From Tardiphaga sp. (lineage in GTDB: Bacteria; Pseudomonadota; Alphaproteobacteria; Rhizobiales; Xanthobacteraceae): a DNA stretch of 64,000 bases. Positions 1 to 64,000 of the stretch are shown piece after piece. The translations under genes and the position numbers were made by a program. How positions within the stretch are numbered: position 1 is the stretch's first letter; every line of letters begins with the position of its first letter. The notes beneath the pieces are model-generated. The model was not told where the DNA came from. It ran no database searches and saw only the letters and a program-made list of their open reading frames with translations. The stretch spans positions 2,631 through 66,630 of the forward strand of contig NZ_JANXTC010000393.1 of the NCBI RefSeq assembly GCF_025356345.1, in the 5' to 3' direction.

Positions 1-26
1 GACTGCCGTGCGCCCCAGAATGACAC

Positions 27-1775
27 CTATCCCCCGCTCGCGCGCACGGCCTGCGCCAGCAACGTCGCATCGGCATGCGGAAGCGGCAGATAGCGCGCGC
101 CCATTTCGAGCGCGAATTGCGCGGCCATTGGCCCCGGCCGTGGCGATGTATCAACCAGTACCGACAGGATGCCCGCAGCGCGAAGCTGTCGGGCCGCGGC
201 GCCAGCATCCTGTTCGGCGCGCGGGCGGCCCTGGGCGCCGTCGCGGGCGATGTTGGCGCGGCCGTCGGTAAGCACGATCACCGTCGGCGTCTGGCCCCTG
301 CGACGAACCGCATCCGCCATCAGCACGGCGGCATCGAGCCCGGCGGCCAGCGGCGTGCCGCCACCGCCCGGCAGACCGGCGAGGCTGCGCCTGGCCCGCG
401 CCAGCGAACGCGTCGGCGGCAGCAGCACTTCGGCGGAGGCGCCGCGAAACGCGATCAGTGCGACCTGGTCGCGCCGGATATAGCAATCCGCCAGCAGCAA
501 TTCGACCGCCCCCTTGGCTTCGGCCAGCCGGTGCAGCGCCGCCGAGCCGGAGGCGTCGACCACGAAGATGGTCGCGGTCTCGCTGCGCGCCCGAAAACGG
601 CTGATGCGGAAATCATGCTTCCGGATCAGGATGCGCGATGGCGGTTGCACTCCCGCGTTCGCCGCCTCCCGCCGGCGCAGCGGCTGCCACGCCGCCGCCG
701 CGCGCAGCGTCGCGATCAGGTTCAGCTTGGCCCCGGCGCGCAATTCGCCGCGCCGCGCGCCAGTCGGCCGGCCGCGCCGGTTCGATTTTTGCCAGGCCCC
801 CGCCCTGCCGGAGGAACGCGCTTGCGCGCGCCCGGCGGAGGCCTGCAACGCCGCCAATACGCCCGGCGGGATTGCCGCCTGCGCGGCTGCGAGGATGATT
901 TCATCGAGCGCGCGACCGGGATCCGGCGCCGGCTCGTCCTCCGGCGCACGATCGCCCGACGGGTCGTCGGGCTCGGGCGGCGACTCGGCCGGTTGCGGTT
1001 CCTGTCGCTCGGGAAGAATTCGCGCGCGCGCGGCCAGCACCAGACGCGCCGCCAGCGCGACGTCGTCCTGCCCGAGATGCGCATGACCGGCCAGCACCGC
1101 GCTGGCGCGGGCGACGCGCAGCGCCAGTAACACCGCGCGTAGCGAAACGACGCCGAGCGCGGCGGCGGCGGCGCACAGCGCCTCAATTTGCGCATCGCTC
1201 CCCCGCGGCGATGCGAGCCGCGCTTGCGCCGCTGCGATATCATTCGCATCGATGGCGAATTCGACGGTGTCGCCCCACGCGACATCGTCGAGATCGACAT
1301 GCAATGCCAGCCGGTCGCACAGTGCTTCCGCGGCGCCTTCGTCCTCGAGGCCCTCGTCGAGCGCCACGACGCCGAACCGCGCCGGCAGCCGCAGCGACAG
1401 GCCGTCGCGCTCGACCAGGCATTCACCCGAATCCATCGCGGCCGTGACATGCGCCACGGTTGCCGGCGACATGCGCTCCGCCATCGCCAGCAGCAACACG
1501 CCGCCATCGACCTCGGCCAGCACTCCGCGCTCGGCCACCGGCCGGCCGGCGCGCAGCGTGGCGTCGAGATCCAAGCCGCCGAGCAGCCGACCATCGGCAA
1601 TTGCCACGTGCAGGTGTTTCAGCGGAGGCATTGCCGGCAGCGCCGCGCGCAGCAGCGCCAGAAAGCGCTCGCGGACCGGTCCGGCGCGGGCGCGCAGCAG
1701 CAGGCCGGTGCCGGCGGGATCGACGGCGAACAATCGCGCCGCGACCATGGCATCGGCCCAGCGCGCCGCGCTCAT
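27..1775 (-). CDS. bchD: Magnesium chelatase subunit D
   Basis: 582 aa. N-terminal AAA-like region, Pro/acidic linker ([13 protein letters not shown]), C-terminal vWA domain ([23 protein letters not shown]). ATGA overlap with bchI at 1772-1775. Confidence 0.95.
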
Positions 1776-2794
1776 CCGAAAATCTCAGCAACGGCGCGAT
1801 CAACGCGGACACTGGAGCCGGCGTCGTCGAGCGGATTGCGGCGCAGCCGATGCCGAAGCGCCGACGGCGCGATGCGCTTCAGATGCGCGTCGGTGACATC
1901 GCTGGCGCCCTCCAAAGCGGCGAGTGCGCGCGCCGCGCGCATCAGCGTGAGTTCACCGCGCAACCCGTCCGTCCCAAGCGTCATACACAAAGTCGCCGCG
2001 CGTTCCAGCGCCGCGTCGGACACCGCCACCGAGGGCGAGCGTTCGCGCGCGACGACAATCTTCTTGCGCAGTTTAGTCTCCTCCTTCGCCCAGCTCGCAA
2101 TAAACGCCGCGCCGTCGCGCTCGAAAGCATCGCGGCGGCGCACCACCTCGATGCGGTCCTTGAGATTGTCGGGCGTCTTCACCTCCACCGACAGGCCAAA
2201 GCGATCGAGCAGTTGCGGGCGTAGCTCGCCTTCCTCCGGATTGCCGGTGCCGACCAGGACAAAACGCGCGGGATGGCGGATGCTCAAGCCTTCGCGTTCG
2301 ACGACATTCTCGCCGGAGGCCGCGACGTCGAGCAAGAGATCAACGAGGTGATCCTCCAGCAGATTGGCTTCGTCGATATAGAGGAAGCCGCGATGCGCGC
2401 GCGCCAGCAGGCCAGGCTCGAACGCCTTCTCGCCTTTGGCGAGCGCGCGTTCCAGATCGAGCGCGCCGACGACGCGGTCCTCGGTGGCGCCGAGCGGCAG
2501 GTCGACGACGGGCACAGGGACCTGCGCGATCTTCAGTGGACCTCTTGCGGCCAGCGCGCGGCTCTCGTCGGAGAATTCCTCCGGCCGCTCCGGATCGCAA
2601 TTGTAGCGCGAGCCGGCGACCACCTTCATCTTCGGCAGCAGCGCCGCCAGCGCACGCACGGCGGTGGATTTTCCGGCGCCACGATCGCCGAATGCCAGCA
2701 CGCCGCCAACCTTGGGATCGACGGCGGCAATCAGCAGCGCCAGTTTCATCTCGTCCTGTCCGACGATCGCCGAAAACGGAAACACTGACGCCAT
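1772..2794 (-). CDS. bchI: Magnesium chelatase ATPase subunit I
   Basis: [13 protein letters not shown] start, Walker [34 protein letters not shown]. Directly upstream of bchD. Confidence 0.97.
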
Positions 2795-2810
2795 GCGAAA
2801 TCCTACATTG

Positions 2811-3797
2811 TCATGGTTCGGGGCGGCTGCGTTCGATGATCTCGCCGGCGCCCTTGTGCAGCAAATCGAGCCCGACGGCGCGACCGAGTTCGCGCGGCCG
2901 GTCCGCCGGGCCCGAGCGCGTCACTTCGATGAAATGACCGCCCGCCTCGTCGAGCACCGAGGCGGTCATCGACATGTCGTGACCGCTGATGATCGAATAG
3001 GCCGCGATCGGCGAATTGCAGTGGCCGTTCAGCACCCAGAGCACTTCGCGTTCGGCGTCGCAGCACAGCCGTGCGGCGGGATCGTCGATCAGCGACAGAT
3101 AGCGCCGCGTCGCCCAGTCCGACGCCGCGCATTCGACCGCGACGATGCCCTGCCCGGCGGCCGGCAGCATCTCCTCGATCGAGAAATCATGGGCAATGCG
3201 GTGCGCCAGCCCGACGCGTTCGAGGCCGGAGCGCGCCATGATCAGCGCATCGGCGGGACCGACCTCGCCGCCGCCCGGCAGCCGCTGCATCTCGCAGCCG
3301 TCGAGTTTGCGCACCCGGGTGTCGGCGGCGCCGCGAAAGTGGATCACCTCGATCGCGGGAAACAGCCGCCGCGCATAGGCGGCACGCCGGACGGCATTGG
3401 TACCGATCTTGAAACCCTCGCCACGCGCGCGCCGCAGATCTTCCAACGTCACGCCGTCGCGCAGCACCAGCGCGTCGGTCGGCGGATCGCGCACCAGCGC
3501 CGCGCCGATGACCAGGCCGGGCGTATCTTCATTGCCGGGCATGTCCTTCAGCGAATGCATCGCGGCCTGCAGCGTGCCGGCGCGCACCGCGGCGCGGATT
3601 TCGCCGACAAAGGCGCCACCCTTGCCGCCATGGCGCAACAGGTTGCTGGTCTGGTCGCGGTCACCCACCGGGTCGAACTTGACGATCTCGACATCGAGCT
3701 CAGGCGCCACCACCAACAGCCGCCGCGCGATCTCTTCGGTCTGCGCCAGCGCCATCGTGCTCTTTCGCGTGCCGATACGCATAGAAACTGTCACCAA
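2811..3797 (-). CDS. hemC: Hydroxymethylbilane synthase (porphobilinogen deaminase), photosynthesis-cluster type
   Basis: [29 protein letters not shown], cofactor Cys in [11 protein letters not shown]. Start uncertain (3797 TTG, 3794 GTG or 3782 ATG). Confidence 0.9.
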
Positions 3798-3995
3798 GCA
3801 CGCTCCATCCCCGTCGACCGCGCAATTGACGCGGAACCTGTTGCCAGGAGATTAAAGCCAGCCGGCAACGGAATGCAAACGGATGCTCTTATTTCCCGCG
3901 GATCACCGGGCCGGCCTTCACAGTCAGGATGAATCAGCTTCTATCCCGCGGCGCGCAATGGTAGTCAGGAAAGCCGGCTGGTTCGCCGGTGATCG

Positions 3996-5333
3996 ATGGC
4001 TGGAATGAGGACGCGCGTGAGTGCTGAAGTCCTGATCGGCGATGGCGAAGGCGCGCATCTGGTGCCACACCCGCTGCGTGCGGCGGTGCTCGGCGAGGTC
4101 CATGCGCGGCCCTTTACTGCCATCGAGGTGCCCTGCCGGATCATTCATTTTGCCTTCGACACCACCGGCCCCCTGGCCCAGGCCGACCGCGCCAATCTGG
4201 TGGTGTTCTGCGTGGCCCGCGGCCTGCCGCCGCCCGGCCCCAGCGAGAAGCACCACCGCGTGCCGTTCGGCAGCATTACGCTGCGCTGGGAACAGCATTC
4301 CGAGTTCACCACCTATACCTGGGAGATGCGCTCGCCGCCTGGCGGTAGCCCGTTTCACCCCGACGCGGCCTCCCTGGCATCGCCGATGAGGCTGGTGCCA
4401 CAGCCCGGACCGCTGCTGGTGGCGATCGACTTGCACGCAATGGCCGAAGATGGCGAGCGCACTGCGCCGGAGCTATTATTCGACCGTGCCAGCCTGGCGG
4501 TGGCGGAAAATTCCGACGGCGCCGCGATCTATGCCACCGACTTCCAGACCGGGCCGTCCGGGTTCGTCCGCATCCTGCTGATCGATCGCGGCATGCCGGC
4601 CGAACGCGCCGGGGCGCTCGCGCAGCGCGTCATCGAACTGGAAACCTACCGGACCCTGGCGCTGCTCGGCCTGCCCGAGGCGCAGCGGCTGGCGCCCTCG
4701 ATCGCTGCCAGCGAGCAGCGGCTGGCGGAAGTCACCCAGGAAATGCGCCGCCCCGGTGACCTGCCGAGCAATCACCGGCTGCTCGACGAACTCACGGCAC
4801 TGGCCGCCGATGTCGAGGCTGGCGCCGCCATCAGCGGGTTCCGGTTCGGCGCCAGCCGGGCCTATGAGGACATCGTCACCCAGCGGCTGCAGACCATCGG
4901 CGAGCGCAAGGTCGGCGGCCTGCCGACCTGGTCGTCCTTCCTCGCCCGCCGCATGAATCCGGCGCTGCGCACCTGCGTGACCATCGAGAACCGGCAGTCC
5001 AATCTGGCGGTCAAGCTGGCGCGCGCCGCCAATTTGCTGCGCACCCGCGTTGATGTCGAACTCGAACAGCAGAACCAGGAACTGCTGAAATCCATGAACG
5101 CCCGGACCCGGCTGCAACTGCGGCTGCAGACCACGGTCGAAGGCCTGTCGGTGGCAGCGATCACCTATTACGTGGTCAGCCTGTTCGGCTATCTCGCCAA
5201 GGCCGCCCATGACAGCGGCAGGCTGCATCTGGAGCCGAGCATCGTCACCGCCGCTTTCGTGCCCGTGGCGGCATTGGCGATCTGGTGGACGGTGCGGCGG
5301 ATCCGGCGCAAGCATATTTCCGGCGAAGACTGA
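3996..5333 (+). CDS. DUF3422-like membrane-anchored protein of unknown function
   Basis: EVHARPF, LRWEQHSEFTTYT, EIETY-like ELETYRTLALLGLP, RFGASRAY, LRLQTTVEGLSVAAITYY and two C-terminal hydrophobic helices. Start uncertain. Confidence 0.8.
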   Translation: MAGMRTRVSAEVLIGDGEGAHLVPHPLRAAVLGEVHARPFTAIEVPCRIIHFAFDTTGPLAQADRANLVVFCVARGLPPPGPSEKHHRVPFGSITLRWEQHSEFTTYTWEMRSPPGGSPFHPDAASLASPMRLVPQPGPLLVAIDLHAMAEDGERTAPELLFDRASLAVAENSDGAAIYATDFQTGPSGFVRILLIDRGMPAERAGALAQRVIELETYRTLALLGLPEAQRLAPSIAASEQRLAEVTQEMRRPGDLPSNHRLLDELTALAADVEAGAAISGFRFGASRAYEDIVTQRLQTIGERKVGGLPTWSSFLARRMNPALRTCVTIENRQSNLAVKLARAANLLRTRVDVELEQQNQELLKSMNARTRLQLRLQTTVEGLSVAAITYYVVSLFGYLAKAAHDSGRLHLEPSIVTAAFVPVAALAIWWTVRRIRRKHISGED

Positions 5334-5336
5334 GGC

Positions 5337-6896
5337 ATGCCGGGTCGCCCGCCGCCGGGATCACCGACCATGCGCGCGGCGATTTGGGCCAAGGGCGCGG
5401 TTGCGCTACTGGCGATCGGCGCCATCGCAATTTCTATCCTCAACCTGAGTGATGCCGGGCATGGATTGCAGATCTCCCGCGCGATCGTCGGTACCACGCC
5501 GGTGACGGTGTTCCGGCCCGTGGGCGACACGCCCGCGCCTGTCGTGGTGATCGCCCATGGCTTTGCCGGTTCGCAACAGCTGATGCAGCCATTCGCACTC
5601 ACTTTGGCACGCAACGGTTATCTCGCGGTCACCTTGGATTTCCTCGGCCACGGCCGCAATCCGCGGCCGATGCGTGGCGACATCAGCGAAGGCACCGGTA
5701 TCACCGCCGCGCTGCAGAAGGAACTTGGCGAGGTCGTGACCTTTGCCCGCGCGCTGCCGGGCAGCGACGGGCGGCTCGCGGTGCTCGGCCATTCAATGGC
5801 CTCGGATATCGTGGTGCGCTACGCGCAGGCAAATCCGGATGTGCAAGCCACCGTCGCGGTGTCGGTGTTCTCGCCGGTGGTCACCGCGAGCAGCCCGCAT
5901 AACCTACTGGTGATCGTCGGCGCTCTCGAACCCCAGATGCTGCGCGACGAGGGGCTGCGGATCGTCGGCCTCGCGACGGGAGGCAAGGCGGTGGCCAACG
6001 AGACCTACGGCGATTTTACGCAGGGCACCGCGCGAAAACTGGTGCTGGCGTCCGGCGTCGAGCATATCGGCGTGCTGTACAGCCACGACAGCATGATCGC
6101 CGCGCGGCAATGGCTGAACCAGGCTTTCGGCCTCACCGGTGACAGCTTCGTCGATCGCCGCGGCGTTTCGCTGGCGCTGTTGTTCGGTGGGCTGATCGCG
6201 ATGGCCTGGCCACTATCCTCGGTGCTGCCGCGGGTTGCCGCGGCGCCTGCGGGCAGCGGCCTGAGCTGGAAACCGCTGCTGTTGGCGACGTTCGCGCCGG
6301 CCGTGCTGACGCCACTGCTGCTGTGCAAGCTGCCGACGGATTTCTTGTCGATCCTGCTTGGCGATTATCTCGCGCTGCACTTCCTGCTGTATGGCGCGTT
6401 GACCGGCACGATGCTGTTATGGCTGCGGCCAACGGAACCGGCGACAGCCACAATTTCGAAGCGGTCCATCATCCTCGCGGCGCTCGCGGTGGCCGCCTAC
6501 AACATCATCGGCTTCGGCCTGGCGCTGGACACTTACATATTCTCGTTCTGGCCAATTCCACTGCGTTGGCCGGTAATGGCCGCGATCGCGGCCGGCGCGC
6601 TGCCCTATTTCATCGCCGATGAATGGCTGACGCGCGGCGCCGGCGCCCGGCGCGGCGCCTATGCGCTGACGAAATTCGCCTTCCTTTTGTCGCTGGCAAT
6701 CGCCGTAGCGCTGAATCCAACAAAGCTGTTCTTCCTCGCGATCATCGTGCCGGCGATCCTGCTGCTGTTCTTTGCGTTCGGCCTGATCAGCCAATGGTGC
6801 TACCGTGCCACCTACCATCCGCTGCCCGGCGCGCTGGCCAATGCCGCGGTGTTCGCCTGGGCGATCGCCGTGACATTCCCGATGATCGTCAGATAA
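5337..6896 (+). CDS. Alpha/beta hydrolase fused to a multi-pass C-terminal membrane domain
   Basis: N-terminal hydrophobic anchor, AHGFAGS, nucleophile motif LGHSMA, VEHIGV, then about 240 aa of hydrophobic helices. Alternative ATG at 5370. Confidence 0.8.
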   Translation: MPGRPPPGSPTMRAAIWAKGAVALLAIGAIAISILNLSDAGHGLQISRAIVGTTPVTVFRPVGDTPAPVVVIAHGFAGSQQLMQPFALTLARNGYLAVTLDFLGHGRNPRPMRGDISEGTGITAALQKELGEVVTFARALPGSDGRLAVLGHSMASDIVVRYAQANPDVQATVAVSVFSPVVTASSPHNLLVIVGALEPQMLRDEGLRIVGLATGGKAVANETYGDFTQGTARKLVLASGVEHIGVLYSHDSMIAARQWLNQAFGLTGDSFVDRRGVSLALLFGGLIAMAWPLSSVLPRVAAAPAGSGLSWKPLLLATFAPAVLTPLLLCKLPTDFLSILLGDYLALHFLLYGALTGTMLLWLRPTEPATATISKRSIILAALAVAAYNIIGFGLALDTYIFSFWPIPLRWPVMAAIAAGALPYFIADEWLTRGAGARRGAYALTKFAFLLSLAIAVALNPTKLFFLAIIVPAILLLFFAFGLISQWCYRATYHPLPGALANAAVFAWAIAVTFPMIVR

Positions 6897-6907
6897 TTGG
6901 AGAGACC

Positions 6908-7405
6908 ATGTTCAAGCCCGCCCGTATCGAGCCCGAGCCCGGCCAGGAATCAGCGTGGGACTATCCGCGTCCGCCGCGGCTGGAGAAGGTCACCGAACGG
7001 CTGCGCGTGATCTTCAATGGCGAGACCATCGCCGACACGGTCGCCGGCTATCGCGTGCTGGAGACCAGCCATCCGCCGGTGTATTATTTGCCGCCGGAAG
7101 ATCTCGCCAAAGAGTATCTGGCCCGGGCCTCGGGAAGCTCGTGGTGCGAATTCAAGGGCCAGGCGATCTATTGGTCGCTGGAGGTCAACGGCCGGCGCGC
7201 CGATAACGTGGCGTGGAGCTATTCGACGCCGACGCCGGCCTTTGCCGCGATCGCCGGCTACCCCGCCTTCTATGCCTCGAAGGTCGATGAATGCTGGGTG
7301 GGCGACGAGCAAGTGCAGGCGCAGCAGGGCGATTTTTATGGCGGCTGGATCACGTCAAAAATCGTCGGCCCGTTCAAGGGCGGCGAAGGTACCCGCGGCT
7401 GGTAG
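6908..7405 (+). CDS. DUF427-family protein
   Basis: ATG at 6908 inside ORF 6623..7405. ESAWDYPRPP, VLETSHPPVYYLP, SWCEFKG, FYGGWIT motifs. Confidence 0.85.
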   Translation: MFKPARIEPEPGQESAWDYPRPPRLEKVTERLRVIFNGETIADTVAGYRVLETSHPPVYYLPPEDLAKEYLARASGSSWCEFKGQAIYWSLEVNGRRADNVAWSYSTPTPAFAAIAGYPAFYASKVDECWVGDEQVQAQQGDFYGGWITSKIVGPFKGGEGTRGW

Positions 7406-7422
7406 GCCGCGGGTGAACGCGT

Positions 7423-8928
7423 TCAGGCCTTGGGCAGGCCGACCCAGCTATCCGAGGCGAACGGACCGGCGGTCTGGCGCACGATCACATTGATGATCGA
7501 CGCCACCAGGATGTTGGCGACCAGCGCGATCAGGCCGACATAGGCGGTTGCCGAAAAACTGCCGATCGTGAGCAGATGCAACGGCTTCAGCCCGTCCATC
7601 CAGGTCAGGTAGGTACCGCCGAACAGGCCGACCGCCCAGCCGGCGAGCAGCGCCGGCGCGGTGAACCAGCGGGTGAACAGGCCGAAGACCAGCGCTGGCA
7701 GCGTCTGCAGGATCCACAATCCGCCGAGCAATTGCAGGTCCAGCGCAAACTGCGTCGGCAGATAGATGATCACCAGCAGCGCGCCGACCTTGACCACCAG
7801 CGAGGCAACCTTGGCGACGCCGGCTTCCTGGGCATGCGTCACATCCGGATTGACGTAGGCCTTCCAGAAATTGCGCGTGAACAGATTGGCCGCGCCAATG
7901 CTCATCACCGCCGCCGGCACCAGCGCGCCGATCGCGATCGCCGCGAAGGCGAAGCCGGCGAACCAGCCCGGGAACAGGTTCTGGAACAGCGCCGGCACCA
8001 CGTCATTGTTGCTGGCGAGTTTGAGATGCGCGGCGTGGCCCATATAGCCAAGCAGCGCCAGCAGGCCGAGCATCAGCGTATAGGCCGGCAGCAGCACCGC
8101 ATTCTTGCGAATGGTGGTGGCGCTCTTGCTGGCAAAGATGCCCGTCAGCGTATGCGGATACATGAAGGCCGCCAGGGCCGAGCCCAGCGCCAGCGTGGCA
8201 TAGGCGATGTACTGGCTGGGCTGCAGCAGGATGCTGCCGGAGCCCTTGGCCTTGAACGCATCCTCGGCCGCGGTGAATACCGCGGCGTAGCCGCCAAGCT
8301 TGCCCGGGATGTAGGACACCGCCGCGATCACGACGATGTAGATCATGATGTCCTTGACGAAGGCGATCAGCGCCGGCGCTCGCAGGCCCGACGAGTAGGT
8401 ATACAGCGCCAGCACCAGGAAGGCGGCGATCAGCGGCCATTCGCCCTCGAAGCCGAGCGCCTTGACGGCCGCGGCCATGCCGATCAGCTGCAGCGCGATA
8501 TAGGGCATGGTGGCAATTACGCCGGTGATGGCGACGGCGGCTTCCAGCGTACGTGAGGAATAGCGGCCATAGACGACATCACCGGCGGTGACATAGCCAT
8601 TGTCCTTGGCCGCCTGCCACAGCCTCGGCATCACCAGGAATACGATCGGATAGACCAGGATCGTATAGGGCAGCGCGAAGAAGCCGTAGGCACCGACCGA
8701 ATACACCAGCGAAGGCACCGCGATAACCGTATAGGCGGTGTAGAAGTCGCCGCCGACCAGGAACCAGGTGATCCAGGTGCCGAACTGGCGACCGCCGAGG
8801 CCCCATTCGTCAAGACTGGCCAGCGTCTTCGGACGCTTCCAGCGTGCTGCGACAAACCCCATGATAGTGACCAGCGCGAAAAAGAAGGTGAAGACCGCGA
8901 GCGCGGGAATATCGAGTTCAGTCTTCAT
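7423..8928 (-). CDS. Sodium:solute symporter, MctP-like monocarboxylate permease
   Basis: EWGLGGRQFGTWITWFLVGGDFYTAYT, ATMPYIALQL, FMYPH; about 13 hydrophobic segments. Confidence 0.88.
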   Translation of the reverse strand: MKTELDIPALAVFTFFFALVTIMGFVAARWKRPKTLASLDEWGLGGRQFGTWITWFLVGGDFYTAYTVIAVPSLVYSVGAYGFFALPYTILVYPIVFLVMPRLWQAAKDNGYVTAGDVVYGRYSSRTLEAAVAITGVIATMPYIALQLIGMAAAVKALGFEGEWPLIAAFLVLALYTYSSGLRAPALIAFVKDIMIYIVVIAAVSYIPGKLGGYAAVFTAAEDAFKAKGSGSILLQPSQYIAYATLALGSALAAFMYPHTLTGIFASKSATTIRKNAVLLPAYTLMLGLLALLGYMGHAAHLKLASNNDVVPALFQNLFPGWFAGFAFAAIAIGALVPAAVMSIGAANLFTRNFWKAYVNPDVTHAQEAGVAKVASLVVKVGALLVIIYLPTQFALDLQLLGGLWILQTLPALVFGLFTRWFTAPALLAGWAVGLFGGTYLTWMDGLKPLHLLTIGSFSATAYVGLIALVANILVASIINVIVRQTAGPFASDSWVGLPKA

Positions 8929-9103
8929 GGGGATAGGTCCGGTAGGAAATCCACGTCAGCACGGCGGTCACGGGTACCCAGGCGAGCTGGTACCAGTAGA
9001 AGAACGGGAAGCCGAACAGCGCGGGATCCTTGAAATTATAGAACGGCAGCCACAGCAGACCGATGAAGGGAAGCAGCAACAGCCATAGATAGTGCCGTTT
9101 CAT
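8918..9103 (-). CDS. Small membrane protein (DUF3311-like), partner of the symporter
   Basis: 61 aa MKRHYLWLLLLPFIGLLWLPFYNFKDPALFGFPFFYWYQLAW...; ATG at 9103; its stop overlaps the symporter start. Confidence 0.85.
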   Translation of the reverse strand: MKRHYLWLLLLPFIGLLWLPFYNFKDPALFGFPFFYWYQLAWVPVTAVLTWISYRTYPHED

Positions 9104-9368
9104 CAGTGGGATCTCCTGCCGCCCGGTGAATGTCATGCGCGCAGGCCGGCGAGGCAGGTCGCGTGCCGCCTGTCTAGGTGCGACACTCTGTCGTGTAAAG
9201 CACCCAGCCGCAGGGCTGCCATGAGTGGCAATGCCTCTGTTACGGCTGCGTCTGTTGTTCCAGGACGGGTTCCGCAGGGAACACAGGCCGCAACCTGGAG
9301 ACGTCCAATCATTTGCGGATTCCAGAGCGCGCACCGCTTGCGCAGCGCGCGCTCCGGAATAATCGGTT

Positions 9369-10481
9369 TCAGCGTCCGCCGAACGTCGTATCGCCGAACA
9401 GTGCTTTCTGCGTCGAGGGCTGCGAGCGCCAGTATTGCGGCGGGGCATCAACCGTGGCGCCGAGCTGGGCCGCGGCATGCCACGGCCAGCGCGGGTTGTA
9501 GAGCAGACCGCGCGCCAGCGCGACGAAGTCGGCCTGGCCGGAAGCGATGATGTCCTCGGCCTGCTGCGGCTCGGTGATCAGCCCCACGGCCATCACCGGC
9601 ACGCCGGTGGCCTTTTTCACGGCCTCGGCGAACGGTACCTGATAGCCCGGCCCGAGCGTGATCTTCTGCTGCGGGGAGACCCCGCCAGAGGAGACATCGA
9701 TCCAGTCGACGCCGCGCTTCTTCAACTCATTGCCAAGCACGATGGTCTGCTCGACATCCCAGCCGCCTTCGACCCAATCCGAAGCCGAAACGCGAAACCC
9801 GACCGGCTTGCCCGCGGGGAATACAGCGCGCACCGCGTCAAACACTTCGAGCGGAAAGCGCATGCGGTTTTCCAGCGAACCGCCATATTCGTCGGTGCGC
9901 TGGTTGGAAATCGGCGACAGGAATTCGTGCAGCAGATAACCATGCGCGCCATGCAGCTCCAGCGCATCGATGCCGAGCCGGTCGGCACGCTTCGCGGTCG
10001 CTACGAAAGCGTCGCGAATACGGGTGAGGCCGGCGGCGTCGATCTGCTGCGGCATCAATTCGCCGGGTTTCTGCGGCACCGGCGACGGCGCCTGTGCGAC
10101 CCAGCCGCCATCGGCAAGCGCAACCTGCTGGCCGCCGTCCCACGGCGCATGGCTTGACGCCTTGCGACCAGCATGGGCGAGCTGCATCGCCACTGCGACC
10201 TTCGAATGCTTACGGATCGCCGCCAGCACCGGCTTCAGCGCCTGTTCGGTCGCATCGTCATAGAGACCGAGATCGCCCGGGGTGATGCGGCCGATGGCTT
10301 CCACGGCGGTCGCCTCCAGGCACAGCAGGCTGGCGCCGGACAGTGCCATCGTACCCAGATGCATCATGTGCCACTCGGTGGCGCAGCCATCCACGGCGGA
10401 ATACTGGCACATCGGCGACACCACGATGCGGTTGGGCAACGTCAGGTCGCGCATGGTGAACGGAGAGAACAAGGCGCTCAT
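9369..10481 (-). CDS. NADH:flavin oxidoreductase (Old Yellow Enzyme, YqjM/NamA-like)
   Basis: NRIVVSPMCQYSA, QLAHAGRKAS, ELHGAHGYLLHEFLSP, RTDEYGGSLENR. Confidence 0.93.
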   Translation of the reverse strand: MSALFSPFTMRDLTLPNRIVVSPMCQYSAVDGCATEWHMMHLGTMALSGASLLCLEATAVEAIGRITPGDLGLYDDATEQALKPVLAAIRKHSKVAVAMQLAHAGRKASSHAPWDGGQQVALADGGWVAQAPSPVPQKPGELMPQQIDAAGLTRIRDAFVATAKRADRLGIDALELHGAHGYLLHEFLSPISNQRTDEYGGSLENRMRFPLEVFDAVRAVFPAGKPVGFRVSASDWVEGGWDVEQTIVLGNELKKRGVDWIDVSSGGVSPQQKITLGPGYQVPFAEAVKKATGVPVMAVGLITEPQQAEDIIASGQADFVALARGLLYNPRWPWHAAAQLGATVDAPPQYWRSQPSTQKALFGDTTFGGR

Positions 10482-10544
10482 GGGGATTCCGGGGTGCGAG
10501 GGTCAAAGGCCGCGCGGCCGGGAGCCGCGGTTGTCCCTATGGAA

Positions 10545-10562
10545 TTGACGCGATCGCGTCAA
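10545..10562. promoter_or_regulatory. Perfect 18-bp palindrome, candidate operator of the OYE gene
   Basis: TTGACGCGATCGCGTCAA is its own reverse complement and lies 64-81 bp upstream of the 10481 start. Confidence 0.5.
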
Positions 10563-10608
10563 AAGGCAAGCCCGCCTGGGATCACGGCCGCGGCATTCGT
10601 AACATAAA

Positions 10609-10638
10609 CGGGGCGTATCAGCTTCCTGATACGCCCCG
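10609..10638 (-). terminator. Intrinsic terminator of the Gly-rich peptide gene
   Basis: 13-bp perfect stem CGGGGCGTATCAG / CTGATACGCCCCG with a 4-nt loop, followed by TTTA on the minus strand. Confidence 0.65.
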
Positions 10639-10677
10639 CCATTCGACCTGTCAGGCGCTACAGCGCCGACACCCGGA

Positions 10678-11013
10678 TCAATACGGGCAGATCACCCGGC
10701 CCCATCGACGGCTGAAATAGCACCCCGGCGTCACGAAGCGCGGGCCGCCGTAGAAGCCATAGCCACGGCCACGGCCACGGCCCCAACCGCCACCGCCACG
10801 GAAACCGCCGCCACCGCGGAAACCGCCGCCGCGACCACCCCCGCGGCCGCCGCCGCCACGCCCGCCCCCACGGGCATCAGCCGACGTACTCGCCGTGGTC
10901 AGCAACACGGCCGAAGCGCCGATAATGCCGACGCAATACACAGAGATCAGCGCCATCGCCGCGAGGCAGCGGGTCACGAAATTATGGCGCCTGGTAGATG
11001 TGGTGTGAGCCAT
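10678..11013 (-). CDS. Small secreted Gly/Arg-rich (RGG) protein with C-terminal Cys pair
   Basis: Signal-like N-terminus ending TSADA, then RGGGRGGGGRGGGRGGGFRGGGGF..., then GCYFSRRWGRVICPY. ATG at 11013 (ORF track starts at 11034). Confidence 0.7.
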   Translation of the reverse strand: MAHTTSTRRHNFVTRCLAAMALISVYCVGIIGASAVLLTTASTSADARGGGRGGGGRGGGRGGGFRGGGGFRGGGGWGRGRGRGYGFYGGPRFVTPGCYFSRRWGRVICPY

Positions 11014-11372
11014 TCTCGGGTTCTCCCATTCCATCGAAGCAGCAAACGTAGAACGCTTCCGTCGTCGAATTGAACCGTGGCCAAACTCAATTCGCGCTTA
11101 GTCTGAAAACATATTAGTATTATGGCCATGGCAAGGCGTTAACTACCGATCGGACAAGAATGGGTTCAGGCGTTGGCGCCGGTGAGGTTGCAACCATTCC
11201 GCGCTTGCGAACAAACGCGCATTGCCCGATCGTTGATGTTGCCTTCGTGATCTCGCGCTCTATGTTCGCGGCTGTCTTCGCAGGTGCACCGTGCGCGCCC
11301 GATGCTGCCATGCCTCACGCCGACCACTTTGATCTCCGATATTTTGCGTTCCACAGTCGCAGAAAATGATCC

Positions 11373-13175
<1,803 letters not shown>

Positions 13176-13178
13176 CGA

Positions 13179-13219
13179 CGTCCCGGCTCAGCCTTCGCTT
13201 CGCTCACTTGGCCGGGACG
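13179..13219. repeat. Short palindromic REP-like element between convergent genes
   Basis: CGTCCCGGC (13179-13187) ... GCCGGGACG (13211-13219) around a CTTCGCTTCGCTCACTT core. Confidence 0.6.
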
Positions 13220-13241
13220 ACATGGTGTGATTTTCGAGCGA

Positions 13242-14996
13242 TTACGCCGCACGCACCGATTCCAGGAACTTGCTGACTTCGGCTTTGAGGTGATTGCTCT
13301 CGCCCGATAGCGATTGCGCCGCCGCCAGCACCTGCGCCGACGCCGAGCCGGTCTCGCTGGCGCCGCGCTGCACGTCGGTGATGTTCGACGATACCTGCAT
13401 GGTGCCCTGCGCGGCCAGCTGCACGTTGCGGGAGATTTCCTGCGTGGCGACGCCCTGCTCCTCCACCGCGGAGGCGATGGTCGAGGCAATCTCGGAGATC
13501 CTGGCGATGGTGTCGCCGATCTCCTTGATCGCCGTCACGGATTCCCCGGTGGCCGACTGGATGCCGTGGATCTGCGTGCTGATCTCGCCGGTCGCCTTGG
13601 CGGTCTGCTCGGCGAGCGCCTTTACTTCCGATGCGACCACCGCGAAACCACGGCCAGCTTCGCCGGCGCGGGCCGCCTCGATGGTGGCGTTGAGCGCCAG
13701 CAAATTGGTCTGGGCGGCGATGGTGTTGATCAGTTCGACGACATCGCCGATGCGGGCGGCGGCCTTGGCCAGTTCGCCGACACGGTCATTGGTTTTCTGC
13801 GCCTGCTGCACGGCCTCGCCTGCGATGCGCGCCGATTCCTGCACGTGGCGGCTGATTTGATGGACGGAGGACGTCATATGCTCCGAGGCGGACGCCACCG
13901 ACTGCACGTTGCTGGAAGCCGCCTGCGAAACTTCCGCCACCGTCGCCGTCAACTGCCGCGCGTGCGCCGCCGTCGCCGTCAACGTCCCGGCCGAAGCCTC
14001 CAGTTCGGTCGACGCCGACGACACCGTTTGTACGATCTGGCCCACCGCGCTTTCGAAATCATCGGCAAGTCGGCGCATCTCGCGCTTGCGCTGTTCGGAG
14101 GCTCGGCCGGCCTGCTCGGCCTGTCGGTTCGCCTCCTGCACCGCGCGCTCCTGTGCCTTGAGCTTGAATTTTTCCACGGCGCCAGCGACGTCGCCGATCT
14201 CATCGCCACGGCCGAGGCCGGGCAGCACCGTCTCGAACTTGCCCTCGGCGAGTTCCAGCATCGATGTGCTGAGCGACCGCATCGGCCGGGCGATGGTGAA
14301 GACGCAGAACAGGCAAGTCCCGATCAGCAGCAGGACGGTCGCACCGGCGAGAACCGCGGTGGACTGCTCCGACGCTACCGTCCGCGCCACCGCTTCGGCT
14401 TGTGTCGCCTGGCTACGCTGCTTGCTGAAGTCGATAATGTCGGTGGCGATGGCCTCGATCTCAGAACTGGTGGGAACCATCTGCTGCGCGCGGATCGTTT
14501 CAATCCCCTCGTTAAGTTTGACAATGCGGGCAGCCTTGTCAGCATCCACGATCGCCTGCCCGGCGGTCAGCCCGATCGTCTCGGCCCGCAGCGCCACGAT
14601 CTGCTGGCGTCCCTTGGCGAGATCGGCGATCAAGCCGGTCAATTTTGAAATTCGCGCCTGGTTTTCCTGCGTTTTTGAGATCTCCGACATCTGGGCCAGG
14701 AATTCGACGGCGGTTTTTTGCCGGGCGGCGAAGTACTCATCCGCCTTGGGAAGGTCCGCGGCGACCTTCGCGCCCAGCACATCCCGAACCGCGGTCTGCA
14801 TACCGCGCGCCGAAGCTTTGATCTCCGCGGCGATCTGCGCCACGGTCATCTGCCGCAAGCCGACCTCGTAAGTGCCGCGAACCGCGGCGGCGCCGATCAT
14901 CTGGCTGTAGAGCATGAAGCCAGTCAGAGCGATACCAAGTACCGATGAAATTGCAAGCTTGGTTCCGATACGCAGGTTCAGGATGAAGCGAGTCAT
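13242..14996 (-). CDS. Methyl-accepting chemotaxis protein (array MCP1), helical periplasmic sensor
   Basis: TM-sensor-TM-HAMP (IARPM...[10 protein letters not shown]) and signalling tip [34 protein letters not shown]. Confidence 0.95.
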
Positions 14997-15049
14997 ATTT
15001 CCTCAAATGTATGATCAATGGTTCAGAGCGCAGCAGGCTGAATGACGCT

Positions 15050-17080
15050 TCAGGCCGCGCGTACCGAATCCAGAAAGCGGCCCACCTCGGCCTTGAGGCG
15101 CTGGCTGTCCAACGACAGCGATTGCGCCGCTGACAGCACTTGCGTCGAGGCCGAGCCGGTCTCGGAGGCGCCGCGCTGCACCTCACCGATATTCGAACTC
15201 ACCTGGGTGGTGCCGCGCGCGGCTTGCTGGACGTTGCGGGAGATTTCCTGGGTCGCCGCGCCCTGTTCTTCCACCGCCGAGGCGATGGTCGAGGCAATCT
15301 CCGACATCCGACCGATGGTGTCGCCGATCTCGCGAATGGCGCCGACGGACTCATGGGTCGCCGCCTGGATGCCGGAAATCTGCGCCGAAATTTCGCCGGT
15401 CGCCTTGGCGGTCTGCTCGGCCAGCGCCTTCACTTCGGAGGCGACGACCGCGAAGCCGCGACCTGCCTCCCCGGCTCGCGCCGCTTCGATCGTCGCATTC
15501 AACGCCAGCAGATTGGTCTGCCCGGCGATGGTGTTGATCAGTTCGACCACATCCCCGATCCGCGACGCCGCCTTGGCCAATTCGCCGACGCGGTCGTTGG
15601 TCTTGCGCGCCTGGTCCACCGCCTCGTTGGCCATGCGCGACGATTCCTGAACCTGACGGCTGATCTCATTGACCGAGGACGCCATTTCCTCGGTGGCCGA
15701 TGCCACGGATTGTACGTTGGTGGAGGCTTGTTCCGAGGCGGCGGCGACCGCGAGGGTCTGTTGCTGCGCGCGCGCGGCGGTCGCCGAAAGGGTGTTGGCG
15801 GAAGTCTCCAGTTCGGTCGAGGCCAAGGAAACGGTCTCGATGATGTCCCCGATCGCGCCCTCGAAATCGCCGGCAAGCTTGTGCATTTCCGCCTTGCGTT
15901 GCCCGGCCGCGCGCTGCTCGCTGAGCACGATCGCATCGGCTTCGGCGTGCGCCTTGCGCTCGGCATTTTCCTGAATCACGGTGATGGTCTTGGCCATGTC
16001 GCCAACCTCGTCGCCACGATCCGCGCCGGAAACGACGACCTCGATTTCTCCGGCCGCAATACGCCCCATCGCCGCGTTCAGACGCGTCATCGGCCGCGCC
16101 ACGCCCAGAAACGCAAACACCACGGAACCGACGATCGACAGCACCACCACCGCCGACAGCGCCAGGCTGATCTGGCTGGCCCGCAGCGACTCATTTGCGG
16201 CCAATTCCCGGGCCTCGGCCGCGGACTTTCGTGCCGTGACCAGCGACGCGCTAATCTGCTCGGACCCTTGATTTGCGGCCGGCAAGGCACGGGTTTGAAG
16301 CAAGGTGGCGGTGTTCTCCTCGATCTTGATCAGTTCCACCGTCGTCGCGATGAACGCCTTGGCGATCGGCGCGAGTGCCTCGATGGCGCCTCGCACCGCG
16401 GGATCTTCGGCAAGCGAACCGCCACGTGCGAGAATGTCGCGGACCCGAACTTCGCCGCCCGCGATCTTGCTCTTCAACTCCGGCTCGCCCGTGGTTGCAA
16501 AGCGCCAACTGGCGGCGGAAATCGCATTGAAGATGGCCGTTGCCTCATACACTTCACGCTCGATAGCAGCGCGGCCCGGGTCTTGCGTTATGCCTGGCAG
16601 GGCAAGCAGCGCTTCTTGTCCTGCGCTCCAACTGGCGGCCTGCGCATTGCTCACACCAAGCAGTTCGAACTTCCTGCGCCCCAGCCTTGCCAGTTCGTCA
16701 ACCGCGACGCTGTAATCGGCGACCAGCGATTTGATCTTTTCGAACCGCGCCTTGTTCTCGGCTTCCGGAGCCGCCGCGATCGCGGTATCCAGCGGCTTTT
16801 CATATAATGATTTGGCCACCGGAAGCTCGCCGACGCCCTTGTCGATATCGACCTGATTTTTGGCGTAACGAATATCCTTGCTCGCAAGCTGGACCCTGCG
16901 AAAGCCGATCGCGGCGGTGAGCGCCTGTTCGGAAACGGTCTGCTGCGCGTCCCGCCGGGCATTGAGGTCAGCCAGCGAGGCTTGGGTCATGCTCTGATTG
17001 GCAATCCCGCCAATCGACACGATAACGCCAACAAGTCCAGCCAAGCCAAGCTTGTATCCGATACGATTGATCTTGCTCAT
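15050..17080 (-). CDS. Methyl-accepting chemotaxis protein (array MCP2), large helical sensor
   Basis: 676 aa; two TM segments, HAMP (VARPMTRL...RGDEVGDM), conserved signalling tip. Confidence 0.95.
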
Positions 17081-17180
17081 GTTACCGCCTGTTGATGAAT
17101 GGTCAAACCGGACTTCTTGTTTGAACGACAGGGCTCCGGTGCCCCCGTCGTCTTTCGATCGGCACCGCGCCAGATATTGG

Positions 17181-18872
17181 CTACGCCGACCTTACCGAGT
17201 TGAGGAATTTGCCGACCTCCACCTTCAGCCGGTTACTGTCCGACGAAAGCGATCGCGCGGCGGAAAACACCTGCGACGACGCCGAGCCAGTGGCGCTGGC
17301 GCCGCGCTGCACGTCGGTGATGTTCGACGAAACCTGCATGGTGCCCTGCGCGGCCAGCTGCACGTTGCGGGAGATTTCCTGCGTGGCGGCGCCCTGCTCC
17401 TCCACCGCCGAGGCGATGGTCGAGGCGATCTCCGACATCCGGCCGATGGTGTCGCTGATCTCGCGGATCGCGCCGACAGAATCCTGCGTCGCCGCCTGGA
17501 TGCCGGAAATCTGCGCCGAAATTTCGCCGGTCGCCTTGGCGGTCTGCTCGGCCAGCGCCTTCACTTCGGAGGCGACCACCGCGAAACCGCGACCGGCCTC
17601 GCCGGCCCGCGCCGCCTCGATCGTGGCGTTCAGCGCCAGCAGATTGGTCTGCCCGGCGATGGTATTGATCAGTTCGACGACATCGCCGATCCGCGACGCC
17701 GCCTGGGCTAGTTCGCCAACACGGTCGTTGGTTTTGCGCGCCTGATCGACGGCCTGGTTGGCGATCGTGGAAGATTCCTGCACCTGGCGGCTGATCTCGT
17801 TCACCGAGGAGGCCATTTCCTCGGTAGCCGAAGCGACCGATTGTACGTTGGTCGAGGCGGCCTCGGAAGCCGTGGCGACCAGCGTGGCCAGCTGCTGCGC
17901 ACGTTCCGCCGTGGCCGTGAGCGTCCCCGCGGATGCCTCGAGTTCAATGGAAGAGGAGGACACGGTGTCGACGATCTCGCCGATCTTCGCCTCGAAATCC
18001 CGGGTGATGCCATCGACGCGACGGCCGCGTTCAATCTTGCTGTCGGCCTCGGCCATCGCGGCTTCATCCGCCACCTTCTTGTCGATCAGCGCCTGCTTGA
18101 AAATCTGCAGCGCATCGCCCATCGAACCGATCTCGGTCTTCATGCCCTGATGCGGCACCATCGCGGTCAGATCGCCGGCGCCCAGCGCCTGCATCGGCGT
18201 GACGATCGAGGCGATGCCGCGCGAGACGTCGCGGACCAGGTAAATGCCGATGCCGATGCCAAGCACCGCTGCGACTCCGAGCAGGCCGGTCAGCATGACA
18301 AATGCCGTGCGGTAATTTTCGGAAGCGATGCGTCCGGCGGCGTCAGCCGCCTTGTTGATGAGTGCGATGTCCATTTCGAGGATTGCATCGGCCGCCTTGC
18401 CGATATCATTGACGGTCGTCTGGTTCAGCACCTGGGCATCACGGATGCTTTTATCAATGCTGTTGCGGGACATGACCAGCACCTGCTCCGCGCTCTTCAT
18501 GTACTCGGCCCACTTGTCGCGCCAGCCATTGTAGATCCCGCGTTCCTCGGCCGAATTGATCAGGCTCTCATACGTTGCGCGCAGGGTCGCCTCCTCGTTG
18601 ATGGTGGCGATCAACCTCTTTTCCATCGCCTCCTTCTCGGCGGCGGTATCGCCCAGCATGTGGGCCCGTACCGTGGTCCGGTAGGTGATGGTGTTGGCCT
18701 TCAGCGCTCCCAGGACCCGGACGCTCGGCAACCAGCGGCTGCTCAGTTCGGTGGCGCTGGCATCGATCATCTGCATTCTGCCGACGGCCAACAGAACCAT
18801 CCCGGTCATGGCCAGCAATAGAACAGCGATGACGCTCGAGATCTTGGCGCGAATGGAAAGGCTGGCGAACAT
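17181..18872 (-). CDS. Methyl-accepting chemotaxis protein (array MCP3), four-helix-bundle sensor
   Basis: LSIRAKI...[11 protein letters not shown] pattern typical of 4HB MCP sensors, HAMP, conserved tip. Confidence 0.95.
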
Positions 18873-19131
18873 ATCAATCCCTCAATCGGGGTGTCGGGCA
18901 CGTGGCACGACGAAAATCGGTGTTTGACGGCTAAATCGCCGTGGCGTCATACAGAAATCAACAGTCGAAAACGGATCTCGACATCAACGTCGCGTCCACA
19001 GCATGGTGGTATTTGGTTAAGAAGCAGTTCCGCATGTTTAGAGCATCGGCCTTTGCTTGCTCGATGCCCCTTTCTTCCACCATTCGAGGGCGCGCGGCCG
19101 GCAAGGCCGACCCGACGCCGGCCACGGAAGC

Positions 19132-19556
19132 TAGAGCGGGATGGCTTTATAATAATTCGTATCACTGGCCCCGTCATTGCGAGTTCGGTACCGGCCTTTG
19201 GCCGATCCTGAGATATGAAAGATAGGGTTCGTGTCCCGGACGCGGTGCGGCATTCTCAGGCGATGCCCTTGCATCGCCGCCATGCCGCTCCGCAGAGCCG
19301 GGACCTTATCAGGCAACGACGTTTTTGGCGGTCCCGGCTCTGCGGCGCATGACGCCTCCTGCGGAGGCGCATTGCGCCGCGTCCGGGACAAGTGCCCTTT
19401 CTTCCGAGGAGCGCTTGCGACGAAGCAATCCAGTCTTCTTGCTTGTGGCATGCTGGATTGCCGCGTCGCTTCGCCAAGGGGAAAGCCAATGAGCTTTCCC
19501 TGACCTCGCAATCACGGGGCAGAAGTTGCGAACCAGATTAAACGCTTCCGGCTCTA
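19132..19556. mobile_element. Composite nested palindromic MITE/REP-like element
   Basis: TA-bounded. Left end TAGAGCGGGATG-N25-CCCCGTCATTGCGAG (19132-19183); right end CTCGCAATCACGGGG-N25-CTTCCGGCTCTA (19505-19556). Several internal hairpins. No transposase ORF. Confidence 0.65.
19231..19390. repeat. Inner inverted-repeat element nested in the composite element
   Basis: Termini TGTCCCGGACGCGG (19232-19245) / CCGCGTCCGGGACA (19377-19390); inner arms CCGCAGAGCCGGGACC / GGTCCCGGCTCTGCGG; small hairpin GCGCATGACGCCTCC-TGC-GGAGGCGCATTGCGC. Confidence 0.75.
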
Positions 19557-21247
19557 AGCCGCCCGTACCGACCGCAGAAATTTTCCGACTTCGGCCTTCA
19601 GGCGGCCGCTGTCGGATGACAGCGACTGCGCGGCGGAGAACACCTGCGACGACGCCGAGCCGGTCTCGCTGGCGCCGCGCTGCACGTCGGTGATGTTCGA
19701 CGAAACCTGCATGGTGCCCTGCGCGGCGAGCTGCACGTTGCGGGAGATTTCCTGCGTGGCGGCGCCCTGCTCCTGCACCGCCGAGGCGATGGTCGAGGCG
19801 ATCTCCGACATCCGGCCGATCGTGTCGCCGATCTCCCGGATCGCGCCGACAGAATCCTGCGTCGCCGCCTGGATGCCCGAGATTTGCGTCGAGATTTCAC
19901 CGGTCGCCTTGGCCGTCTGCTCGGCCAGCGCCTTTACTTCCGACGCCACGACCGCGAAGCCTCGGCCGGCCTCGCCGGCGCGGGCCGCCTCGATCGTGGC
20001 GTTCAGCGCCAGCAGATTGGTATGCCGGCGATGGTGTTGATCAATTCGACCACGTCGCCGATCCGCGCCGCGGCTTTCGCCAATTCAGCCACACGATCAT
20101 TGGTCTTGCGCGCCTGATCAACCGCCTGACCAGCGATAATCGAGGATTCCCGCACCTGACGGCTGATCTCGTTCACCGAAGAGGCCATTTCCTCGGTGGC
20201 CGAGGCGACCGACTGAACATTGGTCGAGGCGGCCTCGGAAGCCGCGGCGACCATCGTTGTGAGTTGCTGCGCGCGCTCGGCTGTCGCCGTCAGCGTGCCG
20301 GCCGATGCCTCCAGCTCGGTCGAGGCGGACGACACGGTATTGACGATATCGCCAATCGTCGCCTCGAAATCACGGGTGATGCCATCGACGCGGCGGCCAC
20401 GCTCGATCTTGGCACTGGCATCGACCATGGCGGTTTCATCCGCCGCCTTCTTGTCGATCAGCGCCTGCTTGAAGATTTGCAGCGCGTCGCCCATCGCGCC
20501 GATTTCGGTCTTGACGCCCTGGTGCGGCACCACCGCGGTGAGATCGCCGGCGCCCAGCGCCTGCATCGGCCGGATGATGGAATTGATCCCGCTCGACACG
20601 TCGCGCACAAGATAGACGGCAAGGCCGATGCCCAGCACGGCCGAAAGGCCCAGCAGCGTCGTCAGCATCATCAACGCCGACTCATACTCCGCCGCGGCCG
20701 CCGCGCCGGCGGTGTCGGCGCCCTTGTTGTTGAGGTCGATATCCTTGTCGAGCAGACGGTCCGACAACTGACCCATCGGAATAACCTTGGTCTCGTTCAG
20801 ATCCTGGGCGTCCTGCGGAAACCGGCCGACGCTCTGGTTGGACAATGCCAGAATTTCCAGTGACGCTATCTTGTAGACGTCCCATCGCCGCGCCCATTCG
20901 TCGTAAATCGACCGTTCCTCCGGCGACGAAATCAGTTTTTCATAGCGCGTGCGAAAGTTCGTCAAATTGGCGACGAAGGTCGCCAGCCGTCGTTCCGCGT
21001 CCGCCTTGGCCTCGGCCTTGGGCGACAACAGGTGACCGCGAATGACGTTGCGGTAGGAAGCAACGCTGCCACGCATCTCCCCCAATATGCGGACGCTCGG
21101 TAACCAGCTGGCCTGGATTTCAGCCGCATGCGCATTGATCGCATGCAGGTTGCGAATGGCCAGAAAACCCATGACCGACATCGCGAGCAGCAGGAAAGAA
21201 ACGACACTGATAATCTTGGTTCGGATCGAAAGGCTGGCAAGCATCAT
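19554..21247 (-). pseudogene. Frameshifted chemoreceptor (array MCP4), 4HB sensor; pseudogene or assembly error
   Basis: ORF 20003..21247 derails after INTIAG and ORF 19554..19949 carries the rest. At 20021-20027 the gene reads GCC GGC ATA CC AAT where paralogs read GCC GGG/GGC CAG ACC AAT, i.e. one base is missing. Confidence 0.8.
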
Positions 21248-21385
21248 TCAAAAATCCCCCGGTCATGACCGTCGGCGAGTAGCTCAGCTAATTGACTTCT
21301 TGATTGTCAGCCCGGGCATCGACACGACCAACCGGCAGAGGGAAGGAGCCGGTACGATGCACCCGCTCCTGTACTAGCCGCCATC

Positions 21386-23143
21386 TTACGCCGCGCGCAC
21401 CTGACCAAGGAACCGCCCGAGTTCCACCTTCAGCCGGTTGCTGTCCGACGACAGCGACTGCGCCGCCGACAGCACCTGCGACGAGGCCGAGCCGGTCTCG
21501 GAAGCCCCGCGTTGCACGTCGGTGATGTTCGACGACACCTGCAGCGTGCCCTGCGCGGCCTGCTGCACATTGCGGGAAATCTCCTGCGTGGCGGCGCCCT
21601 GCTCCTCCACCGCCGAGGCGATGGTCGAGGCGATCTCCGACATCCGCCCGATAGTGTCGCGAATTTCCTTGATGGCGCCGACCGATTCCTGCGTCGCCGT
21701 CTGGATGCCGGAAATCTGCGCGCTGATTTCGCCGGTCGCCTTGGCGGTCTGCTCGGCCAGGGCTTTCACTTCCGATGCCACCACCGCGAAGCCGCGGCCG
21801 GCCTCGCCGGCGCGCGCCGCCTCGATCGTCGCGTTCAGCGCCAGCAGATTGGTCTGCCCGGCGATGGTGTTGATCAGTTCGACGACGTCGCCGATCCGCG
21901 ACGCCGCCTTGGCCAGTTCGGCCACGCGATCATTGGTCTTGCGCGCCTGCAACACGGCGTGGTTGGCGATGGTCGAGGATTCCTGCACCTGGCGGCTGAT
22001 CTCGTTGACCGATGAAGCCATTTCCTCGGTCGCGGACGCCACCGACTGCACATTGGTCGAGGCGGTCTCGGAGGCCGCGGCCACCATGGTCGTCAGTTCC
22101 TCCGCGCGCGCGGCGGTGGCGGTCAGCGTGCTGGCGGAAGCTTCGAGCTCGGTGGAGGCCGACGACACCGTATCGACGATTTCGCCCACCGCGTTCTCGA
22201 AATCATCGGCCATCTTGACCATCTCGCGCTTGCGCTGTTCAGCGGCGTCGCGCTCCTGGTTCTGCTGGGCCACGGCCTCGGCATGGGCGCGCTCCCGCGC
22301 CTTGACCTTGAACTTCTCCACGGCGCCGGCGACGTCGCCGATCTCGTCGCCGCGGCCGAGCCCCGGCAGCACCACGGCGAAATTGCCCTCGGCGAGGTCG
22401 TTCATCGCGACACTCAGCTCGCGCATCGGCCGGGCGATGGCGAAGACGGAAAACAGCCAGGTACCGACCAGCATCAGCGCGGTCACGATGGACAGGATCA
22501 GCGAGATCTGGTCGACCGATGCGATTTTCGCATCGGCCGCGGCCTTCGCCGCTTCGCCCCTCGTCTTCGCAGTTTCGGTAATCTGATCGGACAGCGTATC
22601 GATCTCGGCGCTGACAGGAAGCGTCACTTCGCGGCGAATCCGCGGAATTTCGTCAGCTAGCTGGGTGATCCGGGTCGCGCCCTCGGTGGTCAGTTCGCCG
22701 GCATTCCGCTTAGCGATCAGTGAGACGGCTTCCTTGCGCACCGCTTCGATCCGCTCTTTGCCCCGTGTGAATCGGGTAATCGCTGCTTCAAGTTGAGCAG
22801 CGCGGTCGCGATTCTCATTAGACTGCGTTCGGCTTGCAACATCAGCGATGAACCGGCGGGCGGATTTTTCATTTTCCGCGTAAGTATCCGAGGCCTTCTG
22901 GATGTCAGCGGGGCTCTGCGAAAGAATCATTTCCCGGAGACCAAGTTGCATGCCGCGCGTGAAGGCCTTGGCTTCGGCGCCATCCAAGGCCACGGCCACG
23001 CTGCGCGCGGCATTGGCATTGGTCAGGGCCACCTCCGCGCTGCCGTTGATCTGCAAATAGATCATCAGGCCGAGCAACAGGATGCCGATGGCGGATGCGA
23101 ATCCGAGTTTGGTGCCAATGCGCAGGTTCTGAATCATGGTCAT
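21386..23143 (-). CDS. Methyl-accepting chemotaxis protein (array MCP5), sensor paralogous to MCP1
   Basis: NLRIGTKL start, KAFTRGMQ, IARPM HAMP, conserved tip. Confidence 0.95.
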   Translation of the reverse strand: MTMIQNLRIGTKLGFASAIGILLLGLMIYLQINGSAEVALTNANAARSVAVALDGAEAKAFTRGMQLGLREMILSQSPADIQKASDTYAENEKSARRFIADVASRTQSNENRDRAAQLEAAITRFTRGKERIEAVRKEAVSLIAKRNAGELTTEGATRITQLADEIPRIRREVTLPVSAEIDTLSDQITETAKTRGEAAKAAADAKIASVDQISLILSIVTALMLVGTWLFSVFAIARPMRELSVAMNDLAEGNFAVVLPGLGRGDEIGDVAGAVEKFKVKARERAHAEAVAQQNQERDAAEQRKREMVKMADDFENAVGEIVDTVSSASTELEASASTLTATAARAEELTTMVAAASETASTNVQSVASATEEMASSVNEISRQVQESSTIANHAVLQARKTNDRVAELAKAASRIGDVVELINTIAGQTNLLALNATIEAARAGEAGRGFAVVASEVKALAEQTAKATGEISAQISGIQTATQESVGAIKEIRDTIGRMSEIASTIASAVEEQGAATQEISRNVQQAAQGTLQVSSNITDVQRGASETGSASSQVLSAAQSLSSDSNRLKVELGRFLGQVRAA

Positions 23144-23537
23144 GACGTTCCTCGGAATGGAATTGTCGAAATTCGGGACAGCCGCGATCGCAAGCAGGAG
23201 CGGCGGCGCGGCCGGCGCTTGGCGATTGGCGGGTCGTGATGATCGGCGGAGCGTTGTTGTGTCGGCGCTGCCTGCGCCGCATGGTCAATGAATTGAAGAA
23301 AACATTATAAAATAGGGCGGTGTGGGGCCGCGAATATCGGAACCGATGCCGGTTTCCTCATTCGACGGCTTAAATCGTTATGAAGAACATAACACCACAG
23401 ATCTAAAACGGTGGTTAACGGCGGCGTTCCATCATCGCTAAAAAGCAGCCCGGGCGACTGCGATCTACCGAAGTCACTCTGCAGGCACCGGCCGCCATCG
23501 CCGCCTCGACAGCCCGATGAGGCGGCACCGCGCCGGA

Positions 23538-25262
23538 CTACGCCGCCCGCACCGAGTGCAGGAACTTGCTGACTTCCTGCTTCAGCCGGTTGCTTTCCGA
23601 CGACAGCGACTGCGCCGCCGACAGCACCAGCGACGACGCCGAACCGGTCTCGCTGGCACCGCGCTGGACATCGGCGATATTGGACGTGACCTGGGTGGTA
23701 CCCTGCGCCGCCTGCTGCACGTTGCGGGAAATTTCCCGGGTCGCGGCGCCCTGTTCCTCGACGGCGGAGGCGATGGTCGACGCAATCTCCGACATCCGTC
23801 CGATGGTCGCGCCGATTCCCTTGATCGCACCGACAGAGTGCTGCGTCGCGGCCTGAATCCCGCTGATCTGCGCGGAGATCTCGCCGGTTGCCTTCGCGGT
23901 CTGTTCGGCCAACGCCTTCACTTCGGAGGCCACCACCGCGAAGCCGCGGCCGGCCTCCCCGGCACGCGCCGCCTCGATCGTGGCGTTCAACGCCAGCAGA
24001 TTGGTCTGGCCAGCGATGTTGTTGATCAACTCGACAACATCGCCAATCCGTGAAGCGGCCACGGCGAGTTCGGAAACGCGATCATTGGTGTGCTGGGCCT
24101 GTTCGACCGCCTCGCCCGCGATACGCGCGGATTCCTGCACTTGACGGCTGATCTCGTTGACCGACGAGGCCATCTCCTCAGTGGCCGAGGCGACCGACTG
24201 CACATTGGTCGACGCCACTTCCGAGGCGTCGGCGACCAGATTGGTCAATTGCTGCGAACGCTCCGCCGTCCCGGACAGCTTGCCAGCCGAAACCTCCAAT
24301 TCGGCCGATGCCGAAAAGACCGCATCAACGATCCTTCCGACCACGCCTTCGAACTGGTCGGCCATCCGGATCATGTCCTGACGGCGCTGCTCGACGCTCA
24401 GCGTCTCGGCTTCGATTTGTTCGGTCTTCATCCGCTCGACCTCAAGCCCGTTGGACTTGAACACCGCGAGCGCTGATATGATCTGGCCAATTTCATCGCG
24501 GCTGCGGTGCACCGGCAGGTCGGCTGACAAATCACCCGCGGCCAGCCGGTTCATCGTCGCAATACTTGCTTTCAACGGCCGGGCGACGCCGTTACGCGCG
24601 GCCAGATAGCTGGCGACGATCGCAAGCGCCATGACCAGCAGGGTGGCAGAGATGATCGTCCACAGCGTCTCCTGCGCCGTTTCCAGGAAGTCGACTTTCT
24701 TGAGACCGACATACAGAATGCCGATCACCTGCCCGCTGGCATCGAGGATCGGATCATAGGCCGTCATGTACGGCTCTTCGAGAATTTTCGTCTCGCCACG
24801 AAACGACGTCTTGCGGTCGAAGATCGCCGCATAGGCCGCGTTGCGCGCCAGTTGCGTACCGACCGCGCGCGTGCCATCCGGTTTCATCACATTGGTGGTG
24901 ATCCGGGTATCATTCATGAAGATCGTGCAGGTGCCGCCGACCAGGCTCTTGACCTTGTCGACAATGGCCGTGTCGCCGTTCAGCACTTGTCCGTTCCGCA
25001 GCAATTTGCCGTCAGCGATGCTGAAATCCTTGCCTTTGGAACCAAGTACCTCCCATGCCACCCGCAGATTGGTTTCAACCCGCTCGGTGGCGGCCCTGCT
25101 GGCACCGCGGTCCAGCACGTACCAGGCAACGCTGGTCACGCAGATGCCCAAAGCGAGGATGCCCGAGATCAAGAGCAGCATGATCCGGGGTACGAGGCCA
25201 AAAACGGTGCGCGCGTGGGAAACTTCCGGTTCCGGGGCGAAAGCCATGTGCTGCGATGACAA
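23538..25262 (-). CDS. Methyl-accepting chemotaxis protein (array MCP6), Cache-type sensor
   Basis: [38 protein letters not shown] and [22 protein letters not shown], typical of Cache-family sensors; conserved tip. Start 25262 (TTG) or 25247 (ATG). Confidence 0.93.
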
Positions 25263-25554
25263 TTAAGATCTCCGTACAGACAGGTGGCGTGCCGCCTGTG
25301 GAATCGCAGGAGGACACGTCAGCGCAATAGATTTCGAAGCAAAAAATGATCGATCAGCAGTTATCGGCAGAGCCCCCTCCGCAATCAATCGCGCACGGAT
25401 ACTCGCATCCGTAGTCTCACGCTATACGGTTAAGTACTTGCTTATTTTATGATAGCACGCGGTGATGTGTCGTATTGATCATCGATCAAAAGAAAGGCGT
25501 GTCGCCCGGTCACGATCGCCTCATTGAGCGATCGTGATGTCCGTTGGGTCGATA

Positions 25555-27558
25555 TCACGCCGCCCGCACCGATTGCAGGAACCTGCTGACTTCCTGCTTC
25601 AGCCGGCTGCTTTCCGACGACAGCGACTGCGCCGCGGAGAGCACCTGCGACGACGCCGAACCGGTCTCGCTGGCACCGCGCTGGACATCGGCAATATTGG
25701 ACGTCACCTGGGTGGTACCATGCGCCGCCTGCTGCACGTTGCGGGCGATCTCCTGCGTCGCCGTGCCCTGCCCGTCCACCGCGGAAGCCACGCTTGACGC
25801 GATCTGCGACATCTGTCCGATCGTATCGCCGATCGCCTTGATCGCGATCACCGATTCATCGGTCGCGCTCTGAATGCTACTGATCTGCATTCCGATCTCG
25901 CCGGTGGCACGCGCGGTCTGCTCGGCCAGCGCCTTCACCTCGGACGCCACCACGGCGAAGCCGCGACCGGCATCGCCGGCGCGCGCCGCTTCGATCGTCG
26001 CGTTGAGGGCCAGCAGATTGGTTTGTCCCGCGATGGTATTGATCAGTTCGACGACCGCGCCGATCCGGCTCGCCGCCTTCGACAGTTCGGCGACCCGGTC
26101 ATTGGTAGTCTTCGCCTGGGCCACCGCCGCATTGGCGATGCGTGCCGATTCCTGGACCTGGCGACCGATCTCGGTGATCGAGGTGGACATTTCCTCGGTG
26201 GACAACGCCACCGATCGAACATTGGTGGAAGCCTCCTCGGACGCCGCGGCGACCATGGTGGTCAGCCGCTGCGAGCGCTCCGCGGTCGATGTCAGCGTTC
26301 CCGCCGAGGCTTCGAGCTCGGTCGAGGCTGACGACACCGTCTCGATGATCTGGCCCACCGCGCCTTCGAAATCATCGGCCAATTTTATCATCTCGCGCCG
26401 GCGCTGCGCGGCGGCGGTCTGGTCCTCGGCGATCCTGGCTGCCGCCTCGTCACGCGCCTTCTGCTCCGCCCTGACCTTGAAGGTCTCGACCGCCTGCGCC
26501 ATGTCGCCGACTTCGTCCCGGCGGCCGAGGCCGGGCAACACCACGCCGAAATCACCATCGGCCAGTCTTTTCATGCCGGCGGTCAGACCCGCGAGCGGAC
26601 CGATGATGCCCCGCGCGATCAAGAACGCAATCAGCAGCCCGCAAATGGCGGCAACGGCGGCGACCGCCTGTTGGGTCGTGATGGTGCCGGTGATCTTCTC
26701 GTCGGTCAGCGCGGCGTTGGTCGTGAACGACCGCTGCGACGACGCCTTGACGGTGTCCATCTTTTCGATGGCGACGATGATGGTCGGCGTCACCGACTTA
26801 TAGAACAGCTCGTCCATCATCAACAGATTGACCGACGCCTTGTCGAACACGTTCGAATAGCTCTTCAGATTGGCCTTGATCATGCCGAACAACGCCTCGA
26901 GGCTTGCCGGCATATCCAGTTTTTCCAGCTCGGCGATCTGCTTCTGTGCGTTGCCGATACTGGTCTTGAACTGCATCAGGCTGCCCTGGTCGCGACTGGC
27001 GAGAAATCGCCATTGGGCAACCTGGACCAGCAGCGTTTCCGACTGCAGGCTTGTCGCTCCCTGGGCGAAAACAGTATTGCGCGTGGCAATGACCAGCTTC
27101 TGCAGCCCGCTCGTCAGTTTCTCGCTTTCGCCAAGCAAAGCGGCGCGGCCATCGACCATCAATTTGACAGTGTCGCCGAGATCGAGCCGCATGCCTTTCA
27201 GGTCCGAGACGCTCTTGTCGATCTCGCGGTACACCGCGCGACGATCTTCCTGCCGCACCAATCTGATGGCGACTTCCAGCAGGCTGCCAACATTGTCCAG
27301 CAGCCTTCCGGACTCCTGATAGGAGGCCTGGTCCTGGTCAAAGATGAATCGCAGCATCGCCCGGCGCATCGATTGCAGCTCGGCGGCAATCTCGACCGAT
27401 CGCAGGGTGTTGGCCGAGCCGACATTCATCGATCGAACCTGACCGCTGATATCGCTGAGTTGCCACACTGAAAATCCCGCCATGGCGGCGCCGAACATTA
27501 CCAGCGCGCCAAAGCCCGCATAGAGACGACCACGAATTCGGAGACGAAACAGCGACAT
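25555..27558 (-). CDS. Methyl-accepting chemotaxis protein (array MCP7), large helical sensor
   Basis: [14 protein letters not shown]1, about 270-aa helical periplasmic region, HAMP (GIIGPL...RRDEVGDM), conserved tip. Confidence 0.95.
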
Positions 27559-27680
27559 GCGATTTTCCTTGATCAGCGCGACGGTCCGGATGCAACAGAA
27601 GAGCCGAGACGGGACGAAGAACGACGGTGTATAATTACCATCGAAACTCTAACCTGCCCGTTAACGTGGTAGGCGGCCTG

Positions 27681-27773
27681 CCAGAGCGGGATGACCTCAA
27701 GATGAATCGGTGTCCCATCCCCCGTCATTGCGAGGTCAGTGATTTGGACTAAACTAAAGTCATCCCGCTCTGG
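27681..27773. repeat. Short member of the same composite repeat family
   Basis: Perfect 15-bp terminal inverted repeat CCAGAGCGGGATGAC / GTCATCCCGCTCTGG enclosing CCCCCGTCATTGCGAGGTCAG. Confidence 0.7.
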
Positions 27774-27872
27774 TATCAGAATGAAGCATCGCCAGATCAG
27801 CCCCGATGGATCGGCGCGCCACGGTGTCCATGCGGATCACCGCGGTCCGCGAGGCCGCGATAGACCTTCCCG

Positions 27873-29903
27873 CTAGGCCGCGCGCACTGAGTCCAGGAAC
27901 CTGCCGACTTCGGTCTTCAGCCGAAGGCTTTCACCGGACAGCGACTGCGCCGCCGACAGCACCTGGGACGACGCGGATCCGGTTTCCCCGGCACCGCGCT
28001 GGACATCGACGATGTTGCTGCTGACCTGGGTGGTACCGCTCGAGGCCTGCTGGACGTTGCGGGAAATCTCTCTCGTCGCCGCGCCCTGCTCCTCGACCGC
28101 CGAGGCGATAGTGGAGGCGATTTCCGACATCCGGCCGATCGTATCGCCGATCTCCTTGATCGCTCCGACGGATTCCCGCGTCGCGGCCTGAATGCCATGG
28201 ATGTGCTGGCTGATATCGCCGGTGGCTTTGGCTGTCTGCTCGGCCAGTGCCTTGACCTCCGAGGCGACCACGGCGAAGCCGCGCCCGGCATCGCCGGCGC
28301 GCGCCGCCTCGATCGTGGCGTTCAGCGCCAGCAGGTTGGTCTGGCCGGCGATGGTGTTGATCAGTTCGACGACATCGCCGATCCGCGCCGCGGCCCTGGC
28401 CAGTTCACCGACGCGATCATTGGTCTTGCGAACCTGATCGACGGCGGCGCTGGCGATGGTCGAGGATTCCTGAACCTGGCGGCTGATCTCGTCGACCGAC
28501 GACGCCATTTCCTCGGTCGCGGATGCGACCGATCGCACATTGGTGGCGGCCTCGTCCGAGGCCGCGGCCACCATGATGGTGAGTTGCTGGGTTCGCTCCG
28601 CGGTCGCCGTCAGCGTCCCCGCGGATGCTTCGAGCTGCGTCGAGGCGGACGATACCGTCTGAACGATGTTGCCGACGGCATTCTCGAAATCATCGGCCAG
28701 CTTGACCATGTCGCGCTTGCGCGATGCCGCGGCCAGCTGGTCGCGACTGACCGACGCGGCGGCTTCATCGCGCGCTTTCTGCTCGGCGTTCTCGCGGATC
28801 ACGGAAACCGTCTTGGCAATGTCGCCGATTTCATCGCCGCGCCCGGCGCCGGGGATTTCGAGGTCGAGGTCGCCCGCCGCCATCTTCGCCATCGCGCCGT
28901 TCAGCCGCGTCATGGGACGGGCGACGCCGAGGAAGGAAAACAACATGGTGCCGATCAGAACCGCGACGACGGCCAGTCCCAGTGCCCGATTGACCAGGCC
29001 CGACCGCGCCAATTCGTCGGCCGCCCCGGCGCGTGCTTCCACGGTCGATTTCTGCGCCGCGGCCACGGCGGCGGCGATCAGCGACGACGCGGCCTCGCCG
29101 GCGGGAGCAGCCTTGGTATCGGTGATGCTGGTTTTCAGGTCATTGATGTTGATGGCTTCGCTGGTGGCCGACATGAAGCGCTTCATATCCGTGCCCAGCT
29201 GCGTCAGGCCGGCCTGTACCATTTCGTTCTCGTCGACGACGCTGGCGCGTGCCAACGCATTGGTCAGCGCGCTGCCGTATTTGGTGATCAGTGCTTTCTG
29301 CGGAGCCTCGTTCATCGCGGCATAGCGCCAGGCCGCGGCACGCACCGCGTTGATGGCGATGTCGGCGTTCCGGAGCTGGACGTTCACTTCGGCCCAGCTC
29401 GCCGTTTCGACAATGGCCGTGGTCGCCCGCATCTGTTCGAGATGGCGATCCCAGTCGAGGGCGGCGACATTCCGTGTCCGGTACAGTTCGAGCAGCTTCT
29501 TCTGCAGGCCGACAATTTCAGCGGCGCTCGCGACATATTCGCCGGCCATCGCCTTGATCCTTGCGAACCGCTCCTTGTTGGCCGGCTGTACCAGCAGGGC
29601 TATCGTCGCATCCAGACTCTGGTCCTGAGCCGCCTTGGCGGCCTGGATATCAGCATTGCCCTTGTCTACCTGCGAGGTGGTGATAGCCGTTCGCACGCTG
29701 CGCGTGGCAAATCGCATATTGCCGAGCTCGAACTCCACCATCCGCGCGCTATCGGCGATTTTCTGCTGCACCTCGGCATGACGGTTGGCCTCGTTGATTG
29801 AACCTTCCGTCCGCATCTCGTTTATAACAAGTCCACCCGCAAGCAGGATGCCTACGACACCGGCCAGCCCCAACTTGTTTCCGACGCGGTTGAACGTGAT
29901 CAT
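27873..29903 (-). CDS. Methyl-accepting chemotaxis protein (array MCP8), sensor paralogous to MCP2
   Basis: 676 aa like MCP2; [11 protein letters not shown] start, AAWRYA vs MCP2 [19 protein letters not shown], conserved tip. Confidence 0.95.
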
Positions 29904-30049
29904 CTCAATCTACTTTCCGGAAGTTGACGAAAGGTCGAGCCAAGGCACCGACCGCGGCGAACGACCATCGGTCTTGCTATCTACATCTATGGTCGAAGGT
30001 GCGCGGATTCTGGAGGTGGCCGCGGCGGACATGCCCGTTGGAGAAGTCC

Positions 30050-30111
30050 GTGAGGACGAAACCTGGTCGCGCCGGTGGAGTTCAATCAGCGACGCGGGGC
30101 TTCGTCCTCAC
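30050..30111. other. Long stem-loop upstream of MCP8
   Basis: GTGAGGACGAA (30050-30060) / TTCGTCCTCAC (30101-30111), with inner GTCGC / GCGAC arms. Confidence 0.5.
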
Positions 30112-30206
30112 AGGTTACAAAATACCAGCGAGACCTGATACAATCGTTAATTTTCCGCAATGCGGCACAGTAAATGACGCATAGCCGACATGCGCGGGCG
30201 CAACCT

Positions 30207-30944
30207 CTAATGCGACAGGATCTTAGAGAGAAACTGCTGCGCGCGTTCGCTGCGCGGGCTGCCGAAGAAATCGTCCTTGTTGGCGTCCTCGACGATCTCG
30301 CCAGCGTCCATGAAGATCACGCGGTTGGCGACCTTCTTGGCAAAACCCATTTCGTGGGTCACGACCATCATGGTCATGCCTTCGCGGGCCAATTCGACCA
30401 TGACGTCGAGCACCTCGTTGATCATTTCCGGATCCAGCGCCGAGGTCGGCTCGTCGAACAACATGCAGATCGGGTCCATCACCAGCGCCCGCGCAATGGC
30501 GACGCGCTGCTGCTGGCCCCCCGAGAGCTGCCCCGGATATTTCTGCGCGTGCGCCGTCAGGCCGACGCGGTCCAGCATCTTCATCGCCTTGGCCGTCGCG
30601 GAGTCTTCCGAACGGCCGAGCACGCGGGTCTGGCCAAGGCATAGATTTTCGACGATGCGCAAATGCGGAAACAGTTCGAAGTGCTGGAACACCATGCCGA
30701 CGCGCGAACGCAGTTTTGGCAGATCCTTTTTCATGGTGGTGACGTTGAGCCCGTCCACGGTAATGGTGCCTTCCTGCACCGGCTCCAGCGCGTTCACGGT
30801 CTTGATCAGCGTCGACTTGCCCGATCCCGACGGGCCACAAACCACTACCACCTCGCCCTTGTCGACGGCGGTGGTGCAGTTCTTCAGCACCTGAAAGGTC
30901 GGGTTGTACCACTTGCTGACATTGTCGATGGTGATCATGGGCAT
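30207..30944 (-). CDS. Polar amino-acid ABC transporter ATP-binding subunit (GltL-like)
   Basis: Walker [35 protein letters not shown]. Confidence 0.95.
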
Positions 30945-30988
30945 GGGGATCGACCGGATGTTGGAGACACGGATAAGGCTCAGATGGA

Positions 30989-31684
30989 CTAGCGGATGAT
31001 GCTGATGCGCTTGCCCAGCCGCTTCACGAAGAACGACGCGGTAAAGCAGATCACGAAATAGACCACCGCCGCGAACAGATACATTTCAGTAAGGCGGCCG
31101 TCGCGCTGCGCCACCTTGGACGCGGCGCCCAGGAAGTCGGTGATCGACAGCACGTAGACCAGCGAAGTGTCCTGGAACAGCACGATGGTCTGGGTAAAGA
31201 TCACCGGCAGCATGTTGCGGAAGGCCTGCGGCAGCACCACGTAGCGCATCACCTCGCGGTAGTTCAGGCCGATGGCGTAGCCGGCCATCACCTGCCCGCG
31301 CGGAATCGACTGGATGCCGGCGCGCATGATCTCGGAGAAGTACGCCGCCTCGAACAGCGTGAAGGTGATGATGGTCGACGAATAGGCGCCGACCTGCACC
31401 GGCTGGTCGGCGCGCATGATCCATTGCCCGATATAGGGCATCAGGAAGTAGAACAGGAAGATCACCAGCACCAGCGGCAGCGAGCGCATCAAATTGACGT
31501 AGCTCGCCGCGAAGGTCGACAGCACACTGTTCGACGACAGCCGCATCAGGGCGACCAGCGTGCCGAGGATCAAACCGCCGACGGTGGCGATCACCGTCAG
31601 CGTCAGCGTGAAGGTCATGCCCTGCTGGAACAGATAGGGAAGGCTGCGCCAGATGACGTTGAAATCGAAATCGCTGAACATCAC
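30989..31684 (-). CDS. Polar amino-acid ABC transporter permease (GltK-like)
   Basis: [39 protein letters not shown]. Confidence 0.92.
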
Positions 31685-32415
31685 GCCTTACCCCCGTTGA
31701 AGCCGGGGATGACGAGACGCTTCTCCGCATAACGCATCCCGATCGTCACCACCGCGCTGAGCGCGAGGTAGATGACGGTCGCGGCGGTGAAGGCCTCGAA
31801 GACCTGGAACGAGAACTCCTGCATCGAGCGCGCCCGCGCCGTCAGTTCCAGCACGCCGATGGTCAGCGCCACCGCGGTGTTCTTGATGGTGTTGAGGAAT
31901 TCGGAGGTCAGCGGCGGAAAGATCACGCGGTAGGCCAGCGGAAGCAGAATGTAGCGATAGGTCTGCACGGTGGTGAGGCCGATCGCGGTGCCGGCCATGC
32001 GCTGCCCCTTGGGCAGCGAATTGATGCCGGCGCTGACCTGGGTGGCGACGCGCGACGACATATACAGCCCGATGCCGATCACCGCCGTGTAAAACGGACC
32101 GTTACGCAGCTGCTTGACCCAGGTGCCGAGATCCTGCGGGAGCAATTCGGGAACGACGAAAAACCAGATGAACAGCTGCACCAGCAACGGAATGTTGCGG
32201 AACATCTCGATATAGGCGTTGCCGAGAAACACCGGCCATTTCGATGGCAAGGTACGGATGATGCCGATCAGCGAGCCGATCACGAAGGCAATGGTCCAGG
32301 CGCAGATCGCGGTCAGGATCGTCACCCCCAGCCCGCTCATCAGCGTGCTGAAATAAGTGCCGGTCGCTTCAGGCGTCTGCTCCCAGAAGATTCCCCAATT
32401 CCAGTTATAATTCAC
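31681..32415 (-). CDS. Polar amino-acid ABC transporter permease (GltJ-like)
   Basis: GTG start at 32415 after GGGGGA; NYNWNWGIF, EMFRNIPLLVQLF, FPPLTSEFLNTIKN. Confidence 0.92.
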   Translation of the reverse strand: MNYNWNWGIFWEQTPEATGTYFSTLMSGLGVTILTAICAWTIAFVIGSLIGIIRTLPSKWPVFLGNAYIEMFRNIPLLVQLFIWFFVVPELLPQDLGTWVKQLRNGPFYTAVIGIGLYMSSRVATQVSAGINSLPKGQRMAGTAIGLTTVQTYRYILLPLAYRVIFPPLTSEFLNTIKNTAVALTIGVLELTARARSMQEFSFQVFEAFTAATVIYLALSAVVTIGMRYAEKRLVIPGFNGGKA

Positions 32416-32448
32416 GACTGTCCCCCGCGACGTGCGCCTTGGCCGGAA

Positions 32449-32477
32449 CCCATGCAATGGCTGGGCCATTGCATGGG
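32449..32477. other. Intercistronic hairpin between binding-protein and permease genes
   Basis: 13-bp perfect stem CCCATGCAATGGC / GCCATTGCATGGG with a 3-nt loop and no U-tract. Confidence 0.6.
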
Positions 32478-32489
32478 CAGTGGTCGTCG

Positions 32490-33404
32490 TTACATCGCGT
32501 AGGCGTCGGGATCAGCCGAATCGGAGGGCTTGGCAAACGCCTTGGTCTGCTCGGTGCCCATCGGCACGTTCAGGTTCAGGCCCTTGGGCGGAATCGCCTG
32601 GGTGAACCACTTGTCGTACAGCTTCTTGCCATCGGCACTGGTGTACAGCGCGGCGGTCGCGCCATCGACGACCTTCTTGAACGGCACGTCGTCCTTGCGC
32701 AGCATGATGCCATAGGGCTCGGGCTTGGAGAACGCATCCTTGGAGATGACGTATCCGGTCGGATCCTTGGAGCCGGCGGCGAGGCTGGCGAGCAGGATAT
32801 CGTCCATCACGAAGGCGACGGCGCGATCGGTCTCGACCATCAGGAAGGCTTCGGCATGGTCCTTGGCGGCGATGATGTTGATGCCGAGGTTGCGCGCGGC
32901 GTTGGCTTCAGTGAGCTGCTTGATATTGGTGGTACCGGAGGTGGAGACCACCGACTTGCCCTTGAGGTCATCGATCGCGCTGAGCTTGCTGGACTTCTTC
33001 GAGACGAAGCGGCTGGCGGTCAGGAAGTGGGTGTTGGTGAAGGAAACCTGCTTCTGGCGATCGACATTATTGGTGGTCGAACCGCATTCGAGATCGACGG
33101 TGCCGTTGGCGATCAGCGGAATGCGGGTCGCGGAGGTCACCGGGTTCAGCTTGACCTCGAGCTTCTCGAGCTTGAGGTCGGCTTTCACGGCGTCGACGAT
33201 CTTGTAGCAGATGTCCATCGCGAAGCCGACCGGCTTCTGATTGTCATCCAGATAGGAGAACGGCACCGACGAATCGCGGAAACCGATAGTGATCGCACCG
33301 GTGTCCTTGATCTTCTTCAAGGTACCGGTCAGCTCCTGCGCCTGAGCCTGCCCCGCGCAGATCGCCATGGCGACCACGGTGCCCAATAGGTGAATGCGTT
33401 TCAT
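32490..33404 (-). CDS. Glutamate/aspartate-type ABC substrate-binding protein (GltI-like)
   Basis: ATG at 33404 after GAGGAG; signal peptide; TLKKIKDTGAITIGFRDSSVPFSY, RIPLIANGTVDLECGSTTN, FVMDDILL. Confidence 0.92.
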   Translation of the reverse strand: MKRIHLLGTVVAMAICAGQAQAQELTGTLKKIKDTGAITIGFRDSSVPFSYLDDNQKPVGFAMDICYKIVDAVKADLKLEKLEVKLNPVTSATRIPLIANGTVDLECGSTTNNVDRQKQVSFTNTHFLTASRFVSKKSSKLSAIDDLKGKSVVSTSGTTNIKQLTEANAARNLGINIIAAKDHAEAFLMVETDRAVAFVMDDILLASLAAGSKDPTGYVISKDAFSKPEPYGIMLRKDDVPFKKVVDGATAALYTSADGKKLYDKWFTQAIPPKGLNLNVPMGTEQTKAFAKPSDSADPDAYAM

Positions 33405-33855
33405 GTACCCTCTCCTCAACTGTTCAACCCGGACCGGCCGCCTGCCACTTTGGGATGAGCGCCCCGGTCCGCCGTTCGGGATGCTTGCACAATCGGGGCC
33501 AAAACGGAATTGTACGGAAGGTGGTTTGTCGGGGATGTCGCAGCACGGTAAATCCCGGTGATGAGCAACGCCCTTCATGCCCCCTGCGACGTCGTCGCCG
33601 CACGCGCCGCAACGTCGGCGAATAGTCCGGCCGGGTCATCGTTACCTTGATGACGCTGATCTTTTTGTTGTACGGCGCATCATCGTCGTGATCGGCTTCA
33701 AGCTGGTGCCGCGGATCGGCACCGGGGCCAATTATTGCGCTGCCGGCGATGGGGTTGATCTCGCTGGGAATGGCCGGCACGAACAGGCCGCCGAATTTCT
33801 GGACAAATGCCGCGCGATCCAGCGCAGCATTGAAACGAACGCGAAGCCTTCAAGG

Positions 33856-34626
33856 TCAGTTGCTGTTCTGGTGCGCCACGACCGCGGCGCCAAAAGCCTG
33901 AAACAGCGCCCGGTTGATCGGGTTCAGCTGCGGGTCATATTCGGCGTGCCACTGCACACCCAGCGCAAAACCCGGCGCGTCGGCAATGCGAATCGCCTCG
34001 ATGGTGCCGTCGTCGGCGATACCCTCAATGACGACCCGCCTGCCGGGATGGTCGATCCCCTGGCCATGAAGCGAATTCACCGCGATCGTATCCCGGCCGA
34101 TCAGTCGCGCGAAGATGCCATCCGGCGTCAGATGCACCCGATGACGGTCGGCGAAGACGACGGCCGGATCGGGATGGATTTCGCCGCTATCGAGTCGTGG
34201 CATGCGATGGTTGATTCGCCCCGGGATTTCGCGGATTTCAGGATGCAGCGAACCACCAAAGGCGACATTCATTTCTTGCAGGCCGCGGCAGATACCAAAA
34301 ATCGGCACTCCCAAATCGACGCAGGCTTCGCACAGCGCCAGCGCCACGGCGTCGCGGGCATTGTCATAGGGCTCGTGACGAACATGCGGTTCGACGCCGA
34401 ACCGGGTCGGGTGGACATTGGCACGGGCGCCGGTCAGCACGATCCCGTCGACGACGCCAAGCAGGGCACTGATGTCAGACACTTCCGGGATGCCGGCAAA
34501 CATCAGAGGCAGCGCGTTTGCCACCTCGGCCACCGCGCGCAAATTCGCCTCGCCAACCATCTGCACCGAAAAGCGGTTCTCGATGCGATAGGAGTTACCG
34601 ATCACGCCGATTACCGGCCGCTTCAT
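33856..34626 (-). CDS. Gamma-glutamyl-GABA hydrolase-like glutamine amidotransferase (peptidase C26, PuuD-like)
   Basis: RPVIGV, GICRGLQEMNVAFGGSL, VNSLHGQG, GVQWHAE. Confidence 0.9.
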   Translation of the reverse strand: MKRPVIGVIGNSYRIENRFSVQMVGEANLRAVAEVANALPLMFAGIPEVSDISALLGVVDGIVLTGARANVHPTRFGVEPHVRHEPYDNARDAVALALCEACVDLGVPIFGICRGLQEMNVAFGGSLHPEIREIPGRINHRMPRLDSGEIHPDPAVVFADRHRVHLTPDGIFARLIGRDTIAVNSLHGQGIDHPGRRVVIEGIADDGTIEAIRIADAPGFALGVQWHAEYDPQLNPINRALFQAFGAAVVAHQNSN

Positions 34627-34851
34627 GCAGGGTCTCTTTCCACAAAGTTATCCCGTTGCGAGGCAAGATATAGGCCAGCCTTGCCGGCGTGGCGAGACAT
34701 ATAGAATATCATTCTTTTGGGCAGTGCGAAGCGGGAAGACACCGGACCATGCGTTCACGGCGATTCGCCCGTCCCCTACACGTCGGCACACCGCCAAAGC
34801 TGGTGGTGAAACCGGGGTGGCTAACGTGAGCGGGGTGGGGTGGGGTTTGGA

Positions 34852-34926
34852 TGGTGGGCGCGACAGGGATCGAACCTGTGACCCCCTCGATGTCAACGAG
34901 GTGCTCTCCCGCTGAGCTACGCGCCC
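34852..34926 (-). tRNA. tRNA-Val (GAC)
   Basis: Reverse complement GGGCGCGTAGCTCAGCGGGAGAGCACCTCGTTGACATCGAGGGGGTCACAGGTTCGATCCCTGTCGCGCCCACCA: cloverleaf, anticodon GAC, encoded CCA. Confidence 0.97.
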
Positions 34927-35031
34927 TAAGTCCAGTCCTTACGGGTGCGGTCCGTATACCGGGTCAGGTTGAGACAGGCAAGGACGCCGAAGCGCCAATC
35001 CCTGTCTCTTTTCAAAAAAAGCGGACTTGCC

Positions 35032-35391
35032 TCAGGCCGCCAGCATCTTGTTCACTTCACTGACCAACTCACGCAGGTGAACCGGCTTGGCAAGCACCTT
35101 GGCGTTCTTCGGCGCATCCGAATCCGAATTCAGCGCCACGGCTGCGAAGCCGGTGATGAACATGATCTTGATGTCGGGGTCGAGTTCGCTGGCGCGACGC
35201 GCCAGTTCGATGCCGTCCATCTCCGGCATCACGATGTCGGTAAGAAGCATTTCAAACGGCTCCTCGCGCAATCGCTGATAGGCGGATAGCCCGTTATCAT
35301 GGGACGAGACCTGAAAACCGGCGTTTTCCAGCGCCTTGACCAGGAAGCGCCGCATATCGTTGTCGTCTTCGGCAAGGAGAATCTTGTGCAT
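35032..35391 (-). CDS. cpdR: Single-domain response regulator CpdR
   Basis: MHKILLAEDDNDMRRFL, LLTDIVMPEMDGIELARRA, FITGFAAVAL, KPVHLRELV. Confidence 0.92.
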   Translation of the reverse strand: MHKILLAEDDNDMRRFLVKALENAGFQVSSHDNGLSAYQRLREEPFEMLLTDIVMPEMDGIELARRASELDPDIKIMFITGFAAVALNSDSDAPKNAKVLAKPVHLRELVSEVNKMLAA

Positions 35392-35692
35392 GGCGGTTGG
35401 ACGTCGAACCCAATGAGAGGACCTGTGCGAACACTAAGCCTGAGCTCTGGTAAATTTCGGGTGAAGGCCGTGCTCAGGCTCGCAACACTTTGTCCCATGA
35501 CGACGCGCCGGATGCCATCTCAATCGGCACGGGTGGTACTTTAGTGCGAACACAACGGTCGAATTGTTTTTTCGACGGCCGATTTCACTTGGCAGATCGC
35601 GATGGGTTACCGACAATACGCCCTCATAAACAGCGATCTCGCGCCAGGCCGAGTTTGCGGCGTGATCGTAGTCGAGGGATGACGTCCGACCG

Positions 35693-36580
35693 ATGACCCA
35701 GCCTGACGGTGACCTGTCGCCCCCCTTCGAGATTGTCGAGCCCGCGCAGTGGCGCGCGCCGATTATCTTCAACTCTCCCCATTCGGGCTCAGTCTATCCC
35801 GCGGAATTCCTCAGCGCGTCGCGCATCGACGTGGTGGCGCTGCGGCGCTCCGAAGATTCGTTCATGGACGAATTGATTGTTGGCCTGAGCGACCGTGGTT
35901 TTCCCGTCATGCGTGTGCATTTTCCGCGCTCTTATGTGGACGTCAACCGCGAGCCCTACGAGCTCGACCCGCGAATGTTCACCGGACGGCTGCCCAGCTT
36001 TGCCAACACCCGCTCGATGCGCGTCGCCGGCGGGTTGGGGACAATTCCGCGGGTCGTCGGCGACGGCCAGGAGATCTATCGCGAACGGCTGGATGTCGAT
36101 GATGCCCTCGCCCGCATCGAGACGCTGTACAAGCCGTATCATCGCGGACTGCGCCGGCTGATCAACAAGGCACACCAGGCATTCGGCACCGCGATCGTGG
36201 TGGACTGCCATTCGATGCCCTCGATCGGGATTTCTCGCGACGAGCCGCGCCGGCCCGACGTGGTGATCGGCGACCGCTACGGCACCAGTTGCGCCGGCGT
36301 CCTCGTCGATGTGGTGGAATCCACCTTTGGCAGGCTTGGCTATTCGCTGGGGCGGAACAAGCCCTATGCCGGCGGTTTCATCACTGAACATTACGGCAAC
36401 CCGGCCAGCGGCCTGCACGCCATCCAGATCGAGCTCAACCGCGCGATCTATATGGACGAACGGCGCCGCGAGCGCACCGCACGGTTCGACCAGATCGCGG
36501 CTGATTTTACGGTGCTGGCGGATGCGTTGGCCGCGGTGCCACTGACCGAGCTGGGACCTTTCCAGGCCGCCGCCGAATAG
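35693..36580 (+). CDS. N-formylglutamate amidohydrolase
   Basis: FNSPHSGSVYP, RSYVDVNREP, VDCHSMPS, GRNKPYAGGFITEHYG, HAIQIELNR. Confidence 0.92.
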   Translation: MTQPDGDLSPPFEIVEPAQWRAPIIFNSPHSGSVYPAEFLSASRIDVVALRRSEDSFMDELIVGLSDRGFPVMRVHFPRSYVDVNREPYELDPRMFTGRLPSFANTRSMRVAGGLGTIPRVVGDGQEIYRERLDVDDALARIETLYKPYHRGLRRLINKAHQAFGTAIVVDCHSMPSIGISRDEPRRPDVVIGDRYGTSCAGVLVDVVESTFGRLGYSLGRNKPYAGGFITEHYGNPASGLHAIQIELNRAIYMDERRRERTARFDQIAADFTVLADALAAVPLTELGPFQAAAE

Positions 36581-36873
36581 CCGGATCGCTTCCGTTTCCC
36601 CGACCTCCTCCGAACAATTGTCGCGCCAGCAACCACATCATGCGTCAGGCCGGATCGCAGTCGGCTGCCGCGGCTGTCATCATCAGAACGCAACCAATGG
36701 TTGTGAAAACTTTCGGTTTCGAACCCCAGGACTTCGTCAACCGCCAGTCGCTGCAGCGCTTCAGTCCCCCCTCCTGAACGGCAAAATTTTACCGTCGAAA
36801 TTCACTCAACCTTAGATATTATAAATCAACCTCCGAGTGCGAAAAACAATCGCACAACTTTTCAGGAGGTTTT

Positions 36874-37038
36874 ATGAAACGCGTTCTTGCAAGATTCTGG
36901 GCCGACGAGTCGGGCGCCACCGCCATCGAATATGGCCTGATTGCCGCCGGGATTTCGCTGGTGATCATTGCCGCCGTTCAGGGCCTTGGCACCACCCTCA
37001 ATTCCAAATTCGGCGACATCAATACGTCACTGAAATGA
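36874..37038 (+). CDS. Flp/Fap family type IVb pilin (not in the ORF track)
   Basis: 54 aa MKRVLARFWADESGATAIEYGLIAAGISLVIIAAVQGLGTTLNSKFGDINTSLK; Flp motif G-ATAIEYGLI; SD CAGGAGG at 36863-36869. Confidence 0.95.
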   Translation: MKRVLARFWADESGATAIEYGLIAAGISLVIIAAVQGLGTTLNSKFGDINTSLK

Positions 37039-37206
37039 TCGGCCACGCATGATGGCAAACGGCCCGGCCTCTCAGCCGGCTCCGGATGGCCTTTCGCCCG
37101 CGGCGATTCCCGTCATTCACATCCGAGGCTGTCGGGGTGTTACACGGATGCATCGACCGCGGCTTCGAGCCGGGCGCACTAATCATCGCAGCACGCCCCT
37201 CCGACA

Positions 37207-37295
37207 GAAAAAAGGGCCGCTTGCGTTGGCAAGCGGCCCAAGTCTAGGGAGGAAACGCCCAAGGAGGGCAGCGATAACGCGAGGCGTTACCGCAC
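37207..37295 (-). ncRNA. MmgR / suhB-type (alpha-r8) small RNA
   Basis: Minus strand CCCTCCTTGGGCGTTTCCTCCCTAGACTT, then a terminator GGGCCGCTTGC-CAAC-GCAAGCGGCCC-TTTTTT. Carries the UUUCCUCCCU signature. Upstream CTTGCT-N18-CATATT promoter-like spacing. Sits between the N-formylglutamate amidohydrolase and hisN genes. 5' end approximate. Confidence 0.85.
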
Positions 37296-37672
37296 CGCAA
37301 CAATATGCGGCCGCGACGCACAAAGAGCAAGAGTTTTCCTCGATTTCTTCATGCAAATTTTGCATAGGTGACAGGCCAAATTGGCACGCAATCGAGACTA
37401 TTGGCCAATGATATCAGAGGCTTGAAGAAATGACGAAAACGTGATTGATCTTTAGTAGTGAACCAATATTCATTTAATTATGCACTTTTGACGAACGTTG
37501 GGGGATGCGTTGGGGAAATCGAAACGCGATTCATTTACTTATGCGCCCGCGAAAATCCGCTCGGATTGTTGCGATCGGAGATGCGGCCAGCGACACCACG
37601 CGGTATAGCAGGCGGCGAGCCCAAGGTCGGGCACGAGTCCCGGCGAAAACCGGTACCGCAAAGGATGCAGCC

Positions 37673-38452
37673 GTGACGGTCATTGATTTTACTGCCTTCA
37701 TCGGCCGACTGGCGACGGCCTCCGGCGAGACCATCGCACCGTTTTTTCGGACCTCGCTGAGCGTGGACAACAAGAGCAGCTACGATTTCGATCCCGTGAC
37801 CGAGGCCGACCGCGCCGCGGAGGCGGTGATGCGCCGGCTGATCAAGTCGAACTTTCCCCAGCACGGCATCGTCGGCGAGGAATTTGGCAGCGAACGCGAA
37901 GACGCTGAATATGTCTGGGTACTGGATCCGATCGACGGCACCAAGTCCTTCATCTCCGGCTTCCCGATCTGGGGCACGCTGATCGCGTTGCTACACCGGG
38001 GCACCCCGGTCTACGGCATGATGCATCAGCCCTATATCGGCGAACGCTTCAGCGGCGACAGCGGCTCGGCGCGCTACCAGGGGCCCAGCGGTGACCGCAA
38101 GCTGGCAGCGCGGCGCTGCGCTGCGCTCGGCGAGGCTGTGATGTTCACCACCAGCCCGCGGCTGATGAATGACAGCGACCGCGACATCTTCCATGCGGTC
38201 GAGCAAGACGTCCGGCTCAGCCGCTACGGCGGCGATTGCTATTCCTACTGCATGCTGGCCGCCGGCCATGTCGACCTCGTCATCGAAACCGATCTAAAGC
38301 CCTACGATATCGCCGCCCTGATTCCGATCATCACCGGCGCCGGTGGCGTGGTGACGACGTGGGAAGGAAAGCCCGCGCAAGGTGGCGGGCGCATTGTCGC
38401 GGCCGGTGATCCCCGCGTTCACGAAGCGGCGCTGAAACGACTCAACCGCTGA
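37673..38452 (+). CDS. hisN: Histidinol-phosphate phosphatase (inositol monophosphatase family)
   Basis: GTG start MTVIDFTAFIGRL; DPVTEADR, GEEFG, WVLDPIDGTKSF, GGDCYSY, KPYDIAAL. Confidence 0.88.
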   Translation: MTVIDFTAFIGRLATASGETIAPFFRTSLSVDNKSSYDFDPVTEADRAAEAVMRRLIKSNFPQHGIVGEEFGSEREDAEYVWVLDPIDGTKSFISGFPIWGTLIALLHRGTPVYGMMHQPYIGERFSGDSGSARYQGPSGDRKLAARRCAALGEAVMFTTSPRLMNDSDRDIFHAVEQDVRLSRYGGDCYSYCMLAAGHVDLVIETDLKPYDIAALIPIITGAGGVVTTWEGKPAQGGGRIVAAGDPRVHEAALKRLNR

Positions 38453-38774
38453 CGCTGGATCAGCCACGCGGACACGCGCAGCGCGAGTCCTAAAAAAGAC
38501 TTATTCTTGCGGAAATTCGTAAAAAAAGCGAGATTCGTACGCTCCCCGACAAAATAAACTTTGCCTACTCATCATCCGCCGCGTCGCTATCCATTGCAGC
38601 ACAATTGGCTATTGCCTTTTTCGGGTTGCAATCTTGAGTGCCTCTAAGACCGGTACCGTACCGACAAACGCCCACTATGCTTCTTATATCAATGGGTTCC
38701 CGCAGAACGCTATCTCGGAGCGCTCTTCTCACCCCTGCGGAAATACGCCCGACCGATCGGGTAGGTAATCACCT

Positions 38775-39479
38775 TTGACTTTTTCGCATCTTGACCCAAT
38801 GGGCAATCGCTTACTCGCCTCATTACCTCGTGAACATTTTGCATTGCTCGCGCCGCATTTAACGACGTCCACGTTCCCGCAGAATCTCGTGTTGCTCGAG
38901 ACCGGCGACGAGGTCGACCAGATCTACTTCCCGCACAACGGCATGCTGTCGCTGCTGGCCGTGATGAGGGATGGCAAGGCGATCGAAACCGCCACCGTCG
39001 GCCGCGAGGGCGTGGTAGGTGCGATGGCTGGTCTCGGCCTCTACAAATTGATGGTACGCGTCGTCGTACAGTTGCCGACGACAACCAGCAAGATCTCCTC
39101 GTCCAATTTCCGCAAGGTCGTCGCTGGTAGCGAGCCGCTGCGCAACATATGCATCCATTACAATGAGGTGCTGCTGACCCAGGCCCGCATCACCGCTGCC
39201 TGCAATGCCTTGCATCCGGTAGAGGCCCGCTTCGCACGCTGGCTGCTGCAATCGGCTGATCGCGCCGGCACCGACGTCGTCGGGCTGACCCAGGAATTGC
39301 TGGCGGAAATGCTTGGTGTCCGGCGCACCTCGGTGACCGAGGTGGCCGGCAAGCTGCAAAGTGACGGCGTCATCTCCTATTCCCGCGGCGTCATCAAGAT
39401 CGTCGATCGTCCGGCGCTGGAGCGCGTGTCCTGCGAGTGCTACCAGACCCTGATCGATCATTCCGCCACGCTGACCTGA
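38775..39479 (+). CDS. Crp/Fnr family transcriptional regulator
   Basis: NRLLASLP, IETATVGREG, C-terminal HTH LTQELLAEMLGVRRTSVTEVA. Start 38775 (TTG) or 38799 (ATG). Confidence 0.9.
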   Translation: MTFSHLDPMGNRLLASLPREHFALLAPHLTTSTFPQNLVLLETGDEVDQIYFPHNGMLSLLAVMRDGKAIETATVGREGVVGAMAGLGLYKLMVRVVVQLPTTTSKISSSNFRKVVAGSEPLRNICIHYNEVLLTQARITAACNALHPVEARFARWLLQSADRAGTDVVGLTQELLAEMLGVRRTSVTEVAGKLQSDGVISYSRGVIKIVDRPALERVSCECYQTLIDHSATLT

Positions 39480-39588
39480 ACTGCGACTGGTTTCATTCCG
39501 GCATGTCGCACGGCTGGTGGACAGTACCGCCGGCCAGCCGGGGCGCCGCCAGATTGTGCCTTGTTCGGGGATCGGCCAAGATGTCGCC

Positions 39589-40341
39589 ATGCCCGATTCG
39601 ATGATCATTCTGATTGCCGCGGCGTTCGCGCTGGCCGGCTTCGTCAAGGGCGTCATCGGCCTGGGTCTGCCAACGGTGTCGATGGGCCTGCTCGCCGTCG
39701 CCATGCCGCCGGTGCAAGCGCTGGCCATTGTCATCGCCCCTGCCATCTTTACCAATATCTGGCAGACGTTCGTCGGCCCCTATCTGCGCGACATCATCCG
39801 GCGGCTGTGGCCGCTGATGCTGGGTACCGCGGTGGCGATTTGGTCGTGTGGCGGACTTATGATCGGCCCCTACGCACGCTACGCGCCGATCGTGCTCGGC
39901 ATCCTGCTGGTGATCTACGCCATCGTCAGCCTGGTCAAATTTCAATTTATCGTGGCGACGGCCCATGAAGGATGGGTTGGTGGCGTTGTCGGCCTGATTA
40001 CCGGGGCGATCGCGGCCGCCACCGGGATCCAGGTGATCCCCTCGATGCCCTTCATGCAGTCAATCGGCATGGAGAAGGACGAACTGGTACAGGCGCTCGG
40101 GGTCTACTTCACCGTGGCAACGCTGGCGCAGGCCTTCAATCTGTCCAGCGCGGGTGTGCTCAATGCGTCCACCGCTCTGCCCGGACTGGTCGGCATGGCC
40201 GCGGCCTTTGCCGGCATGTTTGTCGGCCAGGCGGTGCGGTCGCGACTACAGCCGGAAGCATTCCGCCGCTGGTTTCTGGTCGCGATGCTGCTGCTCGGAA
40301 TCTATCTCACCGGCAATGCGACCTATGCGTTCTTGAAATAG
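39589..40341 (+). CDS. TauE/SafE-family membrane exporter
   Basis: AGFVKGVIGLGLPTVSMGLL, NIWQ, fully hydrophobic. ATG at 39589. Confidence 0.85.
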   Translation: MPDSMIILIAAAFALAGFVKGVIGLGLPTVSMGLLAVAMPPVQALAIVIAPAIFTNIWQTFVGPYLRDIIRRLWPLMLGTAVAIWSCGGLMIGPYARYAPIVLGILLVIYAIVSLVKFQFIVATAHEGWVGGVVGLITGAIAAATGIQVIPSMPFMQSIGMEKDELVQALGVYFTVATLAQAFNLSSAGVLNASTALPGLVGMAAAFAGMFVGQAVRSRLQPEAFRRWFLVAMLLLGIYLTGNATYAFLK

Positions 40342-40343
40342 CG

Positions 40344-40982
40344 CTACCGGTTCTGCAGCATCGCCATGCGTATTCCGAGCAGGACAAACATGCCGCCGAG
40401 CGCGCGGTTCAGCCAGAGCAATGCGCGCGACGACCGCCGGACCCTGCCAGCCGCCTTCGCCGCGAATGCCGCCATACCGAGATTCCACGCCGTGCCGGTG
40501 CCGATGAAAATCAGACCGAGCGCGATGAAAGCCAGAGCCTTGCTCGGCGCATCCGCCCCGACGAATTGTGGCAGGAACGCCAGGAAGAACAGCGCCACCT
40601 TCGGATTCAGCGCGTTGGTCAGCACGCCCTGCCAGAAGATCTGCCGCATCGTCAGCCCGCGGGGCCCGGACGCGGCCTCCGGCGACAGCGACGGCGCATG
40701 CGAGAGCAACATCCGCACGCCGGCATAGAGCAGATAGGCCGCGCCAATCCATTTCACGACCGTAAAGGCAACGGACGACGCCGCCAGCACCGCCGACAAA
40801 CCGATCGCCGCCGCGAATACATGCACCAGGCACCCGGCACTGATGCCCATCGCCGCCGCGACCCCGCCGCGCCAGCCAACCTGCACGCTACGCCCGACGA
40901 TATAGGCCGTGTCCGGCCCCGGCGTGATGTTGAGCAGCAGTCCGGACAGCACGAACAGCCAGAGCGAATGGATGCCGAGCAT
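40344..40982 (-). CDS. LysE/RhtB family translocator
   Basis: LLNITPGPDT, WIGAAYLLYAG, GVLTNALNPKVALFFLAFLPQF. Confidence 0.92.
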   Translation of the reverse strand: MLGIHSLWLFVLSGLLLNITPGPDTAYIVGRSVQVGWRGGVAAAMGISAGCLVHVFAAAIGLSAVLAASSVAFTVVKWIGAAYLLYAGVRMLLSHAPSLSPEAASGPRGLTMRQIFWQGVLTNALNPKVALFFLAFLPQFVGADAPSKALAFIALGLIFIGTGTAWNLGMAAFAAKAAGRVRRSSRALLWLNRALGGMFVLLGIRMAMLQNR

Positions 40983-40996
40983 GGCGAGATATCCTG

Positions 40997-41944
40997 CTAC
41001 TTGAAAAGCGGTGTACCCGGAACGAAGGCGTCGAACGCGGCCCAGAACTGCTGCCGGTAGCGGTCCTGCTCCTGCAGGATCTCGTGGCGCGATCCGGCGA
41101 TCACCAGATGCGAGCCGCCGCGCAGATGATAAGCGAACTCCTCGATCGCAGGCGTCGACACCACGGTGTCCTGGCTCGCCGCCATCATCAGGATCGGCTG
41201 CCGGATCTTCACCGGGTAGCTGGCCTCGCGAAATTCATGCATCGCCTTGAAGGCGGCATCCGCCCAGGCCACCGTCGGCGAGGCGATGCCGAGCGTCGGG
41301 TCCTCCTCGAGGATCGCGGCATTGCGCGCATAGCGCACGGGATCGCCGGTCAACTGGTTGCTGACAAACGGCGAGTTGCCGACCAGCGTGCCGCCGCCGC
41401 CGGGCACGTAATTGCCGCCCTGCCCGGTCCACCGCATCCCCCGCAGCAGCGCGCGCACCGGAAAGCTGGTGCTGCGGCCCGGCAGGTCGATCATCGGTGC
41501 CGACAGCACCATGCGGTCGAACCAGCGCTTGCCGGCATGGGCAATCCGCAGCATCACCGCGCCGCCCATCGAATGCGCCAGCGCGAAATAGGGTGGCGGG
41601 CAATCCGGCAGTACGATCTGCTGCACGAAGGTTTCCACGTCGATCTCGTAATCAGCGAAGTCGTGGACATAGCCTTTGCGCGGATCGCGCAACTGCCGCG
41701 AAGAATGGCCCTGGCCACACCAGTCGATCATCGCCACCGCGAAACCACGATCGCGCAGGTCGCGCACGGTCTCGAAATATTTCTCGATGCATTCGCCGCG
41801 ACCGGCAAAGACGCAGACCGTGCCCCGGCGGCCAGCCGGCGGCGCCCAGCGCGCGAACCGCAATTCGGCGCCGTCGGGGGTCTTGATGGTGCCGCTGACG
41901 ACGTTGTCCGGAACCGGGTTGGCGGGAATCGAGACAAGCGTCAT
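40997..41944 (-). CDS. Alpha/beta hydrolase (lysophospholipase PldB-like)
   Basis: ATG at 41944; GRGECIEKYFE, DWCGQGHS, AHSMGG nucleophile, GSRHEILQE. Confidence 0.88.
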   Translation of the reverse strand: MTLVSIPANPVPDNVVSGTIKTPDGAELRFARWAPPAGRRGTVCVFAGRGECIEKYFETVRDLRDRGFAVAMIDWCGQGHSSRQLRDPRKGYVHDFADYEIDVETFVQQIVLPDCPPPYFALAHSMGGAVMLRIAHAGKRWFDRMVLSAPMIDLPGRSTSFPVRALLRGMRWTGQGGNYVPGGGGTLVGNSPFVSNQLTGDPVRYARNAAILEEDPTLGIASPTVAWADAAFKAMHEFREASYPVKIRQPILMMAASQDTVVSTPAIEEFAYHLRGGSHLVIAGSRHEILQEQDRYRQQFWAAFDAFVPGTPLFK

Positions 41945-42015
41945 GAGCGGACCGGCTGGGTGAAAATCGCTGGAAATCAAGGGCTGCGGCGCGAAAAAAG
42001 CTTCGTTGGAGACCT

Positions 42016-42044
42016 CTTGCGAGCCGCCTGCCCCCTCCCATATC
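42016..42044 (+). promoter_or_regulatory. RpoH (sigma32)-like heat-shock promoter
   Basis: CTTG (42016-42019)-N17-CCCATATC (42037-42044) upstream of an Hsp20 gene. Confidence 0.55.
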
Positions 42045-42049
42045 ACCTT

Positions 42050-42142
42050 CGTGCAGGCCTGATCTAGGCTGCACGCCATGAAAGCCCGGCCCGATGGCGG
42101 GCGGGTTTGCTTCAATCAGTCGCTCAATGGAGGACTACCATG
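42050..42142 (+). ncRNA. ROSE-type RNA thermometer in the hsp20 5' UTR
   Basis: Three hairpins: CGTGCAG..CTGCACG, AAAGCCC..GCCC..GGGC..GGGTTT, and the SD-masking AGTC-G-CTC-AATG-GAG-GACT (42118-42136) with the bulged G of a UCGCU motif opposite GGAGGA. Confidence 0.75.
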
Positions 42143-42631
42143 CGTACCTATGATCTGACCCCGTTCTACCGTTCCACCGTCGGTTTCGATCGGCTGTTCT
42201 CGCTGCTCGACCAGTCTGGCCAGACTGCGGACAACAGCGCACCCGGCTATCCGCCCTACAACATCGAGCGCACCGGCGAGAACGACTACCGCATCAGCGT
42301 CGCCGTCTCCGGCTTTGCCGCCAATGAACTCTCGATCGTCGCCAAGGAAAATACCCTGACGATCAAGGGCGAAAAGGCCGCCAACGAGAACGCCGCGCCG
42401 CAGGCCGAGGTATTGTACCGTGGCATCGCGGCCCGCGCCTTCGAGCGGGCTTTCCAGCTCGCCGACTTCGTGCAGGTAAAAAATGCCTCGCTGGAGAACG
42501 GCCTGCTGCATGTCGATCTCGTCCGCGAGATTCCGGAAGCCAAGAAGCCGCGCAGCATTCCGATCAGCACCACCAGTGCGGTTGCGGCGCCGAAAATCGT
42601 CGAAGGCTCCGCCGAGCAGGTCGCCGCGTAA
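42140..42631 (+). CDS. Small heat-shock protein, Hsp20/IbpA-like
   Basis: MRTYDLTPFYRSTVGFDRLF, GYPPYNIER, LYRGIAARAFER, LENGLLHVDL. Confidence 0.95.
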   Translation: MRTYDLTPFYRSTVGFDRLFSLLDQSGQTADNSAPGYPPYNIERTGENDYRISVAVSGFAANELSIVAKENTLTIKGEKAANENAAPQAEVLYRGIAARAFERAFQLADFVQVKNASLENGLLHVDLVREIPEAKKPRSIPISTTSAVAAPKIVEGSAEQVAA

Positions 42632-42661
42632 GAAGCTGGTTATCTTACGTTGCCAATAAGC

Positions 42662-42692
42662 ATGCGCCCCGGGAACCGGGGCGCATTTTTTG
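42662..42692 (+). terminator. Intrinsic terminator of hsp20
   Basis: ATGCGCCCCGG-GAA-CCGGGGCGCAT followed by a T-run. Confidence 0.85.
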
Positions 42693-42695
42693 CGA

Positions 42696-44171
42696 TCAAG
42701 CCGCGCGAACCGATCCGAGGAATTGGTCGACTTCCGATTTCAGCATCGTCGACTGCGACGACAAACCATTGGCCGCGTCCAGCAGCCGCGAGGCCGCGAC
42801 GCCGGCCTCGCTGGAAGTCTGGGCGACGCCGGCGATATTGGCGCTGACCTCGCTGGTGCCGCTGGCCGCCTGCTGTACATTGCCGGCAATCTCGCTGGTC
42901 GCGGCGCCCTGTTGTTCGACCGCGGCGGCGATGGCGTTGGAAATTTCGCTGATCTCGGCGATGGTGCCGCCAATGCCGGCGATCGCGGTGACGGCCTCGC
43001 CGGTGGCGTTCTGAATTGCCTGGATCTGCTGCGCGATTTCCTCGGTGGCCTTGGCGGTCTGGTTGGCCAGCGCCTTGACCTCGCTGGCAACCACCGCAAA
43101 GCCGCGACCGTGCTCGCCGGCACGCGCCGCCTCGATGGTGGCGTTCAGCGCCAGCAGATTGGTCTGGCTGGCGATGCTCTGGATCAGCGTCACGACCTCG
43201 CCGATCTTGTCGGTGCCCAGCACCAGCCCATTGACCACCTCATTGGTCCGGCGCGCTTCCTCGGTGGCCTTGCCGGCGACTTCCGCCGAGCGCGCCGCCT
43301 GTCGGGCGATTTCGGTGATCGAGGCGGTCAGTTCCTCGGCGGCGGACGCCACCGTGCCGACATTGAGCGAGGCCTGGGTCGAGGCCGCGGCCGCGGCCGC
43401 CGTCTGCCGGGCCGCCTCCGTACTGTTGTTGCTCATCGACGACGACATGCCCTGCATCTCGCCCGAGGCGACCGCCACGGCGGTGATGATATGGCCCACC
43501 TTGCGTTCGAAATCGGTCGCCAACTGGCGCATCGCCGCGTCCGACTCTGCCTTCAGGCGGCGCTCGGCTTCGGCATTTTCAGCGCGGCCGCGGGCCTCGG
43601 CGGCATTGGCGGCATCCGCCTCAGCGGTCTTCTGCTCGGTCGTGGCGAACAACACTTCGAGCTGGTGCGCCAGCCATACCAGCACGCCGGCTTCCATGAT
43701 CAGCACCAGCGCATGCAGCACGACCCGGCCGAAGTCGGCGCCGCCGGGGAAGATCGCCGCCGGAACGATGAAGTTCAGCATCAGATGGTGCAGCGCCACC
43801 GCGGCAGTGCCCGCGATCACGGCGCGGTAGTCACAATAGGCGACCAGACAAGCCAGCGACGCGAAGAAATACATGTGGGTATCGATCTGCCATGCATTTC
43901 CCGACAGCTGATAGGTGAACAGCGAAGCGCCGCCGATCACCGCGACCGCTACCACCAGGCGGGTTGAAGATCCGTTGCCGGCGGTCCGCCACGACAATGT
44001 CGCGGCGCCGGCCAGCATGGCCGCGAAAAGCACCGGCCCGACCACCTCCCGACCGAGCGCCAGCCCGATCATGGCGGCGACGGCGACGTGCAACCAGAGT
44101 AGCGTGATCAGCGTCTTGCTGGCGGTTTCGCGAAGCGCGTGCAGGCCTTGGCTTTCTGTCGTCATCGTCAA
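42696..44171 (-). CDS. Chemoreceptor (MCP9) with a multi-pass, His-rich intramembrane sensor
   Basis: About six hydrophobic helices containing [17 protein letters not shown] and VVLHAL; no periplasmic domain and no clear HAMP; conserved tip [34 protein letters not shown]. Start 44171 (TTG) or 44165 (ATG). Confidence 0.92.
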
Positions 44172-44503
44172 ATGTCCTTGGTTTTAATATTAAGGCAGGC
44201 AGCAATTGCCTGAGGGTCAAAAGCCAGCAAGACGCCGGCGCGACGCAGCCGCGCCAGACCATCATGGTCGTCCGGGCGAACAATCAGCAGCGTGGAGACG
44301 CCGGTCAGTCGCACAACCGTGGCGCTGGCCGCCGCCGCCGCACCGAAGATCTGTTGAGAATTCCACCATGGTGGAAACAGCACCGCGATCACCTCGGCAT
44401 CGGGCCGGGTCTGCAGCGACAGGCCGGCGATGGCGAGCCAGCTGATGAGCAACAAGCCGACCGCGGGAGCCCAGATCAAGCGTGATGAGGTACCATTATG
44501 CAT
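44168..44503 (-). CDS. Small membrane-anchored protein coupled to MCP9
   Basis: ATG at 44503, 111 aa; hydrophobic N-terminus, [22 protein letters not shown]. Its TGA at 44168-44170 overlaps or abuts the MCP9 start. Confidence 0.7.
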
Positions 44504-44667
44504 AATATAATACTTATCAGACAAAGCTAAACGGCGACTGAAGACGCCAACGGTATAATGTGCCGCGGCCATGCCGGCATGGTGATGCGCGGCCCGCCCG
44601 GCATCAAGGCCGCCAACGTCAAGGTCGTCCCCGCCTGAGCAAGGACGACCGTCGGGACCACGCTACC

Positions 44668-45442
44668 TCACTCCAGCCCCTGCACCGAAGGGGCCGCGGT
44701 TTCGGCGGGCTTGGTTTCAATGGGTCTGGTTTCAGTGGGTTTGGCATCGGCGGGCGGAGCGGCGGGGGCCGCGGTGAGGGGGATCACGCGCACCTCGCCT
44801 GGCTTTGGCGTGACCACAGCGGATTGTTCGGCGGGCGCCGCGGCGGCGGCCGGTGGCGCCGGCGGAACGGCGACGGTGACCGGCGCGACCACCGGCTTGG
44901 CTGGTCTTGCCACGGCGCGAACCGGTGGCGCCTTTGGCAACGGGACGCCTGGCGTCCGGTTGGCAATCCTGGGCAAGGGCACCGGAAGCGGCGGCGCACG
45001 CCGATACTGCGGAAGATCGAGCGGCGGGCCAGCCGGGCCGTAGCGCGTCACCATCTCGTTGCCCATCCGGTCGCCCATGCGCCATGCCGGCATGAAGCGC
45101 AGGATACGGCCGCTGCGGGCATCGATCCATCCGGCCATCCTCACCATCCCGGTCGATCGCCGAAACGGTATAGACGAGTCCACGCTGCCGCGGCGCGCCG
45201 AGCGGCGAAAAGCCACTTTCGCGCAGGATGGCGTAGATCTCCCGCGGCGGCAGAATTGGCGGCGCGAAGCGCGCGTAACCGTCGCCATAGCTGGGTGGTA
45301 TCGCCGCATAGGGACCGCCAACATCAGAAATATGGACAAATGGTGGAAGATCGCTCTTCATCGGCGGCAGCGATTGGGCCTGCGCCGCGGCGGCCGTGAC
45401 CGCCATGCCGAGCGAGGCCGCCCATCCCAGAAGATATTTCAT
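44668..45442 (-). pseudogene. Secreted proline-rich protein interrupted by a frameshift (pseudogene or assembly error)
   Basis: MKYLLGWAASLG signal peptide...SAIDRDGEDGRM in one frame; IDARSGRILRFMP...APSVQGLE in another. The junction at about 45127 reads CGG ATG G ATC GAT GCC. Confidence 0.6.
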
Positions 45443-45746
45443 TGCATGCTCCATGAACGCCCCCGCGCCCGGAGCGTGGCCAGATCCTGGTCCACGCCCT
45501 GTCCACCCGCGCGGCGGTGCAACGCACCCACCGGACAAACGGATGGACAGGGCAGAGGCTGATCGTCAAATTGGGCAGCGCTTTGGCCGGATCGCGGCAC
45601 CGAATGCCGCAAACTCGCATTACAACGCGTTTTGGCTGCCTGAATGCGCATGTTCGGCGCGGACTTGCCGGCGCTTGTGTGATAGAAAAAAATTTGGCAG
45701 AGTCAGTGTTAGGACAGCATTACTGTCTCTATTTATGTGGCATACC

Positions 45747-45762
45747 CGGCACAGGGCTTGCA
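45747..45762 (+). promoter_or_regulatory. Sigma54-like -24/-12 promoter upstream of gltB
   Basis: CGGCACAGGGCTTGCA, i.e. GG-N10-GC, close to the TGGCACG-N4-TTGCW consensus, about 200 bp before the gltB ATG. Confidence 0.55.
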
Positions 45763-45960
45763 ACGTATGCGGGTGCCGGCCTCTTGGTAGAGGCGCCCGA
45801 AATGACGGAACTTGGGTGGCCACCGCGGACGATGGGCATCACAGTCTACATTCTTAAATCGAGGCTCGCGGCGCGCGAGCGGTGGCCCTAGGGGGTTCCG
45901 CGACCGCCCAAGGTGCGCCGACGGATTTGGCAAAACCCCACGGGGTTTGAGAGGACGAAG

Positions 45961-50700
<4,740 letters not shown>

Positions 50701-50718
50701 CACCAGGAATAAACTCGC

Positions 50719-50775
50719 CGTCATTGCGAGGTCGGGGAAGACTGCGAAGCAGTCCTCCGCGACCTCGCAATGACG
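50719..50775. repeat. REP-like palindrome between gltB and gltD
   Basis: Perfect 16-bp inverted repeat CGTCATTGCGAGGTCG / CGACCTCGCAATGACG; same core as the repeats at 19169, 19505 and 27719. Confidence 0.8.
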
Positions 50776-50808
50776 AATAGCTAGAGACGGTTTGGGGCAG
50801 TAAGTCGT

Positions 50809-52266
50809 ATGGGCAAGATCACAGGTTTTCTCGAAATCGATCGTCACGATCGCAACTACGCGCCGGTGTCCGAGCGCCTCAAGGGCTATGGCGAATTCGT
50901 CATTCCGCTGAGCGAAAAAGAGACCAAGGACCAAGCGGCGCGCTGCATGAATTGCGGCATCCCGTATTGCCACGGCACCGGCTCGGTTCAGCCCGGCACG
51001 CCCGGCTGCCCGGTCAACAACCAGATCCCGGACTGGAATGACCTTGTCTATAACGGCAACTGGGAAGAGGCGTCGCGCAACCTGCACTCCACCAACAATT
51101 TCCCGGAGATCACCGGCCGCATCTGTCCGGCGCCATGCGAGGCGTCGTGCACGCTGAACATCGACGACAACCCCGTCACCATCAAGACCATCGAATGCGC
51201 CATCGTCGACAAGGCCTGGGAAAACGGCTGGCTGAAGCCCGAGATCGCCCCGGTGAAGACCGGCAAGAAGATCGCCGTGGTCGGCTCCGGTCCGGCCGGC
51301 ATGGCCTGTGCCCAGCAACTCGCCCGCGCCGGCCATGACGTGCATCTGTTCGAGAAGGCCGGCAAGGCTGGCGGGTTGATGCGCTACGGCATTCCCGACT
51401 TCAAGATGGAAAAGCATGTCATCGACCGCCGCGTCGCGCAGATGGAAGCCGAAGGCGTCACTTTTCACTACAATTCACCGGTCGGCGGCAGCGCGCCCGG
51501 CGCGGTCGATCCCGCCGAACTGCTGAAGACCTATGAGGCGGTCGCACTGACCGGCGGCGCCGAGGCCGGTCGCGACCTGCCGATCCCGGGCCGCGACCTC
51601 AAGGGCATCCATTTCGCGATGGACTTCCTGCCGCAGCAGAACCGCCGCGTCGGCCACGAGCCGCTCGGCGAGGTCAACGAGATCCTCGCCACCGGCAAGC
51701 ATGTCGTCGTGATCGGCGGCGGCGACACCGGATCCGATTGCATCGGAACTTCGTTCCGCCAGGGCGCGACCTCGGTAACGCAGCTGGAAATCATGCCGGC
51801 ACCGCCGGAACATGAGGACAAGGCTATGACCTGGCCAAACTGGCCGCTGAAGATGCGGACCTCGTCGAGCCAGGCGGAAGGCGCGAAGCGCGAATTCGCC
51901 GTGCTGACCCAGACCTTTACCGGCGCCGATGGCCGCGTCGAGAAGCTCAACTGCGTGCAGGTCGATGACAAGTTCAAGCCAATCCCCGGCAGCGAGTTCG
52001 AACTCAAGGCCGACCTCGTATTGTTGGCGATGGGTTTCGTGCATCCTCTCCATGACGGCATGTTGAAGACGTTGGGCGTCGATCTCGACCAGCGTGGCAA
52101 CGTCCGCGCCGCGCTCACCGATTTCGCCACCTCGCTGCCGAAAGTGTTTTCGGCGGGCGACATGCGCCGTGGCCAGTCGCTGGTGGTGTGGGCGATCCGC
52201 GAGGGCCGGCTATGCGCCCGTGCCATCGACCAGTTCCTGATGGGCGCCACCACGCTACCGCGCTAG
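50809..52266 (+). CDS. gltD: Glutamate synthase small subunit
   Basis: [65 protein letters not shown]. Confidence 0.98.
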
Positions 52267-52492
52267 GAACTGCGAAGTAGCTTTCGGCCCTCGCGAAAGC
52301 GGGGACCGGTTTCCACCGCCGTGAAAAACGCGGTGATAGCAATTTCGGTGCAACAGCCACGTGGATAATTTCCCGATGCCATCGGGTCACCACAGAAAAG
52401 TACGATTGCGCCGGCACCACCGTGCCGTGACCATCCGCATTGACGACTTCACCCGCACGCCAGCTGATTGTATTCCGCGCTCGATCCGTGTC

Positions 52493-52846
52493 ATGCGGTG
52501 GCTTGCGGCGGGAATCGTGCTGCTCGGCCTATCTGTCATTCCGGCTTTGGCAATGCCTAGAAGCGTCGCCTCCAGCGCGGGATCATTCTTCGCCGCGGCG
52601 GCGCAATGCGAGACGTTGAACCTGATCACGCCGGGCCAGACCGAGGCGCTGATCAAGGCGCTCAATAACTATCTCTCCCCGACCGACCTCATCCACATGC
52701 AAAACGGCTACGCGCGTGGCCTGAAAGAATCGATGGTCTATGTTGTCGAACTGAAGCGCTGGGCGCCGTTCTCCGCGGATTCCTCGAGCTGCTACCGCGT
52801 GCAGGGTGTGCTCGACGATTACAAGGCGCAACTGGAAGGCAACTGA
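52493..52846 (+). CDS. Small secreted hypothetical protein with two Cys
   Basis: MRWLAAGIVLLGLSVIPALA signal peptide; 117 aa; Cys in AQCET and SSCYR. No family recognised. Confidence 0.55.
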   Translation: MRWLAAGIVLLGLSVIPALAMPRSVASSAGSFFAAAAQCETLNLITPGQTEALIKALNNYLSPTDLIHMQNGYARGLKESMVYVVELKRWAPFSADSSSCYRVQGVLDDYKAQLEGN

Positions 52847-52871
52847 GCTGAGCCGGTTCAACGCCGGAGCA

Positions 52872-53255
52872 TTACGCCGCCAGTTCGTGCATAGCCGCGA
52901 TGATTGCCTGGGCATCGTACGGTTTCTGGAAAAACCGGCTGCGCTCCGGAAGCTGATCGAGATTCGCCGTGCGGTGGCCCGAGACGATGATGATCTCGAT
53001 CGGCGGCCAGCGCCCCCGGATCGCGGCAGCCAGCTTCATGCCGTCCATCGAGCCAGGCATGTCGACATCGGTGAAAACCAGACGAATGTCGGTGCGCGCC
53101 TCCAGGATGGCGACCGCCTCGTCGGCATTGCTGGCGCACACCGCCTCGAAGCCGGCGTCCCCAACAAGGTCGATTGCCATCAGTAACTGCATCGGTTCGT
53201 CTTCGACGACCAATACGATCTGTTTGTCAGCCGAGCGTACCACCATCACCGCCAT
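52872..53255 (-). CDS. Single-domain response regulator
   Basis: VLVVEDE, VFTDVDMPG, IIIVSG, FFQKPY. Overlaps the 3' end of the HWE kinase gene. Start uncertain. Confidence 0.9.
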   Translation of the reverse strand: MAVMVVRSADKQIVLVVEDEPMQLLMAIDLVGDAGFEAVCASNADEAVAILEARTDIRLVFTDVDMPGSMDGMKLAAAIRGRWPPIEIIIVSGHRTANLDQLPERSRFFQKPYDAQAIIAAMHELAA

Positions 53256-54732
53256 ATTCAATCAGGGCAATCGGGGCGCAAAATTCAACGCGGAAGCCTG
53301 AGGGATCGTAACGCTTCACGGCCCCACCGGTTCCAAGCAGACCCATGTCAATCAGTCGCGTCCCCAGCCCCTTTCGATGAGGTTGCTGAACCACGGGCCC
53401 GCCACTTTCGACCCAGCCCAAAGTGAGTTCGGTTCCGCTGCTCGACCAGGTCACCGCGACCTTCCCCCGCGGCACGCTGAGCGCGCCGTATTTCACCGCG
53501 TTGGTCGCCAGTTCATGCAGCAGCAGCGACAGCGACAGCGACAGCGCCGCTTTGGGGTCGAGGTCGACCTCCGGCCCCGTCAGGATGAACTGCGCGCGCT
53601 CGCCATGCGCGGCCACCGCGCTCGCCACGATGTCACGCATATGAACCGATACCCAGCTCTGGTTCACCAGCATGTCCTGTGCCCGGCTGAGCGCGGCGAT
53701 GCGCAGGGTAAAGGCATTGACAGCATCGCGGTCGGCGACGTTGCGCAGGGTCTGCGACGCGATCGCCTGCACCAGCGTCATCGAATTTTTCATCCGGTGG
53801 CCAAGTTCGAGATTGGCCAGCCGCAGCTGCGCTTCGGCGAGCTTGCGGTCGGTGACGTCATGCACGGTGCCCAGCATGCGCACCGGCTGTCCCTCGGCAT
53901 CCAGTTCGAACTGCGCCCGGCGCGATATCCAGACGACCTCGCCGGTGTCTGCCTTGCGGATGCGGTATTCAACGACCAGCGGCATGTCCGCATGCTGGCG
54001 CCGTTCCCGGGTCGATATTTCAACCCGGTCCTCCGGAAACACCAGCGCCTCGACCGCCTCGGGGCGTGTCAGCGGCTGATACTCCAGACCGTAGACCCGG
54101 CAGAACTGTTCGCTCACGGTCATCTGGTCGGTCGGGATGTCGATTTCGAAGCTGCCGATCTTTCCGGCTTCCTGCGCCATGCGCAGCCGCATTTCATTGG
54201 CGCGTTGCGCCGCCGCCAGCTGATCGCCCTCGATCTTGGCGCGGCGCAATTCCAGCTGAATCATCACCTGACGCGCCAGCGCCTCCAGCGAACCGATCTG
54301 GTCAGCGTTGAGCCCGCCCGGTCTCGCAACCGTGTCGATGACACACACGGTTCCCAGCACCAGTCCTTCGGGAGTTCGTAGCAGGGCCCCGGCATAAAAT
54401 CGGATAAAGGGCGGGCCGGTCACGAGGGAATTGTCGCACGTCCGCGGGTCTTGCGTCAGGTCAGGAATATTGAGTGTAGACCCCTGCGCGATCGCGTGGG
54501 CGCACACCGACTGCTCGATCGGCGTCTCGCAGATACCAAGACCGGCCTCCGCCTTGAACCACTGTCGCCGCTCCGCCACCAGGCTCACCAAAGCGATGGG
54601 CGTGTTGCACAGCCGGCGCGCGAGCATTACCACATCGTCGAAGCCGACCTCCGCGGCGGTATCGAGAATGTTGTACAGTCCGAGACCTTCCAGTCGGATC
54701 AAATCGGCGACCAGCGCCGGTACGTCGGACAT
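53227..54732 (-). CDS. GAF-PAS HWE-family sensor histidine kinase
   Basis: GAF (IRFYAGALL, LGTVCVID), PAS/PAC (VVEYRIR..GEVVWI), H-box ELGHRMKN, HELATNAVKYG, WVESGGP. Confidence 0.92.
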   Translation of the reverse strand: MSDVPALVADLIRLEGLGLYNILDTAAEVGFDDVVMLARRLCNTPIALVSLVAERRQWFKAEAGLGICETPIEQSVCAHAIAQGSTLNIPDLTQDPRTCDNSLVTGPPFIRFYAGALLRTPEGLVLGTVCVIDTVARPGGLNADQIGSLEALARQVMIQLELRRAKIEGDQLAAAQRANEMRLRMAQEAGKIGSFEIDIPTDQMTVSEQFCRVYGLEYQPLTRPEAVEALVFPEDRVEISTRERRQHADMPLVVEYRIRKADTGEVVWISRRAQFELDAEGQPVRMLGTVHDVTDRKLAEAQLRLANLELGHRMKNSMTLVQAIASQTLRNVADRDAVNAFTLRIAALSRAQDMLVNQSWVSVHMRDIVASAVAAHGERAQFILTGPEVDLDPKAALSLSLSLLLHELATNAVKYGALSVPRGKVAVTWSSSGTELTLGWVESGGPVVQQPHRKGLGTRLIDMGLLGTGGAVKRYDPSGFRVEFCAPIALIEYGGDGGTLG

Positions 54733-54844
54733 CACTCCTCACTTCGCAGCCGCGCGGCAATGACGCTACCGCATTCGTCCGGTTGGTGACGCACCGCCTG
54801 CCTTCTCGCAAGCACAGCGGCCCTGCCACCTCGCCGAACCACGC

Positions 54845-54869
54845 GGAACCCGGAGCCACCTTGTGAATT
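54845..54869 (+). promoter_or_regulatory. EcfG/RpoE2-like general-stress promoter for the CsbD gene
   Basis: GGAAC (54845-54849)-N18-TT (54868-54869), about 35 bp before the CsbD start. Confidence 0.5.
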
Positions 54870-54903
54870 AAATGTCCGAGAATTTCCTCACGGAGTGGAT
54901 GAC

Positions 54904-55266
54904 ATGGACAAGGACCGTATCGCGGGCGCCGCGAAAGATGCCGCCGGCAAGGTTGAAGGCGTTGTGGGCAACATGACCGGGGATTCCCGTACGGAGGCCT
55001 CGGGCCGCGCTCGCGAAGCGTCAGGCACCGTGCAGAACCTTTATGGCCAGGCCAAGGACGCGGTGCGCGACGCTACCGACGCTGCGACCAGCTACGCCAA
55101 GGACGCCATCGACAGCGATGTATACCGCGATGGCAGCCAGGCCGTGGTCAAGCAGGTGCGAGACAATCCGCTCGGCGCCCTGCTGGTTGCCGGTGGAATT
55201 GGTTTCGCCCTCGCAATGTTGCTGACCCGACCGCCGGCGCGACGCCCTAACCGCTGGGGCTACTGA
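54904..55266 (+). CDS. CsbD-family stress protein
   Basis: MDKDRIAGAAKDAAGKVEGVVGNMTGD...NLYGQAKD; C-terminal VRDNPLGALLVAGGIGFAL anchor. Confidence 0.88.
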   Translation: MDKDRIAGAAKDAAGKVEGVVGNMTGDSRTEASGRAREASGTVQNLYGQAKDAVRDATDAATSYAKDAIDSDVYRDGSQAVVKQVRDNPLGALLVAGGIGFALAMLLTRPPARRPNRWGY

Positions 55267-55293
55267 GCAATTCGGCTGGTCAACATTTGCCGC

Positions 55294-55330
55294 AAAAAAA
55301 TCCCCCGGGTCGAAAGACCGGGGGATTTTT
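55294..55330. terminator. Bidirectional intrinsic terminator
   Basis: A-run, TCCCCCGG..GAAA..CCGGGGGA stem-loop and T-run, between the convergent CsbD and SGNH genes. Confidence 0.8.
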
Positions 55331-55367
55331 CGTTGCTCGCAGGAGCGCTTCGATAACTCGAAACCGA

Positions 55368-57017
55368 CTACCGCGTGAAGAAACCCGGACCGGACGCCGA
55401 AGGCCCAAGCTCGAGCGGCGGACGCGGCCCGTTATTGCGCGGGCGCGGTGGCTGCGGCGCGTTCTGTCGCGGCGTATTATCGAAGCCAAAGAAACTGCCG
55501 ATTGACGGCTCGTTGGCGGCCACCGGGCGAGGCTTCTTCGGCTTGGGCGGCGCCGGCGCCGCCATGACCGGAACGAGACCGTCCGGGCCAGTCACGGCGG
55601 CCGGAATTATCGCCGCCACCGGCGCCTCGCTCGGCGCGACCTGACGACCGACTTCACGACGTGGCCAGACGAAATCATCGGCGCGGCCGGCCGGCGCCAC
55701 CAGCGGTTCGCCGCGCAGCAGCATGCGGATCGCCAGTGGATCGGCAGCGATCGGCCGGGTGCCGGCGCCGCCGAGCAACTGGTCGGTGCCGACCGAGGAC
55801 GCCACCAGCGGAATGATCGGGCCAGCCAGCGGCCGTGGCGGCGGCGCGCCGGGCACGACGCTGGCGTCCGGGGTTGCGGGCTCGCTGGGCAGCGCGATCG
55901 GAGCCGACCGCCCGGCCAGCAAACGGGTAATCTCGCGCTCGACATAATGCGCCAGCTTGCGGGCGCCGGCCTTGGTAAAATACACCCCATCATAGGATCG
56001 CAGCCGGCGATTCTGGCCCTCGAAGTCCGGGCCCTGCTGCAGGAAGCGACCGGCTTCGTCGACGAAACCATCCCAGACATCAACATAGGTAATGCCCGCC
56101 TTGCCGGCGGCGTCGCGGTACAGATTGTCCAGGAACAGCATGTCCGAGGTGGCCTTGGCGCCGCGTACCGCCGGCAACCCGACCCACAGCACCGGCACGC
56201 CCCTGGCCTTGAGCACGCCGATCATTTCCTCGATCTTTTTGGAATAAAGCTCGACCCAGCGGTCGTCGCGGAACTCGGCCACCGCATTGCCGCCGGCGCG
56301 GCTGCCGCGGTCGGGCGCCGCGATCGGCGGCGGGTCGGCGATATCGGCATCATCGGCGATTTCCGCCTCGGGCTTGGGCCCCGGCCTGGCCGCCTCGGCG
56401 CCACTCGCCTTGTCGTCCTTCTTGGCGCCCTTCTTGTCGGCGGGCTTGTCAGGCTCGCGGATCGCAACGCGGTCGTTAAGTCCCAGCATCACGACGATCG
56501 CATCCGGCTTTTCAGTGGCGAGAATGCCCTTGGCCGCGGCCGCCCAATCGGCGGGATCGCCTTTCGGTTGGTAGCGCAGCAGGCCGGACACCGTCTTGTG
56601 GCGGCGGATCACGCCCATATCGGGCTGCTCGGAATAGGCGTCTTCCAGGCCATAGGCCAGCCAGTCGGCCATCGAATCGCCGAGCACCAGCACATTGCGC
56701 TCCGGCGCCGCCGCGCCGTCGCGTTTTTCCGGCGACGGCGCGCGGGAATAGTCATCGCGCGGCTGAACGCGCCGCGGCGCCTGCTGCTGGAATGGAGCAA
56801 AGAACGGGCTGTCATTGCCGAACCAGCCGCCACCATACCCGCCCCCGCGCTGCTGCTGGCGCGGCGGCGACGGTGGACCGCCGAAATTGAAAAACTGCGC
56901 GGAGGCCGGCGCAACAATGCCGAACAGCATGCCGATCGCCACAGCCAGCGCAATCAGCGGGCCGCGCTCGGCGCGCAAGCTGTCGAAACGCCATCTGGAT
57001 GTCGGCTTCTGGGACAT
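55368..57017 (-). CDS. SGNH-hydrolase-like / DUF459 periplasmic protein
   Basis: VLVLGDSMAD, VMLGLNDR, VLWVGLP, RSYDGVYFT (DxxH replaced by DGVY). Pro-rich termini. ATG at 57017. Confidence 0.82.
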   Translation of the reverse strand: MSQKPTSRWRFDSLRAERGPLIALAVAIGMLFGIVAPASAQFFNFGGPPSPPRQQQRGGGYGGGWFGNDSPFFAPFQQQAPRRVQPRDDYSRAPSPEKRDGAAAPERNVLVLGDSMADWLAYGLEDAYSEQPDMGVIRRHKTVSGLLRYQPKGDPADWAAAAKGILATEKPDAIVVMLGLNDRVAIREPDKPADKKGAKKDDKASGAEAARPGPKPEAEIADDADIADPPPIAAPDRGSRAGGNAVAEFRDDRWVELYSKKIEEMIGVLKARGVPVLWVGLPAVRGAKATSDMLFLDNLYRDAAGKAGITYVDVWDGFVDEAGRFLQQGPDFEGQNRRLRSYDGVYFTKAGARKLAHYVEREITRLLAGRSAPIALPSEPATPDASVVPGAPPPRPLAGPIIPLVASSVGTDQLLGGAGTRPIAADPLAIRMLLRGEPLVAPAGRADDFVWPRREVGRQVAPSEAPVAAIIPAAVTGPDGLVPVMAAPAPPKPKKPRPVAANEPSIGSFFGFDNTPRQNAPQPPRPRNNGPRPPLELGPSASGPGFFTR

Positions 57018-57225
57018 GCGCCTCGACCGCGACCGGAACAATTCCACGCCTGCATACTACCGGATTCGGGCCGCAAGCGGGCAATCATGCGCATAAGCTC
57101 GGCCACGGGCGGCCCGTCAAGGGCGCCACCGAATTATCAGCATCAGGGTTAGCGCCGCGGCGACGTGCCGCCATGGAACGCCTGGAAGCCTGGCGGGCCG
57201 ATCCTGCCCGCCAGTACAGCCCGCT

Positions 57226-58185
57226 TCAGATCCGCTCGATATTGCCCTTCTGCAGCACATCGCCCCAGCGCTTGACGTCGGCGGCGAGCAATTCGGTGAT
57301 GGCGGTCGGCGACGACGATTTGCCGAGGCTGCCCAGCGCCAACAACCGTTCCTTGATACCATCCTGGGCAAGCACCGCGACCGTGGCATCATGCAGACGC
57401 TGCACGACAGCGTCGGGCATGCCGACCGGCCCCACCAGCCCATACCAACCGGGCGCGGCAAAGCCCGGAAAACCGGCTTCAGCCACCGTCGGGACATCTT
57501 CGAAACCGGGGAAGCGCTGCGCCGTGGTCACCGCGAGAGCGCGGAATTTTCCGGCCTTGATCTGCTCGGTCATCGATATCGGCGGGTCGACCATGAAATC
57601 GACGCGGCCGGCGAGCACGTCGATCACCGCCTGCGATCCGCCGCGGAACGGGATATGGACGAATTTGACGCCGGCCAGCTGCGAAATCTGCTCGACGATC
57701 AGATGCGGTCCGGACCCCACGCCCGGCGTACCGTAGCTGAGGGATTTCCCGGCCTTCGCCGCGGCGATCATTTGAGCCAGATTGGCGATCGGCGATTCCG
57801 TGCTGTTGCAGAACATATAGGGCGATTCACTGACCAGGCTGATGCCCCTGAGATCGCCGACCGGCTTGTAAGGCAGCTGCTTGTAGAACGCCGACGACGC
57901 CGCGTAGGTCGCAGTGATCATGGAGATGGTGTAGCCGTCCGGCGTTGCCCGGGCGAGCTGCGCACCGGCCAGCGTCGTGCCTGCGCCCGGCTTGGTCTCG
58001 ACGATAATGGTCTGGCCCAGCACCTTGGACAGGCCCTCGGCGATGATCCGCGCGGTGGTATCGGTCCCGCCGCCCGGTGCGAAACCGTGCAACAGGGTGA
58101 TGGCCCGCTCCGGCCACGCGGCCCGCGCCTCGAACGGAAGGAGAGTGACTGAAAGTCCGGCGAGTAATGCGCGTCTGCTCAACAT
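57226..58185 (-). CDS. Bug/TctC-family tripartite tricarboxylate transporter substrate-binding protein (orphan)
   Basis: Tat-like LSRRALL, WPERAITLLHGFAPGGGTD, ETKPGAG, SYGTPGVGS, HIPFRGG, DVPTVAEAG. Confidence 0.9.
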   Translation of the reverse strand: MLSRRALLAGLSVTLLPFEARAAWPERAITLLHGFAPGGGTDTTARIIAEGLSKVLGQTIIVETKPGAGTTLAGAQLARATPDGYTISMITATYAASSAFYKQLPYKPVGDLRGISLVSESPYMFCNSTESPIANLAQMIAAAKAGKSLSYGTPGVGSGPHLIVEQISQLAGVKFVHIPFRGGSQAVIDVLAGRVDFMVDPPISMTEQIKAGKFRALAVTTAQRFPGFEDVPTVAEAGFPGFAAPGWYGLVGPVGMPDAVVQRLHDATVAVLAQDGIKERLLALGSLGKSSSPTAITELLAADVKRWGDVLQKGNIERI

Positions 58186-58267
58186 GATGAAACCCCACTT
58201 GAAGAATTCGGGACGCGTATCACGTGACTGAAACGACAACACCGAATTTATCTTACGAAGTTACCGT

Positions 58268-58283
58268 ATCAATACGTATTGAT
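58268..58283. promoter_or_regulatory. Perfect 16-bp palindrome, candidate operator of the Bug gene
   Basis: ATCAATACGTATTGAT in an AT-rich spacer about 85-100 bp upstream of the 58185 start. Confidence 0.5.
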
Positions 58284-58505
58284 GCCATGATTTGAGGTAT
58301 CGGAACCGACTTTCGGTCTGGATTGCATCAAAAACATATCCGGCACGGCACCCGATTGCGGCTCAGTGATCAATAAAACGCCGTTGCCGCATTCCAGACG
58401 CAACCCTGAACTGTTGCTGCCATCGCCATGGCACCGCGTCGCCTTAAGTGCACATTAGCCACACCGCCAGTTTTTATGAGCGGTGATCCCGTTGAGCGCC
58501 GTACT

Positions 58506-59942
58506 TCATCGCGCCCGTAGCTGATCCAGCACCGCCGACGAAGCAAAGCCGTCAGCAGCCGCGCCGATCGAGGTCTGGAAGTTGCGCAGCGCTTCACGGG
58601 TCTGTCCGCCGAACTGGCCGTCGGGCGTACCCTGGTAGAAGCCGCGCTGCACCAGCAGCTGCTGTAGCTCCAGCCGCTCGGCGCGCGACAGCACGCGTTC
58701 CTGCCGCGGCCACGGCTGCACGAAGGGCGGGCCGCCGCGCAGCCGGTCGGCGAAATGGCCGATCGCCATCGCATAGGCCTCGGCCGGATTGTACTTCATG
58801 ATGACACGAAAGTTCTGCAGCATCAGGAAGCCCGGCCCGTCTGCGCCGGCCGGCGCCAGCAGATAGGCCTTCTCGGCGATGCGCGGAAACGGCTGGCCGC
58901 CGGCACGCCTGAGGCCAAGATTTTCCCACTGCGGAACGGCCATCGCCTTGGCCTTGTCGGCCAGCAGAAAATTGAAATCCTTCGGCAGCACGACCTCGTA
59001 GCCCCAGCTCTGGCCACTCTGCCAGCCGTCCTTCTTGAGGTTGTTGGCGGTGGAGAAGATCAGGTCGGTGGGATTGTCGACCACGTCGCGGCGGCCGTCG
59101 CCATCGCCGTCGACGGCAAAGCGCTTGAAGGCGGTGGGCATGAACTGGGTTGGGCCGAACGCTCCGGCCCAGGAGCCGCGCATCTGATCGGGGCGCAGGT
59201 CACCGCGGTGCAGGATCTCCAGCGCTACCAGGAACTCATCCCTGAAATAGGCCTGGCGGCGGCCGACGCAGGCGAGCGTCGCGGTGGACCGCAAAACGTT
59301 GCGGTCGCCCATCTGCGTCGAGTAGTTGGATTCGATGCCCCAGATCGCGGCGACGATGAAACGGTCAACGCCATAGGCCTTCTCGGCGGCATCGAAAATA
59401 GTTCGGTACTTCGCCAGCACCTCGCGGCCCTTGGCGAGCCGGGTGTCGTTGACCAGGATGTCGAGATAATCCCAGATCGCCTTGGTGAATTCGGGCTGTG
59501 AATCCATCAGATCCATGATCCGCAGGTCCGGCGTCAGCCCGGCGGTGAAGCGCTGGAAGCTGTCCTGCGAAATGCCCCGCCGTGCGGCATCAGGCCACAG
59601 TCCGGCGACACAGGCGTCGAAATTATTGGCGGCGTCGCGGATCGCCTGCGCCGTCATCAGCGGATGGCCGGAGGCGCCGTCCTCGCCGCTCCACGGCTGC
59701 ACCCCGCCGATGCCGGGCGCCGGGGCGTTGGTTGGCGCCGGGGCGTTGAAAATATTATCGAACAGGCTGAACGGGCTGCTCCCGGATTGCGCGCGGGCCG
59801 ATGACGGCGACGCCAGCAGCGCCAAGCCAACCGCGACCGCGACCGCCCTGAATTTATTCCTTCGCGCAATGGGCCACATCATATTCATGGTTAGTTCCGC
59901 TTCCGACGCTGTCGGGACAGCAGGCCTTGTTGAGGTTTCCAT
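58506..59942 (-). CDS. Lytic murein transglycosylase (MltB/SltB family) with C-terminal peptidoglycan-binding domain
   Basis: IWGIESNY, GSWAGAFGPTQFMP, DGDGDGRRD, KYNPAEAY, LQQLL..G..DGQFG..TREAL. Start uncertain (59942 or 59888). Confidence 0.92.
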   Translation of the reverse strand: METSTRPAVPTASEAELTMNMMWPIARRNKFRAVAVAVGLALLASPSSARAQSGSSPFSLFDNIFNAPAPTNAPAPGIGGVQPWSGEDGASGHPLMTAQAIRDAANNFDACVAGLWPDAARRGISQDSFQRFTAGLTPDLRIMDLMDSQPEFTKAIWDYLDILVNDTRLAKGREVLAKYRTIFDAAEKAYGVDRFIVAAIWGIESNYSTQMGDRNVLRSTATLACVGRRQAYFRDEFLVALEILHRGDLRPDQMRGSWAGAFGPTQFMPTAFKRFAVDGDGDGRRDVVDNPTDLIFSTANNLKKDGWQSGQSWGYEVVLPKDFNFLLADKAKAMAVPQWENLGLRRAGGQPFPRIAEKAYLLAPAGADGPGFLMLQNFRVIMKYNPAEAYAMAIGHFADRLRGGPPFVQPWPRQERVLSRAERLELQQLLVQRGFYQGTPDGQFGGQTREALRNFQTSIGAAADGFASSAVLDQLRAR

Positions 59943-60127
59943 CCACTTAATACTAGCCCGTTTTTAATGGCCGCGACGAGGCGGGCGGCCGGCGCCGATG
60001 GGTTAATTGCGCTCCCGCGCGGATTCACCACGAATCCGCCGTGTTCCCGGTTGCAAAGGGAACGGCAACCGGCAATCTACGTTTGCGTCCGCGTCGCTTC
60101 CTCCAAAAGATCATTGCAAAGCCCCCG

Positions 60128-61012
60128 ATGAAAATTCGTAAAGCCGTGTTCCCGGTCGCCGGCCTTGGCACCCGCGTTCTTCCCGCCACCAAGGCGATGC
60201 CGAAAGAGATGCTCACCATCGTCGATCGCCCGTTGATCCAGTATGTGGTCGACGAGGCCCGCGAGGCCGGCATCGAGCATTTCATCTTCGTCACCGGCCG
60301 CAACAAGGGCGTGATCGAGGACCATTTCGACAAGATGTTCGAGCTCGACGAAAACCTCAAAAGCCGCAACAAGAGCAAGGAAATCGAGGAGCTGGCGCGG
60401 TTTCAGCCGGGCGCCGGCGAGACCAGCTTCACCCGCCAGCAATCGCCGCTCGGCCTTGGCCACGCGGTGTGGTGCGCACGCGAACTGGTCGGCAATGAGC
60501 CGTTCGCGGTCGTACTGCCGGACGAACTGGTGCTGAATTCGCCAGGCTGCCTGAAGCAGATGATCGACATCGCCAACGGGCTCGACGAACGATCGAACCT
60601 GGTCGCGGTCGAGGAAGTTCCGATGGAACTGACGCACCAATATGGCATCTGTGGCATCGGCGAACGCCATCCGACCCACAGCACCGCCTTTACCATCGAT
60701 GGCATGGTCGAAAAACCGCCGCGGGGCACCTCGCCTTCCAACCTGTCGATCACCGGGCGCTACATCCTGCAGCCGGAAATCTTCAAGATTCTGGAGACTC
60801 AGGAGCGCGGCGCCGGCGGCGAGATCCAGCTGACCGATGGCATGATCGGGCTGGCGAAGACGCAGCAATTCTATGGCGTGGAATTTGAAGGCGAGCGCCA
60901 CGATTGCGGGTCGAAGCCCGGCTTCCTGCGCGCCAACATCGCCTACGGCCTGCAGCGCCCCGATCTGCGCGACGGCCTGCGCAAGGAAATGCTACGATAT
61001 TTGGGGCAGTAA
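60128..61012 (+). CDS. galU: UTP--glucose-1-phosphate uridylyltransferase
   Basis: MKIRKAVFPVAGLGTRVLPATKAMPKEML, RQQSPLGLGHAV, MVEKP, GEIQLTD. Confidence 0.96.
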   Translation: MKIRKAVFPVAGLGTRVLPATKAMPKEMLTIVDRPLIQYVVDEAREAGIEHFIFVTGRNKGVIEDHFDKMFELDENLKSRNKSKEIEELARFQPGAGETSFTRQQSPLGLGHAVWCARELVGNEPFAVVLPDELVLNSPGCLKQMIDIANGLDERSNLVAVEEVPMELTHQYGICGIGERHPTHSTAFTIDGMVEKPPRGTSPSNLSITGRYILQPEIFKILETQERGAGGEIQLTDGMIGLAKTQQFYGVEFEGERHDCGSKPGFLRANIAYGLQRPDLRDGLRKEMLRYLGQ

Positions 61013-61022
61013 CAGCCGCCGC

Positions 61023-61149
61023 CGTCATTCCGGGACGGGAGCGGCGCCGGCCGCGAGCGAACCTGGACTATCGAAATGGTTGAACATCCCGGGATTCCGG
61101 GCCTGCGCCGCGGCCGGTTACGCCGTCTGCATCGCATCCCGGAATGACG
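61023..61149. repeat. Long palindromic intergenic repeat (CGTCATTCCGGG family)
   Basis: Termini CGTCATTCCGGGA (61023-61035) / TCCCGGAATGACG (61137-61149), between convergent galU and DGC genes. Confidence 0.75.
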
Positions 61150-61158
61150 AGGTTGCGC

Positions 61159-62652
61159 CTACGCCGCCAGCAAAAAATGCGATGGCGACGAGATCACGGA
61201 CTGGTTGCGGCCGGCGTCCTTGGCGGCATAGAGCGCCTTGTCAGCGGCCTCGACGAGACGACTCCATTCCGTCGTCACCAGCGGCTCCATGCTGGCAACG
61301 CCGATGCTGACGGTGAGCGCCGCCGGTTCGGCCGGCAGTGCCTCGACGCGCCGCCGGATATTCTCTGCTACAATGAGCGCCTCCTCGGCAGAAATTCCCG
61401 GCAACAGCACCGCGAACTCCTCGCCGCCGTAACGCGCCGCGCAGTCGCCCGCGCGGTTGGTAGACTGCGCGATGCTGCGGGCAATCCCGATCAACGCCTG
61501 ATCACCAGCCTGATGCCCGAAGCTGTCGTTGAAGATCTTGAAATAATCGGCGTCGATCAGCAGCATCGCCAGCGGCTGCGCGTTGCGGATGGCACGGCGC
61601 CATTCGAGGTCGATCGCACTATCGAATTTGCGGCGGTTGCGCAGGCCGGTCAGCGCGTCGGTGGTGGCCAGTTCTTCCAGCCTGTCCTCGGCGCAGGCGC
61701 GGCGACCAATCTCGCGCGCCGAAAACAGCGTCACCGAGATAATGAAGCCGACCAGCGCCAGCACAATACCGCCGATCCACGACGCCTGGGTTTGCCACAT
61801 GCTGGCGATATCCGCCCATGACTTGCCAACCAGTACGAGCAGCGGCCTGCCACTGTCGCGCCAAGTGTAGAGTCGTCTGATCCTGTCGATGGCGCCGATG
61901 CCGGAGTAGGATCCGTCGGCACGTGCCAGCATGCGCAGCAGGCCCGGGATCTTGCCGAGGTCGCGGCCGAGCACGTCAAAGTCGAACGGGAAGCGCATGA
62001 TGACGACGCCGTCGCGGCGAAGCACGGTGATGTTGTCATTGAGGTTCAGCCGCAGCCGGCCGAACAGCTCATGAAAATAGGACACCCGGATCGAACCAGC
62101 CACTACACCGGCGAAGTTGCCGGCGCCGTCGGTGATGCGGCGACTGAGAACCACGGAATAGGCGCCGCTATGCAGCATCGGCCGGCTGATGAACAGGCCG
62201 CGCTCGCCGTCACTGCGGTGCACCATGAAAAATTCGTCATCCCAAACGTTCAGCTTCGCCGGCTCAAGCGTCGTAGCGTCGATGATCACGTCGCCCTGAG
62301 TGTCGAACACCTGGATGGCGCCGTGCTGGAGGACCGAGGCGGCATTGTCGAACAGGATCAGCTGCCGCATTTCCTTGCTGAGTTCAGCCATCGCCGGCAC
62401 CGCGAGTCCGGCGATCACCGCGCGCAGCGACAGGTCGTAGACTTCGACGGTGCGGCCGATATCGGAATCGAGCGTGGCGGCCAGGTTTTCGCTGCTCTGC
62501 CGCGCCAGCGCTTCGGTGCCGTGCCGCATGTCCAGCATCACCGTGGCACAGATGGCGGTGAAGCCAATGATGGTCACCAGCGCCGACAGAACCAGCAGCC
62601 GGGCCGAGAGCGGCCAGCGTCGCAACCACATCGCTGTATTTTTCGTTCGCAT
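61159..62652 (-). CDS. Membrane diguanylate cyclase with Cache-like periplasmic sensor
   Basis: Two TM segments, TDALTGLRNRR, DADYFKIFNDSFGHQAGD, I-site RAGD, active site GGEEF. Confidence 0.93.
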   Translation of the reverse strand: MRTKNTAMWLRRWPLSARLLVLSALVTIIGFTAICATVMLDMRHGTEALARQSSENLAATLDSDIGRTVEVYDLSLRAVIAGLAVPAMAELSKEMRQLILFDNAASVLQHGAIQVFDTQGDVIIDATTLEPAKLNVWDDEFFMVHRSDGERGLFISRPMLHSGAYSVVLSRRITDGAGNFAGVVAGSIRVSYFHELFGRLRLNLNDNITVLRRDGVVIMRFPFDFDVLGRDLGKIPGLLRMLARADGSYSGIGAIDRIRRLYTWRDSGRPLLVLVGKSWADIASMWQTQASWIGGIVLALVGFIISVTLFSAREIGRRACAEDRLEELATTDALTGLRNRRKFDSAIDLEWRRAIRNAQPLAMLLIDADYFKIFNDSFGHQAGDQALIGIARSIAQSTNRAGDCAARYGGEEFAVLLPGISAEEALIVAENIRRRVEALPAEPAALTVSIGVASMEPLVTTEWSRLVEAADKALYAAKDAGRNQSVISSPSHFLLAA

Positions 62653-62856
62653 CGCTCACCCCTGTGGCGCTTGCATGACACGCCATAGCTTGCCGAGCGC
62701 TTAAATACCCACGCGGGTTTCAGACGGCGTTAATAGTGGATTGCCCGACACCGTCACTTTTTCGCAGTCCGGTGTTGAGATACCATAAGTTCTGCTGTGG
62801 CATCCGGCGACGCAGGCGCGTATGACGACTGCACCCAATGCGATCCGAGGACTGCC

Positions 62857-63129
62857 GTGCCCGACTATGATTTGCTGCGCGACCATTTGAGCAAACAGAC
62901 GCTGGACGAATTCGTCCTCAGCATGGACGAGATCGAGGCGATCCTCGACGACGCGCTGCCGCGCGCCTCGTTCCGCGCCTCGTGGTGGGAAACCGAGCGC
63001 GCGCCCGACGAGAAAATGGCGCAACGCGAAGCCTGCATCGCGGCGGGCTACATCGCAACACGGCTGCCGGACGGCACAGGCGTGAGGTTCAGGAAAAAGA
63101 CCGCGAAGTCGGTCAGGAAATGGGTTTAA
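62857..63129 (+). CDS. Small conserved hypothetical protein
   Basis: GTG start after GAGGA; YDLLRDHL..EFVLSMDEIEAIL..LPRAS..SWW pattern. Confidence 0.7.
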   Translation: MPDYDLLRDHLSKQTLDEFVLSMDEIEAILDDALPRASFRASWWETERAPDEKMAQREACIAAGYIATRLPDGTGVRFRKKTAKSVRKWV

Positions 63130-63194
63130 CCGGACACGCGGCTGTCATCAGCAGCCGGTTCGGGGCGTCCAGTCCGGATCTTCGCATGTCACCA

Positions 63195-64000
63195 TCACGC
63201 GGTATGTTGAATCAAGCCGACGCCGCCGCCGGCGACCGGTTGCAGCTGTGCTTCGACAGCCAGCGCCGTTCGTATCATCCGCGCCAGGTCCAACTTGCGG
63301 TAGGGCTTGGCCAGCAGCAGCACATCCGCGTCGAGACGGCCGTAGTGAATGACGGTATTCTCGGTATGTCCGGAGGTGAACAACACCTTCAGCAACGGTC
63401 TGCACCGCAGCGCGGCGTCGGCGAGCTGGCGCCCCGTCATCGCGCCCGGCATGATGATGTCCGTAAATAGCAGATCGATGTGCTGCGGGCTGTTGATTAT
63501 CACCATGGCCGCCGCCGCATCAACGGCCGACAGAGTGGCATAGCCCAAGCTTCGCACCTGCCCGATCACGAACTTTCGGACCAGGCTGTCATCTTCGACA
63601 ACCAGGATCGTCTCGTGACCGCCTTGCAGCGGAGAGGTTGGCACCAGGTCCTCGGCATAGGCAAAGTGACTCGCGCGCGGCAGATAAATCCGGACCGTCG
63701 TGCCACGGCCCTCTACGCTGTCAATCCGGATATGACCGTTGGACTGTTTGACGAAGCCGTAGACCATGCTGAGGCCAAGGCCCGACCCCTTGTCGATGTC
63801 CTTGGTGGTGAAGAACGGCTCGAACACCTGCTCCAGAATATTGGCGGGAATGCCATGTCCGGAATCGGTTACCGCAATCGTCACATAATCCCCGGCGACA
63901 ATATCACTACTCAAACTGGCATCGCTTTCGGCAAACACGGCATTGCCGGTCTCGATCGTCAGCCTGCCGCCATCGGCCATTGCATCGCGGGCATTGAGCG
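63195..64000 (-). CDS. Hybrid sensor kinase, C-terminal HATPase and receiver (5' part outside the window)
   Basis: INARDAM at the window edge, FEPFFTTKD..GSGLGLSMVYGFVKQS, ILVVEDD, LLFTDIIMPG, LAKPY. Confidence 0.92.
   Translation of the reverse strand, partial: LNARDAMADGGRLTIETGNAVFAESDASLSSDIVAGDYVTIAVTDSGHGIPANILEQVFEPFFTTKDIDKGSGLGLSMVYGFVKQSNGHIRIDSVEGRGTTVRIYLPRASHFAYAEDLVPTSPLQGGHETILVVEDDSLVRKFVIGQVRSLGYATLSAVDAAAAMVIINSPQHIDLLFTDIIMPGAMTGRQLADAALRCRPLLKVLFTSGHTENTVIHYGRLDADVLLLAKPYRKLDLARMIRTALAVEAQLQPVAGGGVGLIQHTA

Follow-up and report, generated by a model that had tools for sequence, protein, structure and literature searches.

How a bacterium comes to carry a long run of chemoreceptor genes side by side, and whether such a run is an old fixture or a place where receptors are gained and lost, is the question raised by one locus of Tardiphaga sp. 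In the 64,000-nucleotide stretch of DNA analysed (the window), eight reading frames for methyl-accepting chemotaxis proteins (MCPs) lie head to tail on the minus strand and span exactly positions 13242-29903 (16.7 kb). Supporting the original prediction of eight MCP genes, a Pfam profile search found HAMP and PF00015 matches in all of them, the latter at 107-114 bits against a cut-off of 34.6, with the domain of MCP4 split by a frameshift. The alignment displays the hairpin motif of the MCPsignal domain together with conserved ATEEMASS and AVEEQGAAT segments, which are putative Glu/Gln methylation motifs, and two hydrophobic segments flanking the periplasmic sensor can be read directly from the translations. 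The array holds eight of the ~43 MCPs of a 5.3-Mb genome, a clustering far beyond chance; the assembly is a metagenome-derived draft of 432 contigs. As predicted, no other protein gene interrupts the array, the 126-aa ORF at 19131-19511 being a spurious frame inside dispersed repeats with no Pfam match. The window also contains no che gene: the CheA/CheW/CheB/CheR clusters lie on other contigs, and a lone receiver protein (35032-35391) considered as CheY is CpdR. A ninth MCP is located at 42696-44171, 13 kb from the array. The two flanks are conserved in the genus, the carbamoyltransferase on the left being 82-91% identical in 18 congeners and the solute-binding protein of the ABC operon on the right 79-92% identical in 17; together they delimit what we refer to as the slot.

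Features of the chemoreceptor array and its flanks (positions in the window)
Feature	Position	Strand	Basis
Carbamoyltransferase (NodU-like), left flank of slot	11373..13175	+	Pfam, NCBIfam
MCP1, 584 aa; predicted divergent four-helix-bundle sensor, HAMP, MCPsignal	13242..14996	-	Pfam for HAMP/MCPsignal; AF2 fold for sensor
MCP2, 676 aa; old paralog of MCP8	15050..17080	-	Pfam, sensor comparison
MCP3, 563 aa; 4HB_MCP_1 sensor	17181..18872	-	Pfam
Nest of dispersed REP/MITE-like repeats	19113..19540	.	blastn against own genome
MCP4; 4HB_MCP_1 receptor, disrupted in this assembly	19554..21247	-	Pfam
MCP5, 585 aa; MCP1 paralog, predicted 4HB-like sensor, ends QVRAA	21386..23143	-	Pfam, sequence, sensor comparison
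MCP6, 574 aa from TTG start (ATG at 25247); sCache_3_3 sensor	23538..25262	-	Pfam
MCP7, 667 aa; large, putatively helical sensor of ~265 aa, orthogroup E7a	25555..27558	-	Pfam, sensor tree
MCP8, 676 aa; predicted HBM-like bimodular helical sensor, adjoins ABC operon	27873..29903	-	AF2 fold
TTAAC box upstream of MCP8	30146..30150	-	motif conserved across genus
TTAAC boxes in other long spacers	19016-19020, 23414-23418, 25429-25433, 27660-27664	-	one per spacer
Polar amino-acid ABC transporter operon (ATPase, two permeases, SBP_bac_3 binding protein), right flank of slot	30207..33578	-	Pfam

Gene content and domain types, both observed directly, reveal a varied set of sensors. The predicted groups MCP1/5, MCP2/8 and MCP3/4 were recovered, with sensor identities of 37%, 31% and 46%, respectively. 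The 4HB_MCP_1 profile (PF12729) scored 53 bits in MCP3 and 77 bits in MCP4 (cut-off 27), and the predicted Cache type of MCP6 agrees with its match to sCache_3 (PF17202; 120.8 bits, cut-off 28.8). Pfam does not recognise four sensor groups (MCP1/5, MCP2, MCP7 and MCP8): neither HBM nor 4HB exceeded threshold in MCP1, 2, 5, 7 or 8, HBM matched none of these five even at E=5, the MCP1 sensor searched alone gave no match, and the MCP7 sensor gave no significant one. Two of these groups have confident 4HB or HBM models. The AF2 model of the MCP1 sensor (pLDDT 90.7) has four helices and is most similar in fold to the ligand-binding domains (LBDs) of the 4HB receptors PcaY_PP and MCP2201 (TM up to 0.84), whereas that of MCP8 (pLDDT 91.7) has six helices, with McpS-LBD of Pseudomonas putida (HBM; 2YFA/2YFB, TM 0.62-0.75) and TorS as best matches. 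The sensors of MCP1, as modelled, and of its paralog MCP5 would thus be 4HB by fold, and that of MCP2 is presumably HBM-like and helical, by paralogy with MCP8. Sequence identity of the MCP8 and MCP1 sensors to McpS, PcaY_PP and MCP2201 is only 10-13%, and ligands are not transferable; by analogy with 4HB, HBM and sCache receptors, the array MCPs probably respond to organic or amino acids.

In contrast to the sensors, the eight signalling domains align without indels, at 72-93% protein identity. The C arm measures 138 aa in every member (131 aa to the conserved Phe), that is, 7 aa or one heptad longer than in Tsr (36H) and about 21/22 aa or ~three heptads shorter than in TM1143 (44H); judged from the C arm, all eight probably belong to class 38H. 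Receptors of this class have been linked to F5 Che systems (review PMC8429497). Because they share a gap-free, probably 38H signalling domain, the eight transmembrane MCPs would most likely assemble into a common receptor array and signal through a single Che pathway, probably an F5 system, whose genes lie elsewhere. Each would add a different periplasmic sensor; by type, these would be four 4HB, two HBM-like, one sCache_3 and one unassigned. The SVRAA or SVRSA ending ascribed to all eight holds except for MCP5. An xVRAA end and the 138-aa C arm are common to 32 of the genome's 40 MCPs and are therefore not a feature of the array; the ending is a property of the main MCP class of this genome rather than of the locus. 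Consistent with the prediction, the eight lack an NWETF-type pentapeptide, xVR(A/S)A directly following the last helix with no xWxxF. The absence of a pentapeptide is likewise genome-wide, going with the xVRAA end in 32 of 40 MCPs. Such pentapeptides are carried by only about 10% of MCPs (PMC7390727), and one other among the 40 ends DWKQF. The shared signalling module has balanced G and C at four-fold sites and no odd codon bias. Among the MCPs of the genome, the array signalling domains do not form a clade of their own: nine dispersed MCPs group with them in a 17-member clade, so the array does not evolve as a closed unit.

The disruption of MCP4 bears on whether the array is correctly assembled. 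The gene is split into frames of 414 aa (20003-21247) and 131 aa (19554-19949) by a 1-nt deletion between 20024 and 20023 with an adjacent G>T, in the codon of an invariant Gln, which leads to a premature TGA at 20005-20003. An intact 564-aa MCP4 (P0015) is encoded on two conspecific metagenome contigs, whose DNA matches the window at 99.1% and 98.4% identity. Programmed frameshifting and phase variation were rejected, as the site offers no homopolymer or slippery sequence and the conspecific copies are intact; the frameshift either is a lesion specific to this strain or reflects an error in the consensus. In principle, chimeric joins through repeated signalling DNA could account for the array as such or for its size, with the frameshift as a symptom. 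The many contigs of the draft, the position of the lesion exactly in the most conserved repeat segment, and three nearby differences from conspecific MCP4 that agree with MCP3 would all fit this explanation. However, a DNA divergence of 7-26% between copies is sufficient for an assembler to keep them apart; the two independent conspecific assemblies reproduce the order MCP6-5-4-spacer-3; the slot contains as many as 7 copies in completely sequenced congeners; and the window MCP4 departs from its conspecifics at only 18 of 1695 aligned positions, without a large chimeric block. We therefore consider an assembly origin extremely improbable.

The contents of the slot vary across Tardiphaga. In the 15 congeners with both flanks on one contig, it holds 2, 3, 4, 5, 6 or 7 MCPs in differing order, and not the identical array that the original prediction had associated with an old static cluster. 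A 16th congener, G011, has at least 7 slot MCPs across two contigs, and the eight found here are the largest run seen. This variation in copy number and order is a direct observation. MCP8 was present in every congener slot examined and is the conserved anchor of the array, whereas the other members are distributed unevenly. Orthologs of MCP6 (64-70%) occur in about 19 congeners, mostly at other loci and within the array only in G017 and G011; in this draft, contigs C162 and C299 end at the flanks of the site that MCP6 occupies in congeners. MCP5 has a 63% ortholog in G020 and orthologs of about 44% in others, the MCP3 sensor has no close orthogroup partner, and an exact-protein look-up with MCP3 returned no record. 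MCP2 has orthologs only in G041 (62%), where it sits beside a 4HB MCP in a separate two-gene array at another locus, and in one other genus (57%). Even within the nearest clade the slot differs in its members and their arrangement: MCP6 precedes MCP5 here but follows an MCP5-like gene in G011.

These data speak to the possibility that the locus is an old, essentially static cluster, in which ancient paralogs stayed together, species differ by loss only, and the likeness of the signalling halves reflects purifying selection. The order MCP6-5-4-3 is the same in the two conspecific contigs, which shows that the locus is stable over short time, among near-identical strains. The paralog pairs are also old. 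MCP2 is no nearer to MCP8 than to the MCP8 orthologs of other species, and with sensors at 31-37% identity we rejected a recent origin of the 1/5 and 2/8 pairs by tandem or segmental duplication; the view that simple tandem duplication does not explain the gene order was thus correct, but any reading of the interleaved pairs as recent was not (sensors 31-46%). Third-codon identity between signalling-half copies is only 53-69%, so that most duplications are ancient and homogenisation is weak; as judged from these sequences, the duplications behind the pairs predate the genus. Moreover, all 32 MCPs of this class in the genome show strong constraint on the signalling domain, and purifying selection alone explains much of the signalling protein similarity. 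Against stasis stand the range of 2 to 8 copies, the orthogroups confined to some lineages, the different placement of MCP6 in G000 and G011 and its residence at other loci in most congeners, and the separate locus of MCP2 in G041.

The signalling halves themselves provide further evidence against a static cluster. Separate sensor and signalling trees, which the original prediction had proposed, disagree in topology, and AU tests reject a signalling tree in which the sensor orthogroups form clades (p = 0.0006, 0.025 and 0.0005, for groups defined after the sensor trees were seen). In G013, two genes (m1 and m2) combine different sensors with near-identical signalling halves. Signalling DNA is 74-86% identical between copies over 855 nt and up to 93% over 300-nt blocks, with exact identical tracts of 17-89 nt, and over its last ~300 nt MCP3 matches MCP4 at 96-99% identity. 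A runs test that ignores site-rate heterogeneity finds significant runs of concordant polymorphic sites between copies. The tree discordance and mosaic tracts are, like the slot variation, directly observed, and we regard a static cluster as unlikely. At the same time, strong concerted evolution as in Campylobacter jejuni was rejected by the levels of identity in signalling DNA and at third positions.

Receptors could also have arrived from outside. MCP1 and MCP2, and perhaps MCP6, may have been acquired horizontally or by transposition beside the carbamoyltransferase gene, with the array serving as a landing pad rather than a site of local duplication. No ortholog of the MCP1 sensor above 46% was found in 33 genus and 250 family genomes, one at 95% being present in an ENA metagenome, and the narrow distribution of MCP2 points the same way, as do the small dispersed MITE-like repeats in two array spacers. 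One set forms the repeat nest that fills most of the 681-nt MCP4-MCP3 spacer, its segments having 30-180 genomic copies each. However, GC is uniform (0.61-0.65), the signalling halves of MCP1 and MCP2 fall inside the genome's own 17-member clade, their sensors are distant members of the MCP5 and MCP8 families, and no integrase or transposase Pfam domain was detected among the 38 of 44 window ORFs scanned. Such an origin is, in our judgement, quite improbable. The same absence of mobility genes and uniform composition qualify the original proposal of a receptor-diversification locus or repertoire cassette: it stands in that copy number and order vary among congeners and the two halves are discordant, and fails in that the locus is not a mobile cassette.

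Variable slot content, discordant trees and identical DNA tracts together indicate that the locus gains, loses and recombines receptors over genus time, without being mobile or strongly homogenised. We consider it likely that this is a hot spot of the Tardiphaga chromosome where chemoreceptor genes are born, die and recombine. A plausible mechanism starts from a fixed slot with the MCP8 anchor, bearing its HBM-like sensor, and a variable run of further receptors. The 0.85 kb of signalling-domain DNA, 74-93% identical and with its short exact runs, would give neighbouring genes the homology needed for unequal crossing-over and short gene conversion, which would change copy number and move signalling halves between sensors. 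The same process may let the slot capture receptors from other loci. No event was caught in the act; the nearest sampled species are only about 90% identical in the flanking proteins.

The spacers offer hints on expression. The TTAAC box of MCP8 lies in a motif, AATTAACGATTGYRTCAG...TGGTAT, that is conserved upstream of MCP8 orthologs across the genus. Five of the six minus-strand TTAAC sites in 13001-30400 fall in five long spacers, and genome-wide the pentamer occurs upstream of 18 of 40 MCP genes, against a background of 0.12 per kb. We infer that the array is transcribed from five or more promoters and that MCP4, MCP2 and MCP1 each share a transcript with the gene upstream. A scan for sigma-70 promoters and terminators found sites no more frequent than in shuffled sequence. 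Two terminator-like hairpins were seen just after the MCP6 and MCP7 stops. In a bolder extension, which we advance as speculative and rather doubtful, signalling DNA would be a portable recombination handle and the slot a self-extending collector of the genome's 38H receptors, grafting signalling halves onto new sensors, while the CtrA-like TTAAC boxes of five independently promoted units would couple their expression to the cell cycle. MCP6, with orthologs elsewhere in most congeners, and MCP2, with its separate array in G041, may be examples of capture. If true, a collector array would be a bacterial counterpart of the birth-and-death chemoreceptor arrays of animals.

Tandem paralogous MCPs with a common signalling module are already known, and the present locus is a large but ordinary case of gain, loss and recombination. 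The tlpA-mcpA-tlpB-mcpB genes of Bacillus subtilis form a head-to-tail cluster of four MCPs that lies apart from the che operon and has a single dCache-type sensor family; the Tardiphaga array is similarly arranged with eight genes, and we know of no cross-species copy-number comparison for the B. subtilis cluster. The group A receptors Tlp2, Tlp3 and Tlp4 of C. jejuni likewise pair sensors of ~30% identity with a shared signalling module, its tlp4/tlp11/tlp12/tlp13 locus holds alternative receptors among strains, and gain, duplication and pseudogenisation of its receptors differ between strains (PMC9769880, PMC5063009). However, the signalling domains of C. jejuni are identical, whereas those of Tardiphaga reach 72-93% in protein and 74-93% in DNA, with short identical tracts only; Tardiphaga places eight genes with four sensor folds in one array, which varies between species rather than strains. 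PctA, PctB and PctC of Pseudomonas aeruginosa, amino-acid receptors, are also paralogs diverged in ligand range (PMC6974571), but they share one dCache sensor type, while the far larger Tardiphaga array combines 4HB, HBM-like and sCache sensors. The value of the locus is therefore that of a large, well-bounded example and not of a new principle. For bacteria with at least 40 chemoreceptors, the building and reshuffling of the repertoire is poorly documented; across one genus, this locus provides a natural series in which the same fixed slot carries 2 to 8 receptors, and its measurable uncoupling of sensor and signalling halves could serve the study of receptor gain, loss and chimera formation.

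Eight MCP genes (MCP1–MCP8), all on the minus strand, were located at 13242–29903 by ORF listing and Pfam scans, in agreement with the original prediction, and all eight products carry HAMP and PF00015 domains. The sensors of MCP1, MCP2, MCP5, MCP7 and MCP8 had no significant Pfam match, even at E=5. AlphaFold modelled the MCP8 sensor with six helices (pLDDT 91.7), its closest structural counterparts being the sensors of P. putida McpS (HBM type) and TorS; the MCP1 sensor was modelled with four helices (pLDDT 90.7) and resembles the 4HB-type sensors of PcaY_PP and MCP2201. As predicted, no other protein gene lies between the MCPs: the sole sizeable spacer ORF (19131–19511) was rejected as a gene, since it falls within a 430-nt cluster of dispersed repeats. 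The array likewise contains no tRNA and no Rfam RNA. The absence of che genes from the window also holds; CheA and CheW are encoded on contigs C409 and C227 of the source genome, adjoined by CheY, CheB and CheR. The stand-alone receiver protein encoded past the ABC operon is the cell-cycle response regulator CpdR (NCBIfam equivalog, 189.5 bits, above cut-off).

Features of the chemoreceptor array and its surroundings (window coordinates)
Feature	Position	Strand	Description
Left end of window	27-3797	-	Mg-chelatase-like AAA protein, VWA-domain protein, porphobilinogen deaminase
Carbamoyltransferase	11373-13175	+	left flank of slot
MCP1	13242-14996	-	584 aa; sensor without Pfam match
MCP2	15050-17080	-	676 aa; sensor without Pfam match
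MCP3	17181-18872	-	563 aa; 4HB_MCP_1 sensor (Pfam)
MCP4	19554-21247	-	split frame; 4HB_MCP_1 sensor (Pfam)
MCP5	21386-23143	-	585 aa; sensor without Pfam match
MCP6	23538-25262	-	574 aa; sCache_3_3 sensor (Pfam)
MCP7	25555-27558	-	667 aa; sensor without significant Pfam match
MCP8	27873-29903	-	676 aa; sensor without Pfam match
REP/MITE-like repeat nest	19113-19540		MCP4-MCP3 spacer; 30-180 genome copies
REP/MITE-like short element	27681-27773		MCP8-MCP7 spacer; ~20 genome copies
TTAAC(C/G) boxes	19016-19020, 23414-23418, 25429-25433, 27660-27664, 30146-30150	-	one per long spacer
Amino-acid ABC operon	30207-33578	-	right flank of slot; binding protein at 32490-33578
tRNA-Val(GAC)	34852-34926	-	just past ABC operon
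CpdR	35032-35391	-	just past ABC operon
mmgR/suhB sRNA	37199-37276	-	just past ABC operon
Ninth MCP	42696-44171	-	491 aa; 138-aa C arm, SVRAA end; no recognised sensor domain

The interval between the carbamoyltransferase gene and the ABC operon (the slot) was followed through congeners, in which its flanks are well conserved: the carbamoyltransferase is 82–91% identical in 18 and the ABC-operon binding protein 79–92% identical in 17. Array length and order in relatives, the comparison proposed with the original prediction, are not identical. Where both flanks share one contig, the slot holds 2 (G014, G023), 3 (as in G041), 4 (G020, G005), 5, 6 or 7 (G013) MCPs; G011, a fragmented draft from the nearest clade, has at least seven across two contigs. 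Sensor groups were lettered A (MCP1/5), B (MCP2/8), C (4HB, including MCP3/4), D6 (MCP6) and E7a/E7b (MCP7-like). Read from the ABC side, the window has the order B8-E7a-D6-A5-Cd(broken)-C3-B2-A1, where C3 is MCP3 (no orthogroup partner), B2 is MCP2 and A1 is MCP1. The corresponding orders are B8-E7a-A5-Ca in G020, B8-E7b-E7a-A5-Cb-Ca-Cd in G013 and B8-E7b-E7a-A5-D6... in G011, in which E7b and E7a were assigned by full-length identity to MCP7 rather than by the sensor tree. Thus, the position of MCP6 differs between the two genomes with D6 in the slot.

An MCP8-like gene adjoins the ABC operon in every slot, MCP7-like genes form two orthogroups, the 4HB genes form at least four, and an MCP5-like gene occurs in some genomes. 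Orthologs of MCP6 (64–70%) occupy other loci in most congeners. Those of MCP2 were found only in G041 (62%; outside the slot, next to a 4HB MCP) and in a single genome from a different genus (57%). For the MCP1 sensor, 33 genomes of the genus and 250 of the family gave no ortholog above 46%; an ENA metagenome encodes a protein with 95% identity. In G009 (G009:C1:5989400-6009300; 3744-5773), the ABC operon is situated elsewhere in the genome, and the MCP8-like gene adjoining the carbamoyltransferase is split into a 333 aa sensor part and a 359 aa signalling part, probably another receptor pseudogene. On a JGI contig from a related organism (3300048928, Ga0496125_0000890, 2144-13206), at least six MCPs stand head to tail in a further array, of which five are 4HB receptors and one is MCP8-like; an 85% MCP4 ortholog is among them, and the upstream flank is different, with a sugar-kinase-like gene.

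The predicted paralog pairs 1/5, 2/8 and 3/4 are real, but they are ancient: sensor identities are 37%, 31% and 46%, respectively, and the signalling halves of the copies share 74–86% of DNA positions and 53–69% of third-codon positions. Within the genome, the eight array signalling domains and nine dispersed MCPs form a 17-member clade in which the array domains are not monophyletic.

Sensor and signalling halves of the array receptors have been recombined. A tree built from the signalling halves of 64 array receptors is discordant with the sensor trees: E7b is a single clade (100) by sensor, and its signalling halves are divided, some grouping with neighbouring MCP8-like genes and others with E7a. 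AU tests rejected E7b, C-b and C-a as signalling-tree clades (p = 0.0006, 0.025 and 0.0005, respectively; groups defined once the sensor trees were known). The 4HB sensors of two G013 receptors, m1 and m2, are unrelated, and their signalling DNA is 90–98% identical. MCP3 and MCP4 of the window pair in the signalling tree, yet their sensors fall in different groups; their final ~300 nt are 96–99% identical. Several window pairs share runs of 19–36 concordant polymorphic sites, which permutation reached never or rarely, and exact in-register runs between copies extend to 89 nt. The codon composition of the shared signalling half showed nothing unusual. The signalling domains of C. jejuni Tlp2/3/4 are identical (PMC9769880); by comparison, homogenisation in the Tardiphaga array is weaker and older.

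The MCP4 frame from 21247 terminates at 20003, right after INTIAG, and the remainder of the signalling domain runs on in a different frame to 19554. Relative to the seven other copies, two changes affect the codon of an invariant Gln: a base is absent between 20024 and 20023, and the next but one is altered. Two ENA contigs that nearly match the window (99.1% and 98.4% identity) carry MCP6-MCP5-MCP4-spacer-MCP3 in unchanged order with an intact MCP4 of 564 aa, so the lesion is confined to this assembly or strain. Window MCP4 differs from these conspecific copies at 18 positions, three of which lie within 30 nt past the frameshift (20006–20012) and match MCP3; either micro-conversion or a local problem of the consensus could account for them.

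Over their final 285 residues, the eight proteins align without indels at 72–93% identity. All of them have a C arm of 138 residues, counted from the Glu of the hairpin to the end of the protein; when the count stops at the conserved Phe, the arm exceeds that of E. coli Tsr (36H) by seven residues and falls short of that of T. maritima TM1143 (44H) by 21–22. By C-arm length, the array MCPs are tentatively assigned to class 38H. Receptors of this class have been linked to F5-class Che systems, and two F5 clusters are reported in Bradyrhizobium diazoefficiens (PMC8429497). All eight had been predicted to end in SVRAA or SVRSA without a pentapeptide; the pentapeptide is indeed absent, but MCP5 ends in QVRAA. 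Because 32 of the 40 MCPs of the source genome share the 138-residue arm and xVRAA ending, this ending and the lack of a pentapeptide mark the organism's main receptor class, not the array locus. Only about 10% of MCPs carry a pentapeptide (PMC7390727). One MCP outside the array ends in DWKQF, a pentapeptide-like sequence; it is soluble-looking (400 aa) and lies on contig C183 (208-5148) beside four ORFs of 305, 219, 353 and 376 aa, provisionally CheR-, CheD- and CheB-like and a second MCP-like gene as judged by size and order. This region may be a third, different chemosensory cluster.

Array spacers measure 53, 100, 681, 138, 394, 292 and 314 nt, and a further 303 nt precede MCP8. Both repeat regions contain CTCGCAATGACGGGG ... 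CATCCCGCTCT ends. A single minus-strand TTAAC occurs in every one of the five long spacers, 106–275 nt ahead of the start codon, accounting for five of the six in 17.4 kb. The MCP8 box lies inside a genus-wide conserved motif, AATTAACGATTGYRTCAG-N7-8-TGGTAT, and a box precedes 18 of 40 genome MCP genes, against a background of 0.12 per kb. TTAAC(C) resembles the CtrA half-site of alphaproteobacteria, and the box may belong to promoters of CtrA type or of another motility regulon. At least five transcription units are suggested; a consensus promoter and terminator scan was not above chance.

On the time scale of the genus, gene number, content and order at the locus are variable. With its recombined halves, this bears out part of the predicted receptor-diversification cassette; against it, the pairs are ancient, no mobile-cassette machinery was found among the 38 of 44 window ORFs scanned, and near-identical strains keep the order. 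Tandem paralogous MCPs with a common signalling module are an already known kind, of which the Tardiphaga array is a large, well-bounded example.

Follow-up and report, generated by a model that had tools for sequence, protein, structure and literature searches.

A 425-bp palindromic block lies directly 3' of the chemoreceptor gene MCP4 in Tardiphaga, at positions 19132-19556 of the window (the whole 64,000-nucleotide stretch of DNA analysed here), and raises the question of what kind of element carries such layered symmetry and how it came to abut a stop codon. The window belongs to contig C33 of a metagenome-assembled genome (MAG) of 5.3 Mb in 432 contigs, estimated to be 94% complete. Each end of the block carries two boxes held 25 nt apart, an outer box TAGAGCGGGATG (19132-19143) and an inner box CCCCGTCATTGCGAG on the left, and an inner box CTCGCAATCACGGGG and an outer box CTTCCGGCTCTA (19545-19556) on the right. 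Left and right copies differ at 2 of 12 positions in the outer boxes and at 1 of 15 in the inner ones, and the spacers are identical at 12 of 25 positions. The minus-strand MCP4 frame terminates in the last bases of the block, where its TAG stop appears as CTA (19554-19556). Inside the block, an inverted repeat with arms at 19219-19248 and 19374-19403 (I1) encloses a 160-bp palindrome, and a second inverted repeat (I5) forms a GCAATCCAG/CTGGATTGC hairpin. An earlier reading, made from the sequence alone, had described the boxes, spacers, mismatch counts and stop codon in terms that are exact to the base on re-reading, and the 160-bp inverted repeat and two small hairpins that it listed are all present.

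The block is non-coding and holds no transposase gene. Its 425 nt fold end to end (-242 kcal/mol, z = -12.8), and an Rfam scan of positions 18000-21000 returned sub-threshold chance matches only (mir-3155 and the PA5194 thermometer). As set out below and in Table 1, its Russian-doll organization has three layers: outer arms of IS630 type, a dimer of repetitive extragenic palindromes (REPs) between them, and inserts in the loops of that dimer.

Table 1. Features of the palindromic element, of the gene that it adjoins and of a second family member, in window coordinates.
Feature	Positions	Strand	Remarks
Left flanking TA	19132-19133		Within CTAG (19131-19134); presumed left copy of the TA target-site duplication
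Left arm, 35 nt, L-type, GAGCGGGATGGCTTTATAATAATTCGTATCACTGG	19134-19168	+	First 11 nt match the IS630-family terminus
Left inner box CCCCGTCATTGCGAG	19169-19183	+	CGTC tag and AT-starting stem of the left REP monomer
Internal 225-bp block	19184-19408		Inside the loop of the left REP monomer
B segment, 47 nt	19184-19230		Part of the 225-bp block
C element (160-bp palindrome)	19231-19390		Part of the 225-bp block
18-nt tail, final GAG	19391-19408		Part of the 225-bp block
REP dimer core	19409-19474		GAGCGCTTGCGACGAAGCAATCCAG, 19-nt loop, CTGGATTGCCGCGTCGCTTCGC
30-bp GGGGAAAGC/GCTTTCCCC hairpin module	19475-19504		Loop of the right REP monomer; mirrors the left block
Right inner box CTCGCAATCACGGGG	19505-19519	-	Head of the right REP monomer; 1 mismatch against the left box
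Right arm, 35 nt, third type, reverse complement GAGCCGGAAGCGTTTAATCTGGTTCGCAACTTCTG	19520-19554	-	Terminus decayed
Right flanking TA	19555-19556		With C19554, the TAG stop of MCP4 (minus strand)
MCP4, 4HB-type chemoreceptor	19554-21247	-	Stop codon adjoins the element
91-bp mini family member	27682-27772		R-type arm, single CGTC box, L-type arm

The bipartite symmetry is not a product of chance, because the two-box end recurs in 14 exact and about 42 loose copies in the genome where none would be expected. Within the window the pattern occurs at two sites (19133 and 27683) against 0.00 expected from 100 shuffles; genome-wide the 14 exact sites compare with 0 for a reversed control pattern, and under looser criteria the genome yielded 42 arms whose terminus lies 33-46 nt, mostly 37-39 nt, from a box. 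The sequence-only reading had named as fatal to itself a joint outcome, in which no other copy of the bipartite end exists and no empty-site allele is found; the first part of it is not borne out. A BLAST search of the 425 bp against its own genome gave 364 matches in 291 clusters with markedly modular coverage. The bipartite end (query positions 1-52) accounts for about 10 matches, query positions 38 to about 278 for about 20, the 160-bp palindrome for about 35 full matches as well as half copies, the GCAATCCAG hairpin (query positions 271-343) for about 190 and the GGGGAAAGC hairpin for about 50. No second locus in this genome matched all 425 bp by BLAST. The closest, a 421-bp stretch at C408:4829-5249, has the same arm-to-arm layout and matches query positions 3-330 at 90%, and on seven other contigs the hairpin comes immediately after the bipartite end, with the mirrored end behind it.

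These shorter copies define a standard element of 175 bp (range 175-206 bp) composed of arm, REP dimer and arm, and bounded by C-TA...TA-G. Its left half reads C-TA-GAGC(A/G)(T/G)GATGAC, about 23 nt of arm, CCCCGTCATTGCGAG and GAGCCCTTGCGACGAAGCAATCCAG; after the loop, its right half reads CTGGATTGCCGCGTCGCTTCGC, CTCGCAATGACGGGG, about 24 nt of arm and GTCATCATGCTC-TA-G. When eight family copies were aligned with their flanks, homology stopped exactly at the TA on both sides and the flanks were unrelated. Four 175-bp copies (C137, C187, C314 and C174) are 94-99% identical to one another, again with unrelated flanks. The copy next to MCP4 is an older relative of this standard element. The mini member farther along the window, in which the outer TA pair has changed to CA/TG, has a sister at C171:10265-10350 that likewise retains both arms and one box.

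We consider the element to be a decayed miniature inverted-repeat transposable element (MITE) of an IS630-family insertion sequence (IS), with a REP dimer lying between its arms, and assign this reading a probability of about 0.78. It builds on features that were observed directly, namely the architecture, the copy numbers, the identity of the family's termini with those of the IS, the TA flanks and the sharp boundaries. As such, the element adds a new member to the well-known class of IS630-derived MITEs, one whose cargo is a CGTC REP dimer, and the earlier suggestion of a TA-flanked, non-autonomous element that has trapped other repeats is borne out.

The link to an IS comes from the assembly itself. 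IS630-family ends of the form TA-GAGCG(G/T)GATGA occur at six junctions at contig ends, where the termini have no box beside them, lie 137-141 bp from the end of the contig and point outward. Four of these junctions read TAGAGCGGGATGATGTTTGGCTGAATCG... and lead into an open reading frame that starts MARPLSMDLRERAIA, the left IS end in the assembly beginning TAGAGCGGGATGATG...; the other two are the reverse complement of a sequence that passes through LRKAAERSVEATWKRIGALLSDFSPKECANYLVNSGYAST (a protein end reading NSGYAST, then stop) and goes on to GTCATCACGCTCTA. The six junctions are the left and right ends of a multi-copy IS at which the assembly broke. A search of the assembly for DDE_3 (PF13358) was negative, and the MAG has no IS body; since the junctions nevertheless exist, that body appears to be unassembled or unbinned, so that it is only the junctions that point to a working transposase in the cell.

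Complete relatives of the IS are found elsewhere in the family, where a DNA search detected matches in 57 of 300 other sampled genomes. The best full-length relative (G050:C1:2535504-2536556, in R. palustris BisB18) is 1053 bp long, is flanked by CTAG on both sides, and has ends reading TAGAGCGGGATGATG... and, as reverse complement, TAGAGCATGATGAT..., which are 95% and 85% identical to the IS ends in our assembly. It encodes a helix-turn-helix (HTH) frame and a DDE_3 frame (E=6.5e-36) with an A8 slippery run at their overlap, and also matches HTH_Tnp_IS630; homologues on Bradyrhizobium plasmids are annotated 'IS630 family transposase'. The search for an IS630/Tc1-like transposase with the same ends, which the sequence-only reading had proposed as a check, is thereby answered positively through the six junctions and the BisB18 relative with its HTH and DDE_3 frames, with the body absent from the MAG.

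At their termini the MITEs and the IS are identical. The family ends TAGAGCGGGATGA and TAGAGCATGATGA agree with the left and right IS termini at all 13 of 13 positions, TA included, and the two variants of the MITE terminus, GGGATGA and CATGATGA, are the two termini of the IS. In the present copy the left end (TAGAGCGGGATG) matches the left IS end at 12 of 13 positions and the right end at 10 of 13, with 2 of the 10 nt that follow the TA mismatched in the right terminus GAGCCGGAAG. Because this terminus has decayed, the present copy is probably immobile. Beyond the first 13-14 nt the similarity between arms and IS is weak (10-13 of 24 positions, the best pairs reaching p of about 0.007-0.04 in shuffles), and it is not significant for the right arm of the present copy. 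An assignment of the L and R arms to the right and left ends of the IS, respectively, was considered and set aside as only a suggestive match. IS630 elements prefer CTAG as a target and duplicate its TA. At C417 one TA serves both a MITE end and an IS end (GCTC-TA-GAGC), which fits an arrangement in which an element end, the TA and a G recreate the preferred CTAG target.

How, then, should the two boxes at each end be understood? The outer box and the spacer together form a single arm of 35-37 nt, of which three conserved types occur: L (TTTATGTTAGTTCAAATCACT), R (CTAAAGATGAATCGGTGTCCCATC) and a third (GATTTCAAGTTGGTTCGCAACTTCC). The present copy combines an L-type left arm with a right arm of the third type, the latter resembling arms at C173, C215, C8, C80 and C108. 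Such a mixture is the norm for the family, because L and R arms are always paired in the 175-bp subfamily. The 25-nt spacers are conserved arm sequences of different types, inherited by descent, and as two conserved arm types of near-equal length they imply no spacing constraint between binding boxes. The earlier notion of a fixed 25-nt spacer does not hold strictly, as the distance from terminus to box spans the 33-46 nt given above and arm length differs between types. Nor do two protein-binding boxes per end describe the structure well: the inner box heads a REP with 415 genomic occurrences, of which 92% are armless. We rejected the inner box as a second transposase-binding site on the same ground, an IS-like terminus lying within 50 nt of only 35 of the 415 boxes (8%).

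The REPs in question belong to a type that has been defined by an unpaired CGTC tag, a stem starting with AT and a CCA tail, and that occurs mostly as inverted dimers; the canonical stem is 8-9 bp long and the loop 4-5 nt (Di Nocera 2013, PMC3733652). The same survey places a CGTC-1 family in Bradyrhizobium and R. palustris, and describes atypical long and variable loops in Bradyrhizobium (PMC3733652). In the element studied here the left monomer starts with CGTC-ATTGCGAG at 19172-19183 and ends with GAAGCAAT-CCA at 19422-19432, and the right monomer mirrors it, so that the tag, the AT-starting stem and the CCA tail are all present in the REP to which the inner box belongs. Copy number and orientation also agree, with 415 genomic occurrences of the box CGTCATTGCGAG at no more than 1 mismatch and about 190 matches to the inverted-dimer core. 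The stem and loop depart from the canonical form: only ATTGC/GCAAT pairs perfectly, the loop measures at least 19 nt, and in the left monomer of the present copy at least 225 nt. Because of its short stem and long loop, we regard this REP as a variant and not as a textbook member of the CGTC group. Br-REP1 and Br-REP2 of B. japonicum, which were considered as the repeat, have different sequences, and a full-text literature search for the repeat sequences returned nothing relevant.

The GCAATCCAG hairpin is the REP dimer itself, in head-out orientation. The same dimer occurs without arms in other Tardiphaga species, and in G005 an armless dimer lies at the position orthologous to the C314 copy. 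Upstream of the CGTC boxes, conservation apart from the occasional terminus is limited to a C-rich stretch. Since the arms occur on several REP variants and most dimers are armless, arms and REP core may have separate histories.

The innermost layer lies in the loops of the two monomers. Standard copies read CATTGCGAG-GAGCCC, whereas the present copy reads CATTGCGAG-TTCGG...(225 bp)...CCGAG-GAGCGC; because the standard copies continue uninterrupted at this point, the 225-bp block can be placed inside the loop of the left monomer, and the GAG at its end may be a 3-bp duplication. The block is found in the same context at about 21 loci, only 5 of which have arms. Of the 19 near-full copies of its 160-bp C element, about 8 stand alone between unrelated flanks. 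Copies C158 and C238 also have the 30-bp hairpin of the right loop, which the 175-bp subfamily lacks. It is therefore the nesting of these loop inserts, the 225-bp block and the 30-bp hairpin, that gives rise to the Russian-doll symmetry, and for the interior the second option of the sequence-only reading, a mosaic of short palindromic units, was correct.

We considered whether that description might extend to the whole block. BIMEs of E. coli and RIMEs of Rhizobium are intergenic mosaics of palindromic units and short motifs in variable order, and a cluster of this kind could have been assembled from CGTC REPs and other palindromic units by local recombination and gene conversion, in which case the arms would be unrelated solo IS ends and the 425-bp unit would never have moved whole. 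Module combinations do vary over the 291 clusters, a likeness to such mosaics at the descriptive level. That no second 425-bp copy exists, that so few boxes (35 of 415) and block-bearing copies (5 of about 21) have an arm, and that the two arms of the present copy differ in type would all follow naturally. This model fares less well with the standard copies, which have both arms at constant distance, sharp TA...TA limits and 94-99% identity amid unrelated flanks, the signature of a unit copied whole. It is also at odds with the invariable pairing of L and R arms in the 175-bp subfamily and with the arm-to-arm layout that C408:4829-5249 shares over 421 bp. BIMEs and RIMEs, to our knowledge, lack transposase-type terminal inverted repeats and TA flanks, both of which the present element has. 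We thus consider a locally assembled mosaic unlikely.

The REP dimer at the core, with the capacity of the 425 nt to form a long hairpin at -242 kcal/mol, also brings to mind a REPIN-like element moved by a RAYT (an IS200/IS605-type tyrosine transposase) or by another single-strand transposase, with the TA flanks incidental. GTAG-type REPs have indeed been linked to RAYTs, and in the same survey no CGTC REPs flank tyrosine transposase genes (PMC3733652). The 94%-complete assembly gave 0 matches to Y1_Tnp (PF01797), a domain detected in 6 of 14 control genomes, which leaves the RAYT alternative raised by the sequence-only reading without a candidate enzyme in this assembly. A RAYT would moreover leave unexplained both the termini identical to those of IS630 and the C-TA...TA-G flanks, and we judge this possibility extremely improbable.

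The MITE reading gives the position at a stop codon a simple rationale. TA adjoins 31 of the 42 family arms, and 24 of 30 TA-flanked arms are preceded by C. An upstream frame of 100 codons or more ends at the flanking TAG in 14 of the 42 arms, compared with 2 and 8 in the two control frames; the earlier statement that TA-targeting MITEs often land in stop codons thus describes a family trait here. The right end on MCP4 is a fifteenth case, outside the count because its decayed terminus was missed by the search. Tardiphaga DNA here is GC-rich, and TA often occurs in it as part of a TAG or TAA stop; the first base of the element, G, rebuilds TAG, so that insertions at gene ends can be tolerated. 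The predicted empty site of the present copy (...GAAGC-TA-AGCC...) would also end MCP4 with TAG; insertion would therefore have preserved the stop.

Empty sites in relatives, which had been proposed as a check, yielded no exact example. The left flank (18873-19131) was unique when compared with 40 relatives, none of which has an orthologous spacer, and an empty site at the 19132-19556 locus is therefore not to be found among them. Exact empty-site words (29-34-mers) had 0 matches in metagenome contigs, and when 11 predicted empty sites, joined into one chimeric query, were compared with 33 Tardiphaga species, most matches fell in the coding flanks. One clear presence/absence case emerged: the G020 spacer orthologous to that of C238 has no element and is shorter by about 200 bp, although at about 75% identity its junction is unreadable. 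The 3' end of an MCP gene in G041 aligns across the predicted junction of the present copy at 74% identity, which is no more than suggestive.

The location also prompted us to consider whether the element is kept for a host function, as an attenuator or mRNA 3'-end stabiliser of MCP4 or as an outward promoter for MCP3, an explanation compatible with a MITE origin. An extremely stable structure does lie directly 3' of the MCP4 stop codon, and the spacer between MCP4 and MCP3, at 681 bp, is longer than the 100-394 bp of neighbouring spacers. The left arm contains a promoter-like ATGACG-17-TATTAT on the minus strand (19177-19149) facing MCP3, one found against 0.2 expected, which is a bare consensus match. 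E. coli REPs in 3' UTRs with such roles are cited in a passage of PMC5082802. Against maintenance for function, the locus is not conserved among the 40 relatives searched. The hairpins, moreover, are not followed by a terminator-like T-run, and the sole terminator-like match in the spacer (18982-18964) lies outside the element. We regard retention for host function as quite improbable. At most, the present copy acts as a large hairpin, in RNA and DNA, in the spacer from MCP4 to MCP3, and an influence on expression is presumptive. MCP4 as assembled is split by a 1-nt deletion, a frameshift near 20046-20050, upstream of the stop; the best relatives of its sensor domain share only about 70% amino-acid identity, and their loci have scattered REP cores only, with no arms. 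The relatives of the neighbouring chemoreceptor come from Tardiphaga species.

Taken as a decayed IS630-type MITE, the element suggests the following course of events. Each end is a 35-37-nt arm starting with the IS terminus GAGCG(G/T)GATGA beside TA, and the head-out dimer of CGTC-tagged REPs between the arms supplies the inner boxes and the GCAATCCAG hairpin. The loops of both monomers would have gained further repeats, the 225-bp block on the left and the 30-bp hairpin on the right. IS630 transposase, made from full-length IS copies elsewhere in the genome, would bind the arms, cut the element out and paste it into a TA, preferably within CTAG, duplicating the TA; with G as the first base of the element, TAG would be restored and insertions exactly at gene ends tolerated. 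We infer both the mobilisation in trans and the order of the nesting events.

Several known systems share parts of this organization. Among IS630-family MITEs are the Correia elements of Neisseria, which have TA flanks, and RUP of Streptococcus pneumoniae, which is linked to IS630-Spn1. Like these, the present family is short, non-coding and multi-copy, has inverted IS630-type ends and TA flanks, often lies at gene ends and forms long hairpins. It differs from them in that its core is a dimer of an independent and far more abundant CGTC REP, its arms come in three types and the two of an element are not identical, the REP loops enclose additional repeats, and the MAG lacks the IS body. With the IS630 elements of rhizobia and Rhodopseudomonas it shares an identical terminal 13 nt including TA, the CTAG/TA target and IS junctions in the same genome, but it has no transposase gene, and only the outer 13-14 nt are clearly shared, subterminal similarity being weak. 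With the CGTC-1 REPs it has in common the inner box with CGTC, ATTGC...GCAAT and CCA, the inverted dimers and the hundreds of copies; unlike the CGTC REPs surveyed, 8% of the boxes here are bracketed by IS630-type ends (PMC3733652). The nearest described analogue is the embedding of REP dimers in larger palindromes in Anabaena variabilis and Halothiobacillus neapolitanus (PMC3733652).

The arm-and-box arrangement extends beyond this genome. The strict bipartite pattern was absent from 32 other Tardiphaga species, and the looser GAGCNNGATG-N22-30-CGTCATTGCGAG was found, among 400 other genomes of the family, in 18 that represent 12 other genera, with up to 11 occurrences per genome, whereas its reversed control gave zero in all 400. 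The cases inspected consist of arm, REP dimer and arm, with TA or near-TA flanks and recognisably related arms.

These observations have implications at several levels. For the chemoreceptor array, they are a warning against reading the symmetric boxes as regulatory protein-binding sites. For the assembly, the repeats explain much of the fragmentation of the MAG, in which contigs break about 140 bp inside the IS. The locus also shows cleanly how nested palindromes arise from an IS630-type MITE and why elements of this sort accumulate at stop codons. For the CGTC REPs, no transposase of their own is reported in the published survey, which describes their association with transposase genes as fortuitous (PMC3733652). 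The subset bracketed by IS630 ends, with its near-identical copies and matching IS junctions, offers a testable route of spread. We tentatively raise the idea, itself rather doubtful at present, that IS630 transposases of the Nitrobacteraceae serve as a vehicle for these orphan REPs, moving arm-bracketed dimers with their loop cargo to TA sites at gene ends. If so, armless dimers would be partly decayed descendants, or would have been re-seeded at the single box of mini elements, and the CGTC REP family would have its first candidate transposase, in a lineage found in 13 genera.

At the ends of six contigs of G000, the assembly from which the window comes, the sequence runs 137-141 bp into an IS630-family insertion sequence, with four of these junctions corresponding to its left end and two to its right. 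No body of the element was found in the G000 assembly. A copy in R. palustris BisB18 shares 95% identity with the left end, despite the hosts belonging to different genera.

The MITEs with IS630-like termini also occur as mini elements of 86-91 bp, in which both arm types are present with a single CGTC box (the tag and stem of the CGTC-tagged REP). The mini element of the window shows CA/TG in place of the outer TA/TA, the changes forming a complementary pair. At G000 C137:26809-27060, the arm of a mini-type element holds a 175-bp MITE inserted at CTAG, and this is a second case of nesting inside the MITE family. Two copies of the MITE are also adjoined by GTTCCGGGTTCGC...GCCCCGGAACGAC palindromes, similar to the published Br-REP2 of Bradyrhizobium japonicum, which are a further repeat family occupying the same intergenic niches.

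Coordinates of mini elements, neighbouring palindromes and IS630-family junctions
Feature	Location	Setting
Mini element	27682-27772	window
Mini element	C171:10265-10350	G000
Br-REP2-like palindrome	C174:~690-740	flank of MITE copy, G000
Br-REP2-like palindrome	C417:~330-380	flank of MITE copy, G000
IS630-family junction	C82:1939-2079	contig end, G000
IS630-family junction	C416:2417-2555	contig end, G000
IS630-family junction	C332:1-139	contig end, G000
IS630-family junction	C417:1-139	contig end, G000
IS630-family junction	C180:10161-10300	contig end, G000
IS630-family junction	C186:1-137	contig end, G000

Within the AT-rich left arm of the 425-bp element, a sigma-70-like site (ATGACG-17-TATTAT, 19177-19149, minus strand) is oriented toward the chemoreceptor gene MCP3; one such site was observed against 0.2 expected from shuffles. 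In the paralogue MCP4, a G run is short by 1 nt (GCCGG-CATACC versus GCCGGGCAGACC in MCP3; 20040-20055, minus strand). The deletion lies at the conserved hairpin tip of the protein and breaks the gene into two ORFs (20003-21247 and 19554-20084). The split reflects either a pseudogene or a consensus error of the MAG among near-identical paralogues.

The 160-bp palindromic repeat at 19231-19390, TGTCCCGGACG...CGTCCGGGACA, belongs to a separate family, with 18 other near-full copies in G000; about 8 of the family's copies stand alone. Before two copies, at C268:6777 and on C397, lies a terminus resembling TAGAGCGGGAT, a sequence likeness suggesting that this palindrome, too, may be carried on IS630-type ends.
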